A program made the translations under genes and the position numbers. Shown here piece by piece: positions 1-46,626 of a stretch of 46,626 nucleotides of DNA. The notes beneath the pieces are model-generated. The model made no database searches. It was given only the letters and a program-made list of their open reading frames with translations, and had not been told where the DNA came from. Origin of the DNA: a virus; the IMG/VR virus record IMGVR_UViG_3300039452_000062, positions 1 to 46,626 of that record. One strand, given 5' to 3'. How positions within the stretch are numbered: the first letter of the stretch is position 1; the number at the start of each line of letters is the position of its first letter.

Positions 1-147
1 AATGCTCACATTGTATGAATATTCGAAGGGCAATTCTACAACGCCAGCATTTATCGCCGCCTGCAAGATCGGCGCAAGCGTGGTATCAACATATTCGCGA
101 ATGATGAGCTTTATATCGTTCAGTTCCCATGTGTTGAACTGGCCGGT
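1..147. repeat. terminal direct repeat, copy 1 (assembly overlap of a circular or circularly permuted genome)
   Basis: Bases 1-147 are identical to 46480-46626. The second copy stops exactly at the window edge. Unique length is 46479 bp. Confidence 0.95.
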
Positions 148-612
148 GTTGAACATTGCGCCGCCCTGAACATAGCCAATGCCGGTGAAGATATTGATAT
201 TGACCACACGCGAGCCTGCAAATCGCACGCTGATTTGGTATGTCTGATTGATTCCTTTTCCGGTTCCATTTGTTCCCATTAGGAACCGTTGAAGGCGGCG
301 TTTCAGCCAGCGCACATCGAATACCTTGCCGTCAGCTTTAAAGAAGTGCCAGGATATGACGCGCTTGAAAATATCATCGGTAACGAGTGCATTGCCCATT
401 AATGCAGGGCGCTTGATGCCATACAGGCCTTGAGCCACCCAATCAAGTAATGTGTCGGTGATGACTGGCCCGGTATAGTCAGGTAGGTTCGCTTGCGTGA
501 ACCAGTCCATATACTCCTGCGCCAGTGTGTTATAGGCGTCAACGCTAGCCTGTAAATCAGCATCATCTTTGTACTGGAGGTACAGGTAGCTTGGAATGAT
601 AGAGGTCAGCAT
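1..612 (-). CDS. baseplate/tail protein in the P2 gpI / Mu gp48 position (206 aa; last 2 codons and stop lie across the circular junction)
   Basis: ATG at 612, 4 nt after the stop of the J-like gene. The frame is open to base 1 and, through the repeat, to TGA at 46471-46473, which overlaps the fibre ATG (ATGA). It is absent from the ORF track because the window edge cuts it. Function is inferred from gene order only. Confidence 0.65.
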   Translation of the reverse strand, partial: MLTSIIPSYLYLQYKDDADLQASVDAYNTLAQEYMDWFTQANLPDYTGPVITDTLLDWVAQGLYGIKRPALMGNALVTDDIFKRVISWHFFKADGKVFDVRWLKRRLQRFLMGTNGTGKGINQTYQISVRFAGSRVVNINIFTGIGYVQGGAMFNTGQFNTWELNDIKLIIREYVDTTLAPILQAAINAGVVELPFEYSYNVSI

Positions 613-615
613 CGA

Positions 616-1812
616 TTACACCGGAGTGACGGTAATTCCTGCTGCAACCGCATAAAAATACGATTCGGCATCTCCACTGATAATCCCGGTTCCGCTCGCT
701 GGCGGCGTCAGCACGCCATTGATATACACATCGATATTCAGTATCGAGATGGACGATTGCGGGATTGCTGTAGGCAACGATTGCAGGAAAGCGTCTTTGA
801 TCTGCAATAGGTTCATGGGCTGGCCGACGATGAGCGCATTCACATAGGCTGCCTCTGCCGTTTGCACAAGAGCTGCGACAGTCGCCGGATCGACATAATT
901 TGGCGATGTCGAACGCCAGCCGATATTCATCGTCACCACCTCTTGTGGTGGATTGACGTAAACCACCTGATAAGTATCAGGGAAATCGTTGATGGATACC
1001 GTGATGTTTCGCCCAGTCGTGAGCGATCCAACCAAGCTGGTAATGTCAAACAGCGCCGTGAAAATGGCATAGGCTACTTGATACGGATCACCGCCGCCGC
1101 AAATCACTTTCCACCCCGGCGATTGCTGTTGGACGGCGACAAGGTTTTGCTGTACACCATTCACGTTTTTAAGCAGGGTTTTCAGGTAGCTCGCCATGCC
1201 CATGGAGGCCGCCAGTCCGGCATCCAGCGTGCGCGCACGGAATGACTCATAACTTTCCCCATCCGCATTGCCGGGTAGTCCTGCAAGCGGATTCGTAACT
1301 GTGACGACATATGGAAGCGGCACGGAAGTGACAAGCTGTGTAATGGTATTGGCTGGGACAGACCAGGAGCCAGATTGCGAGGCCACCACATAAAGTGGAA
1401 TGGTTGCGCCACCGCCGCCAATAATTCCACCATCCTGCACCACATATTGATAGGTGCCATCCGATACCGTGAAGCCCTTAGCAATCAGGAACCCAATTGG
1501 GCCGCTGAAAACACAATAACCACTGGTATTGGTCGCCTCGCCCAGCGTAGTACCGTACACATTGCCAAGCTGGATCAGAAGTTGTTCATTGGCCCCATAT
1601 GGCGTCATGGAGTTAATCAAATCGACTTTTGCCGAGTCGATCACCACCAATGCGCCGGTGTCGGTGCTGACGATATCCTCAACCAGCGAGGCAGGAAGAT
1701 CAGCGGTAAACCCGGGATTCGTCGCAGTGATGAGCGCGACGAGTTCAGCCCGCAAATCGGCTGGTGGAGTTGGCTGTACGCCTGCTGCTGTGATAACGGT
1801 AGGTAGGGTCAT
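616..1812 (-). CDS. baseplate J-like wedge protein
   Basis: 398-aa ORF with an ATGA overlap to the upstream gene. Size and position (after the gp25/W-like gene, before the gpI-position gene and fibre) match P2 gpJ / Mu gp47. No motif was verified. Confidence 0.7.
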   Translation of the reverse strand: MTLPTVITAAGVQPTPPADLRAELVALITATNPGFTADLPASLVEDIVSTDTGALVVIDSAKVDLINSMTPYGANEQLLIQLGNVYGTTLGEATNTSGYCVFSGPIGFLIAKGFTVSDGTYQYVVQDGGIIGGGGATIPLYVVASQSGSWSVPANTITQLVTSVPLPYVVTVTNPLAGLPGNADGESYESFRARTLDAGLAASMGMASYLKTLLKNVNGVQQNLVAVQQQSPGWKVICGGGDPYQVAYAIFTALFDITSLVGSLTTGRNITVSINDFPDTYQVVYVNPPQEVVTMNIGWRSTSPNYVDPATVAALVQTAEAAYVNALIVGQPMNLLQIKDAFLQSLPTAIPQSSISILNIDVYINGVLTPPASGTGIISGDAESYFYAVAAGITVTPV

Positions 1813-2156
1813 ACTGGCACGGTGGCTACGATTTTTGCGCCCTGATGGGTCACAACGTTGATATTGTATTCTGGCTGTGCTGGGTTAGGCACTTTAGCCA
1901 CGATCAGGCTTGCGAAATATTGCGCAAACTGCGACTGCGTTTGCGCCACATAAAAGTCAGGGAATATCTGCTGCACCACGGCGCGCTGGGCTGGAATCCC
2001 ATAATTGGCGTAGAACGGCGATTCGTTTAGGGAAAGCTTCAGGCACTGGGCGAGCGTGGTCAGCCAAATAGGATCGTCGAATCCGTTTGCATCAGGATTC
2101 ACTTGAACCCACGAAAGGGTGCCGTCAGGCTGGGTTATTCTTCCATAAGAACGCAT
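1809..2156 (-). CDS. small baseplate wedge protein (gp25 / GPW-like position)
   Basis: 115 aa from ATG 2156. The longer track ORF starting at 2258 would overlap the HNH gene. It sits 1 nt after the HNH stop and has an ATGA overlap with the J-like gene. Confidence 0.55.
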   Translation of the reverse strand: MRSYGRITQPDGTLSWVQVNPDANGFDDPIWLTTLAQCLKLSLNESPFYANYGIPAQRAVVQQIFPDFYVAQTQSQFAQYFASLIVAKVPNPAQPEYNINVVTHQGAKIVATVPV

Positions 2157-2157
2157 A

Positions 2158-2643
2158 TTAAATCCTAGCAAACTCTCCATGAATATAATTTGCCGCGATT
2201 CTAGCCTTATGCGCCTCTTCTTTGGTGGCAAAGAATCCCAGCCAAGTCCTCTTGCCATTAAGGCATATGTGCGCCCTCCATCTTCCTGTCCGCTTGTCTT
2301 CTGTTACCCCTTTTATTCCTGATTGACTATCTTTTCTAACTTTACTATTACATTTATTTTGGCTATTCGTTGCAAGTCTTAGATTATCAATCCTATTGTC
2401 ATTTTTTATGCAGTTTATATGATCTATTTGGCATGTTGGATATTCTCCATAGACGTACAGCCACGCAAGCCTGTGGAAGAAATAATTTTTCCCATCGACC
2501 AGTGATCTAACATAACCTTTGCGATCAATACACGACACAATGTCACCTATTCTTGATGTTCCTGACCTATTTATTTTATTTTTAAAATAACCTGTTCTTG
2601 GATCGTACTCAAATATTTCATGCAATCTTTTTTGAGTAATCAT
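2158..2643 (-). CDS. HNH (HNH_3-type) + AP2-domain homing endonuclease
   Basis: HNH motif HRLAWLYVYGEYPTCQIDHINCIKNDNRIDNLRLATNSQN. AP2-like C-terminus GVTEDKRTGRWRAHICLNGKRTWLGFFATKEEAHKARIAANYIHGEFA. ATG 2643 overlaps the upstream stop (ATGA). The segment is visibly AT-richer than its flanks. Confidence 0.9.
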   Translation of the reverse strand: MITQKRLHEIFEYDPRTGYFKNKINRSGTSRIGDIVSCIDRKGYVRSLVDGKNYFFHRLAWLYVYGEYPTCQIDHINCIKNDNRIDNLRLATNSQNKCNSKVRKDSQSGIKGVTEDKRTGRWRAHICLNGKRTWLGFFATKEEAHKARIAANYIHGEFARI

Positions 2644-2855
2644 GATACCGTACCATTGTTGCAAGTGTCGCCTCGACTATCTACCGTGTGGACGACAGCA
2701 TTCCCTGTTATCTCATTAACGATTGCGGTGGCGATGGCCTGATAGAGCGCCGTGCGGTATGCATCCACCGATCCAGCCCCGACAATTTGAACAGCTGATA
2801 CCGCATCAACGGCGGTCTTTATGCTGCTCGCTAACCTTGTTGCGCTGAGTGTCAT
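2640..2855 (-). CDS. small baseplate-module protein, unknown function
   Basis: 71 aa from ATG 2855, in an ATGA overlap with the stop of the spike gene. The track ORF start at 2918 lies inside the upstream gene. Confidence 0.5.
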   Translation of the reverse strand: MTLSATRLASSIKTAVDAVSAVQIVGAGSVDAYRTALYQAIATAIVNEITGNAVVHTVDSRGDTCNNGTVS

Positions 2856-3475
2856 ATTGTGGCCGTCACTGAAGCTGAAATTTGTGGGTGCGGCGCGCCA
2901 GTGAAGGCACAAACGCAATTGCCCTGGACTACTCCGCGCTGTGCGCCACTACCGCCTTTTAGGCCTATTCCACTCGCATCAATGGTAGCACTGCCGGTCG
3001 TGGTCATAGCAATGCCTGATGGACTGATGACAACCTTTGAACTGCTATTGGTCGTCTTCAGAATAGCTCCATCTGGGCCATAGATTGTGACAGCGGTCGC
3101 ACTCTCTGTGCTCCAATCGTTGCGCGAGCATGGCATAAACACAAGCGCCGTCAGGTTCGCAGGCATCGACAGATCGGCCACGCCGCCGCCAATGCCACTC
3201 ACACCGGATAGGCGCGCATCAGCAGGGAACACCAGACCAGCATCCCCGGCTTTAATTGGGTAGCGCACATACTCTGGCCCGATCATTGGAATAGTCACAG
3301 TGGGCAACGTGAATTTGGAAATCAGCTCGAATTTCACGGTTACGATTGCACCGCTCACCGACACAACTGAACAAGGCAACGCCTTCCCCAAGAGCTGGAA
3401 AGCATCGTTCCATTTGCGCTCAGCGAATCGGTTAAGTGATTGCGCGAGAGGCGTTTTTTGCGCATTGTTGCTCAT
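2852..3475 (-). CDS. baseplate central spike / gpV-like protein
   Basis: 207 aa with an ATGA overlap to the upstream gene. Position matches P2 gpV / Mu gp45. The N-terminal half is beta-rich and OB-like (VVSVSGAIVTVKFE...). Confidence 0.6.
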   Translation of the reverse strand: MSNNAQKTPLAQSLNRFAERKWNDAFQLLGKALPCSVVSVSGAIVTVKFELISKFTLPTVTIPMIGPEYVRYPIKAGDAGLVFPADARLSGVSGIGGGVADLSMPANLTALVFMPCSRNDWSTESATAVTIYGPDGAILKTTNSSSKVVISPSGIAMTTTGSATIDASGIGLKGGSGAQRGVVQGNCVCAFTGAPHPQISASVTATI

Positions 3476-4416
3476 GCTATGTATGCCTCAAATGTCGTCA
3501 CCCAGCTATTGGCATCGGGTTGGCGGAAGTTCCCCATGTGACGCGCTTCCTTGACCACAAAAACGCCATTGAAGGCCGCTTTATCGCGGTATTGAGAATA
3601 GCTCTGCGCGGTCGTGATCTGCGGGCTTGGTGGCATTTTAATGTAGTCGCCAACACTGATATCGGCACGCATCACGCATTTGAAAATTATGCTGCTGAAG
3701 GCAATCCATGTAGGCTGCCCGATCAGGTCTGTGAACTCAATATTTTTTGGCGTCTTCGCGGTTGATCCATCACTGATAATGAAGGTTTTATCCTTCACAA
3801 GGATATCGACTCCCTGATATGCGGGATCATTGACGATGTGTTGGCTCACGATCTTCACATAGTCGGCAAACTGCGTGATGTTTTCGTAATAGCCTACCTC
3901 ATCCTGGTTAAGAACGAGGTTTTGTGTGGTGCTTATCTGTGCCGTATAGGCTGGGAAGGCAATAGCCAATGTCGCTTTTACAGCATCACCGAGCGCCTGC
4001 CCTTTTCGCCAATTGAGCGTGATATTCTTCGGATCGCTTGCGCTCTCGCCGATCACATTGACGATCAAATCCAAAGACTGCTCCATGGCCTGCCAGTTGC
4101 CAAAAGCTTGCTGGATGGTTCCTTGAAGAATCAGACCTGATTGCTTCGGATTCGCCAGCGGCAGGCCCTTCTGCATGCCGGCATAGATTTCGATATTCCG
4201 ATTGGTCAGGTCTAGCGCTTGCCCAATGTCCTGAATGGATATGCCCCAGACCTTTACATAGGCCGCGCCTGCTGGCTCAGCCATGCGGAAGACTGGGATA
4301 TCAAATTCGACGTTCAGCGCGCCGGGGATGGTCTGACCGAGCGTGTTTAGGCTGGTGAATTCTTTAATCAGCTCACCAGTATCCTGATTGGTGATGCGGA
4401 TGCGGTAATAGCGCAT
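3472..4416 (-). CDS. baseplate hub-like protein (position of P2 gpD / Mu gp44)
   Basis: 314-aa ORF, translationally coupled, lying between the tape-measure-distal genes and the spike. The call rests on synteny. Confidence 0.5.
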   Translation of the reverse strand: MRYYRIRITNQDTGELIKEFTSLNTLGQTIPGALNVEFDIPVFRMAEPAGAAYVKVWGISIQDIGQALDLTNRNIEIYAGMQKGLPLANPKQSGLILQGTIQQAFGNWQAMEQSLDLIVNVIGESASDPKNITLNWRKGQALGDAVKATLAIAFPAYTAQISTTQNLVLNQDEVGYYENITQFADYVKIVSQHIVNDPAYQGVDILVKDKTFIISDGSTAKTPKNIEFTDLIGQPTWIAFSSIIFKCVMRADISVGDYIKMPPSPQITTAQSYSQYRDKAAFNGVFVVKEARHMGNFRQPDANSWVTTFEAYIA

Positions 4417-4682
4417 CAGATCACCTCAAAATTGTTGCTCTTGACTCGATAGACAAGCTTGGTGGTGAAGTATCCGGCGGTCAGCGAAATATCCTTCGTG
4501 TCAGGCGATCCAATCATCGGCATAGACAGGATAAGCACGCCAGTGGTGTCATAGATATTCACGTAGAACCTTTGGCCGAACAGGTTCCAAGTCACGATGA
4601 CGATATAGCTTTTCCCGTCAAACGTGGCCTCAAACTGGAAGTTGGCCGTGGGCGATTGATTGAATGGGATAATCGTTGCCAT
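4416..4682 (-). CDS. small tail/baseplate protein, unknown
   Basis: 88 aa from ATG 4682 (TAATG overlap with the upstream stop). The longer track ORF start at 4808 lies inside the upstream gene. Confidence 0.5.
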   Translation of the reverse strand: MATIIPFNQSPTANFQFEATFDGKSYIVIVTWNLFGQRFYVNIYDTTGVLILSMPMIGSPDTKDISLTAGYFTTKLVYRVKSNNFEVI

Positions 4683-5419
4683 TACAGCCCCTCGCCAGAG
4701 AACGAAGCCCCGCCCGTGAGAGAGCCGATCAGATTCCCCGCTGATGGGATCACGCTTCCCACTGCATTGCTGATGGTCTTGCCAACAGAAGTAGCTACGC
4801 CGGACCACGTTGGCTGGCCGTCAATCGGCAATTGATTGCTGATGCGCGACATGAGCGAGCTTGCGAACTGCTGCGCGGTATCGAGCGCCACAAGCGGTTT
4901 TTCAAAGTCCCACTGCCATTCCATTTGCTTCTGTTTCGTATCCCCTGGCGTCACATCGCGCAGAGTTTTTAGGATGCAATTTGTGTAGATGAAAGCAGGA
5001 GTCACCACCGTGAAAGTGCCGCCGCTGGAAGTATGTTGTTCAAGCGCGGCCTGCAATGCGGTCATAGTCGCCAGCTTTGCCGCATAGCCGCCGCTCTCGC
5101 GCACCGGGCAGATCATGGCGAGGGAGATTGTGTTCGGCTGCGCCACAATGGCATTGGCGGCCACAGTCTGGTTCGCAAACGGATACTGTGCAATTTGGTT
5201 GTTTACTAGCGTGCCGCCAGCAATCGGCATGAAGCGCGCAAAGAAGGAGTCAGGGTCAAGGTCAAGATTCCCTTCCAGCAGCCCAAGGCCGAAGCTTGGC
5301 GCTTGCGTGAGAGCGATAATCGGCAGCATGTTACCGGGGATGAGGTTCGCTATCCCGCCTGTCAGGATGATTGGCGAGACCTCATAGGCGATTTGGAATA
5401 AAGTGCGTCCGGCGCTCAT
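4682..5419 (-). CDS. tail protein downstream of tape measure, unknown
   Basis: 245-aa ORF with an ATGA overlap to the TMP stop. Confidence 0.55.
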   Translation of the reverse strand: MSAGRTLFQIAYEVSPIILTGGIANLIPGNMLPIIALTQAPSFGLGLLEGNLDLDPDSFFARFMPIAGGTLVNNQIAQYPFANQTVAANAIVAQPNTISLAMICPVRESGGYAAKLATMTALQAALEQHTSSGGTFTVVTPAFIYTNCILKTLRDVTPGDTKQKQMEWQWDFEKPLVALDTAQQFASSLMSRISNQLPIDGQPTWSGVATSVGKTISNAVGSVIPSAGNLIGSLTGGASFSGEGL

Positions 5420-7371
5420 TGTGCAAGCTGGCTTCCAATAACTACGGCGTTGCCGCCCGTTGCGTTTTCAATCCTGAAAGTCTGCGCACCTCCCGAGCTT
5501 TGACGTGCCGGGCCGCGATCCACAGCGCGGGAAATCGTCTGCTCAAGGCGGCCGAGAATCGATGTCACGTAATCGCGTGTCTGAGCCGGGCGATTCTCCA
5601 TCCCGAACTTATCAAGATTTCCTTCGCCCCAATTGTACGCGGACAGCGCCTTGGAAAGATCGCCTTTGTAACGCTTTAGCAACCCCCCCATTTTACGAGC
5701 TGCTGCATCTGCTTCTTGCTCTCGGTTGAACGGATCAGTTATGCCATATTCCCCAGCAGTGGAATCCAGAAACTGGAATGCTCCCTTTGCTGTCCCATAT
5801 TTTGTCATTGGACCTATAGCGCGAGGATTGTATTTTGATTCCTTCCATTCCATCGCGGATAGCAGCCCATTACGCAAGCCATTTTCCTTTTCGCGCTGCG
5901 CATCAGATTGGCTTCCAGGTAAGGCTTTAGCTTGCCCCGCAAACGGTTTAATCTTGCCGCTGGCGCTCTGTGTGGCGGTCGATATCCCAAGCGATTCCAA
6001 GAGCTGCTTTACCTGCGCGCCATCTGCGCCATTGATCGCATCCTGAATGTTCTGGCGCTCCACCTCGCTATTCCGCTTGAGCGCAAAGCCGCTTCGAGCG
6101 TTGAACTTGTCGCCCTTCTCTTTTGCAGCTTCTGGATTCTCAAGGCGGTATTGCATCGCTTCGGCCAATGGCTTATTGATTTTCCTCAGCTCATCCAGCT
6201 TGTGATATTCGCTTGCCTTCAGGGTCTTCTCTGATCCGATGTTAAACACTTTGCCGAGGAACTGCGCCGCTTTAACCAGTCTGCCGCCCATCTCGTCAAG
6301 CGCATCCAAGAACGAATTGACATCCTTGGAAAAGTTATCTGAGGTGAGATACTTTGCGAAGGCTTCCAGCCCGGTGGAAATTTCACCGATCCACTTCCCG
6401 ATCTTCGGGCTGTCGAGGAAAACTTTCACAGCCTTTGTGAATGCCTCGGAAAGCTGACCAAGAGGCCCGCTCAGAGATACCAGCTTTTCCTTGAACAGCT
6501 TTTCGATGGCCGAGCCGGTATTCTTGAAAGTGATTTCAAGTTGCTGCCATGCGCGGTTGACGTTGTCAGCCACCGATAGCTGTTTTACAGATGCGCGGTA
6601 GGCCTGTTCGGTCGCGTCAAGTTCTTCCTTGCTTACGGCCTTCAGGCGCGTCAAAGTGGACAGGTCTGCAAACTCGGTCAAGCCATGGGCTTGCGCGCCC
6701 TGTAGGGTGCCTCCTGAGCGCTCAAACGTGCTTTTCAGCGCTGGGATGAGCATCGTCAGCACTTCTGCATTGCTTTTGCCCTGCATATCAGCGGGATTGA
6801 TTCCAGCAGCCTTGAAAGCCCAGCGCTTGTTCACATCGTTGCGGGCCTCATTGATGCGCCCTAGCATATCGTCAACGTTGACCAGCTTTTGATAGTTGAT
6901 CTGCGCCGCGCTCAGCTCGCCACCAGATACGCCAAGCCCCTGCGAGTCGCGGCGTTGCTGGGATGCGGAAGAGGCCAAACGAGCAATGCCAAATAAGCCG
7001 CCAGCACCGACTACGCCAGATATCAGGCCGATGATGCCGGACCACTTAATCAACATGGCCGCACCATCCTTCAAATTGCCCACAAGCTGCTTTGTGCTTT
7101 TGACCATCCCCACGAAAGTTCGCGCAGTGCCAGCGGCGGCTACAGCGAAAGCCTGCTGGCGGTTCGCTGCATACTGGATTCCCTTGACGGTTTCGGCGAT
7201 TGTCTTGCCCAGCTTGACATACTCACTGCCAGTACCTTTGGCAGCTTCGCCTACGCGCTTCCATGCGGATGGCTGCTTTGCCACCTGCTCCTGGTACTTG
7301 AGAAATTTGGCCTGGAACGCCTCATAAGAGGAATCGGCGATGTCAATCTCAAGAATGCTTTTCGCTACCAT
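5416..7371 (-). CDS. tail tape measure protein with C-terminal lytic transglycosylase (SLT) domain
   Basis: 651 aa with a helical, Ala/Lys/Gln-rich N-terminal two thirds. The C-terminus reads LLSAMEWKESKYNPRAIGPMTKYGTAKGAFQFLDSTAGEYG...YNWGEGN, an SLT-type E-S / GAxQF / YN pattern. It follows the chaperone pair. Confidence 0.85.
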   Translation of the reverse strand: MVAKSILEIDIADSSYEAFQAKFLKYQEQVAKQPSAWKRVGEAAKGTGSEYVKLGKTIAETVKGIQYAANRQQAFAVAAAGTARTFVGMVKSTKQLVGNLKDGAAMLIKWSGIIGLISGVVGAGGLFGIARLASSASQQRRDSQGLGVSGGELSAAQINYQKLVNVDDMLGRINEARNDVNKRWAFKAAGINPADMQGKSNAEVLTMLIPALKSTFERSGGTLQGAQAHGLTEFADLSTLTRLKAVSKEELDATEQAYRASVKQLSVADNVNRAWQQLEITFKNTGSAIEKLFKEKLVSLSGPLGQLSEAFTKAVKVFLDSPKIGKWIGEISTGLEAFAKYLTSDNFSKDVNSFLDALDEMGGRLVKAAQFLGKVFNIGSEKTLKASEYHKLDELRKINKPLAEAMQYRLENPEAAKEKGDKFNARSGFALKRNSEVERQNIQDAINGADGAQVKQLLESLGISTATQSASGKIKPFAGQAKALPGSQSDAQREKENGLRNGLLSAMEWKESKYNPRAIGPMTKYGTAKGAFQFLDSTAGEYGITDPFNREQEADAAARKMGGLLKRYKGDLSKALSAYNWGEGNLDKFGMENRPAQTRDYVTSILGRLEQTISRAVDRGPARQSSGGAQTFRIENATGGNAVVIGSQLAQ

Positions 7372-8071
7372 CCGAATGGGCCTTTCCGCTCCATGGCTTG
7401 AATCAGATAGCGCTGTCGAAATTCGTGCGCATCCCTGAAGTTGTGGTTGTCAACGAGGGTAGAAAAATACCGCGAGAAACCCTCGTTGGCAAGGTAACTC
7501 AGGCAGGAATTGACGAGGGTTTCACCTCGGGAGAGGAAGTCCCGGTCTCGGTCAACATCGGCAAGGAACGTGCGTATTCCGTAACATTGGACGAGGTAGT
7601 CAGCGTACCCCAAATCTCGCTCATCCCAGTTACAAACGTCGCCGCCTCGGATCGTTTGCACATCAACGAAATGCAGGTAAAAAAAACGATGGCGTTTTCG
7701 GCCTCGTCTACGTCGCGCTGCTCAAGATGTCCTTTCGCCAGAGCGTCATACAGCGGCAGCGTGGCCCATCCAGCATCGGTAGGCACTGCCACATTAGACA
7801 GGCGGCGAATCTCTTCCATGAGGCCGCTGGATACGCCTTGCGGACCATCCCATACGCCATCCTCAATCGAAACCTTTTTCAGCAGCATTGCTGCCACGCG
7901 AGGTCCGGCTACAACTTGCAGGCCTTCGGTAAAGATCGCCCCAAAGGTCTTGGATAGCGGGAGGAAGTATTTTTCAAAAACTTCTCGCCCGATTGGCGTT
8001 GAGTGGATATACACAACGCCGCTATCGGTTTCGATTGGGCAGACTAGATTGAGCTGCTTATCGATCTTCAT
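7365..8071 (-). CDS. tail assembly chaperone, predicted -1 frameshift fusion product (~235 aa)
   Basis: After the slip at 7685-7679, the -1 frame reads FFYLHFVDVQTIRGG... without a stop into track ORF 7365..7661. That ORF ends overlapping the TMP start. Confidence 0.6.
7499..8071 (-). CDS. tail assembly chaperone (zero-frame product)
   Basis: 190-aa ORF between the tube gene and TMP. It contains an in-frame T TTT TTT slippery heptamer. Confidence 0.7.
   Translation of the reverse strand: MKIDKQLNLVCPIETDSGVVYIHSTPIGREVFEKYFLPLSKTFGAIFTEGLQVVAGPRVAAMLLKKVSIEDGVWDGPQGVSSGLMEEIRRLSNVAVPTDAGWATLPLYDALAKGHLEQRDVDEAENAIVFFTCISLMCKRSEAATFVTGMSEIWGTLTTSSNVTEYARSLPMLTETGTSSPEVKPSSIPA
7679..7685 (-). 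promoter_or_regulatory. slippery heptamer T_TTT_TTT (within a T8 run) for -1 programmed frameshifting
   Basis: Zero-frame codons are GTT TTT TTT ACC (..IVFFT..). The plus strand shows A8 at 7679-7686. Confidence 0.6.
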
Positions 8072-8517
8072 TAGACATTCCAGGTGGAGTTATTCACGTA
8101 GTAGTAGCCACCCAGCGTGACAGCATAGCCCGCATCCTGGCCGTCGATCACCAGCGGCGCAATGGATTGGATAGCGCCGTTATAGATCGTGAAAGTGCCG
8201 AGCACGGACGAATCCGAATTGACGGTGAATTCCCCGATTTGAGCGTTTGCCTCCATCTTCGCCTTGTACTGATCGGCAAGGCCTTGAGTGCGCAGCAAAT
8301 TGATGGTCACATTCGCCATCAGGAACGGCTCCGGGGAAGTCACAGCGCCAGTCATGGACGGGATGAACGTAGTGGTATTCCCTTCCAAGGCCAGTGAAAT
8401 GCCAGCCTTCCCGAGATATGGCGCCGTCACATTCAACGCCGGGAATGCTGGAATCGACACGCTACCGCGCAGGCGGTTAAGCGTGCCTTGTGGAATCATT
8501 GGATTTGCGATTGGCAT
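8071..8517 (-). CDS. tail tube protein
   Basis: 148-aa ORF directly after the sheath-size gene and before the chaperone (TAATG coupling). Confidence 0.7.
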   Translation of the reverse strand: MPIANPMIPQGTLNRLRGSVSIPAFPALNVTAPYLGKAGISLALEGNTTTFIPSMTGAVTSPEPFLMANVTINLLRTQGLADQYKAKMEANAQIGEFTVNSDSSVLGTFTIYNGAIQSIAPLVIDGQDAGYAVTLGGYYYVNNSTWNV

Positions 8518-8525
8518 GGCTTACC

Positions 8526-9887
8526 TTATGCGGTCGGGATGAAGTTCGAAACGTTCAGGTTCACGGTGATATTCGTGAAGCCGCGCGCCGGGGTGTAGCT
8601 GATCGACAGGCCGGTGTACAGGCCGATTGGGTAGTCGTTCGGGTTCAGCGCCACATAGGACGAGAACGGGACCGAGTTAACCAGCACACCGACAGGCGCA
8701 GTCCCGCTATTCAGCAGCGCAGTAAAATCAGCCGCCGTCAGTTGGTATTGCGTCACCGGGCCGACAGCAAGGCCGCTGCCCACCTGATTCGCCGCACGCT
8801 GCGCCGCCTTGATGCGCAAGCGGTTGATGCCAGCCTGGTTGTAGTACAACGGTGCCTGAGGGTTGTTAGACCCGTTGATGATTTCTGCGGCCAGATCGGT
8901 ATCCAGATTGATCTGCATCGAATCAACCGAGTACCAATAGTTGATCGGGTTGCCATCAGCATTGACGCCCAACGCCAGAATCTTGTTGCTGATGCCGCCC
9001 TCAGAACCATCCGTCACATAGTCCAGATTGGCTGCCTTGAAGGTCGCCTTTTGCGTGGCGGTCGCCGGATATGAGGTCACGCCGAACAGGAAGCGGTAAG
9101 CGAACGGCGCAACCTGATTCGTTGGACTCGGGTTTTCCTTCAGCACGTTATACAGGCGCGCAGCAGCAGTGAATTCCGTAGCCGGGATTCCTGGTGCTTC
9201 GATCATCAGGCGAGCAGACTTGAGGGTTGCAAATGATGCGTAAGTGCTCAGCGTTGCAGTGATGCCGAAATAGACTTCGGCAGTGGCAGAGGTGTAGGCG
9301 CTCGCCAAAGTTACCATGCCCGCTTCAGCATCCCAGCCGCGAGGGATCAGGTACTCATAGAATGCTCCGGGATTGGCGGTGATGTACGTAGTCAGCGCCG
9401 TGACGCCAGCGGTATTTGTGCCATGCCCCATTTCCAGCACGTAGACCGGCGCTGCCGAGCCTTGTGCAAAATAGGTATTCACCATTGCGGTAATTTCGGA
9501 CACATCGGCATCGGTTACGACGCCCACCGCGCTGGTGGTTCCGGGATTGGAGAGCAGCGGCATGGTAAACGACGATGCGCCCGTCACGGTCATGGCGGCG
9601 GTGATGTTGAACGCCGACGGCGTGAAACCGGAAGTGGTGCCGGTATCGCCGGTAGTGAAGCCGTGCGGAGTAGCAGTATTCACCGTGAGCACGTTCGATG
9701 CCCAGGTAGCGCTAGTAACCGTCACAGCGCCTGCGAGAATCGCGGTCAGATCGCTCTTGCCATACAGCAGGGACTTCGCGCCCGATGCGAGGCTAGTGCC
9801 GCCATGGGAAACGAGAGCGCCAGTACGCTGTAGCGTGCTCGGCGCTGGCGCTGTTTGAGTGCTTACGTTAAGCGTTACGATAGACAT
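8526..9887 (-). CDS. tail sheath protein
   Basis: 453-aa ORF in the canonical myovirus order sheath-tube-chaperone-TMP. The call rests on size and position. Confidence 0.7.
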   Translation of the reverse strand: MSIVTLNVSTQTAPAPSTLQRTGALVSHGGTSLASGAKSLLYGKSDLTAILAGAVTVTSATWASNVLTVNTATPHGFTTGDTGTTSGFTPSAFNITAAMTVTGASSFTMPLLSNPGTTSAVGVVTDADVSEITAMVNTYFAQGSAAPVYVLEMGHGTNTAGVTALTTYITANPGAFYEYLIPRGWDAEAGMVTLASAYTSATAEVYFGITATLSTYASFATLKSARLMIEAPGIPATEFTAAARLYNVLKENPSPTNQVAPFAYRFLFGVTSYPATATQKATFKAANLDYVTDGSEGGISNKILALGVNADGNPINYWYSVDSMQINLDTDLAAEIINGSNNPQAPLYYNQAGINRLRIKAAQRAANQVGSGLAVGPVTQYQLTAADFTALLNSGTAPVGVLVNSVPFSSYVALNPNDYPIGLYTGLSISYTPARGFTNITVNLNVSNFIPTA

Positions 9888-9896
9888 GTGTGCGCC

Positions 9897-10268
9897 TTAT
9901 TCGTAGATTACAGCCAGGGTTTGGCCGGTGCCAGGAATGACCACGATGCCGGTGGCGGCATTGGCATCAACGGTCAGCGCGCCGATCTGCGCAGTGCTCA
10001 GCGGGGGAATGCTGGCGATTTGATTGGAGGTCGCAGCCGCTTGCGTGGTCAGGCAGTCATACACGCCGCCAGCGGTGCTGCCTGGGACAACCACATTGAT
10101 ACGCTGGACGCGCCCAGGGCCGCCCTTAATGATGGATGCTGCGGCAACGCCAAGCGCGGTGAGTTTTGGCGTGGTGGTGGTGCGCAATGCGCCACCCAAA
10201 TCAGCCTGGTTGGCAACCAGAGCGCCAGCGGGATTGACGGTATTCAGGCTCAGCGGGTTTTGTGGCAT
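9897..10268 (-). CDS. virion protein, unknown (neck/tail junction region)
   Basis: 123-aa ORF, densely packed in the structural operon. Confidence 0.55.
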   Translation of the reverse strand: MPQNPLSLNTVNPAGALVANQADLGGALRTTTTPKLTALGVAAASIIKGGPGRVQRINVVVPGSTAGGVYDCLTTQAAATSNQIASIPPLSTAQIGALTVDANAATGIVVIPGTGQTLAVIYE

Positions 10269-10276
10269 TTCGTCAC

Positions 10277-11194
10277 CTATAACGGGTTGATGATGTAATT
10301 CTGAATGGTCTTCAGTATAAACTGACGCGTCTCATTATTGAGACGTGTCTGGTAATAATTAATTTCGAATTCTATGCTTTTTTTCTGAGCAATGGTTGTC
10401 GTTTCGCTTTGCGTGCGCTTTTCGTCCCGAACCACTGGCATGTTCATGATGCCGAAGGCATCGCTGGACAGGCTGTATTGGCAGATGTAATCCAGATAAT
10501 CGAGTGCTTCGTTATTGCGCACGCCATACATCGTGATCTTGACAGTCTCCTGCGTGAGCTGGAAATGCGAGAGCTCATAGTCCAGCAAGGGCGCAGCTTG
10601 AATTGCCCGCGTCGTCGCAGGATCGATGTGGATAGCCGCATAAGGTGGGCGGATATCTTGCGGGATCAAGAACGATGGGTAGACCGGCATAATCGCATTC
10701 AGCGTCAGCCAGAACGGCAAGCTATTCGACACCACGGCCTCACCCGGATTCAAGTCATTGATGTTGTCAATGAGTTGGCTTTGCATCGCAGGCCATACCG
10801 CAAAGCCCTGGTAATGATAAATTCCAGCCTGCTCGTAAAAATTCCCCTGCTGCGAGAAAGCGTAATAATCCTCGTCTACCTGCGCAACCCAAAGCATATT
10901 TGGAGCGATGGCGGCGAGGTCGTCAACCTGCTCTCTAGCCGTGAAGATTACCGAACGCAGGGCAATAGATTCATCCTCGCGCTGCTCGCTGTTGATGCTG
11001 TAATGCAGTGACCCTTGAATCGTTTTCGTTGTCGATGTGCGAAGCCAGAAAATGAACCCATCCAGCGGTAGAACTTCGCGCTGATACTGAGTAAAAACGA
11101 CTTCTTGGCTAAGCGATAGAACGTCAATGCCAGCCTCAAGCGAGGCGTTTAAAGGGGTTCCGGCGTTCTGCGCCTCATTCACGTTTGGCATCAA
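10277..11194 (-). CDS. virion protein, unknown (neck/tail completion region)
   Basis: 305-aa ORF in the structural operon, overlapping the upstream gene by 4 nt. Confidence 0.55.
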   Translation of the reverse strand: MMPNVNEAQNAGTPLNASLEAGIDVLSLSQEVVFTQYQREVLPLDGFIFWLRTSTTKTIQGSLHYSINSEQREDESIALRSVIFTAREQVDDLAAIAPNMLWVAQVDEDYYAFSQQGNFYEQAGIYHYQGFAVWPAMQSQLIDNINDLNPGEAVVSNSLPFWLTLNAIMPVYPSFLIPQDIRPPYAAIHIDPATTRAIQAAPLLDYELSHFQLTQETVKITMYGVRNNEALDYLDYICQYSLSSDAFGIMNMPVVRDEKRTQSETTTIAQKKSIEFEINYYQTRLNNETRQFILKTIQNYIINPL

Positions 11195-11649
11195 TCAATC
11201 CATGCGCGGAAACTGGCCTGATAAAGGCCCGTGTCTATAAAGTCGGGCCGCACCGGGCCGCGCTTATTCTTCAAGCGGTGATTGACACCCTTCAAAGCGG
11301 CCTCTGTTGGCACTCCAGGCTGTCCGGTTTGCCGAATCTCGCTCTGATCCAGATATGTGCGGAAAAGCTGCCCTATCTCGCTTTCCGGCTGCCCAAACGG
11401 CTTTAGCGATGGCGGCGCACCCTGCATGAGAGATTCGACCGATTCAGCCATACCGATTGTCAGAAGCTCTGCTATATCGTTCATGTGCAAGTCTGCGAAG
11501 TTCTGCATGACCGAATATTTATCTTCGAGGATTTGGGCAACGAATCCCGTAGTGGTCGCGCCCGCATTGAACCTTGGCTTTTTCTTGCCGCTCTTAATCG
11601 GCCCGTTGGCTCGATAAGGAATATCCACAACGCCAAGATGCAATTTCAT
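11191..11649 (-). CDS. head-tail joining / tail completion-type protein
   Basis: 152 aa from ATG 11649 (ATGA overlap with the upstream stop). The track ORF start at 11706 lies inside the upstream gene. Confidence 0.55.
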   Translation of the reverse strand: MKLHLGVVDIPYRANGPIKSGKKKPRFNAGATTTGFVAQILEDKYSVMQNFADLHMNDIAELLTIGMAESVESLMQGAPPSLKPFGQPESEIGQLFRTYLDQSEIRQTGQPGVPTEAALKGVNHRLKNKRGPVRPDFIDTGLYQASFRAWID

Positions 11650-12080
11650 GTCAATCCCCACAATGGACCAGCGCTCTGCGCCAGCTCCAAATATGCGCGT
11701 CCCCAAGGCGTTTTCAGACGCTGCAAATCCGATAGAGTCAGGGTTTTCGCGAAGTCCGGTACGACCATCGATTCACTGGTGCTGACATCAGAGCTGGATT
11801 GGATAACACCGCCAACAAAGGTATTTAAACCGTTTGCCTTGCGAAGATCAGCGAAGATCGTTTGCCCTGTCTGATCTATTGCGATATTCACCAAGCGGTC
11901 AAATGCCAGGTTGTACACACATTGGTCATAGATCACCGTCGAAACGCACGCAATGACTTCATAGACTAATGCGATAGCAATGTTGTATGACGTTTGAATA
12001 TAAAGCGAGTTATCGGGAAGCTGAGCGGTTGTTACGCCCTGCTCCCGGATAAATGCCAAATAGCTGGCGGTGTCTGCCAT
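11646..12080 (-). CDS. head-tail connector-type protein, unknown
   Basis: 144-aa ORF in the structural operon. Confidence 0.55.
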   Translation of the reverse strand: MADTASYLAFIREQGVTTAQLPDNSLYIQTSYNIAIALVYEVIACVSTVIYDQCVYNLAFDRLVNIAIDQTGQTIFADLRKANGLNTFVGGVIQSSSDVSTSESMVVPDFAKTLTLSDLQRLKTPWGRAYLELAQSAGPLWGLT

Positions 12081-12082
12081 GA

Positions 12083-12595
12083 TTATTTTTGAGCGCGGCG
12101 GCTTCGTGGGGCTTGGCCTTCAGCTACCACTTCGACGCTTTCATTGATTTTCGCAGTGTCGCCATTTTCAACAACCTCTTCGATACTCACCTCCATGGAG
12201 GTAAGCGCGCCGCCAACTTCGCGGGCTTCTCGCGCCGCCTGTTCGGAAATGGCTACAGCGGTTTCCTTGCGCAGCTCCACGCCGCGCTGGGCCAGTACTT
12301 CATCATTGTGGTTGATGGCGCGGACAATTGCATCCACATTGATAGGCTTGTCGATCTGGTAGCACATGCCGATGAATTCTTTGGTGCGGTCTACTTCATC
12401 GACGCGGACCAGGCCATAATCCGTATGCTGGCGGATAATGGCATCCAGCACATCGGTGCTGTCTTCTTTGTAAATCTGTTCGCATTTCCCCACACCGATT
12501 TTCATGTGGAATGGGGATTCACGATTGATTTCTGGCACACGGAAGAGGAAGTGGTGGTCTTGCTTGGTGCAGTTTGCGACGTACAGTTTAGGCAT
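12083..12595 (-). CDS. head-associated protein, unknown (acidic C-terminus)
   Basis: 170-aa ORF, the first gene after the capsid terminator. Confidence 0.55.
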   Translation of the reverse strand: MPKLYVANCTKQDHHFLFRVPEINRESPFHMKIGVGKCEQIYKEDSTDVLDAIIRQHTDYGLVRVDEVDRTKEFIGMCYQIDKPINVDAIVRAINHNDEVLAQRGVELRKETAVAISEQAAREAREVGGALTSMEVSIEEVVENGDTAKINESVEVVAEGQAPRSRRAQK

Positions 12596-12610
12596 GGCTT
12601 GGCTCCATAA

Positions 12611-12640
12611 TTAAAAAGGGCTGACACAAAGGCCAGCCCT
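12611..12640 (-). terminator. intrinsic terminator after the major capsid gene
   Basis: The minus strand reads AGGGCTG-10 nt loop-CAGCCCT followed by TTTTT. It lies between the capsid stop (12665) and the next start (12595). Confidence 0.6.
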
Positions 12641-12664
12641 CTTATCGTAACATGCCGCCGTTGC

Positions 12665-13684
12665 TTACTGGTACTTAGCGCTGAGCAGCGTGGTCGCTTC
12701 TGGACGAATGGTCCAGCCCGGAGTAGTGCGCAGCTCGCTCACTACATCGGTCGCGCCGCCTGCCAGTGGCGAACGGATTTCGCGTGGCGCTGCCATGTCG
12801 CAGAACATGGAATTGCAGTCACGCAGGCTTGGAGTCACCTTGGCAAACTCATTGGTGTTGATGCCGGATTCGTCCGGGATATCCAGCTCTGGCACGCTGA
12901 TGATAATCAGGTCGTTGCCGCCAGCACCTTTGCCAATGAGGGTGTCGTCGTAGCCCCATTCCAGGGTATCGCCGTTCATGCCAAGGACGTTTTGCAGCAC
13001 TCCCTTGGTGGTTTCAGTACCAGCGCCGGTACGTTGGAACTGGGTCAGCTGGACGATGTTCTGATACTCCATCGCGCCCAGAACGCGCTGAGGGCCGATC
13101 ACCGTCACTTTGACCGGCATGCCCAGTTGCAAGGTGCGCGACTTCAGCGCCGACACAATTTGCAGCAGGAAGAAGGCCAGCGCGCCATTGTCATAGGTCG
13201 CAATGGTGGTATTGCCGTTCTGGTCCGCTGGCAGGTTCACCGAAGTGGTGCCGACGCCATTGACGATGCCTTCGCCAAAGGATGGGTTGAAGCCATACAG
13301 CAGGCCGTTACGCATGCTTTGGAAGATGCCCTGGCGCATACCCATGCGGTACGCGTTGTCCAGGCCCATGCCCCAATTGGCGGCGGCAGCGGTGTCGTGG
13401 TGGTCGTACTCGGCACGCATGCGCAGCAGATAGGTAGGCGTGGACATCATATCCATGGTAATGGACACGCCGTTGAGCTGGTTGAAGGCCGCTTGGCCGG
13501 CATTGGTCTTAGTGCGGATGTTGGCCTTTTTCAGATAGACGTATTTATCACCTTCGCTCAAACGAGCCTGCGGATTTTCGCCGGCCAGCAGTGCGAATGC
13601 GCCCGAAGCCTGCGAATATTGCAGGACGGTTTCTGGCATGACGTAGCTCGGATGAACCAGTGCATAGGATGGTGCGCTGAACAT
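12665..13684 (-). CDS. major capsid protein
   Basis: 339-aa ORF after the scaffold-type and decoration-type genes and followed by a terminator. Codon choice is strong enough that the codon-aligned antisense frame stays open. Confidence 0.8.
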   Translation of the reverse strand: MFSAPSYALVHPSYVMPETVLQYSQASGAFALLAGENPQARLSEGDKYVYLKKANIRTKTNAGQAAFNQLNGVSITMDMMSTPTYLLRMRAEYDHHDTAAAANWGMGLDNAYRMGMRQGIFQSMRNGLLYGFNPSFGEGIVNGVGTTSVNLPADQNGNTTIATYDNGALAFFLLQIVSALKSRTLQLGMPVKVTVIGPQRVLGAMEYQNIVQLTQFQRTGAGTETTKGVLQNVLGMNGDTLEWGYDDTLIGKGAGGNDLIIISVPELDIPDESGINTNEFAKVTPSLRDCNSMFCDMAAPREIRSPLAGGATDVVSELRTTPGWTIRPEATTLLSAKYQ

Positions 13685-13696
13685 GGGTTTTGCTCC

Positions 13697-14593
13697 TTAA
13701 ATCAAGATCAGCGCGCAGGAGCCGTTAGGGTTCCAGTTCGCGAAGTTGGTATTGGGATTGTAGGAAACAGTCAAGCTGTTACCCTGGTTGACGTTCAGAA
13801 TGCGGACATTCAGAGCGCCGACGCCTTGGTTCAGGACTGGCGAACCAGCGATAGTGCCGATGCTGCCGGAATTCAGGCCGCTCACTTGGAAGCTGAAGTG
13901 CTGGTTATCGGTGAAGGCGCTCACGATGAAGTTACCATTGACGACCGAATTACCAGCAGTGCCGGAGTTGGTGGCACCGCTGATGTTGATCGCATCGCCG
14001 ACAGCGCCCACATCAGCAGCCGCCGCAGTCACCACAGCAATCGTCCATACACCAGTGGAAGCGTTGAAGGTCGGAGTCATGCTGGAGATGGTAACGGTTG
14101 GAGTCGAAGCAACGTATGGTTGCAGCAACTGGTTATTGAAGTCCCAGCTGACCTGTTGCGTGACCAGCCCGCCATTCAGCGATACCAGCGATGGATCGCA
14201 GGCCACCGCGATGCGTGCGCCGCTGCCCAGTCGGTGGAAATGAGTGGTCATGCCGGAACCCAGTGTGGGCACTTTGCTTTGCGGGTTGTTGATGGCATTG
14301 AAGGCTTGATTGAACACCGAGAAGCCGGTGATATTACCAACACTGGCGGCGCGAGTGATGCTGTTGCCCATCACGTTACCACCGCTTGCGTCGGCCAGCA
14401 GCGATTCACTGATCGCTACGCCGCCCCACATCGGCAGTGTTTCGGTCGATGCCAGAATGCCGCCAGCCAGGGTGTTGCGGATCGATGGTTCATCCATCGC
14501 TACGCCTTGGACATAGCCGTCCGTTTGAATGTTGAACGAACCGGCTGCATTGGTCGTCAACATCGGGTTAAAGCCTGCTACGTTCGCTACCAT
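13697..14593 (-). CDS. capsid-associated structural protein (decoration or second capsid protein candidate)
   Basis: 298-aa Gly/Asn/Ser/Thr-rich ORF between the scaffold-like gene and the major capsid gene. Confidence 0.6.
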   Translation of the reverse strand: MVANVAGFNPMLTTNAAGSFNIQTDGYVQGVAMDEPSIRNTLAGGILASTETLPMWGGVAISESLLADASGGNVMGNSITRAASVGNITGFSVFNQAFNAINNPQSKVPTLGSGMTTHFHRLGSGARIAVACDPSLVSLNGGLVTQQVSWDFNNQLLQPYVASTPTVTISSMTPTFNASTGVWTIAVVTAAAADVGAVGDAINISGATNSGTAGNSVVNGNFIVSAFTDNQHFSFQVSGLNSGSIGTIAGSPVLNQGVGALNVRILNVNQGNSLTVSYNPNTNFANWNPNGSCALILI

Positions 14594-14596
14594 GGC

Positions 14597-16348
14597 TTAC
14601 GCTCCTTTGTTGATGTGAGTGACGCGACGGGTTGGCATTTTGAACTTGCTCATCCATGCCGAAGGGTCGCCGTAGAACATGCTGATGGAGTGACCAGCAT
14701 CGGAGCGGTTCTTGACTTCACGCAGGCCGCCACCAGAAGGAGCGCCGGGAGTGTTCGCGGCAATCATGGCATCGGCATAGATTTGCTTCTCTGCGATATC
14801 CAGCACGGCGGAGTCGCTGATATCGGTCAGCTTCGCGCCCTTCCAGCTCGGAGAATGCGATTGGAAGTCGCTCAGCAGGCGCTGGCGATAGCCGGTCAGG
14901 TCTTCGCCATCCAATGGACGCGGAGCCGACTTGCCGAAGGCGTGAGCGACGGAATCAGCGCGAGCCTGAGCGGATGCCATGGCAGCGAAATCAGCGTCGG
15001 AGCGAGCTTTTGGCAGGCGCGCTTCGATGGCCTTCAGACCAGCAGCAACGCCGTCAGCGATGGCCTTGTCAATGCGGGCGGCGTCAGCTTTAGCCTTTTC
15101 CTCTTCGGAGTCGGCGGCGACTTTCTTGGCCTTGGTTTCTTCCTCTTCTTCGGCCTTTTTCTTGGCCTCTTCTTCGGCATCTGCCTTAGCCTTCATGAGG
15201 CCATCATAAGCGTCAGCTTTCGCTTTCAGCTCTGCCAATTCGGCATCGGCCTTAGCCTTTTCCTCTGCCTTTTTCTCTTCTTCCGTCATTTTCAGTGCCT
15301 CACTGGTTGAATTCAAAACGCCCTTTGGGTTGCCGCCCTTATCCCACACGCCATATTCGCAGACTGCTAAATGATCGAGAAGGAAGGGACGGCCCTCAAT
15401 TAATAGCTTTTCACCTGTATCTAGTGTTACCTCACTATTCCCGTCAGTCTCTCTAAATACAACCGTTGGTGAAGTGGATAGCGGTCTTTCTGGGTCAGAC
15501 ATAATCTGAATTGCCACATCGTCGTAAATCTTAGCGACGCCCCAGACTTCATCACCCTGTATATAGGGCAAGAGAATAGCACCAATTGTTCGTTTGCGGA
15601 ATTCTTCGCTGTCGAGCCGATCTTCTGGCGGATGTACCCAAATTACTTGCAGGCCATTACAGCGCTGCAAAAATTCGTCATTCAGATAAAGTTCTGGTGG
15701 GCGGTAGACATATTCATCATGCGCGCTGCGGTAAGCCGTGCCGGTTCCAGTGATGCGCAATGCGAACAGGGACATGTTCGCCCAGCGCTGCGGACTGGTC
15801 AGTTCGCAGGATGCAATCATGCGAGCTATGTCCAATTCGGTCATTTTCGAGACGTCGATTTGGTCGAGGGCATTGCCATCCAAGATAAGTTTTGTTCCGG
15901 GATGCAGTGGTTCCGGATATTCATCTGGGGCAGCCCAAATGAATTCAGTATTCTCGTCGTTTAGGACCGGGGCGAATTCTTGGCAGTTTTTGCCAAAAAG
16001 AGTGAATTGGCAATAACCATTATCCGTGAAGGCGATATTGCGGATAGCTCCGGTGGTGGAATATCCTGCCTCTTCCAGCACTTCGCGCCGCGCTGCCTCT
16101 TCCGCCCCCTCCTCCGGCTCTATGTGGCCGCCAGGGAATGCCCAGTGACCTGCATAGTCGCCACCGTCGCCGCGCTTCATGAGCAGCACTTTGCCGCCAG
16201 CCATGAAAGCAATCCCAGCGGCCTGAATGCGCTTTGAGGAATCACCTACAAATTCTTTTCCTACGTTTTGCGGAACGCCGCCATAGCCGCCCGGAGTATG
16301 GGCGGCGGCTTGCATTAATCGTTCTTGAGCTGGGCTAGTGGCTGGCAT
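14597..16348 (-). CDS. Nudix hydrolase domain fused to DUF2213-like prohead scaffold/protease-type protein
   Basis: Perfect Nudix box GHIEPEEGAEEAARREVLEEAGY (residues ~74-96). The middle region (..LLIEGRPFLLDHLAVCEYGVWDKGG..) resembles the phage DUF2213 family. A KAEEKAKADAELAELKAKADA... coiled coil follows. Confidence 0.8.
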   Translation of the reverse strand: MPATSPAQERLMQAAAHTPGGYGGVPQNVGKEFVGDSSKRIQAAGIAFMAGGKVLLMKRGDGGDYAGHWAFPGGHIEPEEGAEEAARREVLEEAGYSTTGAIRNIAFTDNGYCQFTLFGKNCQEFAPVLNDENTEFIWAAPDEYPEPLHPGTKLILDGNALDQIDVSKMTELDIARMIASCELTSPQRWANMSLFALRITGTGTAYRSAHDEYVYRPPELYLNDEFLQRCNGLQVIWVHPPEDRLDSEEFRKRTIGAILLPYIQGDEVWGVAKIYDDVAIQIMSDPERPLSTSPTVVFRETDGNSEVTLDTGEKLLIEGRPFLLDHLAVCEYGVWDKGGNPKGVLNSTSEALKMTEEEKKAEEKAKADAELAELKAKADAYDGLMKAKADAEEEAKKKAEEEEETKAKKVAADSEEEKAKADAARIDKAIADGVAAGLKAIEARLPKARSDADFAAMASAQARADSVAHAFGKSAPRPLDGEDLTGYRQRLLSDFQSHSPSWKGAKLTDISDSAVLDIAEKQIYADAMIAANTPGAPSGGGLREVKNRSDAGHSISMFYGDPSAWMSKFKMPTRRVTHINKGA

Positions 16349-16358
16349 GGGCGCAATG

Positions 16359-17168
16359 TTACCTTACTTTCAAAGCTTCGCGGCCCTTTGCGGTCAGCAT
16401 GGATTCCGGCAGGCTTCGTATTGCATATATGTAACTGTAAGCGCATCGGCAAAATACTTCCTCGCCCGGCTCTGTGATTTGGTCTGTATAACCATCATTC
16501 CCGACTTTCACAAGCCCCTGCTGCTGCGCCCAGCAGTCGCGAATTAAGTACACATGGCCGTCGCGCTCTTTGTGGTCTTCGCGATAATCGTATCCAGGCT
16601 GCCGGAAGTGCGAATGCCATTCGCCAGCAATCGCACCGCCGTCCGTGGCGATGATGCTATTCAAGGCTGATGTGAACTTGTGGCCTTGGTCAATCAGCAC
16701 GCGGCGCTCTTCGTAAGGCAGTTGCTTGAGCGCTTTTTTTAGGTCTTCCTTTACCTGTCTTTTGTCTACCGCGTCACTGCCGCCCGCAGGGACCGACGTT
16801 GCCCAGCCCATAAAGCGCTGCCGGGTCTTGGCAATCATCTGCTCACGATTCAATTTGATGAGGTTCGCGCTTGCCATCAGTCGGCGCTCCAGCTCCGCAT
16901 GCAGCTTTGGCTTGACTTGATCCAGCGTAAAGGATGCTATGCCTTTGTGAAGCGCCAGCGCGCCCCTGCGCGTAATCATCTTCGTATAGATGCCGCGAAT
17001 GGTGCGGTTGAGCAGTTCTTGCACCTGGGCCTCTGGCAGCATCGCCAAGCGCGCAGCCTGCTCTATCCGCTCAAGCCAGCCATCTATGCGGGCCTGAGAA
17101 TCATAGCCATGCTCTTCGACATCGCTGATTGCCGCTGTAATTGTTTCTTGAAAATTCATTTTCCTCAC
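16359..17168 (-). CDS. head morphogenesis protein (Mu gpF / SPP1 gp7-like)
   Basis: 269 aa. The C-terminal pattern ..HSHFRQPGYDYREDHKERDGHVYL...EPGEEVFCRCAYSYIY is typical of Mu-F-like proteins. It lies downstream of the portal. Confidence 0.75.
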   Translation of the reverse strand: MRKMNFQETITAAISDVEEHGYDSQARIDGWLERIEQAARLAMLPEAQVQELLNRTIRGIYTKMITRRGALALHKGIASFTLDQVKPKLHAELERRLMASANLIKLNREQMIAKTRQRFMGWATSVPAGGSDAVDKRQVKEDLKKALKQLPYEERRVLIDQGHKFTSALNSIIATDGGAIAGEWHSHFRQPGYDYREDHKERDGHVYLIRDCWAQQQGLVKVGNDGYTDQITEPGEEVFCRCAYSYIYAIRSLPESMLTAKGREALKVR

Positions 17169-17177
17169 ATGTGAGAA

Positions 17178-17486
17178 TTAATTCAGCAAAATAATGCAAG
17201 CAATAGTCATTGGCAATGCTGCCAATAACTTCCATGTGAGTGGCTCTTTGAGATAAATGATACTTATCGCCGCTAAAATCACGGTCTGTGTTGGCGCATA
17301 CCACGCTATTGTTTCTAAGATATTGCGTGTCTTATAGATATGAGTCCACCAAAAAGCACCACACCCCCAGCATAAGAAGGCAGCACCTCTCAGCGCCCAG
17401 GAAATTTCTCCTTGTTGCTGGGCGGCGAGTTTGCAGCATATCTCTCCAAGTGTCCCGGCAATCATTGATAAAATGAAAATTTTCAT
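17178..17486 (-). CDS. small 4-TM membrane protein, SMR / EamA(DMT)-like
   Basis: 102 aa from ATG 17486, 1 nt after the portal stop. It has a TM1 glutamate (MIAGTLGEICCKL) and a C-terminal ..YLKEPLTWKLLAALPMTIACIILLN pattern resembling EmrE/ArnE-type proteins. The segment is AT-rich. Confidence 0.65.
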   Translation of the reverse strand: MKIFILSMIAGTLGEICCKLAAQQQGEISWALRGAAFLCWGCGAFWWTHIYKTRNILETIAWYAPTQTVILAAISIIYLKEPLTWKLLAALPMTIACIILLN

Positions 17487-17487
17487 T

Positions 17488-18906
17488 TTATAGATTTTCT
17501 GGCTTTGGCTCGGCCATCTCTGGCTGCGCTGGCGGCTCATACGCGGCCAGCGCATCATAATCAAGGTTGAGCGGCACAGTAAACATGCGCTTCATCTCGT
17601 TGATATTGTCAGCCGCCCAGATCAGCACACGGGCGCGGTTCTCGGGATCCATTTGAGGGGCCATTACTTCCACGATGCTCACAACCGTTTTGAGCTTCGT
17701 TTCATCCACCTTGACCAGTTCCGACTCTGGCTCAATCAGCAGCGACGGCCAAATCGCAGTGAAAGCGTTTTTCCAGCTCATGAAGGCGGTCATGTAATCC
17801 ATGCTTCCATATTCGTCTGGATACTTCGCCTGGATGGTCTTGTAGAATTCTTTGTTCCATGCGCGGTACATCACAATATTGTCGAGGAACTGATACAGTG
17901 GGCGCATTTCCTCGCGGATTGTTTGAATGTACTGAGCGACGTTTTTAGCGTCCTCGGTGCCTTCGCCAAAGCCTTCCGCAAAGGTTTCGTTATTCAGCAT
18001 GCTGGCGGGCATATCGGCAGCGGCCGCGCAGTTCTCCAGTACATTCTTGCGCGCCGCAGTCAGCGCGATTTCGCTATTTTTCAGGTCAAGGGTTTCAATC
18101 TTGTCTTCGTGGCCGATGGTTAGGACATTGCCAGTCTTGCCGCGCTGAAGCAGCGTACGCTTGAAGCCCGATACCTTTGCCATCATGTTGTCCACAATGG
18201 ACCCGGCTTGCTTCATCATGGCGATTAGCAGGCCGCCCTTCTGGACCACCATGTCATCCGTCACCATCGACTGAATATAGGTCTTCAGCGGGAACAGAGC
18301 GCGCTGATAGACAGAGCGACCAACGAAACCAAAGGCGGAAGATGTGTAGCTGATGTAAATCGGCTCCTCATTCATCACCGTCACGCTGCGCGAGCGGTGG
18401 TAGGCCTCGCCAGAAACCGCAATGCCGCTGTGCTTTTGGAAATCTGGGGAGTTTGGATTTTGGCTCGTCACCAAGCTACCAGCTGTGTTCAGCGGATCAA
18501 ACACGCTGAAAAACATCTCCAGCGATGCAAAGTCTTTGGGGTCAATGATGTCGCTAGGCTTCTTCCCGACAGCCCCATAGGCCAGCGAGCAGATGCCATA
18601 AACGCGAGACTGGCTCATGGTGCTGAAAATCAGACGATCAGCTCCGATGGCTTCCCATTCCTCATTGAAGGCCTTTTTCACGTCATCTTCCGGCGAGCCA
18701 GGAATGGAAATCTCGCGCTGCTGGCTTTGGGCCTTGCTGACCGGCGCATCCGCCATTTTCTTGCCAAGCGGATGATAGAGATAGATTTGCTTGCATAGCT
18801 CATAGCCAGGGGCGCTGCCAGGTTGGATTCCGTCAGCCTCAAGCATCTTCTGAAGCGACGTGCCAAGCACTGAACCGTTGACATCGATACTGGCGTTTTC
18901 GCTCAT
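17488..18906 (-). CDS. portal protein (DUF1073-type)
   Basis: 472-aa ORF immediately after terL (stop and start adjacent). Size, order and acidic C-terminus are typical of portals. Confidence 0.8.
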   Translation of the reverse strand: MSENASIDVNGSVLGTSLQKMLEADGIQPGSAPGYELCKQIYLYHPLGKKMADAPVSKAQSQQREISIPGSPEDDVKKAFNEEWEAIGADRLIFSTMSQSRVYGICSLAYGAVGKKPSDIIDPKDFASLEMFFSVFDPLNTAGSLVTSQNPNSPDFQKHSGIAVSGEAYHRSRSVTVMNEEPIYISYTSSAFGFVGRSVYQRALFPLKTYIQSMVTDDMVVQKGGLLIAMMKQAGSIVDNMMAKVSGFKRTLLQRGKTGNVLTIGHEDKIETLDLKNSEIALTAARKNVLENCAAAADMPASMLNNETFAEGFGEGTEDAKNVAQYIQTIREEMRPLYQFLDNIVMYRAWNKEFYKTIQAKYPDEYGSMDYMTAFMSWKNAFTAIWPSLLIEPESELVKVDETKLKTVVSIVEVMAPQMDPENRARVLIWAADNINEMKRMFTVPLNLDYDALAAYEPPAQPEMAEPKPENL

Positions 18907-20182
18907 TTAGTAACCCTCGTTATTGCCCAGACCAATTGCGATTCCGTAAGTAAAGGTGTCCAGCAAGTCATCAGCGCGCTTCGCCGCGTCCTTATCTCCG
19001 ATCCTGAACCCCGTCACCTGTGTCATGAGATGGTTTCTTGTCTGGCCTTTAAAGGTGGTCACTTTATCATAGGCACGCTGGGATATCTTGATCTCGCCTC
19101 GGTAGAGATAGCCGGAAACGCTGATGGCGCGCTCATCCTTACCAACCGCAGTCAGTTTGCTGTCGATTGCAGTGGCAGGAAGGCCGCGCCGCGCCGCTTG
19201 CTGCAATAGGATGGTGCCACTAGCCTTGTCCTCAATAAAAGTGCCAGCAGAGCCGTATGTAGCCTTGCATATGCGTGCCATCATTTCCAGATTTTCAAGC
19301 ACGGTGGGGAGCCATGTTTCCAGCAAAGCGCCCTCAATCTGGACAATATCCCAATCGAGAATCACAAGCGGATGGCCGAAGTGCTTTGAGCGCGCCCAGT
19401 AAGTTACAGCGGTGCCGTCATGCTCCTGCCCCGCCTTTACCGCGCTGTCAATCGTGGCATAGACATAATCGACGTTTTCAGGCCAGATAATAGGCTGCCC
19501 ATCCACCAGCAGCTTATCAGCGCTGAAGAATGCCACGCCAGACCAATCAACGAACTCCGCAAGGAATTCCTGACGGAAGACTAACGGGTGATTTCCCTTG
19601 CGCTCCTTCTCCAGTTCATCCAGCGGCACATATGGATTGTTTGCAGTGGGCGCGTGATGCTGCGTGAATCCCAACTCAGCATCATTGCAGGCCTGGAAAA
19701 AGAAGTTCTCGGGGTCGTTCCCGTTTGGCGTAGAGTAGACCCATGCGCTGCCCTTGGTCGTGAGCATCGTGGGCTTGATTGCCTTATCCCAGATGTCGCG
19801 CATGTTCTTTTTCGTGAATGCGGCTTCATCAATATGGACTTCGTGATACTCGCGGCCTCGACCTGCCAGATCATTGTCGTTAAGCGTCCAGAAGTCAATC
19901 TGTCCGCCAGTCGTCACCAGCATGACGCCTTCAGAGCGGTTGAAGGTATCGCGAATTGGGCGCAGAATTCCTTTCAGCTCGCGCCAAGGCTCCGCACCTT
20001 GTCGGTACTCGGGGGTAAAGATGCCGATTTTCTTTTTCTTCACACAACGGTCGGCGGCCATTGTGACCATGAACTTAGTCTTGCCGAAATCGACGGCCAC
20101 ACCGGACCGCATTGTATCGGCCCCGATTCATGAAGATGTCAATTTGCCCTTCGTGCAAATCCGGTAGCGTGATAGTTGGCAT
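18907..20182 (-). CDS. terL: terminase large subunit, reading frame broken near the Walker A codons
   Basis: Track ORF 18907..20112 lacks an N-terminus. An upstream frame (ATG 20182, SD GAGAGGG) reads MPTITLPDLHEGQIDIFMNRGRYNAVRCGRRFRQD-stop. Removing one T of the TTT at 20087-20089 gives ..VRCGRRFGKTKFMV.. (P-loop). Confidence 0.8.
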
Positions 20183-20235
20183 GTTCCCTCTCTGTTGCGA
20201 AATCCTAACACGCTCAGAAATTTCTCAAAATGTGC

Positions 20236-20319
20236 TTTACCGCATGTGATTCTTTATGTATTATCTCTACATGGACGCAGCGCACTGGGCGCGGCGATGG
20301 ATGAGAGGAAGAAATCATG
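20236..20319 (+). promoter_or_regulatory. sigma70-like promoter (TTTACC-N17-TATTAT) plus conserved leader, copy A
   Basis: -35 at 20236-20241 and -10 at 20259-20264. The 68 nt at 20252-20319 match 37054-37121 with 2 mismatches, including the SD GAGAGGAAG and the ATG. Confidence 0.5.
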
Positions 20320-20541
20320 GAAATCAGCGCATCGTATAGCATACAGCGAGGAACCGATAAATGCCAAAAAGGCGTCATGTTTGTTTTTACTGACGGCAGC
20401 GCTATGGAGCGTTTCGTAGGCGGAAAAGAACTTTTCTATACCAAAGCTTCGATCCGTGACCGCCGCACTTTGAACCCAAAACAAAGCGCTAAGCGTATCG
20501 AGGAAATGAAAGCCGCCGCCGCAAAACGTTTCGCCGCCTAA
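20317..20541 (+). CDS. hypothetical protein (74 aa), first ORF of cassette A
   Basis: ATG preceded by AGAGGA at 7 nt. It lies downstream of the conserved promoter/leader. Confidence 0.55.
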   Translation: MEISASYSIQRGTDKCQKGVMFVFTDGSAMERFVGGKELFYTKASIRDRRTLNPKQSAKRIEEMKAAAAKRFAA

Positions 20542-20590
20542 CCCACCCGCGCCCTTCGTGGGCGCTTAACTGAAAGGATTGGATCATGGA
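20541..20590 (+). repeat. conserved intergenic linker 2, copy A (GC hairpin + SD)
   Basis: acccacccgcgcccttcgtgggcgcttaactgaaaggattggatcatgga is nearly identical to 37361-37410. Hairpin GCGCCC-ttcgt-GGGCGC lies at 20549-20565. Confidence 0.7.
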
Positions 20591-20717
20591 ACTTCTCACC
20601 AACATGGCCCCGATGCTGGTCTACAACCTGCTCGACGATGGCTTTGGCAATCTGGTCATCGTGCGCGCAAACAGCTGGGCCGCTGCCTACTACCACGTGC
20701 ATGGCCGCATGATCTGA
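20586..20717 (+). CDS. hypothetical small protein (43 aa)
   Basis: ATG 20586 with AAAGGA 7 nt upstream. Product is MELLTNMAPMLVYNLLDDGFGNLVIVRANSWAAAYYHVHGRMI. It is below the ORF-track size cut-off. Confidence 0.4.
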   Translation: MELLTNMAPMLVYNLLDDGFGNLVIVRANSWAAAYYHVHGRMI

Positions 20718-20718
20718 T

Positions 20719-20775
20719 CCGCCACCCACAGCACCACCCATCGCCGCGCATGACGCGGCTTTGGGGCTGAGAGGG
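20719..20775 (+). repeat. conserved intergenic linker 3, copy A (hairpin GCCGCG-catga-CGCGGC + TTTGG)
   Basis: Matches 37596-37652 almost exactly and 38146-38193 partially. The hairpin is at 20743-20759. Confidence 0.7.
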
Positions 20776-20809
20776 TTTCTCTCATCAAACAACATAGGAG
20801 AATCAAACC

Positions 20810-21103
20810 ATGAGCAAAGAACACCCATTCGTAGGCCTTTACGTGATCGCTCGCTGCTATTCTGCTGGCGTGCATGCTGGTGAGGTTGCCAGCGTGGATG
20901 GCGAGAATGTCATCCTGAAAAATTCGCGCCACCTGTGGAACTGGACGGCCAAGGATGGCGTAGCCCTGTCCGGCGTGGCCCAGCATGGGCTGAAGAAGGG
21001 CGGCAGCAAGCTGGACGTGATTAATCCTGAAATCTACCTGACCGGCGTCTGCGAGCTGATCCCTGTTGCAGACGGTGTGCGCGAGCAAATCCATGGTTAC
21101 TAA
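20810..21103 (+). CDS. conserved small phage protein, unknown function
   Basis: 97 aa with SD AGGAG 8 nt upstream. The pattern VIARCYSAGVHAGEV...VILKNSRHLWNW...GVALSGVAQHG recalls a widespread small phage protein family whose name I cannot give with certainty. Confidence 0.65.
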   Translation: MSKEHPFVGLYVIARCYSAGVHAGEVASVDGENVILKNSRHLWNWTAKDGVALSGVAQHGLKKGGSKLDVINPEIYLTGVCELIPVADGVREQIHGY

Positions 21104-21389
21104 AAAAATCTGGCGCTCCGGCTACGGCTACGGCTACGGCTACGGCGACGGCTCCGGCGACGGCTCCGGCTACGGCTCCGGCTACGGCGACGGCTACGGC
21201 TCCGGCTCCGGCTACGGCTACGGCTACGGCTACGGCTACGGCGACGGCTACGGCTACGGCTCCGGCTCCGGCTACGGCTACGGCTACGGCTACGGCGACG
21301 GCTACGGCTACGGCTCCGGCTACGGCGACGGCTACGGCTCCGGCTCCGGCTCCGGCTACGGCTACGGCTCCGGCTACGGCTACGGCTAA
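21093..21389 (+). CDS. Gly-Tyr-rich low-complexity protein (98 aa): MVTKKIWRS + (Gly-X)44-Gly
   Basis: ATG 21093 lies inside the last 11 nt of the upstream gene. X = 26 Tyr, 12 Ser, 6 Asp. A hairpin with T-tract follows the stop. Coding status is unproven because the tract is open in several frames. Confidence 0.45.
   Translation: MVTKKIWRSGYGYGYGYGDGSGDGSGYGSGYGDGYGSGSGYGYGYGYGYGDGYGYGSGSGYGYGYGYGDGYGYGSGYGDGYGSGSGSGYGYGSGYGYG
21117..21386. repeat. perfect tandem hexanucleotide array, 45 units of GGC-[T/G][A/C]C
   Basis: Only GGCTAC, GGCTCC and GGCGAC occur, uninterrupted over 270 nt. Confidence 0.95.
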
Positions 21390-21412
21390 TCACATCAAAT
21401 TACCTCACCCAT

Positions 21413-21438
21413 AGCCCTGCTAGACAGGGCTTTTATAT
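21413..21438 (+). terminator. intrinsic terminator after the Gly-Tyr ORF
   Basis: AGCCCTG-ctaga-CAGGGCT followed by TTTTATATT. Confidence 0.65.
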
Positions 21439-21470
21439 TGAAACCCTACCTCAACCCGAAAGGAATCGAA

Positions 21471-21956
21471 ATGGCTACTTGGATCGAAGACGCAAACGGA
21501 AACAAATGCAGCGTGGAATATTTTGGCAGCGAAGAGGCTGCGCGTGCGGCGCTGGAATCATTGAAAAATTGCAAATATTGCATTAACTGCTCCGGCTGCT
21601 CCGACTGCTCCGGCTGCTCCTATGTTCGCAATGCCAAGCCAGTTGAAAGCACTTCTGGTGCACCAAAAGTTCCGATCATTGAAGATATTCACAAGAAAGT
21701 CTATGCCGCCGCGACTGCAACTTCAGAATCGCTGGATATGACGACTTGGCACACCTGCGAGATCACACACTGCCGCGCTGGCTGGGTTGTGAATCTGGCT
21801 GGCGAAGAAGGTAAGGCGCTGGAGAACTTTCACAATACTGAGCTGGCCGCGATGCTGATCTACAAGGCAAGCGGCTACGAAATCAGCCCAGTTCAGTTAT
21901 ACCTCAACAATGCCGATGCTTTGCGCGATATGAAGGCTCTGGCCGAAGCTGAATAA
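21471..21956 (+). CDS. Cys-repeat (CxxC)n protein with conserved C-terminal domain, unknown function
   Basis: 161 aa from ATG 21471 (SD AAAGGAA). It contains NCKYCINCSGCSDCSGCS, i.e. six Cys at 3-residue spacing encoded by TGCTCCGGC/TGCTCCGAC 9-mers. The C-terminus includes ..WHTCEITHCRAGWVVNLAGEEG... Confidence 0.65.
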   Translation: MATWIEDANGNKCSVEYFGSEEAARAALESLKNCKYCINCSGCSDCSGCSYVRNAKPVESTSGAPKVPIIEDIHKKVYAAATATSESLDMTTWHTCEITHCRAGWVVNLAGEEGKALENFHNTELAAMLIYKASGYEISPVQLYLNNADALRDMKALAEAE

Positions 21957-21964
21957 GCATCCAC

Positions 21965-21999
21965 GTCCTGCGCCGGTAAAACGCAGGACTTTGGTTGCT
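21965..21999 (+). terminator. intrinsic terminator at the convergent junction
   Basis: GTCCTGCG-9 nt-CGCAGGAC followed by TTTGGTTGCTT. Confidence 0.55.
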
Positions 22000-22005
22000 T
22001 CCCAA

Positions 22006-22191
22006 TCAGGCCACACGTACCGCACTGATAGTGCCATAGGCGGATACCGTGCCCGCGCTGAACGTGGCTTGCGCCACCAGATTCAGCGTGGTATCGGCAC
22101 TCACCGACAAAGTTGCCTGCGACGCCTGACTCACCGTATCGGAAAGCGTGGTGGTGGATAGCGGCAGGAGAAAATATAAGTTACGTCTCAT
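22006..22191 (-). CDS. 61-aa ORF, or frame-shifted C-terminal extension of the SGNH protein
   Basis: ATG 22191 overlaps the SGNH gene end by 11 nt. The ORF is in the +1 frame relative to that gene, across a T5 run at 22191-22195. The beta-rich Ser/Thr/Ala sequence resembles the preceding C-terminus. Confidence 0.3.
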   Translation of the reverse strand: MRRNLYFLLPLSTTTLSDTVSQASQATLSVSADTTLNLVAQATFSAGTVSAYGTISAVRVA

Positions 22192-23743
22192 TTTTAATGA
22201 TCCCCTGACGACCAAATTTCACAGTTAATGCTGTACCAGCCCCATCGAAAGAGCAAGAAAATGACAGTCGAATGTGTCCAGCGGTGCTATGCACAATAGC
22301 TTGCGGCATCTTGATTGGGATGCTGAAATCGTCCGTCCCGAAGATGGCCGAAGACAAGCCACTTCCGGTGAAGACGGTGGAATAGCTATTGATCGACACA
22401 TTATCGTCAATAACCAGAGAAATCTGAAACTGTTTCAGCTTTGAACCGCTCACCCCCGCAAGGGATATGGCACAACGTCCCGTCAACAAGTCATTGACGT
22501 TGGCTTTGCCACTGGTTGAGATATTCTCACCATAAATGGCTAAAGCATCCCCAGAAGCTCCAGCAGTGAATACGCAAACTTGGTCATAACCGAAACCATC
22601 AGCACGTAATGTCGGCGCGCCGGTGCAGGTCGCAGTCGGGCCAGTCGCCACCACTTGCATGTTGGCGCAGACGGTGAGACCGGTGATGGTGGCCGTACTG
22701 CCGCTGGTCGAGCCGCCTGCCGTCGATGCCCAACCGACACTTGTTAGATTGTTGGAGGTACTGGAGTACGCGAAGTTATCTGCATTGGACGAAGGTAGGC
22801 GCGACGGCACCGCAGGGAAAAGTTTTTGCAGTACAGGGCCAAGCGCCGGTGCAATAGCTTGGCGGCATGACCATGGACTTGGATGCAGACCGTCCTTTGT
22901 GTAGTTAGCCTTTGCCTGACCTGCTGGCGAACTTAATGGATCAACATAAAGTGAATATGCGTCCACGTATTCCATACCTGGAGTTACCGCACAGTATGAC
23001 TCCATCAACTTGTTAAATTCCAACTGCTTTACAACATTGGCAGCGCTAAAGATTGCACCCCCGCTGCCAGAGTTCATAAACGGCACTTCCGAGATATGAA
23101 CAATAGGAATACCAGCCGCTTGCAGTACCGCGTAGTTAGCTAAGGTATCGGCGTACATCTGGGCCAGCGTACGAGTATTCAAGTCGTTGACACCAAGCGG
23201 GCCGGCGATATGCAAGTCGGGTTTTTGCGCCACTACGACGGACATATTCGCCAATTGATCTGCAATCTTTGCCCCCGAGAATGCGACATTCTTGATGTTA
23301 CGCAAAGCAGCATTGCAATACAGCGCGTTGGTATATTCAAACCATGCCGCGAAACCGGTGTATTGCTCATTGTAGATTCCGCTTGAACGCCCATTGACGC
23401 TTCCCCATGATGCGGTAGCATCAGGGCGAGCATCAGGATATGTAAAGGTATTCGTACCAGTGCGCGTGATGGTGAACCAGCCGGTGAAGTCGTTCGTGCC
23501 GCCAGCGTCAGCCAAGTTCTCTATGTAGATTTGATTATTCGTGACAAGATTATGCGCTTGCCCGAGATTGGCAGTGACCACACCAGAAGCCCGGACAAAG
23601 GTAGGTGATGTCGTACCCATCGCATATTCTTGTAAGCGAGTACGAGAATCCCCGCTCATGGTAATACGCCTGCTACGATTAGCGATCAAATTTGCTTGAC
23701 GGTTGCCGTATGGCGCGCCCGGGGGGGTATTAGGTGCTGTCAT
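22181..23743 (-). CDS. SGNH/GDSL-family hydrolase with beta-rich C-terminal domain
   Basis: 520 aa. Block I is ITMSGDSRT, block III GPLGVNDL and block V KDGLHPS (DxxH). Confidence 0.8.
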   Translation of the reverse strand: MTAPNTPPGAPYGNRQANLIANRSRRITMSGDSRTRLQEYAMGTTSPTFVRASGVVTANLGQAHNLVTNNQIYIENLADAGGTNDFTGWFTITRTGTNTFTYPDARPDATASWGSVNGRSSGIYNEQYTGFAAWFEYTNALYCNAALRNIKNVAFSGAKIADQLANMSVVVAQKPDLHIAGPLGVNDLNTRTLAQMYADTLANYAVLQAAGIPIVHISEVPFMNSGSGGAIFSAANVVKQLEFNKLMESYCAVTPGMEYVDAYSLYVDPLSSPAGQAKANYTKDGLHPSPWSCRQAIAPALGPVLQKLFPAVPSRLPSSNADNFAYSSTSNNLTSVGWASTAGGSTSGSTATITGLTVCANMQVVATGPTATCTGAPTLRADGFGYDQVCVFTAGASGDALAIYGENISTSGKANVNDLLTGRCAISLAGVSGSKLKQFQISLVIDDNVSINSYSTVFTGSGLSSAIFGTDDFSIPIKMPQAIVHSTAGHIRLSFSCSFDGAGTALTVKFGRQGIIKNET

Positions 23744-23744
23744 T

Positions 23745-24407
23745 TTAGTTTGCCGCGTAGCAGATGAAGTCGGTGATCGAAAGGTTACCGTTTGCCGTCA
23801 TGATGTCGAGCTGATTCAGATTGGTTATAGCCAACCCCGGTAACGGCTGCCCGGGGTTTAGTTGCCAGCCAGTACCAGTTCCGTCATTCTTGTTTGTCAG
23901 AGTTCCGTGATAACCGCACATAATCACTCCGGCATTAGTTGTGCTGGCGATGAGGGTTGCGCCGTTGACTAATGCCACGCTTGGCAACTGGGTTGGCGTC
24001 GAACCCGCGACTACCTGCCCAATGTTTGGTACGGCCTGTGGGTTGGTCTTGGTCAGCAGTCTCTTGAGTAGAGCAATCAGGCTGAACGTGCCGGTGTCCG
24101 ACGTCGCAGCTGCATCAGCTTTAGCACCTTGCGTCACATTAGCACCATCCGCGACGGTGGTAGCCACATTGCCGCCAACAGCATATGGACGCGGATTACT
24201 TCCAACAGTATAGGCCGTGCCTGCTGGGACCAGATAGGCAGTAAATACTGGCGGCGTCGCGCCATTGTCGCGATAAACGAATTGCGCGCCGGTGTCGTCG
24301 GTATAGAGCAAATCTTGAACGCCCGTGCCGCCCCCGCCTCCACCGCTCACCACACGAACCGGAATCGCGCCAGAATCAAGCGTTTGATTATTGTTAAAGT
24401 CAGACAT
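23745..24407 (-). CDS. hypothetical protein (220 aa), Gly-run near N-terminus
   Basis: ORF packed between terS and the SGNH gene. No motif was recognised. Confidence 0.6.
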   Translation of the reverse strand: MSDFNNNQTLDSGAIPVRVVSGGGGGGTGVQDLLYTDDTGAQFVYRDNGATPPVFTAYLVPAGTAYTVGSNPRPYAVGGNVATTVADGANVTQGAKADAAATSDTGTFSLIALLKRLLTKTNPQAVPNIGQVVAGSTPTQLPSVALVNGATLIASTTNAGVIMCGYHGTLTNKNDGTGTGWQLNPGQPLPGLAITNLNQLDIMTANGNLSITDFICYAAN

Positions 24408-24415
24408 TTTAATCC

Positions 24416-24880
24416 TTAGTCATCTGGTAAACCGCCCTCGATTTTGATCGTCCCGCTGTCACCTTCATCGGCTTTGACATCGCCCCATTTCTTTGGGCGG
24501 ACCTTCCCAGCGTACCAACGTATCGCATCGTACTGGAGGCGGCGATGCTGGATCATATCACCCCGTTTAACCTTGACAATAGTTCCATCTGGGCCAGTAG
24601 TGGTTTCCGTCTCCTCCCCAAACTCGGGCGTGCTAATGATTTGCAATGCCTTTTCAACAAGCGTATCGGCACGTAATTCACATGCGCGCGCGTATTGTTT
24701 TTGGAAAAGGGGAAACTCTTCTAGCCACTTCATCACAGTACTGATATTCGGCATATTGTCACTTCGACAAATAGCGCGCAAACTTTCCCCCTCCGTGATC
24801 CGTTCAAGAATCTCGTCTGCTGTTTCTGTGTCGAATGGCTGTCGTTCCCTTCGGCGCTTTTTTGGCTCTGCTTCAGTCAT
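24416..24880 (-). CDS. terS: terminase small subunit
   Basis: 154 aa. ..ILERITEGESLRAICRSDNMPNISTVMKWL..FQKQYARACELRADTLVEKAL...RRLQYDAIRWYAGKVRPKKWGD matches the HTH-type small terminase pattern known from many proteobacterial phages. Confidence 0.7.
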   Translation of the reverse strand: MTEAEPKKRRRERQPFDTETADEILERITEGESLRAICRSDNMPNISTVMKWLEEFPLFQKQYARACELRADTLVEKALQIISTPEFGEETETTTGPDGTIVKVKRGDMIQHRRLQYDAIRWYAGKVRPKKWGDVKADEGDSGTIKIEGGLPDD

Positions 24881-25376
24881 CCTTATCTTTTTCTCGTGCT
24901 GCGGGTTTGAGGATGGCCTCTTTGAATTCTCGGAATGCTTTTCTTTGCGCTTCTTCCTTGCGCATGTCCTCTTCTATCTCCCTGGCAATGAGGTAGATGA
25001 ATGCAGGCCATGCAATGAAGCCAATCGTATCGAGTGGCTTAAAGCCGCCGCTTTCTTTGAGGGCGCGCATCCAATACCACAACGCCTTTTTCAGCGCAGT
25101 CCATCTCACAAAAATGGGCGCTCGCCTTTTGTGCAGCTGCTGCGGCTTTTGAATTGAAGAAGTCGAAACCTCCAGCAAATCGCCTTCTAGCGCGAATATC
25201 GGCTCACCAAAGGTGCTGCATGAATCCGTGATGTAAGCAGGCAATATGCGGCCATCGGCTCTTTCCGCCATGAATGGCCCACTTGTCACCTTTGTGAGTG
25301 TCCCTGGCAAATGTTGCGTTTCCTCCGCAGCCTCTTTGCTATCTCGCCACTTGTAAATCTTGCCAATTTCATACAT
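24873..25376 (-). CDS. hypothetical protein (167 aa)
   Basis: ORF with an 8-nt overlap to neighbours on both sides. Confidence 0.55.
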   Translation of the reverse strand: MYEIGKIYKWRDSKEAAEETQHLPGTLTKVTSGPFMAERADGRILPAYITDSCSTFGEPIFALEGDLLEVSTSSIQKPQQLHKRRAPIFVRWTALKKALWYWMRALKESGGFKPLDTIGFIAWPAFIYLIAREIEEDMRKEEAQRKAFREFKEAILKPAAREKDKDD

Positions 25377-25605
25377 GGCGAGCCTCGCTGCGCTGCTTTT
25401 TGGTGATCTGGCGGTGCATATGGTGGATTCTGGCGATTTGCGCGCTGTCGAGGTATTGCATTTGGAAGTTCAGACCAACGGCAGCCATCCATTTCCCAAC
25501 AACCGCGCAGGCCCATTCGCTCATGCCGTGGGCGTGCCACATGCAGTCTAGCTCGCGCAGCTTCTCTTCCGGCGTCTTCAGAATCTTTCCCATGATGCTC
25601 CCCAT
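25369..25605 (-). CDS. hypothetical protein (78 aa; alternative start 25593)
   Basis: ORF in the leftward operon. ATG 25593 has the better SD (GGGGAG). Confidence 0.5.
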   Translation of the reverse strand: MGSIMGKILKTPEEKLRELDCMWHAHGMSEWACAVVGKWMAAVGLNFQMQYLDSAQIARIHHMHRQITKKQRSEARHV

Positions 25606-25631
25606 GGATTATCTTGGATTGAATTTATTTT

Positions 25632-25829
25632 TTATTGGCAACTATTCAAACTTTCACCCTCAGCCATTTTCATGGCCTCGTATGCAAATTTTATCTGCGC
25701 ATGATTGAGGGTCTTGTCGCCCTGGCTGTGACGAAAAACGATCCGCTTAGCCCATGCCTTGAAGTCGCGCTGGCCGCTAACGTATTGCGGATATCGCGCT
25801 TCTGCCTCAGATCGGATGGCGTAACTCAT
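25632..25829 (-). CDS. hypothetical protein (65 aa)
   Basis: ATGA coupling to the upstream loader gene. Confidence 0.5.
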   Translation of the reverse strand: MSYAIRSEAEARYPQYVSGQRDFKAWAKRIVFRHSQGDKTLNHAQIKFAYEAMKMAEGESLNSCQ

Positions 25830-26587
25830 GCCTCGCCTCTACGGAATGATGGCCAGTCAAAATTACAAACGAATGAATTTTCATGCAACCTATCAGTTAC
25901 CCTGCTGCCAATATGCTTGTCAAGATTATCAAATGCCTGATTCGTGATAACGACAACAGGGCGCTCTTGGTTGTATCTCCGATTGATAACTTCGGTAAGC
26001 AAAAGATTGGCATTTTCCTTGTCTGGCTTTACATCAATTTCGTCCAACACTAAAACTCCATATTGGACGAACTTCAAAATTTCCGATTCCTCACTGCGTC
26101 CATCTTGCGAGCCATACGACGACTGGATTTCGCTAATCATCTGCTTTGCGGTGCAGTAACGAGCGGAAATTGAATTGTTGTTTATCAGCGATTCAGCGAA
26201 CTCGCAAGCCATCAATGTTTTTCCTGTACCGACGTCGCCAATCATCATCAAAACTGCCCAGCCGCCATTTTCGATGATGAAATCTCGATAGGATTTCACC
26301 ATCAACCGAGCTGATTTTTGGGCGGGCGTGTTGGCAACAAATTTCTGATCTCGGAATTTTCTCGGGATATCGGCTATCCGATGCAAAGTTTCGCTACGGT
26401 CGCGCATCCAAGCTGCATGCTCCCCTTCTTTGTGTCGCACCTCACTGCATGCAGGGCAAAACCACGATGCGTTGATTTTTTTCGGAAACTTAACCACACT
26501 TTCACCATGGACATCGCAAGTACCTTTTTCCTCGCGCCACAATCCATTTGCGATAGCTTCTTTCACAACATCAACAGGTGATTCCAT
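25826..26587 (-). CDS. DnaC/IstB-like AAA+ helicase loader with N-terminal zinc ribbon
   Basis: Walker A is GDVGTGKT and Walker B VLVLDEID. The N-terminal Cys pairs are CDVHG...CPAC. Confidence 0.8.
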   Translation of the reverse strand: MESPVDVVKEAIANGLWREEKGTCDVHGESVVKFPKKINASWFCPACSEVRHKEGEHAAWMRDRSETLHRIADIPRKFRDQKFVANTPAQKSARLMVKSYRDFIIENGGWAVLMMIGDVGTGKTLMACEFAESLINNNSISARYCTAKQMISEIQSSYGSQDGRSEESEILKFVQYGVLVLDEIDVKPDKENANLLLTEVINRRYNQERPVVVITNQAFDNLDKHIGSRVTDRLHENSFVCNFDWPSFRRGEA

Positions 26588-26596
26588 TATTGTTTC

Positions 26597-27538
26597 CTAA
26601 AAGTTAATTTCACCATCGGGAATTTCGGTTATCCCATGCTTTTTCATGCTCTCGTCCATCCGACGCTGGTCAAGGCTGCGATCAACACCACTCAAGTCAA
26701 ACTTCGTATTGTTTTGCAATGATGCCGCGACCGGCGTTCGCTCGTTCATGACGAAATTCCGCCAAGTAGCCATCCAATCCAGTTTTCGACCTTTAGCCCC
26801 TGGAACTGCTCGCCAGTAGTCGTAAAACTTCCTTGCCACCTCGGATGGCCTCAGATCAGGGCGGTTTGCTTTGCAAAACGCCGTTCCCTCTTCGCCTGGA
26901 TGCCAATTCTCAGGAAGGCGGCATCCTCGGCCAGCTTTGTTGGCGCTCTGCTCTTCTGGTTCTTGGTTTACGGTTACTGGTTTACGGTTACTGGTTATAG
27001 CCGTCTCAGGTTCAGTACGTTCTTGTTTGTCACGCGTGACAGATGTGTGACTGTCTTGTTTGTCTTTGTTTTGTGCTATATTCACACATTCATCTAATAT
27101 GTTTTGCAGCTCAGACATAGGCGTGTCGTACTTCGGAATTACATCGAATTCTTCCCGGAGTTGCGTGAATATCGCGCTGCGGCGCTGGCGATATAGCTGC
27201 TGCCGCAACCTCTCGTTCTCCCGGCGCTCATCCTGATCCCTCCCAGCCTCGCGATATGCCGTCAAGGCGGCGTCAATTCGATGGTGGTGGTATCCATCTA
27301 CCTCCTGAGTGAATTTCGCCTTCAGGACGCGCATAACGGCTTGGCGGTCCTTGTCGATCACCTCGCCGTCTTGGTCGATGGCGCCTATCATGTGGCAAAT
27401 CTCATCCACCTCCAGCGGAAGCGGTAATTCGCTGTCGTAATAGGCGTCCATCATATCGCGATATAGCCAGCGCATCAGGCGCGTGAAATGAATCGTTCCT
27501 GAGCGCATGTCGCCTATGTGGTATTGGTAGCTATGCAT
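26597..27538 (-). CDS. replication initiator / replisome organiser (DUF1376-type N-terminus)
   Basis: The N-terminus YHIGDMRSGTIHFTRLMRWLYRDMMDAYYDSELPLP and the C-terminus ..KFYDYWRAVPGAKGRKLDWMATWRNFV are typical of this family. It lies upstream of the DnaC-like gene. Confidence 0.75.
   Translation of the reverse strand: MHSYQYHIGDMRSGTIHFTRLMRWLYRDMMDAYYDSELPLPLEVDEICHMIGAIDQDGEVIDKDRQAVMRVLKAKFTQEVDGYHHHRIDAALTAYREAGRDQDERRENERLRQQLYRQRRSAIFTQLREEFDVIPKYDTPMSELQNILDECVNIAQNKDKQDSHTSVTRDKQERTEPETAITSNRKPVTVNQEPEEQSANKAGRGCRLPENWHPGEEGTAFCKANRPDLRPSEVARKFYDYWRAVPGAKGRKLDWMATWRNFVMNERTPVAASLQNNTKFDLSGVDRSLDQRRMDESMKKHGITEIPDGEINF
26957..27064. repeat. iteron-like repeats and palindrome inside the replication gene (candidate origin)
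   Basis: TGGTTTACGGTTAC occurs twice in tandem (26964-26991) within six YGGTTNN heptamers. A 14-bp palindrome TGTCACGCGTGACA lies at 27028-27041. TCTTGTTTGTC occurs twice (27021, 27054). An AT-rich stretch follows. Confidence 0.4.
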
Positions 27539-27550
27539 TAGATCGGCGAC

Positions 27551-27745
27551 TCAAAATAATATTTCCATTGGTGCAGCACTGAAAAACCAATCCCTAAATT
27601 CTGGACGAATTTTTTTATAAGCCGCTGACTCATTCTCCGCGTAAACATGTACTTCGACGCACATGTCGTATCGGACTTCTTCGCCTGAGCGTTGCTTAGT
27701 GGCTGTAATAGTCCACCATTGTTTTGCGGGCCTACTCCAGCTCAT
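27551..27745 (-). CDS. hypothetical protein (64 aa)
   Basis: ATGA-coupled ORF. Confidence 0.5.
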   Translation of the reverse strand: MSWSRPAKQWWTITATKQRSGEEVRYDMCVEVHVYAENESAAYKKIRPEFRDWFFSAAPMEILF

Positions 27746-28185
27746 GGGAACACCGCTGGAATAAAATCACCAAAAACGCTCGCAACAAAGGCGCGCATGG
27801 CAGCGATAAGGAATGTTTCCCCTGTCTGGTAAATGTAATGATCGCGGTCTCGCAATCCCAAATCGCACTTGCGACAAACTGAAAATGGATCACTACCCAC
27901 GCAAGCCTCCCAAAAGGGAGGGATATTTTCATCGTTGGTATACGGACTTATCCATTCAGCTGTGTATTCAACAGAAATCCCGTTCTCACTGATGATTGGT
28001 CCAGCTTGAAGAAAGTTGGTGTGGGGCGTCCAGACAACCTGGCGGCCTGACTCTGTGTAGCATACGCGGTCATGGATATGGAACTGAGCGAAGTAATTCG
28101 GCACTTGGCTTTTTTCCCCGAGTGCGCGGGCAACCCATAGCGCAAGCTCAGCGCCACAAAGGTTTTCTACTTTGATTGGCATCAT
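27742..28185 (-). CDS. conserved phage protein (DUF2591-like)
   Basis: 147 aa. The N-terminus ..LCGAELALWVARALGEK.. is typical of that family. Confidence 0.55.
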   Translation of the reverse strand: MMPIKVENLCGAELALWVARALGEKSQVPNYFAQFHIHDRVCYTESGRQVVWTPHTNFLQAGPIISENGISVEYTAEWISPYTNDENIPPFWEACVGSDPFSVCRKCDLGLRDRDHYIYQTGETFLIAAMRAFVASVFGDFIPAVFP

Positions 28186-28487
28186 GATTTAGCCTCTGCT
28201 GCAATCATGGCGTCAGCAATCCCGAATGCGGCTTCGGTGATTATATGGGGTTTGATGATGGGCGCGGTTTTGTCGCCCAAGTAAGCGCCAATAAGGGCTG
28301 CCATAGCTTTGGCGGCGTAATACTGGCGCAGAGTTATGCCGGCTTGACCTGCGCCAGCGTTATCTTCAGCATAACCGTTGGTTTGGTAGTCTTCTCGCGG
28401 AAATGCTGGACCGCCATCGAGAGGCTTAATTTTGTGAGACTGCCGCACAGCCTCAGCGAGGATTTCTTCTGGCTTAAATTCAGGCAT
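28182..28487 (-). CDS. hypothetical protein (101 aa)
   Basis: ATG 28487 with SD AAAGGA. The track ORF's GTG at 28562 lies inside a long inverted repeat. Confidence 0.5.
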   Translation of the reverse strand: MPEFKPEEILAEAVRQSHKIKPLDGGPAFPREDYQTNGYAEDNAGAGQAGITLRQYYAAKAMAALIGAYLGDKTAPIIKPHIITEAAFGIADAMIAAEAKS

Positions 28488-28675
28488 AGCTAAATCCTTT
28501 AGTCTGCTCGCTAAACCGGGTCGCATTCCCACACAGAGGCAGCCAAGGCCGAATTTGGGCACGGAAAAGCGAGCAGACTGAAAAATTCATGAAAGAAACC
28601 TCTGTGAGTGATGCAATAGGCCGCGACAGCCTGTAGGATTTATCTTACCTCTGATGAGGTAACTGAGCAATAAGT

Positions 28676-28870
28676 TTACGCGCCATCAGGCGTGAAGAAC
28701 TGCCGGAAAATGGAATCAATTCGCTCGCGGGCAAGGTCGCTTAAGAGCGTCGTGTCCTGGCCCTTGTCGGAGCGCTCCCACCATATGCCGATGTCGTAGT
28801 AGTCGGCATAGTTCAGACCATCAGCCATTTTCAGACGGCTAATGGCTTTTAGTTTTTCTCCGGGTGTCAT
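28676..28870 (-). CDS. hypothetical protein (64 aa)
   Basis: ATGA-coupled ORF. Confidence 0.5.
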   Translation of the reverse strand: MTPGEKLKAISRLKMADGLNYADYYDIGIWWERSDKGQDTTLLSDLARERIDSIFRQFFTPDGA

Positions 28871-29085
28871 GACGTTCCTCTATTTTCTTTCTTCTGTTGG
28901 CGGAAAAACGGGCTGCCGTTAGCAAACAGTTTTCTCAATTCCTCTTTGGCGCGTTTTTCTTCGGCCTCTCGCGCCATCGTGTTTAGCGGCAAACCAAGTC
29001 GGCGCATAATACAGGGGCAATGAGGTTCACCGTACATGGGGCCAAGACATCCGCAGGCATCCATGGGAATTTCATATATCTTCAT
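28867..29085 (-). CDS. small Cys-rich protein (72 aa)
   Basis: ATG 29085 in an ATGA overlap. Product begins MKIYEIPMDACGCLGPMYGEPHCPCIM... Confidence 0.5.
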   Translation of the reverse strand: MKIYEIPMDACGCLGPMYGEPHCPCIMRRLGLPLNTMAREAEEKRAKEELRKLFANGSPFFRQQKKENRGTS

Positions 29086-29435
29086 GGCATATCTTCTCCG
29101 ATTGAAGCGGCAGCCCGCACTATGCACTCGCGCACGGCGGAAGCATCATTGCGTCCTTGAACTACCCACTTCCCGCAAATAGAATCCTCCTCCTTTAAGA
29201 TCGGAGAAAAAAGAACTACTTTTACCGATTTTCCAATAGTTATATCCGCATTCATTGTTACCGCAAGCCTCAATGCGTCGCCATCATCGGTAAGTGGGTT
29301 CCATGTAGTCTGTGTATTAGTCCATAAACCAATCCCTTGATAAACTGATTCGTCACGCTCACGTTGACGAGCATAGTTAATCTCAATCCCGGCTGCTTTA
29401 GCTGCCAGCTCCAACAATTCACGATCTGTGGTCAT
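29082..29435 (-). CDS. conserved phage protein, paralog 1
   Basis: 117 aa. Begins MTTDRELLELAAKAAG and ends ..AVRECIVRAAASIGEDMP. Confidence 0.55.
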   Translation of the reverse strand: MTTDRELLELAAKAAGIEINYARQRERDESVYQGIGLWTNTQTTWNPLTDDGDALRLAVTMNADITIGKSVKVVLFSPILKEEDSICGKWVVQGRNDASAVRECIVRAAASIGEDMP

Positions 29436-29758
29436 GGAAGTTCCTCACCGATTTCAGCAGCGGTGCGCAAAACAGCATCGCCAGCGGTGCCGAGTATATC
29501 GCCCCAGCAGTTGATGAAATAAAGCTGCTCACCATCTTGTGCAGTCCAGCGGCAGGACACAGAACAGTCGCGATAGTCGATGGTCATGCCGAGTTTTTCA
29601 GCAACCCAAACCATGTCAACAACGCTACGCACTGGATGCCAGAAAAGCTGATGCACGCCAGAGAAAGGATTGTGCGGCACCCCGTTATCGGTCCAGCCGG
29701 TTATCTCGCCGCCACAAGCTTTGGCGGCAAGCTTTAAAAGTTCGCGTTCAGTTTTCAT
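29432..29758 (-). CDS. conserved phage protein, paralog 2
   Basis: 108 aa from ATG 29758. Begins MKTERELLKLAAKACG and ends ..AVLRTAAEIGEELP, the same termini as the downstream neighbour. Confidence 0.55.
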   Translation of the reverse strand: MKTERELLKLAAKACGGEITGWTDNGVPHNPFSGVHQLFWHPVRSVVDMVWVAEKLGMTIDYRDCSVSCRWTAQDGEQLYFINCWGDILGTAGDAVLRTAAEIGEELP

Positions 29759-29943
29759 TTTGTTTTCGCGGCTAAATCGCCGATCACATCGCAGGTATTG
29801 GGACAGGGGTCGTCGCCCAGATTGTCGAGCGCCCATTGCTGATCCCAGTCTTGGAAGAATTTATTCGCCCAGTACATCGCATACAGCGCCAGAATCAGAA
29901 ACGCCATCGAAGGGATTAGGATCGCTATCGCCAGATAAATCAT
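29755..29943 (-). CDS. small membrane protein (62 aa)
   Basis: ATG 29943 with SD GAAGGAG 6 nt upstream. N-terminal TM segment is IYLAIAILIPSMAFLILALYAMYW. Confidence 0.45.
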   Translation of the reverse strand: MIYLAIAILIPSMAFLILALYAMYWANKFFQDWDQQWALDNLGDDPCPNTCDVIGDLAAKTK

Positions 29944-30082
29944 CGCCATCTCCTTCGTTATCCTGCCATGGATGATCCGGGTCTTGCGGATCGGGATGGA
30001 AAGCCAAGCGACGATTGTGCCGCCGTCGTGCCCTGTCCTCAGACGCCAGTTCGGCTACTTCATCCCAGTCGATTTCCATCAT
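29861..30082 (-). CDS. acidic hypothetical protein (73 aa)
   Basis: ATG 30082 in an ATGA overlap. Its 3-prime 83 nt overlap the next gene in another frame, so a frameshift alternative exists. Confidence 0.4.
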   Translation of the reverse strand: MMEIDWDEVAELASEDRARRRHNRRLAFHPDPQDPDHPWQDNEGDGDDLSGDSDPNPFDGVSDSGAVCDVLGE

Positions 30083-30252
30083 GATTTGCTGACTTGGGCA
30101 AGATACCACATGGCCCATACGCCGCCCCAAAATACAGCATTCAGCAACAGTGCAGCAATCAGCGGCCAGTTGAAACGGAAGGCTTTACGCAGCTCAAAGC
30201 GCGGCGTGCGAGTGCGGTAAATACGGTGGTTGGTAAACATGGCATCCCTCAT
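30079..30252 (-). CDS. small membrane protein (57 aa; alternative start 30240)
   Basis: ATG 30252 forms ATGA with the stop of the upstream 56-aa ORF. TM segment is WPLIAALLLNAVFWGGVWAMWYL. Confidence 0.45.
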   Translation of the reverse strand: MRDAMFTNHRIYRTRTPRFELRKAFRFNWPLIAALLLNAVFWGGVWAMWYLAQVSKS

Positions 30253-30419
30253 TTTACAATTATGAAAATCGGTTGATCTGGTACGCATTCAAACGAAACC
30301 AGATTGTGCTGCGCGAGCTGGCCGCCAGTCGCTTTACAAAGTCCCGCCCTCGAGAGAGTATCAAGCAACCCCCAAATTATGAAGGAAGTAAGCACGGCAG
30401 CAGCAATTGCGAAGCGCAT
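30249..30419 (-). CDS. small membrane protein (56 aa), not in ORF track
   Basis: ATG 30419 lies 2 nt after the ParB-like stop. Product is MRFAIAAAVLTSFIIWGLLDTLSRAGL... It fills an otherwise 170-nt gap and is coupled to the next gene. Confidence 0.35.
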   Translation of the reverse strand: MRFAIAAAVLTSFIIWGLLDTLSRAGLCKATGGQLAQHNLVSFECVPDQPIFIIVK

Positions 30420-30421
30420 GC

Positions 30422-31282
30422 TCATTTCAGCTTTTCAGCCAGGATCGGGGCAACGTCCAGATCGATCAGGGAATCATACATTTCGCCACTGATCGTATCG
30501 CGGACCACTTCAAGAATGTAATTAAGCGCAATTTCAGCTGCTTGGATATCACGCTTGGTAATGCCGGTCGGCGCTTTTTTTGGCGCGACTTTGTTGATGG
30601 ATTTCGCCGTCACTTTTGACTTGCCGGATTCCTTCGCAATCTTTTCAGAAGCGGTCAAAATCTCAGTGGCTTTGTCACCATGCTCGCGGACCACTTTTAC
30701 CGCCTCGGTCAGCGAAACAACGCCAGAAGAAACCATGCTTTGCACAGCAGCCGGGGCCTTGCCGAAGTCGAGATAAAAGGCAATCGTGGCAGGGCTGGTT
30801 TTCAGCTTGTCGGCGATGAATTCATTGCTGCGCCCGAAGTTTTTGGCGCGTTTAATCCACCATGCCATTTGCTCGGGCTTCATCACTTTATTGCGGTTGC
30901 TTTCCGCAATGATGTAGTGCTCGTCCTCGTCGTTAGCGTTCTCGACTTGGCGAATATCGATGAGGATTTTGCCGCTGCGGCGGTCGCTCAGATCGACGCC
31001 AGCAGCAACAGCTTTGCGCGTTTGGGTAATGCGACGATGGCCGTCAAGTACCCATACGCCGCCATCAGCACGGACACTCACCAGAATTGCAGGAAGACGT
31101 GACCAGCCATATTCCTTGATATGCTCATAGAGCTGGCGGTCTTCTTCTTCATTCTCTTCATTGCGGCCAGGAGGGTTGAAATCAGGCTTGAAGTGAATGT
31201 TGTGCAGTTCGATGCGATTGCCATCCTTGCGCGTGATGGTCTTCTCTTCCTGCATCTTACGAATGCTATTTTCCGCAGCCAT
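30422..31282 (-). CDS. ParB N-terminal (ParB/Srx nuclease-like) domain protein
   Basis: 286 aa. Motif ..LPAILVSVRADGGVWVLDGHRRITQTRKAV.. (DGHRR). Confidence 0.75.
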   Translation of the reverse strand: MAAENSIRKMQEEKTITRKDGNRIELHNIHFKPDFNPPGRNEENEEEDRQLYEHIKEYGWSRLPAILVSVRADGGVWVLDGHRRITQTRKAVAAGVDLSDRRSGKILIDIRQVENANDEDEHYIIAESNRNKVMKPEQMAWWIKRAKNFGRSNEFIADKLKTSPATIAFYLDFGKAPAAVQSMVSSGVVSLTEAVKVVREHGDKATEILTASEKIAKESGKSKVTAKSINKVAPKKAPTGITKRDIQAAEIALNYILEVVRDTISGEMYDSLIDLDVAPILAEKLK

Positions 31283-31374
31283 TTGATCCCTCGATATATT
31301 GTTGAGCGCGCCTGCGCGATATGTGCACTATCGCACATAACTTGACGCTCATCAAGCATATTGTTGAGATATCT

Positions 31375-31626
31375 CTACAAAATGAGACAATCATCAATGC
31401 ACATTTGTCGGGCATCTGTTTTGACGTAGATTGAGTGCTTGCCATTGATCTTTTGATCGCAGTCGGGCAGGCCGCGAGATATGGCTATGGCGCAAGCTTC
31501 ATGGCATGTAGCCACTGGCGAAGTGCTGAACATGCAGCCGCTGCAGCTATGGTTTGAGTTGGCCTCACGGACGGTGAAAGAGAGGCCTGCTGCGGATAGA
31601 TAGATTGGCTTAGGACGACGACCCAC
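31375..31626 (-). CDS. Cys-rich hypothetical protein (83 aa, GTG start)
   Basis: GTG 31626 with GGAG 7 nt upstream. It overlaps the ninG end by 17 nt. Confidence 0.4.
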   Translation of the reverse strand: MGRRPKPIYLSAAGLSFTVREANSNHSCSGCMFSTSPVATCHEACAIAISRGLPDCDQKINGKHSIYVKTDARQMCIDDCLIL

Positions 31627-32302
31627 GGCGTTTCTCCAAGCGTTTAATTTTTCGCCGCATGATTATCGAAAACCTGATTAAATAATCATGGTCGTAAACA
31701 CGACTACGGTCAGCGGTTTTGAGCCATTCGACACGATCATCCCCGATCTTTAAGCGCAACCTCTTCTCATACTCTGCTATGTTCCCGGATTTAAATAGGT
31801 TGCACTGGGCGCAACCCTTATGTATGTTCAGAAGATTAAAGCGAAGATTTGAATTGCTACCAACGCTCTTAAAGTGCGACGCATGCCATGCGCCGTCATA
31901 ATGCGCAGGCATAGGGCATGAAATACAATTCTCGTCCTTATCACGCAAAACAACATAGCGATTGACCAAAACTTGCAGGGCAGCTAGCCGCTCCCTAATC
32001 GACATACCTTGTTCTTTTCGTCGCTTTGCCTCCGCTCTTTCGGATTTTTCCTTGGCGGCCTTTTGTTTCGCTAACTTTTCAATGGCTAGTACAGTTCCGC
32101 AATCAACACTGCACCAATCTTTCCAAGGCTGCGATGGGTCCGGAATATAAGATGTGCGACATGCGCGATTCTTGCACTTCTTGGGGCGCGGCCCTTTAGG
32201 TGGCTTCGGAATGCTGATGAATGGCGTCCGCTTGAGTGGTGTTGTTCTTTTCAAGTTCAATCGATTCCTCTTTTTCTCTTCGTGCGATGTCGTCGCGCAC
32301 AT
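31610..32302 (-). CDS. ninG: NinG-family recombination protein (start uncertain: ATG 32302 or TTG 32260)
   Basis: Aligns by eye with lambda NinG: KKCKNRAC...WCSVDCG..., CISC...WHASHF...LRFNLLNIHKGCAQCNLFKSGN. Confidence 0.8.
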   Translation of the reverse strand: MCATTSHEEKKRNRLNLKRTTPLKRTPFISIPKPPKGPRPKKCKNRACRTSYIPDPSQPWKDWCSVDCGTVLAIEKLAKQKAAKEKSERAEAKRRKEQGMSIRERLAALQVLVNRYVVLRDKDENCISCPMPAHYDGAWHASHFKSVGSNSNLRFNLLNIHKGCAQCNLFKSGNIAEYEKRLRLKIGDDRVEWLKTADRSRVYDHDYLIRFSIIMRRKIKRLEKRRGSSS

Positions 32303-32610
32303 CGGCCTCCAGCTCACCATAGCGCCCGCAGCGCACGCGAACCTCATATTCTGGATTGTGGATGCAGTAGGGAGACTTGATGCGATGCGTGAAGTGATAC
32401 CCCCTCGCAAGTGCATTGGTCTTTGCGATACTGGCGCGCCTTATCCAGATAGAAGACAGGCCCAATCACCGGCTTCTTATCTGATCCAGGCGGCGGAATA
32501 AACTCAGCATGGCCGCAATGTTTGCATTTCGGTGCGCGCTTGTACCACTCATACTTATGCTTGAGCGTGTTCCTGCCGCGACAACATTTGCAGCGATAGG
32601 CCCAGCTCAT
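32196..32610 (-). CDS. zinc-finger protein, reading frame broken at a G5 (plus-strand C5) run
   Basis: Track ORFs 32344..32610 and 32196..32465 overlap. Deleting one G at 32400-32404 joins ..RKDQCTCEG to YHFTHRIKSPYCIHNPEYEV.. The downstream ORF has no independent start. Confidence 0.55.
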
Positions 32611-32792
32611 TTTTTCGGTTCAGAGAAGATAACCATTTGTTTAATGAGTGCAGCGGCCAAATTTAATCCCCGGTCGTCCAGCTTCGTGAGCATGGCGCTG
32701 ATCTGTGCCACTTTCGGATTTGTTCCTGATACGACAACTGGCGCGCTAACATCACGTTGCGCGGCAAGTACTGCTTCTGCTGTGGTTGTCAT
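32607..32792 (-). CDS. hypothetical protein (61 aa)
   Basis: ATGA-coupled ORF. Confidence 0.5.
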   Translation of the reverse strand: MTTTAEAVLAAQRDVSAPVVVSGTNPKVAQISAMLTKLDDRGLNLAAALIKQMVIFSEPKK

Positions 32793-33037
32793 GACTTCCC
32801 CTTAAGATATTTATCAACAGTTTTGATATCCCAGCCAGTAGCGCGGAGGATCGAAACAATCATGCTATCTGTCACCTGATTGACGCCATGGCGTACTTTG
32901 CTGATGCGCGTATAGTCAATCCCCGCGAACGTTGCTAGGTGATATTCCTTGTCGATATCAAATGCTTTTTTGATGGCGTCGAACAGGCCGCCAGAACTGT
33001 CATTCGGATATCGCGTGGATTTCTTTGCTTGAGCCAT
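32789..33037 (-). CDS. putative HTH DNA-binding regulator, first gene of the leftward operon
   Basis: 82 aa. ..YHLATFAGIDYTRISKVRHGVNQVT.. is helix-turn-helix-like. It lies next to the divergent control region. Confidence 0.55.
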   Translation of the reverse strand: MAQAKKSTRYPNDSSGGLFDAIKKAFDIDKEYHLATFAGIDYTRISKVRHGVNQVTDSMIVSILRATGWDIKTVDKYLKGKS

Positions 33038-33039
33038 GT

Positions 33040-33165
33040 AGCCCTCTCATCTGTAGAGCTTGCATCCTATCACAACAATTATCTCGAACTTTCTTTGCGC
33101 TGTTGCAAAAATGATGCTTGACATGATCCATAATGTTTGACATCATTGATCCATCGCAGCCACTT
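33040..33165. promoter_or_regulatory. divergent early control region with repeated TTGACAT / GATCCAT motifs
   Basis: TTGACAT at 33118 and 33137. GATCCAT at 33125 and 33148. TTGACA-N17-CATCAT is a possible rightward promoter. Promoter assignment is tentative. Confidence 0.35.
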
Positions 33166-33336
33166 TGCAGATAGCACTGGGAAGCGATGGAACGGAAGCC
33201 TGCGGCAATATGTTGTTCCTTAAAACAAAGGCAGGCACCACACGCATGCAACTTGACTATCTCTTGTGCGGACCTTAAGCAAGTCAAGCGGGATCGGGAA
33301 TGCTGAAACCGACAGGTTGCAGTCGTGTGGTTCAGT

Positions 33337-33440
33337 GGGGTCATAGGGTCTTTGGTTATCGATGAATGTATAGGACGCTATATACACGTAATCTAAGGAC
33401 CTGACTGGGATGGGGAGTTCGATTCTCTCTGACCTCCCAC
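33337..33440 (+). ncRNA. tRNA-like module 1 (canonical T-arm and acceptor pairing, ~100 nt, no recognisable anticodon arm)
   Basis: T-arm GGGAG-TTCGATT-CTCTC at 33413-33429. The 3-prime strand TGACCTC pairs with GGGGTCA at 33337-33343. The interior is ~28 nt too long for a tRNA. Confidence 0.25.
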
Positions 33441-33443
33441 AAT

Positions 33444-33518
33444 GCGGGTGTAGCAAAATGGAAATGCATTGGCTTTCCAAATCTCTATGCGCGAGTTCGA
33501 TTCTCGCCGCCCGCACCA
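33444..33518 (+). ncRNA. tRNA-like module 2 (degenerate tRNA-Gly(UCC)-like, 75 nt, ends ACCA)
   Basis: Acceptor GCGGGTG/CGCCCGC, D-arm GCAA-AATGGAA-ATGC and T-arm GCGAG-TTCGATT-CTCGC are all present. The loop TTTCCAA looks like a UCC anticodon loop, but its flanks TTGGC/ATCTC do not pair. Confidence 0.35.
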
Positions 33519-33525
33519 GTTTTAT

Positions 33526-33602
33526 GCGCTTGTAGCTCAGATGGTCAGAGCCATGGACTCATAATCCATAGGTCACTGGTTCAAATCCAGTCAGGCGTAC
33601 CA
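33526..33602 (+). tRNA. tRNA-Met (anticodon CAU; Ile2/lysidine type cannot be excluded)
   Basis: 77 nt. Acceptor GCGCTTG/CAGGCGT (two G-U pairs), D-arm GCTC-AGATGGTCA-GAGC, anticodon arm ATGGA-CTCATAA-TCCAT, T-arm ACTGG-TTCAAAT-CCAGT, and an encoded CCA. Confidence 0.9.
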
Positions 33603-33603
33603 T

Positions 33604-33679
33604 GCTGCAATAGCTCAGATGGTAGAGCGGCTGCCTTGTAAGCAGCGGGTCGCGGGTTCGATGCCTGCTTGCAGCACCA
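33604..33679 (+). tRNA. tRNA-Thr (anticodon UGU)
   Basis: 76 nt. Acceptor GCTGCAA/TTGCAGC, anticodon arm GCTGC-CTTGTAA-GCAGC, T-arm GCGGG-TTCGATG-CCTGC, and an encoded CCA. Confidence 0.92.
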
Positions 33680-33906
33680 GTTTTGAATGCCCACACATCG
33701 CCGCAGTCTATGACGGTTCAGCAGGGGCTAAGCTGCTGACAATCCACTAATGGCGGGCCAGCCATATCATAGACGAGGCCAAGCGCCCATGAGCGCTATA
33801 AATCTCCTCGCTGTCACGGCGCATGGAAAGTGAAGACTATCGCGGCGCTGCCAAGCTGCGATAGGCAGCCGGTGGAAACCCGGTCCTTTCTTTCATGGAG
33901 TCCACA

Positions 33907-34695
33907 ATGTCAAATGAATTGGAGTTGGTCGACGACCGACAGGGCGCAGCTTTGCCCGTCGTTCAGCAGAATAATCAAGTTCGTACCACTGGCAGCACCC
34001 CCGCTGATCTGGTGCGCTATGCAATGGAATCCGGTGCTGATCTGGATCGCCTGGAGCGCCTGATGCAGATGCAGGTTGAATGGGAAAAGCGCGAAGCTGA
34101 GAAGGCCTATCATGCAGCGGTTGCAGCCTTCAAAGAAAATGCGCCGACGATCCGCAAGAACAAAACTGCGGACTTCGCCACGCAAAAGGGCCGCACCACC
34201 TACGATTTTGCTACGCTAGGGAATGTGGTTTCGATGATCGTTCCAGAACTGGCAAAGCACGGCCTCTCGCATCGCTGGGTTCCTGACCAGAATGGTGCGC
34301 TGATCGGCATCACCTGCATTCTCACACACCAGCAAGGCCACAGCGAAAGCATCCGCCTTGAGGCCTCCAAGGACGAGAGCGGCGGCAAGAACTCAATACA
34401 GGCTATCGGCTCCGCAAAGAGCTACTTGGAGCGCTACACGCTTCTGGCTATCACTGGTCTTGCTGTCGAAGATAGCGAGGATGACGATGGGAAGTCTTTC
34501 TCGAAGGACGATCTTGACACCTCTCTTGCTGATGAATGGATCGCAAAGGTGAAGGCTGCCCCCACCGATCAAGATGTAATCGCAGTATGGAACGCAGGCG
34601 CGGCCAAGATGGAAGACCGCCCGCATGACTTCAAAGAATTCCAAAAGGCTGTTGCCAGCCGACGCTACGAACTCAACCAGAACAAAGGGCAGTGA
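33907..34695 (+). CDS. erf: Erf-family single-strand annealing protein (alternative start 33895)
   Basis: ..IQAIGSAKSYLERYTLLAITGLAVEDSEDDDG.. parallels P22 Erf ..GATSSYARKYCLNGLFGIDDAKDAD.. ATG 33907 has GGAG 6 nt upstream. Confidence 0.75.
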   Translation: MSNELELVDDRQGAALPVVQQNNQVRTTGSTPADLVRYAMESGADLDRLERLMQMQVEWEKREAEKAYHAAVAAFKENAPTIRKNKTADFATQKGRTTYDFATLGNVVSMIVPELAKHGLSHRWVPDQNGALIGITCILTHQQGHSESIRLEASKDESGGKNSIQAIGSAKSYLERYTLLAITGLAVEDSEDDDGKSFSKDDLDTSLADEWIAKVKAAPTDQDVIAVWNAGAAKMEDRPHDFKEFQKAVASRRYELNQNKGQ

Positions 34696-34696
34696 A

Positions 34697-35353
34697 ATGA
34701 AGATTCTTGACTATCGCCAGGGGACCGCTGAATGGCTGCATGCTCGCGCAGGGCTTTGCACGGCATCGGAGTTCAAAAACGCTGTATCCATTTTGCAGCG
34801 GGCCTCTGGTGGTCGTGCTGCTGGCGAACCATCCAGTGACGCCCTCAAATATGCCGCCGACCTTGCCATCGAGCGCATCAGTTGCAAGCCATGGGGTGAG
34901 CCGATCAAAGCATGGGCATTGGAGCGCGGTCATGCTCTGGAAGATGATGCCCGCCGCATCTATCAGGCGCGCCACAAAAAATTCGTCACTGAATTCGGCC
35001 TCGTCACCGACGATGAAAGTAAGTTCGGTTACAGCACTGATGGCCTTCTCAACGATGAGAATGGCCTGATCGAAATCAAATGCCCAGTATCGAGCATGAA
35101 GATTCTTGATATGTGGGCGAATGGCGATGTATCCGAATATATTCACCAGATGCAAGGCGGCATGTGGCTCACTGGTCGCAAATACTGCGATCTGATTATG
35201 TACGTCCCGGACCTGAAACCCGCAGGAAAAGACCTGTTCGTAAAACGGGTGTTCCGCGACGACGACTTCATTGACGCCATGGTATTGCAGCTACACAAGT
35301 TCCAGATCATGGTAGAAGAAAACGTAAAAATTCTCACTCAAGAAAAGGAGTAA
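34697..35353 (+). CDS. YqaJ-type (lambda Exo-like) recombination exonuclease
   Basis: 218 aa from ATG 34697, 1 nt after the erf stop. It contains QGTAEWLHARAGLCTASEF and ..STDGLL...GLIEIKCP (D..E.K). Confidence 0.8.
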   Translation: MKILDYRQGTAEWLHARAGLCTASEFKNAVSILQRASGGRAAGEPSSDALKYAADLAIERISCKPWGEPIKAWALERGHALEDDARRIYQARHKKFVTEFGLVTDDESKFGYSTDGLLNDENGLIEIKCPVSSMKILDMWANGDVSEYIHQMQGGMWLTGRKYCDLIMYVPDLKPAGKDLFVKRVFRDDDFIDAMVLQLHKFQIMVEENVKILTQEKE

Positions 35354-35355
35354 TC

Positions 35356-36627
35356 ATGTCCCATATTTCGACTGAAGTTAAATCCGATCAACAGCAGCAG
35401 GTTGGCGCACTGGCGCTGATTACCCTCCAGCCCGAGCAGTACGCAAAGGAGGTCTACCAGCCGTTCTACGACCGCCGCGCCAAGGCCATCGAATCGCTGC
35501 GCGCCATCGACTACGATATCCAGACCACGAAGGGCATGGAAGTCGCCGTCAAAGCGCGCCGACTGGTGGCAGATATCCGCATCGAGGCCGAGAAAGAGCG
35601 CAAGGCGCGCAAGCAACCAATCACGCAAATCGGCAAGTTGCTGGAATCCAGCTACAACGATCTGGAGGCCCAGCTCCTGCCGCTGGAATCGCTATTTGAT
35701 GACGACATCAAGGCAGAGGAAAAGCGCAAGGAAGAAATCAAAAAGGAGAAGGAGCGGGCAGAGGCGGCACGCATTCAGGAAATCAGTGACCGCATCGCCG
35801 CCATCAGCAAGCTGCCCATGAAAACGGGCCGCATGTCATCTGCTCAGATTCAAGACGTGATCGATGAGCTGACTGGCATCCAGATTGACGACAGCTTTGC
35901 TGAATTCATCCCGGCCGCCACCAAGGCATGGGTTGAGGCGCGCGATGCCCTCAAGGCCTCTTTTGATGCCGCTGCCGAGGATGAAGCCGAGGCTTATCGC
36001 AAATGTATCATCGCCGAAGAGGAAACCCGCAAGCAGGCCCGTGAGCGCGCTGAACTGGCCGCTAAGCAGGCCGAACTTGAACGCATCGCCAACGAACAGG
36101 CAGCGGAACGCAAGCGCTTGGCTGATGAGCAAGCGGCCATCGAAACAGCTGCCGCCGAACAGCGCCGCAAGGCCGAAGAGAATTTGCGCGCCGAGGCAGA
36201 GGCCCAGGCTGCGCGCCTTAAAGCCGAAGCCGAAGCACATGCCGCCGAGATGAAGCGGCTGGCCGATGAGCTGGCCGCCGAGCGCGCAAAGTTTGAGGCT
36301 GCACAGGCAGCGCAAAAAGCTAAGGATGATGTCGAGCTGAAAGCGAAGGAAGATGCGGCGCGGCTGGAGGCTGACAATGCTGAGGCCATCGAGATTGATA
36401 AAGCCATGGGCCAGGTTGTGAGCGACTTCAATGCAGCAACTATGGTTTCCATGCCCGATTTACCAGTAGATGATCCGAATGGAGAAATTCTTGACGCCGC
36501 CGACGCGATAGACGCCGAGCCCACTGATGAAGAAATCGTTGAGCTATACATCCAGCACTTCGGCGGCTCACCAGAGCAGGCAATCGAGCGGCTATCGCGC
36601 TTCGCTATGACCGTGGCCCATGGATAA
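35356..36627 (+). CDS. coiled-coil protein of the recombination module, unknown
   Basis: 423 aa with SD AAGGAG. It has a long Ala/Glu/Lys/Arg heptad-like central region. Confidence 0.6.
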   Translation: MSHISTEVKSDQQQQVGALALITLQPEQYAKEVYQPFYDRRAKAIESLRAIDYDIQTTKGMEVAVKARRLVADIRIEAEKERKARKQPITQIGKLLESSYNDLEAQLLPLESLFDDDIKAEEKRKEEIKKEKERAEAARIQEISDRIAAISKLPMKTGRMSSAQIQDVIDELTGIQIDDSFAEFIPAATKAWVEARDALKASFDAAAEDEAEAYRKCIIAEEETRKQARERAELAAKQAELERIANEQAAERKRLADEQAAIETAAAEQRRKAEENLRAEAEAQAARLKAEAEAHAAEMKRLADELAAERAKFEAAQAAQKAKDDVELKAKEDAARLEADNAEAIEIDKAMGQVVSDFNAATMVSMPDLPVDDPNGEILDAADAIDAEPTDEEIVELYIQHFGGSPEQAIERLSRFAMTVAHG

Positions 36628-37051
36628 GCGAGTCTTCATCCTGGCTCACGAAGGCGCACGGGACAACGCGGCGCAGTTCTGCCGTGAAGCTCCGGCTGGC
36701 TGGAAAGTCACGTTTTCACCAGCCACGCGCAACAACGAGCAAAACGCCAAGATGCACGCCATGATTGGCGACATATCCAAGCAAGTTCAGCATGTAGGCC
36801 GCTACTGGGCGCTGGATGACATGAAACGCATCCTTGTCGATGAGTTCGCGGAAGAAATGCGCCTTGCTGGAACACCTCTGCATCACGATGGGCGCGTTGT
36901 CCCGAGCATGGACGGGCGGCGAATTGTCCAGCTTGGCTGCCAAACGCATGAGTTCTATGTCGGCGAGGCTTCGGCTTTCATCGAATGGCTCTACATGTTG
37001 GGCGCAAACCACAATGTTCGTTGGAGCGAAAAATTTCTTTACAGGGAATAA
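36620..37051 (+). CDS. ninB: NinB (lambda Orf-family) recombination mediator
   Basis: RNNEQNAKMHAMIGDISKQVQHVGRYW aligns with lambda RSLDQNRKLWACLGDVSRQVEWHGRWL. The C-terminus ..FIEWLYMLGANHNVRWSE aligns with ..LLELIQAFGTERGVKWSDE. Confidence 0.88.
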   Translation: MDKRVFILAHEGARDNAAQFCREAPAGWKVTFSPATRNNEQNAKMHAMIGDISKQVQHVGRYWALDDMKRILVDEFAEEMRLAGTPLHHDGRVVPSMDGRRIVQLGCQTHEFYVGEASAFIEWLYMLGANHNVRWSEKFLYRE

Positions 37052-37121
37052 TCCTTTATGTATTATTTCTACATGGACGCAGCGCACTGGGCGCGGCGAT
37101 GGATGAGGGGAAGAAATCATG
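37038..37121 (+). promoter_or_regulatory. sigma70-like promoter (TTTACA-N17-TATTAT) plus conserved leader, copy B
   Basis: -35 at 37038-37043 and -10 at 37061-37066, overlapping the ninB stop. 37054-37121 matches 20252-20319 with 2 mismatches. Confidence 0.5.
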
Positions 37122-37361
37122 AAAACATACGAACAAGCCAAAGGCAACAAAACCAGCCTGCAGCGCGGCATGATCGAAATGTGCATCTATGACGAATCCG
37201 AAGCTAAGCTGAGCGCAATCGACGCCATTCTGCGCAAACAGTTCGACAGCACTGACTGCATGGACGAAACCGGCAATGGCTACGAAATCTCTTTCGTTAT
37301 CGCCCGGTTGTTCAAAGAGGATTTTATGGTCGCCTACAAGGAAGCCAAGAAAGCAATCTAA
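37119..37361 (+). CDS. hypothetical protein (80 aa), first ORF of cassette B
   Basis: Uses the same SD/ATG context as 20317. The protein is not similar to the cassette A counterpart. Confidence 0.55.
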   Translation: MKTYEQAKGNKTSLQRGMIEMCIYDESEAKLSAIDAILRKQFDSTDCMDETGNGYEISFVIARLFKEDFMVAYKEAKKAI

Positions 37362-37410
37362 CCCCACCCGCGCCCTTCGGGGTGCTTAACTGAAAGGATT
37401 GGATCATGGA
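37361..37410 (+). repeat. conserved intergenic linker 2, copy B (C-UUCG-G hairpin + SD)
   Basis: accccacccgcgcccttcggggtgcttaactgaaaggattggatcatgga. The hairpin is CGCCC-ttcg-GGGTG. Confidence 0.7.
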
Positions 37411-37594
37411 CACCACGCTTACTTTCCGCGCCAAGTATTCAAACCCCAATGAATCCGGGCCGCGCTACATGCTGATCGGCGGGCGCGGAATTGAGAATCA
37501 GGAGTCAGCGACTCGGTACTTTGAGCGCACATGGAAGAACAGCGATGTTCAGGGCGTTGAGCTATTGAAAATGGAATGTCTTGGCTACGTTTAA
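37406..37594 (+). CDS. hypothetical protein (62 aa)
   Basis: ATG in the conserved AAAGGATTGGATCATG context. Confidence 0.5.
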   Translation: MDTTLTFRAKYSNPNESGPRYMLIGGRGIENQESATRYFERTWKNSDVQGVELLKMECLGYV

Positions 37595-37595
37595 C

Positions 37596-37652
37596 CCGCC
37601 ACCCACAGCACCACCCATCGCCGCGCATGACGCGGCTTTGGCGCTGAGAGGG
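37596..37652 (+). repeat. conserved intergenic linker 3, copy B
   Basis: Near-identical to 20719-20775. Hairpin GCCGCG-catga-CGCGGC is at 37620-37636. Confidence 0.7.
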
Positions 37653-37689
37653 TATGCCACCCGATCAACCTAACCTAAAGGAACCCAAC

Positions 37690-38115
37690 ATGAAACGCAT
37701 TCTGATTCTGGCAACCGCAGCAATCCTGGCCGCCTGCGGCGGTGGCAACGTTCACGCTCAAAACCTGACCCAGGCGACTCTGGAAACCCAGGTGCACTTC
37801 GGCACCGGCACCGTCGACATCGAGCATGCCCGCATGGTCGACCTGGACCCATCCAACAGCGTTATCGTGGACGCTAACGGCGTAACCCACCAAGGCAGCT
37901 TCGCCTACGTCAGCGCCTTCTCGGGTTCCAAGGCCTTCCCGAAATACATCCAGGAATACCCTGGTGCACGCCGTTACTGGAACGCCAGCATGTTCAACAT
38001 CTCATGCGTCAACGGTAACACATCGCGCCTGAGCTGGATCAACGGCGGCACTACCGACCTGGCCGACGGCTGCTCGCTGCAAATCCAAGTCTTCAACTGG
38101 GCGCGCAACAATTGA
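37690..38115 (+). CDS. lipoprotein (141 aa)
   Basis: ATG 37690 (SD AAAGGAA). Signal peptide MKRILILATAAILAAC carries the lipobox LAAC. Confidence 0.75.
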   Translation: MKRILILATAAILAACGGGNVHAQNLTQATLETQVHFGTGTVDIEHARMVDLDPSNSVIVDANGVTHQGSFAYVSAFSGSKAFPKYIQEYPGARRYWNASMFNISCVNGNTSRLSWINGGTTDLADGCSLQIQVFNWARNN

Positions 38116-38123
38116 TGATGTAT

Positions 38124-38193
38124 AGCGCTCCTCGGAGCGCTTAATCACAGCAACACCAATTGCCGCTCATGAAGCGGCTTTGGTGCTGAGATG
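38124..38193 (+). repeat. hairpin AGCGCTC-ctcg-GAGCGCT followed by linker 3, copy C
   Basis: Linker copy at 38146-38193 with hairpin GCCGCT-catga-AGCGGC at 38162-38178. It differs from copies A/B by a compensatory G:C to T:A change. Confidence 0.65.
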
Positions 38194-38214
38194 GAACATA
38201 AAAAGAGGAATGCA

Positions 38215-38388
38215 ATGTCAAATAAAGAAAGCTCGGCTATGGAGCGCACGCGCAAACTTGTGACCGCGAAGCGCGGAGCGATGACGGTTACGCAGGCTTG
38301 CGAAAAAACCGGCATTGCCCGTAACAGCGTCTATCGCGCCCGGTGGTACAAGACCTGGAAAGCGAATCAACAGCTCAACAAGGAATAG
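38215..38388 (+). CDS. small HTH-like DNA-binding protein (57 aa)
   Basis: ATG 38215 with SD AAGAGGAA. Motif ..MTVTQACEKTGIARNSVYRARW... Confidence 0.5.
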   Translation: MSNKESSAMERTRKLVTAKRGAMTVTQACEKTGIARNSVYRARWYKTWKANQQLNKE

Positions 38389-38390
38389 TC

Positions 38391-38615
38391 ATGGAAGCTC
38401 ACTTTGCCGCGTTGGTTGCCCGCGATGTGAAGGGCCGGAAGCTTGGCGTACCATCGCCGGTTTTTGGGCCTTACTTCAACCATCTCGCTTGCGAAAAGAA
38501 AATTGAGGCAATATGCGCTGATGAGATTTACCTCCGCGATGTAAAAGAATCGCTGGCCGCTCGACTGAAGGTTGATTTCACGCTGACGGTTGAATCGTAT
38601 CGTGAGCCGATTTAG
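38391..38615 (+). CDS. hypothetical protein (74 aa)
   Basis: ATG 38391 directly after the upstream stop. Confidence 0.5.
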   Translation: MEAHFAALVARDVKGRKLGVPSPVFGPYFNHLACEKKIEAICADEIYLRDVKESLAARLKVDFTLTVESYREPI

Positions 38616-38617
38616 TC

Positions 38618-38863
38618 ATGCGCAAGCCTATTACTTCGGATGAGCCAAGCCCTGCTCAGATTGAATATGAGCATGCGCGAAAACTGATGAATGCTCAGGA
38701 GCTTGGCTATCCCGTGCAGTGGCGCGGCAAGAACCATTTTATTCAGGAACTTCACCGCATGCCGGACCCAAACGGCAGCGGCTTGAAAACTTTCATTTAC
38801 CTTGTTGGCAATCCACAAATCATTCCCGCCAGCGAGATTTCGATAACCGAACGCCCTCAATAG
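38618..38863 (+). CDS. hypothetical protein (81 aa)
   Basis: Tightly packed ORF. Confidence 0.5.
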   Translation: MRKPITSDEPSPAQIEYEHARKLMNAQELGYPVQWRGKNHFIQELHRMPDPNGSGLKTFIYLVGNPQIIPASEISITERPQ

Positions 38864-38872
38864 GAGATTGTG

Positions 38873-39361
38873 ATGGGACTGACTCAATTAAGCATTGAAG
38901 CTTTGCGAATCATGGTCTTGCGCCAAGAGGACGAGCTGAAATCCTACGCTCAAGCTTTGGCTGATAGCAATCTGGCCCTGATGGAGCAAACCGAGTTGAC
39001 CGAGAAGCTGCGCAAGCAAGCTGAGGAACTTGAAGCGGCCAACGCTCGCCTTGAGCTGGCCTTGCGTGAAATGCAAGCGCGCATGACCAAGCTGATGGCT
39101 GAGAAAGTTGAAGCCGAGCAGCGCGCCTACCAGCTGTCGGGAGATCTCGTCAATGCGGCGCGGCAGAAGCAACCTGTCGGCGCAGGCGATGGCAGCACGT
39201 TTATCGTTGACTTGCTGCTTCCAGTTATCAAGAAATACCCGCCGTTTATCCCGCTACAAAAAACGCAATGTCCCAAGTGTCACATCATTCTCGCTGATGT
39301 TATGGCTTATTCATGCCAGCACGCCGACTGCCCTTGCGGCCTTGGCCCGCTGACTCGCTAA
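38873..39361 (+). CDS. coiled-coil protein with C-terminal Cys/His cluster (162 aa)
   Basis: ATG 38873 with GGAG 6 nt upstream. The C-terminus reads CPKCH...CQHADCPC. Confidence 0.55.
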   Translation: MGLTQLSIEALRIMVLRQEDELKSYAQALADSNLALMEQTELTEKLRKQAEELEAANARLELALREMQARMTKLMAEKVEAEQRAYQLSGDLVNAARQKQPVGAGDGSTFIVDLLLPVIKKYPPFIPLQKTQCPKCHIILADVMAYSCQHADCPCGLGPLTR

Positions 39362-39374
39362 CCGGGGGCATGAC

Positions 39375-39611
39375 ATGGCAATAGCCCGAGGCCGCATCAA
39401 ACCAGGCACTATCTGCGGAATTGATTTCCGGAATTTCCGTTGGCCGAATATACCGCCTGAATACCAGCCGCCGAATTTCGCGCCCGACATGCTATTCAAC
39501 ATCGAATCACATGGGGCTATTGTCGAATGTTGGTGCGATGGCTTTGGCGGTGGTGTGGATGGCAGAACCGGACGGTATTTCAATGGCAGCATTTACGTCT
39601 ACAAAGGATAA
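39375..39611 (+). CDS. hypothetical protein (78 aa)
   Basis: ORF with a G-rich SD. Confidence 0.5.
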   Translation: MAIARGRIKPGTICGIDFRNFRWPNIPPEYQPPNFAPDMLFNIESHGAIVECWCDGFGGGVDGRTGRYFNGSIYVYKG

Positions 39612-39613
39612 CC

Positions 39614-39895
39614 ATGAACACCGACATTCAGCATTGGCGCGATGCCTACGCGCTTGGTAAAGCCGATGCGGCGCTAGAAGCAGTGGGACAGGATGCTGTG
39701 GATGCGAACCGTTACCGCTGGTTGCGAAAAGGTACGTCTAAAGACGCCCCTCTTGTGGATGGCGAAGTTTGGGTAGTTAAGTACTCGCACACTCCGGGCC
39801 AAATCCCTTCAGTTGCCTACGCAGGCAATAGCATTCAACTTGATGCTGCCATCGACGCCGCCATCAACAGCAAGAAAGGCGGGGCCGAGGGATGA
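39614..39895 (+). CDS. hypothetical protein (93 aa)
   Basis: ATG 39614, 2 nt after the upstream stop. The track ORF's earlier start overlaps the upstream gene. Confidence 0.5.
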   Translation: MNTDIQHWRDAYALGKADAALEAVGQDAVDANRYRWLRKGTSKDAPLVDGEVWVVKYSHTPGQIPSVAYAGNSIQLDAAIDAAINSKKGGAEG

Positions 39896-40438
39896 GTTCC
39901 ACAATCATCTATTCCGTTACGCCGGGACAGCATCACGAAGAGCTGCGAACGCTGCGCAACTCATGGGGCAGCGCGCCAGTTGTGTGGGACTTCATGGCAA
40001 AGAATTATTGCCCGCCAAGTGCGCGATACTGGATGGCGGAAGCCGGGAAATCCGATGCGAATTTGTGGAAGACCGCCAATGATGACCGCGCGCCACAGTA
40101 TCAGCGCAACGTAATGCGCATGACATTTGATTTTGCACTTGGTCTATCGCAAGGACTTCGACCGCACCGCTGCTGATATCCGAGCATTCGTTGAAGATAT
40201 CGCACTAACCGATTACCAAGGCGTCAATCACTGGCCTGAAATCGCTGCGTTGTTCGAAAGCAACCCCGATGTTCCAGCCATCGGCTTTTGCTGGACGACG
40301 GTTTGCGAAGACCCATTCAACGGTAAATGGAACGAGGAAAAGGAGGACTACGACCCGTTTGATTGGTCCAAGGCATGGGACCTGTACGGCTACATTGATG
40401 AATTGTTGGCGGTGCCTGAGCGCACCAAGAAAGGATAG
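39892..40438 (+). CDS. hypothetical protein, reading frame broken at a T-run (two track ORFs 39892..40176 and 40127..40438)
   Basis: The second ORF starts only at a TTG without an SD and has no internal Met. Removing one T at 40131-40134 joins ..RMTFD to LHLVYRKDFDRTAADI... Confidence 0.5.
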
Positions 40439-40441
40439 GTA

Positions 40442-41326
40442 ATGGAAGCCGAACAAGAATTTACATTGGACCAAATTGTTGCTGGCCTGATGTACGACAC
40501 TGATACGCAGCAAAAGGAAGCTGCATGGAGATACGAATTAAACGAATACATTCGCAATGCGGTCAATGCAGCCCTGCAACCTGCGGGCACTGTGGTGGCG
40601 GAAGAGCGGGCGGAATTTGAAGCCAAGTTTCCGATCCCGCGTGACTGTTATCGTGGCCAAGAAGGCACAGATATCGAAGGACGATACGACAGCCGTTTTA
40701 ATAGCTGGGACTGCGATAACTACAATCGAATTTGGGAAGGTTGGCAAGCTCGCGCCGTCCTCGCATCCCAGCCAGCCAAGCCTGCGGAAGTGCCGCCAGC
40801 GATTTTGAATCGTACAGAAGAAATTCGGCTGGCTATGGCTAACCCCGTTGCCCTTAAACGAGACCAGCTTGTCAATTTTGTTGAGTGTTTGCTTGGACAC
40901 ATAGCTTTCACGAATGCGTCGGTCAAGCCTGCGGAAGTGGGCGGGGTGGTGGAATTGCTTCGTGAAGCGTTGGGCGTGGTAGAAGGTGTTCCAAGCGACT
41001 ACGGCGTAGCACTCGCCGAGCGAATCCGCGCCGCCATCGCAGCACAGACGGCAGCGCCAAAGGCTGTAGATGGGGCGAATGCCAAACTGATGGCTTTGCT
41101 GGGCATGAAAGAGAACGATGATACACACGACATTCTATCTCTGGCTGCGATTCGGATCGAGCGCTTGCAAGCCGCCCACCAACCAGCGGCAGAAGCCGAG
41201 CAGGCGGTGGATTTGAGCAAACTGGAAGTGGCCTACATCCTCAAGCAGAACGGCAAAGAACGCTGGGCCGTCTGGCTGGACGATGTCCAAGCCCTGCTCG
41301 CCGCTGGCGGGAAAGGAGGTACATGA
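40442..41326 (+). CDS. hypothetical protein (294 aa)
   Basis: ORF with SD AAAGGA. No motif was recognised. Confidence 0.6.
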   Translation: MEAEQEFTLDQIVAGLMYDTDTQQKEAAWRYELNEYIRNAVNAALQPAGTVVAEERAEFEAKFPIPRDCYRGQEGTDIEGRYDSRFNSWDCDNYNRIWEGWQARAVLASQPAKPAEVPPAILNRTEEIRLAMANPVALKRDQLVNFVECLLGHIAFTNASVKPAEVGGVVELLREALGVVEGVPSDYGVALAERIRAAIAAQTAAPKAVDGANAKLMALLGMKENDDTHDILSLAAIRIERLQAAHQPAAEAEQAVDLSKLEVAYILKQNGKERWAVWLDDVQALLAAGGKGGT

Positions 41327-41517
41327 TGAAGTATATTGTTGTTGGAATTCTAAATATTCTTTCAGGTCTATTTGTTGGATTTACTTTTACTATCTACATT
41401 GCTGGGATTGTTCTTGCAAAAGGAATCTGGTGGAAGTTGGCCTCCACCTTCTTAGTATTACCAGCATTTTATTTCTTTGCGGAAAGAATTATGCAAGTTA
41501 TGAAGTGGCTCCCATAA
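41323..41517 (+). CDS. small 2-TM membrane protein (64 aa)
   Basis: ATGA coupling with a strong SD GGAAAGGAGG. The coding sequence is AT-rich. Confidence 0.55.
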   Translation: MMKYIVVGILNILSGLFVGFTFTIYIAGIVLAKGIWWKLASTFLVLPAFYFFAERIMQVMKWLP

Positions 41518-41655
41518 GTCTGGCAGATTGCCCTTTTGACTTATAATATGACGTTAGACAAATATATTTAAGGAAGTCGATACAAAATTCAGGTTGATGT
41601 TTTACCAAAGCTAGCCAATAATTGATTGGCTTAATTTCTCTCTTTAAGGAAAATC

Positions 41656-41961
41656 ATGACCACTTTTACCGTTGTAATCGTTCTGGCTACCACTGCGCTG
41701 AATGTCCCGGCAACCTCCCCTGCTGAAGGTGTCACACTGGTTGAAATTCTGGATGCCTCGGGCGCTTCCATCGCCTCGCAGACCACCGGCTATCTGTTTT
41801 CCGGCATCGCCCAGGGCGACTACACCATGCGCGCTTCGCTGTTGGACGTGAATGGCGCGTTGATCGGTACGGCCTATACTCAGGCCTTTACGGCACACGA
41901 GGAAACCCGTACCGTGCAAGTGCCGAGTGGCGCAACCATTACCGTCACTCCTTCTGCATAA
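41656..41961 (+). CDS. hypothetical protein (101 aa), N-terminal hydrophobic segment
   Basis: SD AAGGAAA. The mature part is beta-rich. Confidence 0.5.
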   Translation: MTTFTVVIVLATTALNVPATSPAEGVTLVEILDASGASIASQTTGYLFSGIAQGDYTMRASLLDVNGALIGTAYTQAFTAHEETRTVQVPSGATITVTPSA

Positions 41962-42074
41962 TGAAGCTGCTTTGGTGGTTGCTGGCGCTGTTTGGCATCC
42001 GCCCATGGCGCTGTAAGCATCGAAAAGTGATGGTTCCAAGCGGGGCCATCATCAATGTCCAGCAAGAGCAATAA
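41961..42074 (+). CDS. 37-aa hydrophobic/basic ORF
   Basis: TAATG coupling. Product is MKLLWWLLALFGIRPWRCKHRKV.. The ORF ends at the terminator. Confidence 0.3.
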   Translation: MKLLWWLLALFGIRPWRCKHRKVMVPSGAIINVQQEQ

Positions 42075-42100
42075 GGCCCCAGATCGGGGCTTTATTTATT
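42075..42100 (+). terminator. intrinsic terminator at the convergent junction with the lysis genes
   Basis: GCCCC-agatc-GGGGC followed by TTTATTTATT. Confidence 0.6.
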
Positions 42101-42637
42101 TAGGCTATCCGCCTGTTCTTTTACTTTGTCGTAGGCGAGGATACAGGCATTGAGACGGTCGATTGCGGTGTTTTCGTTGCGCCGGAGGGATTCAAGATTT
42201 CCTGCAACTTCTGGGGCGAGGTCTTCTGTAATGCTGGCTCCGTCACCCACGATGGTAATTGTGGGATTTGTAGAGGCTGCGGCTTCATCAGTTCGATGTG
42301 CGATGAAGTCGGCGCGCAGGCGCTCAGTGCCAGCACGAAGGGCAGTTTCTTGAACCAGGGAAGCAGATTGCGCATTTTGTGACTCCGTTTGAAGCGTGGA
42401 GAGCTTGCCTTGCAGCTCAGTGATTTGGCCTTGAGCGCGCAGAACCTTAGCATCAGCGGCCAGCAAAGCGCTTGTGGCGGCTTTATCGCGCTGGTCTGCG
42501 TCTTTCTTCATACCTTCAACGATAAGCGCATGGCGGTACTCCAGTGCGGCTGCAATCGCTATTGCCGCAGCAGCCGCTACCATGCCAATCTTCAAAATAG
42601 GATCGGGAATGCCGGTCATGATTGAAATTGCACTCAT
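42092..42637 (-). CDS. i-spanin (Rz-like)
   Basis: 181 aa with N-terminal TM (KIGMVAAAAAIAIAAAL) followed by a coiled coil. It lies directly after the endolysin. Confidence 0.7.
   Translation of the reverse strand: MSAISIMTGIPDPILKIGMVAAAAAIAIAAALEYRHALIVEGMKKDADQRDKAATSALLAADAKVLRAQGQITELQGKLSTLQTESQNAQSASLVQETALRAGTERLRADFIAHRTDEAAASTNPTITIVGDGASITEDLAPEVAGNLESLRRNENTAIDRLNACILAYDKVKEQADSLNK
42121..42375 (-). CDS. o-spanin (Rz1-like), embedded in the i-spanin gene
   Basis: 84 aa from ATG 42375 in another frame. Signal MRNLLPWFKKLPFVLALSAC carries the lipobox LSAC. The mature part is Pro-rich. Confidence 0.7.
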   Translation of the reverse strand: MRNLLPWFKKLPFVLALSACAPTSSHIELMKPQPLQIPQLPSWVTEPALQKTSPQKLQEILNPSGATKTPQSTVSMPVSSPTTK

Positions 42638-42640
42638 GCC

Positions 42641-43099
42641 TTACCCCGCCACCATCATTGCGGCCAATCGATCAGCCCGTGCACCAACTTGTGAGGCCCA
42701 GCGCGATGCTTTCATGGCAGCCGCGGCCAGTGCATAATTCCCGGATTGAGCGGCGGCTAGCATATTCTTGAAGCCCATCAGACCAATCACGCCGAGATTG
42801 AAGGCCATATTCACAATGACGCGCTGACGTACTTCGGAGAGACTGCGCCACCAAGGAAGTTGCGCATCCAACTGAGCCATCTTGGAATTGATATCTTGCT
42901 CCAACAGGTATGCAGATTGATCCGCTGTAATGGTCTTCCCGCCACGCAGATCTATGCCAAATGGCGCAGGATTCGCGCCGCGCTTCGGGTCAATCAAATG
43001 GCCCACGCCGATGGTCCAGTAATCCTCAGTATCGATATAGGATGCCAGCTTCTCTCCTTCATCGTCACGAAGTTCCTTAACCATCAATGTCATGTCCAT
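42641..43099 (-). CDS. endolysin, T4-type lysozyme (GH24)
   Basis: 152 aa from ATG 43099 (SD AAGGA). LRDDEGEKLASYIDTEDYWTIGVGH matches the T4 lysozyme E11/D20/T26 region. Confidence 0.9.
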   Translation of the reverse strand: MDMTLMVKELRDDEGEKLASYIDTEDYWTIGVGHLIDPKRGANPAPFGIDLRGGKTITADQSAYLLEQDINSKMAQLDAQLPWWRSLSEVRQRVIVNMAFNLGVIGLMGFKNMLAAAQSGNYALAAAAMKASRWASQVGARADRLAAMMVAG

Positions 43100-43101
43100 T
43101 T

Positions 43102-43305
43102 TTATTCCTTCGGCTGCTGAGAAATCAGGCGGCAGATAATCCCGGCAGCGAAAACAGCGGCGGTAATCCCCGCCATCCATTGCGGCGGGATAGTTTCTTT
43201 GAGCTGCTCATACATGCTGGCATATCCAGCAGCCATCGCCGTACCAATTGCATTGGCCTGCACACTCAGCAGCTTATACGCCTTTTTCCATTCGTCAATC
43301 AGCAT
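43102..43305 (-). CDS. holin candidate (67 aa, 2 hydrophobic segments)
   Basis: Lies immediately upstream of the endolysin. TM segment is WMAGITAAVFAAGIICRLI and the C-terminus is charged. Confidence 0.55.
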   Translation of the reverse strand: MLIDEWKKAYKLLSVQANAIGTAMAAGYASMYEQLKETIPPQWMAGITAAVFAAGIICRLISQQPKE

Positions 43306-43615
43306 TTTTTTTCTCCACTTGTCGCAGGATCATGGTGAGCTTGTCGCTCAAGTGCTTTTCCAGGTCTGTGAGGCGCTGGTCAAACATGCCTTTGAGTTCC
43401 GCATAGCGCTCATTCGCAAGTCGATCCATGCGCTCCATGTCCTTTTCTCGCGCCTCTCTGGCCTCGCGAAGTTCGCTTTTCAGCTCAGCAATTTCACTTT
43501 TGTTCGCCTTATCATCAAGCCCACGCTCAACCCGTACGATATGCCGATTAAAAAAGAAACCGATTACAGCAGCCATAATGCCTCCGAGCCAATACGCAAA
43601 TTGATTTTCAGGCAT
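43295..43615 (-). CDS. membrane-anchored coiled-coil protein (106 aa), lysis-cassette associated
   Basis: N-terminal TM is YWLGGIMAAVIGFFF. The remainder is charged and helical. Confidence 0.5.
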   Translation of the reverse strand: MPENQFAYWLGGIMAAVIGFFFNRHIVRVERGLDDKANKSEIAELKSELREAREAREKDMERMDRLANERYAELKGMFDQRLTDLEKHLSDKLTMILRQVEKKNAD

Positions 43616-43982
43616 TTTTTAGGCACTTTCTTATTGGTTTTGAAAAGAGAGCGCATGCGATCAGTTCGGCATGCTCAGTTATTTTAACAAGAAAATGATA
43701 CGGGCTATCCAGTGGGTATCCGTTGAATTTATACCCTAAGTAATGAAAAGCGCAGAGCGACAAGGATAAGGCGACGATAGGCCGACTGGCCGCCGTATTA
43801 AGCGCCAGTGCGCAAGCCATAACAAAGACTTCCACCGCCGTACACCATGCATAAAAATTGTGGTCGGGAATCGGGACTGAAATCCCGAAGCCGACCACTG
43901 CGCACAGCATTGTCATCCTTCGATCACTGGCCGCGATATTAAGTGCGCCAGCGATCAGGAGAAGGATGAGATAGCTTGTCAT
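43608..43982 (-). CDS. multi-TM membrane protein (124 aa), second holin/antiholin candidate
   Basis: Three to four hydrophobic segments. ATGA coupling upstream. Confidence 0.5.
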   Translation of the reverse strand: MTSYLILLLIAGALNIAASDRRMTMLCAVVGFGISVPIPDHNFYAWCTAVEVFVMACALALNTAASRPIVALSLSLCAFHYLGYKFNGYPLDSPYHFLVKITEHAELIACALFSKPIRKCLKNA

Positions 43983-44416
43983 TTTCCATCTGGAGGCGGA
44001 GGCGGCGGATTACCATTGCCAGCATCCATCACCACAACGCCGCTAGTATTTGGCACTGGCCGCTGATAGGCCTTCGTCACGAAAGCTCCGAAGCTGCTAC
44101 TGGTGTATTCCTTGGAAAGATTCTGGAGCAGCAGCAGGCCGTTGACCAGCATGTTATCTACGAACTGGTAAGGGTCAACCGGAACCCCATTGGTTGCGCC
44201 ATCGAAGAATGCAACCCAATCGAAGCGGCGAGCGGCCTCACCCCAAATGCCAGCCGCACAAGCCGCATGGAACATCGCCCAGTCAATCGATTCTGCTGCC
44301 TCTCGCGGAATCGGATAGTAGACAATATCCAGCTTGCCGCGTTGACGGGTCACCATGCATTTGCCGCGCTCACGCGATTCCAGTGACGCTGAAGTTTTTT
44401 GATAAATATTATTCAT
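43979..44416 (-). CDS. hypothetical protein (145 aa), possible fibre assembly factor
   Basis: Lies downstream of the fibre genes. The C-terminus contains a poly-Pro stretch. Confidence 0.45.
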   Translation of the reverse strand: MNNIYQKTSASLESRERGKCMVTRQRGKLDIVYYPIPREAAESIDWAMFHAACAAGIWGEAARRFDWVAFFDGATNGVPVDPYQFVDNMLVNGLLLLQNLSKEYTSSSFGAFVTKAYQRPVPNTSGVVVMDAGNGNPPPPPPDGK

Positions 44417-44483
44417 AATTTAGTCATGTAATTGTGATGCTATGTATGTATCGCGAGCTAAAGCGCGCATTTTAAAATATTCA

Positions 44484-45230
44484 CTAACCAATCACTTCGA
44501 TACCTACGCAGCCATTACCGGCTGAGCCGCCCGAATTGGCCCCGCCACCGATACCGCCATTGCCCGCGCCGGAGCCGCCGGTAGCACCACCACCACCGCC
44601 CAGCCCGCCAGAACCACCAGCACCACCACCACTACCATATCCCCCATTCCCACCTGAGACACCGCCTTGGCCTGGGATAAGACCTAAGCCGAAACCGTCA
44701 ACTCCGCCATTGCCTCCTACATTGGAGGCACCTGTTTGGGTCCATCCGCCGCCACCTGCGCCTGACGATGCTTGTCCATCCCCGAAACGGTGGCCAGATG
44801 AGCCACCGCCTGCGGAGCCACTGGGATTGCCAGACCCTCCCCGGCTACTGACTAACCCACCGGAACCTACACCTCCCGAACCTCCATTCGCAGCGCCACC
44901 TGTCGCCGAGATAGCCCCGATGCTGGAAGTTCCTCCAGCGGATGCAGCGGTCCCTGCTGCCCCCACGGTGTAAGGAATGACGGAACCTGGAGTGACGGCC
45001 TGAACATCTTCTTCATAGCCGCCGCCACCGCCAGAACCGGAAGTGCCTGAAGCGCCACCGCCGACCACAAAACGGCGAATCCTCGTTACCCCCGCAGGTA
45101 CAGTGAAATTGCGGGTGCCGGGCTTCGAATCCAACAGCACAATTGAGGCCTTCATGGCCCCGTTGCCCTGCACCGTGACCATGCCCGGCGCTGCAACTGC
45201 CGCACTCGGAATAAAGTTACTGATGTTCAT
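44484..45230 (-). CDS. glycine-rich fibre-associated protein (248 aa)
   Basis: ATG 45230 in a TAATG overlap with the fibre stop. The N-terminal ~60 aa are ordinary (..FTVPAGVTRIRRFVVGGGASG..). The rest is more than 50 percent Gly. Confidence 0.65.
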   Translation of the reverse strand: MNISNFIPSAAVAAPGMVTVQGNGAMKASIVLLDSKPGTRNFTVPAGVTRIRRFVVGGGASGTSGSGGGGGYEEDVQAVTPGSVIPYTVGAAGTAASAGGTSSIGAISATGGAANGGSGGVGSGGLVSSRGGSGNPSGSAGGGSSGHRFGDGQASSGAGGGGWTQTGASNVGGNGGVDGFGLGLIPGQGGVSGGNGGYGSGGGAGGSGGLGGGGGATGGSGAGNGGIGGGANSGGSAGNGCVGIEVIG

Positions 45231-46474
45231 TAGGAAAGCTCCCAAGTATTATTTGCCGAATCCCATTCTGCGTAGAACTCAAGCCCCCTTTGGTTGCATG
45301 TCAGAGTTGTGGCGGAACCAAGTGGGGAGGAAAACGTGTTCCCATTCCCGTCGAGCGTGAATGAATTAGGTGTACCCCAATTCAGCTTGTTGTCTTTGAA
45401 TCCTAGTACCTGGCCATTTGATGGCACTGCTGGTACTTTGACGGTAAAAGCCCCACCGGCTGCGGTAGAAGGGTCGGGCGCATAAATGCCACTTCCCAGT
45501 ACTTGGCCATTGAAAGTAGCATTCAAGTAAGTGGGTGCAGCAGCCGCACCAGGCAAGCCGCCATCTTGTATCGAGCCTTGATTATCCGAAAATACAGCTA
45601 AATGCCCCGGAGTAATGCTGCCAGCACCAACTACAGCGGCCACTTTTCCTGTATTGCTGGAAGCATCAGCCAATGCGGCTGTGCCGAGTTCGGTAGCGGT
45701 CAGTTGGTAATAAGTTCCATCGTTGCGAACTGAAACCATATTTCCGGCCACCAGCTCGCCGCCAGTCAATGGAATTGGCCCAGTTGGGCTAGGCTTCCGC
45801 ACCGCAATAGCACCAGTACCACTTACATTGATTGTGGTTGCGCCTGTGTTAGTTGTGGCAACAACGAAAGCAAGTGCAGTCCCAGCGCCCGGCGTGACTG
45901 GGACAGCTGGAGTTAATACAATTGCGTTTGCTGTGCCGGTTGCAATTCCGCAATATGTCGCGCCATTGCTGACAGTAGATGCGAGCCATATAGCGGTCGA
46001 AGTAGTTCCAGTACCGATACAGACCCAAAAAATCTGGTCTGTGGTATCCCAAACTAATGATGGGGCGGAAGTACCAACGACAGCGGCATTGCCAGCCACA
46101 TGCCCATTTGGATTGCCAGCATATGTCTGGACTGCTGAAACACTGCCAAGTTTGTCCGATGGATTCTGGGCCAAGTTGGCGGCAGAGCCAGCCGTCCAGA
46201 GATTTGCTACCGGATCGCCAAAGGCATAAGCATGCGCTATGGTTCCTTCTTTGGCGCGCTGCACGGTGAGCGTATCGCCGGAAACAGCTGTGCACCACAT
46301 GATTTCGATGATGAGGCCGGAACCTTGGTCAACAGCGGTCAACGTAAAATATTGGCCTGCGGCTGGCGATGGGAATTTAGCGCCATCACCAGCAGTGACG
46401 GTCAGCGTAGTTTGACTATTTGTGATCGGGGCCGCCAGCTTTGACCCGGCGTTATTCCCAAAAATTTGGATCAT
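45230..46474 (-). CDS. tail fibre protein
   Basis: 414 aa after the gpI-position gene. The N-terminus ..LTVTAGDGAKFPSPAAGQYFTLTAVD...LTVQRAKEGTIAHAY is typical of fibre N-terminal domains. The remainder is Gly/Thr/Ala/Asn-rich. Confidence 0.75.
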   Translation of the reverse strand: MIQIFGNNAGSKLAAPITNSQTTLTVTAGDGAKFPSPAAGQYFTLTAVDQGSGLIIEIMWCTAVSGDTLTVQRAKEGTIAHAYAFGDPVANLWTAGSAANLAQNPSDKLGSVSAVQTYAGNPNGHVAGNAAVVGTSAPSLVWDTTDQIFWVCIGTGTTSTAIWLASTVSNGATYCGIATGTANAIVLTPAVPVTPGAGTALAFVVATTNTGATTINVSGTGAIAVRKPSPTGPIPLTGGELVAGNMVSVRNDGTYYQLTATELGTAALADASSNTGKVAAVVGAGSITPGHLAVFSDNQGSIQDGGLPGAAAAPTYLNATFNGQVLGSGIYAPDPSTAAGGAFTVKVPAVPSNGQVLGFKDNKLNWGTPNSFTLDGNGNTFSSPLGSATTLTCNQRGLEFYAEWDSANNTWELS

Positions 46475-46626
46475 GGGGCAATGCTCACATTGTATGAATA
46501 TTCGAAGGGCAATTCTACAACGCCAGCATTTATCGCCGCCTGCAAGATCGGCGCAAGCGTGGTATCAACATATTCGCGAATGATGAGCTTTATATCGTTC
46601 AGTTCCCATGTGTTGAACTGGCCGGT
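46471..46626 (-). CDS. 3-prime end of the gene also shown at 1..612 (duplicate representation across the junction)
   Basis: Same frame as 1..612 through the repeat. The stop is TGA at 46471-46473. Confidence 0.6.
   Translation of the reverse strand, partial: TGQFNTWELNDIKLIIREYVDTTLAPILQAAINAGVVELPFEYSYNVSIAP
46480..46626. repeat. terminal direct repeat, copy 2
   Basis: Identical to bases 1-147. Confidence 0.95.

Follow-up and report, generated by a model that had tools for sequence, protein, structure and literature searches.

Does a perfect array of 45 hexamers in a viral genome encode a functional protein, and, if it does, what could such a repetitive polypeptide do in an infected cell? 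The question is raised by a 46,626-nt stretch of viral DNA (IMG/VR record IMGVR_UViG_3300039452_000062, positions 1 to 46,626), hereafter the window. The first half can be answered with some assurance: the array is very probably part of a real coding gene, an obligate partner of an upstream DUF6948 gene and variable in length through slippage. For the second half, we weigh several models below.

A perfect hexamer array and its reading frame

The array occupies exactly 270 nt of the plus strand (21117-21386). Read in the NNC-GGC register from 21117, it consists of 26 TACGGC, 13 TCCGGC and 6 GACGGC units, and Tandem Repeats Finder describes it as a period-6 repeat with 45.7 copies, 0% indels and a score of 415. 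An earlier sequence-only reading had reported the same tract as GGC-NNC hexamers, which is this set shifted by 3 nt. It had also proposed an ORF across the array, and translation confirms its frame and composition. From an ATG at 21093 to a TAA at 21387-21389 (plus strand), the product reads MVTKKIWRS followed by (G-[Y/S/D])44-G, and the 89 residues of the repeat part comprise 45 Gly, 26 Tyr, 12 Ser and 6 Asp. Codon usage is as uniform as had been claimed for Gly and Tyr: GGC, TAC, TCC (Ser) and GAC (Asp) are the only codons in the repeat. The nine-unit higher-order period proposed at the same time is only hinted at, with an autocorrelation of the X string at lag 9 of 0.60 versus 0.42 in shuffles (p = 0.011, uncorrected for 15 lags).

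Tyrosine makes up 27% of the residues of the repeat protein, and the heptapeptide GYGYGYG is present several times. The AlphaFold2 model has a mean pLDDT of 35.6, consistent with disorder, and we predict that the protein is intrinsically disordered. With its G/S/Y-rich low complexity and predicted disorder, it has the composition of a FUS-like or prion-like domain. Glycine falls at every second residue, not at every third as in collagen-like phage fibres. The protein also departs from the silk fibroin type: the Gly-X alternation is present, but X is Tyr, Asp, Ser or Asn, and no Ala was counted.

Three other interpretations of the locus were rejected. The array is not a diversity-generating retroelement target, as the window holds no template copy. 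No second copy of the tract exists in the window, and a PHROGs scan covering part of the window ORFs gave no reverse transcriptase match. An antisense Arg-Ser ORF (21100-21393) was discarded because TAT-based tracts yield a different antisense peptide or stops, and no start is conserved. Finally, the tract is far longer than any attenuation-type leader peptide, the downstream hairpin begins 24 nt past the stop, and the downstream genes are not conserved.

The repeat ORF is the second gene of a widespread pair

The ATG of the repeat ORF lies 11 nt within the 97-aa DUF6948 gene (20810-21103, plus strand), in the +1 frame relative to that gene. Two small plus-strand ORFs with no family match precede the pair: a 74-aa ORF that opens the cassette (20317-20541), also called in L144 and L145, two further assemblies of the same phage, and a 43-aa ORF (20586-20717), called as a gene in L144 only. 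The cassette is placed between the genes for the terminase small subunit (TerS) and large subunit (TerL). A megablast search with positions 19000-24000 returned no match among GenBank phages.

The sequence-only reading had the repeat ORF closing a transcription unit that runs from a promoter at 20236 to a terminator at 21413-21438. Both signals exist, yet neither kind of site is more numerous than in shuffled sequence. The promoter-like site, TTTACC-17-TATTAT (20236-20264, plus strand), matches 9 of 12 consensus positions and is plausible as a promoter only by its position between divergent units. The terminator-like element (21413-21438, plus strand) is a hairpin, AGCCCTG-CTAGA-CAGGGCT (21413-21431), followed by the T-run TTTATATT. 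Analogous hairpins follow the repeat ORF in the related loci L002-L008 and L013 and in phage PhiPLPE. A hairpin does follow the ORF, but a further plus-strand gene lies beyond it, at 21471-21956, so that the repeat ORF closes its unit only in part. This 161-aa ORF matches phrog_31265 and phrog_15341 (function unknown) and is not a conserved neighbour; downstream genes vary among relatives.

What the earlier reading did not contain is the partnership: with the DUF6948 gene before it, the ORF makes up a nearly obligate two-gene module that is widespread. The association holds from either side. Among DUF6948 homologues found independently of the tract, 26 of 27 are directly followed by a (Gly-X)n ORF (13/13 viral contigs, 9/10 distinct GenBank phages and 4/4 contigs from metagenome-assembled genomes). 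In the other direction, a codon-neutral DNA scan yielded 104 tract ORFs, and once 10 truncated loci were left out, DUF6948 lay upstream of 80 of the 94 evaluable ones. Counted over all 104, DUF6948 lies at most 250 nt upstream in 73 cases and within 2 kb in 6 more, and it is fused to the tract in one. The start of the tract ORF overlaps the DUF6948 stop by 1-19 nt in most of 66 pairs analysed; in the window, the (Gly-X)n ORF overlaps the same-strand DUF6948 stop by 11 nt.

The reading frame itself is also conserved. In 13 of 13 close relatives, the repeat ORF retains its ATG overlapping the upstream stop and its leader, usually with a Shine-Dalgarno sequence, and the ATG persists even where the overlapped His codon has turned into Asp. 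A stop occurs within three codons of the tract end in the G-X frame of 40 of 67 tract-terminal ORFs; for the other sense frames the figures are 11/62 and 15/62. The earlier proposal that the plus frame is functional is thereby upheld. We conclude from these comparisons that the gene encodes a polypeptide of about 50-100 aa, with a short basic leader and a pure Gly-X repeat (X = Tyr > Ser > Asp), and that the start codon overlapping the DUF6948 stop marks a module that is conserved, coupled in translation and common across tailed phages.

The pair is present in cultured phages of Ralstonia, Pectobacterium and Iodobacter and in GenBank records named for Vibrio and Chlorobiaceae hosts. Gut and soil viromes also carry it. 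In most genomes the module sits in the early recombination/replication region, and genes for Erf, a YqaJ-type exonuclease and SSB recur nearby; where it lies with respect to the terminase genes varies. It occurs in lytic-looking and temperate genomes alike.

The sequence-only reading had known of no characterised phage protein of this kind, and our searches agree. For the repeat protein, the domains fused to it and the genes of the cassette, searches of Pfam, PHROGs, NCBIfam and PADLOC brought up either nothing or sub-threshold compositional matches (TrAA12, keratin head, serine-rich). The repeat proteins are not on record in the cluster collection by exact match, and searches of the literature on DUF6948, DUF7666, GY repeats and phage copies of 'fibroin heavy chain' turned up no work on phages.

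DUF6948 is predicted to be an Sm/LSm-like small beta-barrel

The product of 20810-21103 belongs to Pfam family PF22253 (DUF6948; E = 1.3e-24, 86.5 bits against a cutoff of 27), a profile matched by 1804 clusters at 50% identity at E <= 1e-3. AlphaFold2 models the window protein with a mean pLDDT of 91.9 and strands at E11-16, 20-30, 33-44, 67-77 and 81-85. In a Foldseek search of the PDB with this model, the top 50 matches are all Sm/LSm-type chains or an LSm domain, with probabilities of 0.82-1.0 (mostly 1.0), modest E values of 0.01-0.06 and TM scores of 0.45-0.70. The Sm fold is a strongly bent five-stranded beta-barrel, usually after an N-terminal helix, and small beta-barrels such as SH3, Tudor, KOW and Sm look alike.

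Sequence gives no comparable signal. Sm1/Sm2 motifs and LSM or Hfq profile matches are absent, Pfam returns DUF6948 only for the window protein, and searches of the PDB by sequence and by profile yielded nothing significant. By residue count the window protein is not basic, and it lacks the N-terminal extension that most homologues have. On the strength of the model, we predict that DUF6948 is an Sm/LSm-like small beta-barrel.

The array changes length while its frame is kept

Codon uniformity is not confined to the window. Each tract uses nearly one Gly codon and one X third base, and the codon sets differ between tracts. Over 88 tracts, 2.6% of Gly codons and 0.8% of X third bases depart from the majority choice, as against 51% variation at X positions 1-2. 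Tracts built of all-GGG, all-GGT or all-GGA codons, or with TAT/TCT/GAT, keep the same G-[YSDN] composition. A universal DNA motif is ruled out by the all-GGG, all-GGT and all-GGA tracts, and because different tracts use different codon sets, it is the protein frame that is conserved. GGC is the major Gly codon in 73 of the 88 tracts; in AT-rich loci it makes up just 31% of background Gly codons. The GGC preference across lineages is not accounted for by the model of function put forward below.

Unit number differs between assemblies with identical flanks, as the sequence-only reading had thought possible. The window and L144/L145 have flanks that are 100% identical over 5.1 kb, and their tracts contain 44 and 21 X units, respectively. 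L144 and L145 lack a 138-nt (23-unit) in-frame segment that is bracketed in the window by 47-nt perfect direct repeats inside the tract (21167-21213 and 21305-21351, plus strand). In a second phage, L146, L148 and L147 share identical flanks and have 29, 24 and 23 X units. Every difference is a multiple of 6 nt. These lengths come from short-read assemblies, in which units could be created or collapsed, and the unit number of the window, given the 21 X units of the two other assemblies of its phage, is insecure.

Slipped-strand mispairing between repeats is the best explanation for the change in unit number. Both the use of single codons and the differences in unit number follow if the array evolves by slippage or unequal recombination, and the near-uniform silent sites within tracts fit the slippage-driven expansion suggested earlier. 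Such expansion is not peculiar to the window genome. Taken together, the tract comparisons indicate that the DNA array evolves via slippage or unequal recombination between hexamer blocks, a form of concerted evolution, and that selection maintains the reading frame and the G/Y/S/D(N) composition, not the order of units.

Models for the function of the pair

The reading we favour, at a probability of roughly 55%, is that the module supplies a coupled, slippage-evolving, Tyr-rich low-complexity protein that would operate in the infected cell alongside an Sm-like partner serving as its scaffold or chaperone. The repeat could be a multivalent 'sticker' polymer, with Tyr as the sticker residue, Gly and Ser as spacers, and solubility adjusted through Asp. 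Such a polymer might self-associate or bridge partners, in the manner of silk-like (GX)n segments or of the low-complexity domains of FUS-type proteins. The sequence-only reading had suggested that the protein could form condensates or aggregates, and it may do so. The predicted Sm-like DUF6948 would bind it as a scaffold or holdase, and the two proteins together would resemble an Sm/Hfq protein whose low-complexity tail can detach. The probable site of action is the cytoplasm of the infected cell, where the window copy would be expressed as an own-promoter cassette between TerS and TerL. Two lines of published work are relevant here: the GYGYGYG peptide forms amyloid-like fibrils (PMC8163036, PMC10510724), and RNA-binding proteins contain a recognised class of low-complexity sequence built on [G/S]Y[G/S] motifs (PMC4822317). 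Self-association with an Sm-like scaffold, as a specific mechanism, is put forward tentatively, at lower confidence than the reading as a whole. Bolder, and doubtful, is the idea of a new and widespread class of phage-encoded assembly system, in which an Sm-like ring would nucleate or cap a tyrosine-zipper polymer or condensate in the infected cell and repeat number, changing rapidly by slippage, would tune its size or material state.

The strongest competitor, though unlikely, holds that (GX)n is only a flexible spacer or 'entropic bristle': the leader would dock on DUF6948, the effector would reside in optional N- or C-terminal domains, and tract-only ORFs would be minimal or degenerate versions with no self-association. 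The predicted disorder and the unconstrained order and number of units suit a spacer. So does the architecture of some members, as about 23 tract ORFs have a C-terminal part of at least 40 aa and ten loci share one domain of about 150 aa, some with tracts of only 6-12 units. In these longer family members, the short tract lies between a leader helix and the C-terminal domain, an arrangement that would fit a mere flexible linker and counts against the sticker mechanism. However, 29 ORFs, of up to about 58 units, consist of the tract with no other domain, and a linker joining nothing is hard to accept. Tyrosine, moreover, is the commonest X residue (1,455 of 2,913 positions) and alanine is essentially missing, whereas inert linkers favour Gly, Ser, Pro and Thr and seldom contain aromatics.

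A toxin-antidote-like or host shut-off pair is improbable. Here the Tyr-rich repeat would be an aggregation-prone or toxic effector, and DUF6948 a holdase or antidote made first from the same mRNA, in the service of host takeover, superinfection exclusion or plasmid/prophage addiction. The layout, in which a small gene for the putative protector precedes and overlaps a second small gene, does recall type II toxin-antitoxin pairs, the pairing is near-obligate, and GY peptides are amyloidogenic (PMC8163036). Nevertheless, no toxin, antitoxin or defence model in PADLOC, Pfam or NCBIfam matched the module proteins or cassette genes, known toxins are globular enzymes, and the module is found in lytic-looking as well as temperate genomes.

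Still less probable is a structural, adhesive or lysis-related role, for instance as a Tyr-cross-linked fibre or decoration protein of a silk-, collagen- or mussel-glue-like kind. Gly/Tyr-rich structural proteins are common in eukaryotes, the GenBank name of the Ralstonia phage NK-7 copy is 'fibroin heavy chain-like protein', and the module adjoins terminase or tail genes in the window, the Pectobacterium phages and NK-7. Yet it lies on the opposite strand to its structural neighbours, or in a different module from them, in the window, in the Pectobacterium phages and in those close relatives that were checked, and most loci lie among the Erf, exonuclease and SSB early genes. The tract-only ORFs have no anchoring domain, and their period is two residues versus three in collagen.

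The sequence-only reading had also allowed that the array might act purely as nucleic acid. It could then be a recombination hotspot, a packaging or regulatory site or a structured RNA, with the ORF incidental. The extreme nucleotide uniformity, the excess of GGC over background in AT-rich loci and the location of the window tract between TerS and TerL would agree with such a role, which we regard as very improbable. Tracts using GGC, GGG, GGT or GGA with TAC or TAT encode the same composition in the same frame, and start, Shine-Dalgarno sequence and stop are conserved. The tract RNA is less structured than shuffles (z = +3.3), no second copy is there to serve as a template repeat, and placement next to the terminase genes is not a conserved feature.

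The least probable model, and one we reject, is programmed frameshifting that appends the repeat to DUF6948 as a covalent Gly-Tyr tail on an Sm-like core: overlapping frames, an A7 run at 21102-21108, a database protein (P0101) that joins the N-terminal half of DUF6948 to the tract, and a profile (phrog_18306) that seems to hold both parts are outweighed by the mixed frame relations of the tract (-1 in 45 pairs, +1 in 20 and 0 in 1), which therefore allow no common slippery geometry, by the start codon (ATG or GTG) and Shine-Dalgarno sequence that the tract ORF has for itself, by an A-run that starts within the TAA stop codon, so that slippage there cannot bypass the stop, by the absence from P0101 of the last two barrel strands, and by a survey of the 150 top representatives that found gene-calling artefacts and one truncated fusion, and no clean fusion.

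Implications and comparison with known systems

The pair is conserved in tailed phages of many hosts and was never studied before. One member often goes unannotated because it resembles a junk repeat, as in the PhiPLPE RefSeq record. Short-read metagenomes probably contain mis-assembled or collapsed versions of such tracts, which can also mislead gene callers; P0345, for example, is a gene-caller error in which the tract is read in a Leu-Arg frame. If self-assembly with an Sm-like partner is true, the module would offer a compact bacterial-virus model for low-complexity or prion-like assembly and an example of protein length mutating orders of magnitude faster than its surroundings with the frame intact. 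On the bolder assembly-system reading, it would amount to an intracellular organiser or anti-host device that is hypervariable and lacks any characterised counterpart in phages. Since cultured phages carry the pair, it is experimentally tractable now.

Several known systems share parts of this design. The eukaryotic proteins SmD1, SmD3 and SmB carry Gly-Arg dipeptide repeats and LSm4 has a prion-like tail; low-complexity tails of this kind mediate higher-order assembly. Like them, the phage pair combines a small Sm-type barrel, here predicted for the partner, with a Gly-X or low-complexity tract. Unlike them, its tract is a separate, coupled polypeptide where theirs is a C-terminal tail, the X residue is Tyr, Ser or Asp in place of Arg, DUF6948 has no Sm motifs, and the setting is a phage and not a eukaryotic cell. 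Hfq of Acinetobacter and E. coli likewise pairs a bacterial Sm core with a Gly-/aromatic-rich repetitive region that is disordered or amyloid-prone and needed for function (PMC11617691, PMC12257945). The tail of Acinetobacter Hfq carries GGFGGQ repeats (PMC11617691), and the C-terminal region of E. coli Hfq is amyloid-like (PMC12257945). In Hfq, however, the repeat is fused to the core and has another unit and period. Hfq is a cellular RNA chaperone whose RNA-binding faces are defined, and DUF6948 shows no sequence similarity to it.

The [G/S]Y[G/S] domains of FUS and hnRNP proteins (PMC4822317) resemble the repeat protein in being Gly/Ser/Tyr-rich, with predicted disorder and dense Tyr 'stickers', and fibril-forming GYGYGYG peptides (PMC8163036, PMC10510724) match several of its segments exactly. 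By contrast, the window protein follows a strict period of two residues, contains neither Gln nor Asn and is far denser in Tyr, and it is tiny, almost the tract alone. With the silk fibroin heavy chain it shares strict Gly-X alternation over tens of units and repetitive, length-variable DNA. This resemblance is compositional, not one of homology: X in silk is mainly Ala or Ser with little Tyr, whereas in the phage protein it is mostly Tyr and Ala is absent, and the phage protein, which has no secretion signal, is probably intracellular. At the DNA level, the array is like the simple-sequence contingency loci of bacteria and phages, a short tandem repeat whose unit number varies between otherwise identical genomes, as judged here from short-read assemblies. 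In phase-variable contingency loci a change in the repeat shifts the frame and switches expression, whereas the 6-nt unit of the phage array alters protein length only and never turns the frame on or off.

Organization and conservation of the module

The DUF6948 gene (PF22253, E 1.3e-24; 20810-21103, +) and the (Gly-X)n repeat ORF directly downstream (21093-21389, +) very probably (about 0.9) form a real, translationally coupled gene pair, in which sequence comparison points to a hypervariable repeat held in frame and composition. The tract at 21117-21386 (270 nt) is an unbroken run of 45 perfect hexamers that, read from 21117, comprise 26 TACGGC, 13 TCCGGC and 6 GACGGC; Tandem Repeats Finder reports a period of 6, 45.7 copies and no indels. 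The ORF runs from an ATG at 21093, 11 nt within the DUF6948 gene and in the +1 frame relative to it, to a TAA at 21387-21389. The product is MVTKKIWRS(GX)44G, whose repeat part uses a single codon for each residue: GGC for 45 Gly, TAC for 26 Tyr, TCC for 12 Ser and GAC for 6 Asp.

Array and plus-frame ORF match their description in an earlier, sequence-only reading. The 9-unit higher-order period that it proposed is only faintly visible (lag-9 identity 0.60 versus 0.42 in shuffles, p = 0.011 uncorrected for 15 lags). The promoter and terminator that it claimed are represented by a promoter-like site at 20236-20264 and, at 21413-21431, a terminator-like hairpin with a T-run, yet shuffles of the region contain sites of this kind at least as often. 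Nor does the ORF strictly close a transcription unit, because another + strand gene (21471-21956) lies beyond the hairpin. This next gene carries a 9-nt tandem repeat (21586-21620) encoding CSGCSDCSGCS, with five CxxC steps, and its PHROGs matches are only of unknown function (31265, 15341). Other short tandem repeats in the window lie at 15123-15192, 26964-26996 and 44583-44637, with units of 24-nt, 14-nt and 9-nt (AGCACCACC).

The window, which NCBI has binned as an Alphaproteobacteria MAG contig, is the genome of a tailed phage; its DUF6948 protein is 100% identical to JO253_03015. The − strand encodes portal (17488-18906), terminase large subunit (TerL, 18907-20112), terminase small subunit (TerS, 24416-24880), a DnaC-like loader (25826-26587), a primosomal protein (26597-27538), ParB (30422-31282), NinG (31610-32416), spanin (42092-42637), endolysin (42641-43180) and tail fibre (45230-46474); Erf (33895-34695), an exonuclease (34625-35353) and NinB (36620-37051) are on the + strand. 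The repeat ORF sits in a small + strand cassette (20317-21956) that, with an opposite-strand GDSL-lipase-like gene, is inserted between the TerS and TerL genes. This gap of ~4.2 kb (20183-24415), which holds a 220-aa ORF, the 520-aa GDSL-lipase-like ORF (22181-23743, −) and the cassette, is an unusual break in the packaging module. The TerL gene itself is split by a 1-nt frameshift within the Walker A motif, between ...CGRRF and GKTKF..., at a T-run (~20085-20087, −). The resulting ORFs span 20075-20182 and 18907-20112 (−), and the upstream one, of 35 aa, bears a typical N-terminus. Because two other assemblies share this sequence, the frameshift is either a shared error, the mark of a defective phage, or recoding.

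Searching with DUF6948 alone, without using the tract, we found the same arrangement at the same place in all 13 viral-contig relatives (68-81% identity). The tract is thus present and in frame in close relatives, whereas its absence or loss of frame there is what the sequence-only reading had named as evidence against it. In each, the ATG overlaps the DUF6948 stop, and a short leader, M-[AVIT]-[TS]-[NKD]-K-[TIV]-[WF]-[RT]-x, precedes (G-[YSD])n of 19 to ~58 units whose order is unalignable between genomes. Most have AAGGA or AGGAG ~8 nt before the ATG, which two relatives (L008 and L013) keep despite a change of the overlapped His codon to Asp. A tract ORF also directly follows a DUF6948 homologue in 9 of 10 distinct GenBank phages (Ralstonia NK-7, Pectobacterium Ymer and Sabo, Iodobacter PhiPLPE, Vibrio IKEMa6-1, Chlorobiaceae CV-1-33 and three uncultured phages) and follows DUF6948 in 4/4 MAG contigs.

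In the reverse direction, viral contigs scanned in a codon-neutral way for (GGN-TAY)x4 yielded at least 120 stretches. Combining the scan loci with the window and the other loci of this analysis gave 104 tract ORFs, 73 of which have a DUF6948 gene ≤250 nt upstream; 6 lie in tandem arrays behind DUF6948, 1 is fused, 10 are in truncated loci and 14 are without DUF6948. The DUF6948 family itself, which is uncharacterised and received no mention in the literature searched, comprises 1804 clusters at 50% identity (E <= 1e-3).

Architectures behind DUF6948 vary: leader plus tract only (29 ORFs, the window's among them), leader helix plus short tract plus a shared ~150-aa C-terminal domain (10 loci), or a 'GAC-motif' N-terminal domain plus tract. 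Tract-DUF7666 fusions occur in two database proteins (P0005, P0083); the sole DUF7666-type locus examined (L015) has no DUF6948 gene upstream. Pfam, PHROGs, NCBIfam and PADLOC gave no known function for the accompanying domains.

Several loci show further rearrangements. At locus L050 (687-2971), a single DUF6948 gene precedes five tandem, mutually overlapping (Gly-X)n ORFs that all share a 13-aa leader and a 14-aa tail. The leader is duplicated in L009 (~3800-4010), where a mini-ORF (MASKHIFRDGYG*) overlaps the DUF6948 stop and is followed by a complete copy that has a strong Shine-Dalgarno sequence. PhiPLPE (L139 1174-1409; NC_011142 ~46045-46280) has a 78-aa (Gly-X)n ORF, then a terminator, unannotated in RefSeq. 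Behind DUF6948 in MW202898 (L149, ~1760-2270) are degenerate Gly-X tracts that can be read in either of two overlapping frames, of G-[TPE] and G-[DYHS] type, and may be a decaying or frame-shifted copy. The database protein P0345, a DUF6948 extended into the tract in a Leu-Arg/Pro frame, exemplifies how gene callers misread such repeats.

Length variability

Slippage-driven expansion and a length-variable locus had been anticipated, and both fit what we see between assemblies with identical flanks. Two other assemblies of the window's phage, ENA ERZ27313792 and NCBI GCA_019237525.1 contig JAFAGY010000089.1, match the window at 100% identity over 2.8 kb on the upstream side and 2.3 kb on the downstream side, yet their product has 52 aa (21 X units) versus 98 aa (44 units). 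The difference is a single 138-nt in-frame block between 47-nt perfect direct repeats (21167-21213 and 21305-21351). Between these two assemblies, the sole substitution in 5.3 kb is GAC to TAC, within the tract. In a second phage, three samples with identical flanks carry 29, 24 and 23 X units, respectively. Such differences bear the mark of slipped-strand or unequal recombination. As every one of these assemblies was built from short reads, however, they may also reflect the choice of assembly path, and the window's own unit number is uncertain.

Predicted structures and possible function

AlphaFold2 models DUF6948 with a mean pLDDT of 91.9 as a five-stranded small β-barrel with an inserted helix. 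Its best 50 matches in the PDB are all Sm/LSm-type chains or an LSm domain (probability about 1, E 0.01-0.06, TM 0.45-0.70), and BFVD, which holds predicted viral protein structures, returned uncharacterised phage proteins only. Because Pfam and PDB sequence/profile searches gave no Sm sequence motif or profile match, our claim from the model is limited to a predicted Sm-like small β-barrel fold, not membership of the Sm family.

We tentatively propose, by analogy and at somewhat less than even odds, that the Tyr-rich Gly-X polymer would act as a multivalent self-associating or bridging element. Tyr would provide stickers, Gly and Ser spacers, and Asp would tune solubility; DUF6948, translated just ahead from the same message, would bind the repeat protein as a scaffold or holdase. 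Among low-complexity sequences, [G/S]Y[G/S] motifs form a recognised class (PMC4822317), and the heptapeptide GYGYGYG, present exactly in the window's repeat protein, assembles into amyloid-like fibrils both in vitro and in simulations (PMC8163036, PMC10510724). AlphaFold2 gives the repeat protein no fold (mean pLDDT 35.6), and it might instead be an inert flexible linker, which we consider unlikely. That it is a toxic aggregator with DUF6948 as its antidote is a still weaker candidate. The module lies mostly near early recombination/replication genes (Erf, YqaJ-type exonuclease, SSB), and this location suggests that it acts early and inside the cell; a part in the virion or in adhesion is correspondingly improbable.

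Selection on the encoded peptide

We compared codons in 88 non-redundant tracts, each of at least 20 units, drawn from loci L001-L136 and the window. Gly codons depart from a tract's major choice in 2.6% of cases and X third bases in 0.8%, versus 51% of X codons at positions 1-2. The major Gly codon is GGC in 73 tracts, GGG in 6, GGT in 6 and GGA in 3, and X codons come from TAC/TCC/GAC/AAC (third base C, 63 tracts) or TAT/TCT/GAT/AAT (T, 25 tracts). The codon set thus varies, yet the encoded composition is constant (Y 1455, D 747, S 651, N 267). The G-X frame stops within 3 codons of the tract end in 40/67 tract-terminal ORFs, versus 11/62 and 15/62 for the other sense frames. Compared with dinucleotide shuffles, the mRNA over the tract has less structure (z = +3.3), and a Tandem Repeats Finder run on the window found no second tract copy usable as a template repeat. 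Together, these patterns show the peptide to be the target of selection, which makes a purely DNA- or RNA-level element, as the sequence-only reading had allowed, very improbable.

The X third base tracks genome GC, unlike the Gly codon, and the set of X residues (Y, S, D, N, F, C, H) is precisely what TAY and single changes at its position 1 or 2 can give, with Ala absent. GGC is the major Gly codon also in 21 AT-rich loci, where it makes up only 31% of background Gly codons, a preference that the proposed model does not account for.

In most of the 66 pairs analysed, the tract ORF begins before the DUF6948 stop, giving an overlap of 1-19 nt, and the tract frame over all 66, relative to DUF6948, is -1 in 45, +1 in 20 and 0 in 1. 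Overlapping starts and mixed frames therefore point to two separate, translationally coupled polypeptides rather than a programmed frameshift, and a frameshift fusion of DUF6948 and tract is the least credible reading.

Comparison with known systems

Deposited copies are named 'hypothetical protein' or 'fibroin heavy chain-like protein', and others, as in PhiPLPE, are unannotated. DUF6948 is already in Pfam as a family of unknown function; the literature searched held no account of the pairing, codon pattern, length polymorphism or any function. The presence of the module in cultured phages makes it directly testable. Low-complexity or dipeptide-repeat assembly proteins and Sm cores with repeat tails are kinds already known, and it is rather doubtful that the module is a distinct class of phage assembly system. 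The nearest parallels in function would be Sm cores that carry Gly-rich repeat tails, among which we count SmD1/D3/B, with their Gly-Arg dipeptide tails. Further examples are Acinetobacter Hfq with its GGFGGQ repeats (PMC11617691) and Hfq with an amyloid-like C-terminal region (PMC12257945).

Follow-up and report, generated by a model that had tools for sequence, protein, structure and literature searches.

A conserved non-coding scaffold encloses unrelated small ORFs at two loci of one phage genome and recurs with other cargo in distant phages

Introduction

Why would two loci of one phage genome carry nearly the same non-coding sequences around genes that are not related to each other? The window analyzed here is a viral DNA stretch of 46,626 nt (IMG/VR record IMGVR_UViG_3300039452_000062). 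An initial annotation of its sequence described two cassettes, A (20236-20809) and B (37038-37689), in which a leader, linker 2 and linker 3 alternate with small ORFs, and proposed that the linkers are recombination joints for exchanging accessory genes. The question is whether these elements are joints, expression signals or both.

Results

The leader, linker 2 and linker 3 are common to both cassettes at the positions first assigned (Table 1), with no chance matches expected, and the ORFs have the sizes first given (74 and 80 aa for ORF1A and ORF1B, 43 and 62 aa for ORF2A and ORF2B). The leader and its promoter are 87% identical between 20227-20323 and 37029-37125. The 54-nt leader core gave two matches where none were expected, and the two copies differ solely at the one wildcard position of the search pattern. 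Linker 2 was compared over 20538-20590 and 37358-37410. Its 26-nt 3′ part, CTTAACTGAAAGGATTGGATCATGGA, is identical in A and B (0 expected); the linker 2 hairpins differ by a 1-nt loop indel and one change from G-C to G·U. Linker 3 is 98% identical over the alignment of 20719-20776 with 37596-37653. The third copy of linker 3 that had been claimed exists (38138-38195, 76% identical), and its stem change from GCCGCG/CGCGGC to GCCGCT/AGCGGC is compensatory, but an additional hairpin directly after the lipoprotein gene had been missed. The genes downstream of the 57-aa HTH gene are without joints. Island A has its own promoter and a terminator-like site at 21413-21431; cassette B lies inside a longer operon.

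Table 1. Positions of the cassette elements, their cargo and the candidate recombination genes in the window. R1, R2 and R3 are the covariance models of the leader, linker 3 and linker 2, respectively.
Feature	Position	Strand	Description	Basis
Predicted promoter A	20236..20264	+	TTTACC, 17 nt, TATTAT; divergent from the TerL gene	promoter scan; aligned with promoter B and L074
Leader A	20267..20316	+	CATGGAC, hairpin GCAGCGC-ACTGG-GCGCGGC (20277-20295), then SD GAGAGGAAG	R1, 55 bits
ORF1A	20317..20541	+	74 aa, slot 1, ORFan; one relative, P0123, at 71% identity	
Linker 2 A	20538..20588	+	TAA, C-rich tract, hairpin GCGCCC-UUCGU-GGGCGC (20549-20565), then CUUAACUGAAAGGAUUGGAUC AUG	R3, 53.6 bits
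ORF2A	20586..20717	+	43 aa, slot 2; no homologue found; weakest coding call	
Linker 3 A	20715..20786	+	C-rich box CACAGCACCACC, hairpin GCCGCG-CAUGA-CGCGGC (20743-20759), then UUUGGGGCUGAGAGGG	R2, 76.6 bits
DUF6948 gene	20810..21103	+	first gene 3′ of the cassette A joints	Pfam PF22253, E = 1.3e-24
NinG/Rap	31610..32416	-	junction endonuclease	PHROG 171, E = 1e-60; PF05766
ERF and YqaJ	33907..35353	+	single-strand annealing protein and exonuclease, candidate recombination machinery	Pfam PF04404, PF09588
NinB/Orf	36620..37051	+	recombination mediator, directly upstream of cassette B	PF05772, E = 5e-19
Predicted promoter B	37038..37066	+	TTTACA, 17 nt, TATTAT; directly 3′ of ninB	promoter scan
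Leader B	37069..37118	+	hairpin 37079-37097	R1, 54.7 bits
ORF1B	37119..37361	+	80 aa, slot 1, ORFan; relatives fill slot 1 of L160 and L167	
Linker 2 B	37359..37408	+	hairpin GCGCCC-UUCG-GGGUGC (37370-37385), one G·U pair	R3, 54.5 bits
ORF2B	37406..37594	+	62 aa, slot 2, ORFan	
Linker 3 B	37592..37663	+	hairpin 37620-37636	R2, 82 bits
Predicted lipoprotein gene	37690..38115	+	MKRILILATAAILAACGG..., slot 3	lipobox read from translation
Third joint	38124..38205	+	hairpin AGCGCUC-CUCG-GAGCGCU (38124-38141), then diverged linker 3 (hairpin 38162-38178)	R2, 65.8 bits
57-aa HTH protein	38215..38388	+	first gene of the tightly packed conserved operon part	weak HTH Pfam matches

The promoter scan identified sigma-70-like promoters at both leaders and none in linker 2 or linker 3; the leader alone has a promoter. 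A terminator scan of the + strand called neither linker 2, where no U-tract follows the hairpin, nor linker 3, where the hairpin is followed by just UUU. Any activity of these promoters, and any transcript start, processing or termination, is a prediction from sequence.

The non-coding scaffold is shared and the ORFs enclosed by it are confirmed to be unrelated. ORF1A and ORF1B gave no BLASTP alignment, and profile comparison with hhalign (probability 0.3%) indicates that they are not hidden homologues; for ORF2A and ORF2B the best BLASTP E value was 4.9. In a three-way alignment the identity between A and B ends at the ATG and returns at the stop codons. A plain segmental duplication within the genome, after which the ORFs diverged very fast and the non-coding parts did not change, would fit scaffolds that are 87–100% identical even where phages vary, such as the 26-nt tail of linker 2. 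We give this explanation almost no weight, as it is already contradicted: the start and stop codons mark exactly where identity falls from about 100% to the random level, the ORF lengths differ, and the profile comparison is negative. Furthermore, ORF1A and ORF1B belong to separate small families, each with members in other phages, and a close relative, L074, has a third ORF pair at the same site.

The linkers also flank variable cargo elsewhere, a check proposed with the initial annotation: L074, L082 and L159-L167 show this, as do some 30 IMG/VR loci that bear the leader. Neither of the two outcomes named in that annotation as refuting, linkers without variable cargo in other genomes or hidden homology of the ORFs, was obtained. 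At site A, L074 carries the scaffold with another ORF1 and ORF2. L082 and L081 share the leader and have still other first ORFs; L081 at site A consists of a promoter, one ORF and an intrinsic terminator. Over 40 public phage contigs have between one and three of the elements, and in every case the leader comes first, linker 2 second and linker 3 last. The covariance models yielded nine arrays with all three elements, which lie on one strand and are never reversed. We located the leader core in 61 IMG/VR contigs; in about 32 of these the layout is complete, with promoter, CATGG, hairpin, SD and ATG. An SD and an ATG follow each hairpin of the scaffold. The pattern is thus not peculiar to one genome: the window holds two copies of a widespread scaffold.

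The leader-bearing phages have few genes in common with the window, at 30–45% amino-acid identity, and the linkers are near-invariant in phages whose proteins are this far apart. The cargo is diverse, with 30 leader-driven first ORFs falling into 26 unrelated BLASTP clusters. Cargo families are not tied to one sequence variant of the scaffold or to one genome position: L166 has a member of the ORF1A family, L160 and L167 have members of the ORF1B family, and L085_o1 matches L102_o3. Among 43 slot proteins scanned, 2 had Pfam and 7 had PHROG matches. The sole functional annotation was superinfection immunity (PF14373; PHROG "immunity to superinfection"), and the second Pfam match was ProRS-C_1. 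As the same scaffold occurs in dozens of distant phages with different ORFans in each, it appears to be a plug-in expression platform for swapped accessory genes.

Several searches gave no further copies. A blastn search of GenBank phages with both cassettes and the leader returned no real match. Exact scans of IMG/VR gave no matches to linker 2 or to a long leader string and three chance matches, in coding sequence, to the linker 3 tail. Scanning genome contigs for the linker 3 tail gave five chance matches, none with a hairpin, and no prophage copy was found this way. In 66 TerL- or NinB-anchored IMG/VR loci neither linkers nor diverged leaders were detected with blastn and model R1.

In its layout, with a single fixed promoter ahead of small ORFs that have no promoter of their own, an imperfect inverted repeat behind each ORF and highly variable ORFan content, the scaffold resembles an integron array. 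The hairpins would then be folded-DNA, attC-like sites at which a site-specific recombinase captures cassettes. This is highly improbable, since scans of about 40 window proteins, and the Pfam matches of neighboring genes, revealed no integrase or other site-specific recombinase. Instead of a single repeated att site, the joints comprise three distinct elements whose order is fixed, and they lack the attC architecture of palindromes with extrahelical bases. Their short perfect stems, UNCG loops and G·U pairs are features of RNA, and there is no single crossover point (see below).

The pairing of the hairpins is conserved across phages. The leader hairpin is 89.6% paired, three pairs are changed on both sides and 0 of 500 shuffles match the observed pairing; part of the stem set was gathered with a stem-based search, which inflates the invariance of the stem. 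Its loop is A-N-N-G-G, with two freely varying central bases. In the leaders of L162 and L164 the sense strand is 5–6 kcal/mol more stable than the antisense strand, owing to G·U pairs. Pairing in the linker 2 hairpin reaches 96.8%, and two positions show GC/CG flips; none of 500 shuffles reached its pairing score and slid controls collapsed. The inner stem of linker 3 is 100% paired, with two compensatory events, and its CAGCACCACC box is conserved as unpaired sequence, a feature that a simple stabilizer hairpin would leave unexplained.

Three further candidates were rejected. An extended outer stem of linker 3, formed by the C-rich box and the UGG.GCUG tail, folds well in the window copies and is not conserved across phages. 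Pairing of the C-rich tract with the SD, which would sequester the SD and couple translation, is weak and inconsistent. A leaderless mini-ORF starting in the conserved CATGG does not hold, as CATGG-GC and CATGGAC-GC variants shift the reading frame through the hairpin.

In an Rfam search no element matched at E <= 10 beyond noise, and three tRNAs were the sole families matched in the window. A literature search found no mention of the leader sequence.

Strong conservation, structure, strand specificity and fixed order in distant phages point to a cis-regulatory RNA function, with recombination as a consequence or a second use. One form of this would be dedicated transcription control, with nut- or put-like antitermination or a regulated terminator read by a phage or host factor and recombination being incidental. 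The leader hairpin and the CAGCACCACC box with its hairpin and UUUG would be recognition sites at the boundary between immediate-early slots and the genes downstream. The presence of two identical promoter-proximal copies in a genome does recall nutL/nutR or putL/putR, and conservation at the sequence level includes an unpaired C-rich, G-poor box beside a hairpin followed by UUU. The element order is fixed and an HTH gene follows the last joint. In addition, six loci have one protein family at or shortly past the post-joint position (five as ORF2, one as ORF6), putatively XRE/Cro-like judging by its sequence. We nevertheless find this explanation distinctly unlikely. Rfam gave no match, including none to put; no boxA- or boxB-like sequence was seen by eye; the leader loop tolerates any base at its two central positions; and no N-, Q- or other antiterminator-like protein was recognized. 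At linker 2 the tetraloop hairpins without U-tracts offer no obvious terminator to overcome.

Exchange of cargo can be followed between genomes. In L091, L105 and L106 both flanks are about 95% identical and ORF1 is replaced. Homology ends shortly 3′ of the leader hairpin and, on the other side, at the stop codon in TAACACC ahead of the joint hairpin. The breakpoints are not at one fixed position, as L105 has an SD of its own. Homology breakpoints coincide with linkers in independent comparisons. The claim that small accessory genes are exchanged at conserved joints is in this respect supported comparatively, but the linkers look like more than joints, and the documented exchanges are between genomes and not between the two loci of one genome. 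Behind an exchange between loci A and B there are just two shared SNPs in L074.

Breakpoints at linkers do not prove homologous recombination, since functional selection alone could keep the linkers intact. On this account the linkers would be purely regulatory and kept by selection, and the ORFs would be replaced by illegitimate recombination or insertion, as in classical moron accretion. The strong, structure-dependent conservation in very distant phages fits it, as does L081, which is a classical moron in layout. The same is true of L168 and of linker 2 of L164, where hairpins are absent and the cargo is swapped all the same. Still, we regard the account as unlikely. Independent replacements are repeatedly bounded within a few nucleotides by conserved blocks, and illegitimate events would rarely rebuild intact joints on both sides 26 times. 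Moreover, 53–97 nt at 87–100% identity is ample substrate for ERF/Red-type annealases, and the phage encodes a full toolkit (Table 1). On identical DNA and on DNA diverged by 22%, an Erf/Exo pair equals lambda Red in recombination efficiency, and Erf/Exo recombination is stimulated by Orf and Rap (PMC3945230).

Taken together, we consider it probable that the scaffold consists of cis-acting RNA expression signals of an accessory-gene operon which double as homology patches for cargo exchange. The leader would provide a sigma-70 promoter whose transcript begins with a GC hairpin followed by an SD. Linker 2 would provide, after the stop codon, a C-rich tract, a UUCG-type tetraloop hairpin and an SD, and linker 3, also after the stop, the CAGCACCACC box, the GCCGCG hairpin, UUUG and a CUGAGAG box. 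The 5′ and intercistronic hairpins most likely act in the mRNA by stabilizing, processing or attenuating the polycistronic transcript, and the elements would set the translation of each slot in a moron-type operon. Homologous recombination between co-infecting phages or prophages could then replace an ORF from start to stop, with the crossover inside the elements because they are the only sequence shared by otherwise unrelated cassettes. We infer that the ERF annealase and exonuclease of the phage itself, together with NinB and NinG, carry out the exchange, as they tolerate short, diverged homology. The two cassettes would have arisen by copying of the scaffold, or of a whole cassette, to a second site between terS and terL, after which the slots were filled with different ORFans.

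Discussion

The best reading of the scaffold is as a variant of the PeSL principle of T4-type phages. PeSL (promoter-early stem-loop) cassettes are conserved non-coding sequences of about 100 nt in which a sigma-70 promoter, a stem-loop and an SD are combined (Arbiol et al., 2010; PMC2839356). They flank ORFans in hypervariable regions and bound insertions, deletions and replacements between close relatives; recombination by short homology was proposed, and was shown for mini-circles (PMC2839356). Here too, conserved intergenic cassettes with a stem-loop and an SD flank ORFans, bound replacements between close relatives and would supply expression signals to whatever gene sits between them, and the hairpins are backed by covariation. 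The stems of PeSLs consist of G/C runs, for which transcription termination was demonstrated, and each PeSL has its own promoter (PMC2839356). Our scaffold differs in that one promoter serves an array with promoterless internal joints, that its tetraloop hairpins lack U-tracts and are accompanied by a separate C-rich-box element, and that three distinct ordered elements take the place of one repeated motif. It also belongs to a lambdoid-like phage type (ERF/NinB/NinG), and its conservation spans very distant phages.

Short conserved sequences at gene boundaries have been proposed as crossover points for equivalent or accessory modules in lambdoid phages as well; modular exchange and such linkers were reportedly described by Susskind and Botstein, by Juhala et al. 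in 2000 and by Clark et al. in 2001. Both settings have nin-region-type recombination genes. The lambdoid boundary sequences are rare and short and are not known to have a defined structure or order, whereas the scaffold is structured with covariation, ordered and present twice in one genome.

Classical morons, also discussed in PMC2839356, are promoter-gene-terminator units. They are not known to have conserved flanks and probably enter genomes by illegitimate recombination. The cassettes recall them as accessory genes, probably expressed autonomously, between conserved genes, with the exact layout in L081, and in cargo that includes superinfection-immunity and lipoprotein genes. Unlike in morons, the flanks form a reusable conserved scaffold that offers several slots.

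The hairpins conserved between the small genes of a polycistronic transcript recall the RNase III sites among the early genes of T7, and promoter-proximal elements duplicated within the genome recall lambda nut/tR1, where a C-rich tract is likewise found next to a hairpin at tR1. T7 R-sites are long irregular stems, and the scaffold has no sequence or Rfam similarity to these or to nut/tR1.

As a tentative possibility, the leader hairpin, the UUCG joint and the CAGCACCACC-box hairpin may be three undescribed cis-regulatory RNA motifs that form a dedicated factor-read platform, selected both for expressing and for recruiting ORFans. They would be recognized by a specific factor, of the host or of the phage, in processing, antitermination or translational control. 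The cargo might serve, for example, superinfection exclusion or counter-defense. If so, the motifs would be beacons to such genes across uncultivated phages. The slots hold almost entirely ORFans, and the few annotated cargo proteins are superinfection-immunity or envelope proteins. A metagenome search with the three covariance models would be a cheap harvest of candidate host-takeover, exclusion and anti-defense genes, similar to the use of aca genes to find anti-CRISPRs.

The preferred reading, in which expression signals double as homology patches, would supply the linker view of modular phage evolution, long debated, with a concrete case beyond the T4 group that is defined at the sequence level. 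With breakpoints mapped to a few nucleotides and matching recombination genes in the same genome, the linker idea becomes directly testable. Three strongly conserved structured motifs that are absent from Rfam also bear on phage gene expression.

Some smaller observations concern the cargo, the leader and the phages themselves. ORF1B is predicted with confidence (pLDDT 84) to adopt a beta-alpha-beta-beta-alpha fold, for which a search of the PDB gave no significant match (best E = 0.02). In the leader, CATGG is followed after 19 nt by GGAATTGGAGAA. The scaffold-bearing phages are uncultivated and are probably phages of betaproteobacteria, and one relative encodes a family-A DNA polymerase.

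Two cassettes in one phage genome share a scaffold but not their ORFs

The three blocks that the initial annotation described as common to cassettes A and B (promoter and leader, linker 2, linker 3) were all located where it had placed them, and none is expected by chance. Both cassettes open with a sigma-70-like promoter. The two scaffold copies are identical even where phages differ from each other, which points to recent shared ancestry or gene conversion. The ORFs lying between the elements, hereafter the cargo, had been called unrelated, and this held: neither ORF1A and ORF1B nor ORF2A and ORF2B have BLASTP similarity, and hhalign gave the two ORF1 families a probability of 0.3%, using shallow profiles each built from the family's own relatives. 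The confident model of ORF1B (pLDDT 84), a small beta-alpha-beta-beta-alpha protein, has no significant match in the PDB, which argues that ORF1B is a real ORFan protein. The coding call is least certain for ORF2A (43 aa).

The window comprises one complete phage genome (∼46.48 kb) with recurring ends, and most of its structural and lysis genes are on the minus strand. The same phage is present in one ENA assembly and one NCBI MAG, and no relative at the nucleotide level was found among GenBank phages. As Burkholderia and Caballeronia genomes carry TerL relatives of ∼60% identity, the host is likely betaproteobacterial. A plus-strand island, with cassette A at its head, is inserted between terS and terL; these two genes abut in the relative L005. 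The gap of ∼4.3 kb between the two genes also holds a GDSL-lipase-domain gene and a 220-aa gene. Cassette B begins directly 3′ of ninB within the rightward operon, and a 57-aa HTH gene follows the last joint.

In both leader promoters an inverted repeat overlaps the -10 box and the start site and could serve as an operator; cassette B is followed by an HTH gene. In the metagenomic relative L074 the repeat is not conserved (TATAT). The hairpin lying 5′ of the ParB-like gene could represent a diverged third member of the leader type; R1, the covariance model of the leader, does not match it. Judged by gene-call offsets, the 12/18-nt array appears ∼138 nt shorter in the ENA and NCBI copies of the phage (L070/L071), suggesting a repeat-length polymorphism.

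Coordinates of features in the window and in other loci
Locus	Position	Strand	Feature
Window	1-147, 46480-46626		Recurring end sequence
Window	2158-2664	minus	HNH endonuclease gene among tail/baseplate genes (PHROG 99, E = 2e-64)
Window	18907-20112	minus	terL
Window	20236-20809	plus	Cassette A
Window	20252-20272, 37054-37074		Inverted repeat ATGTA-N7-TACAT
Window	21061-21436		Tandem 12/18-nt repeat region just after DUF6948 gene; Gly-Tyr/Gly-Ser/Gly-Asp repeat ORF at 21066-21389
Window	24416-24880	minus	terS
Window	∼33.0 kb down to terS at 24.4 kb	leftward	Early operon: HTH gene, NinG, ParB-like gene, primosomal protein, DnaC
Window	31283-31374	minus	Sigma-70-like promoter, GCGC-AGGC-GCGC hairpin and SD upstream of ParB-like gene
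Window	33040-33440		Main divergent control region, without leader hairpin
Window	33444-33676		Three tRNA genes just after the control region, heading the rightward early operon
Window	from 33.4 kb	rightward	Operon: three tRNAs, then ERF, YqaJ exonuclease, 423-aa protein, NinB
Window	37038-37689		Cassette B
L102	2037-3749		Several leader-type hairpins, one at 2344-2393 between ORF1 and ORF2
L137	6923-11428		Several leader-type hairpins
L168	1-420		Joint without hairpin

The scaffold recurs around other cargo

The linkers had been predicted to flank variable cargo elsewhere, and this was borne out. Scanning metagenomes with the linker-3 core yielded one true relative, L074. Its TerL is followed by the same promoter and leader and then by linker 2 and linker 3, also the same, with a 68-aa ORF1 before linker 2, a 69-aa ORF2 before linker 3, and the next gene beyond. 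Both ORFs are unrelated to the window cargo; when cassettes A, B and L074 are aligned, identity is lost at the ATG and returns at the stop codons. Two phages with TerL of 80–82% identity (L081, L082) keep promoter and leader at the cassette-A site with two further ORF1s; in L082 a diverged linker 3 comes straight after ORF1, and in L081 a classical terminator closes the unit. A relaxed linker-3 pattern gave 7 more loci, each with a whole scaffold (diverged leader, linker 2, linker 3) and different cargo. Contigs obtained through homologues of the cargo proteins agree with this. In L166 the order, next to lysis genes, is ORF1A relative, linker 2, new ORF2, linker 3, superinfection-immunity gene; in L167 a leader precedes an ORF1B relative, with a DNA polymerase A gene upstream.

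Of the 61 IMG/VR contigs with the leader hairpin core, about 32 share one layout, namely a variable sigma-70 promoter, ∼7 nt, CATGG(AC), GCAGCGC-ANNGG-GCGCGGC, SD and ATG; the rest are coding-sequence matches. The leader-bearing phages have only a few early genes in common with the window, at 30–45% amino-acid identity. Typically the leader is followed by one small ORF, TAA, a C-rich tract, a GC hairpin (loop UUCG or UACG), ∼8–12 nt, SD and ATG, which is the linker-2 layout. With the covariance models of leader, linker 3 and linker 2 (R1–R3), elements in 46 loci were always on one strand and ordered leader, linker 2, linker 3, never reversed; 9 arrays had all three, 5 leader and linker 3, and ∼19 leader and linker 2.

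Leader-type hairpins number two or three in some phages (L102, L137), and in three loci (L160, L162, L164) linker 3 is followed by a leader-like hairpin whose loop is A-N-N-G-G. Such cases show that the elements can form composite joints. Joints lacking the hairpin (L168; linker 2 of L164) consist of TAA, C-rich tract, SD and ATG; since the tract is kept in these joints, it may have a function independent of the hairpin.

The elements are predicted to act in the transcript

In a sequence set not chosen on linker 2, the linker-2 hairpin was paired in 96.8% of cells, with GC/CG flips at two positions in 8–9 of 22 sequences. None of 500 shuffles reached the observed score, and slid controls gave at most 65%. 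For the leader hairpin, from a small, partly pattern-selected set, 89.6% was paired, three pairs had changed on both sides, and again 0 of 500 shuffles scored as high. The inner stem of linker 3 was 100% paired with two compensatory events, half of this set having been fished with the stem itself; its outer pairing was not conserved across the set, and the unpaired CAGCACCACC box does not vary. In wobble-bearing leaders the sense strand is favored over the antisense by 5–6 kcal/mol. This advantage, the G·U pairs and the UNCG loops point to action in the transcript and not in duplex DNA. Candidate roles are stabilization, processing, attenuation or factor binding. The elements have no match in Rfam, and our literature search found the leader sequence in no searchable paper.

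Cargo content and exchange

Thirty leader-driven first ORFs fell into 26 BLASTP clusters. Among 43 slot proteins, 2 matched Pfam and 7 matched PHROGs; superinfection immunity was the only functional annotation, the second Pfam match being ProRS-C_1. One family, XRE/Cro-like as read from its sequence only, recurs in six loci, as ORF2 in five and ORF6 in one. The gene 3′ of the last joint is often conserved. Cargo families are also found across different slots and scaffold variants, i.e., moving between them. Breakpoints are seen in three loci with ∼95% identity on both flanks and three unrelated ORF1s (L091, L105, L106): homology is lost immediately past the leader hairpin, which means that L105 brings its own SD, and returns at TAACACC before the joint hairpin.

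The initial annotation proposed that the linkers are recombination joints for small accessory genes. In the best reading, the elements are signals for the expression of an accessory operon and would double as homology patches for cargo exchange. An integron-like mechanism of exchange is unlikely, because no integrase was found among the window proteins scanned. The phage encodes the recombination genes ERF, exonuclease, NinB and NinG. Erf/Exo pairs are efficient at recombining short and diverged homology, helped by Orf and Rap (PMC3945230). Among described systems, PeSL cassettes of T4-type phages (PMC2839356) come closest; the present scaffold differs from them in its one promoter, its three distinct ordered elements, its RNA-type hairpins and its much wider phylogenetic spread.
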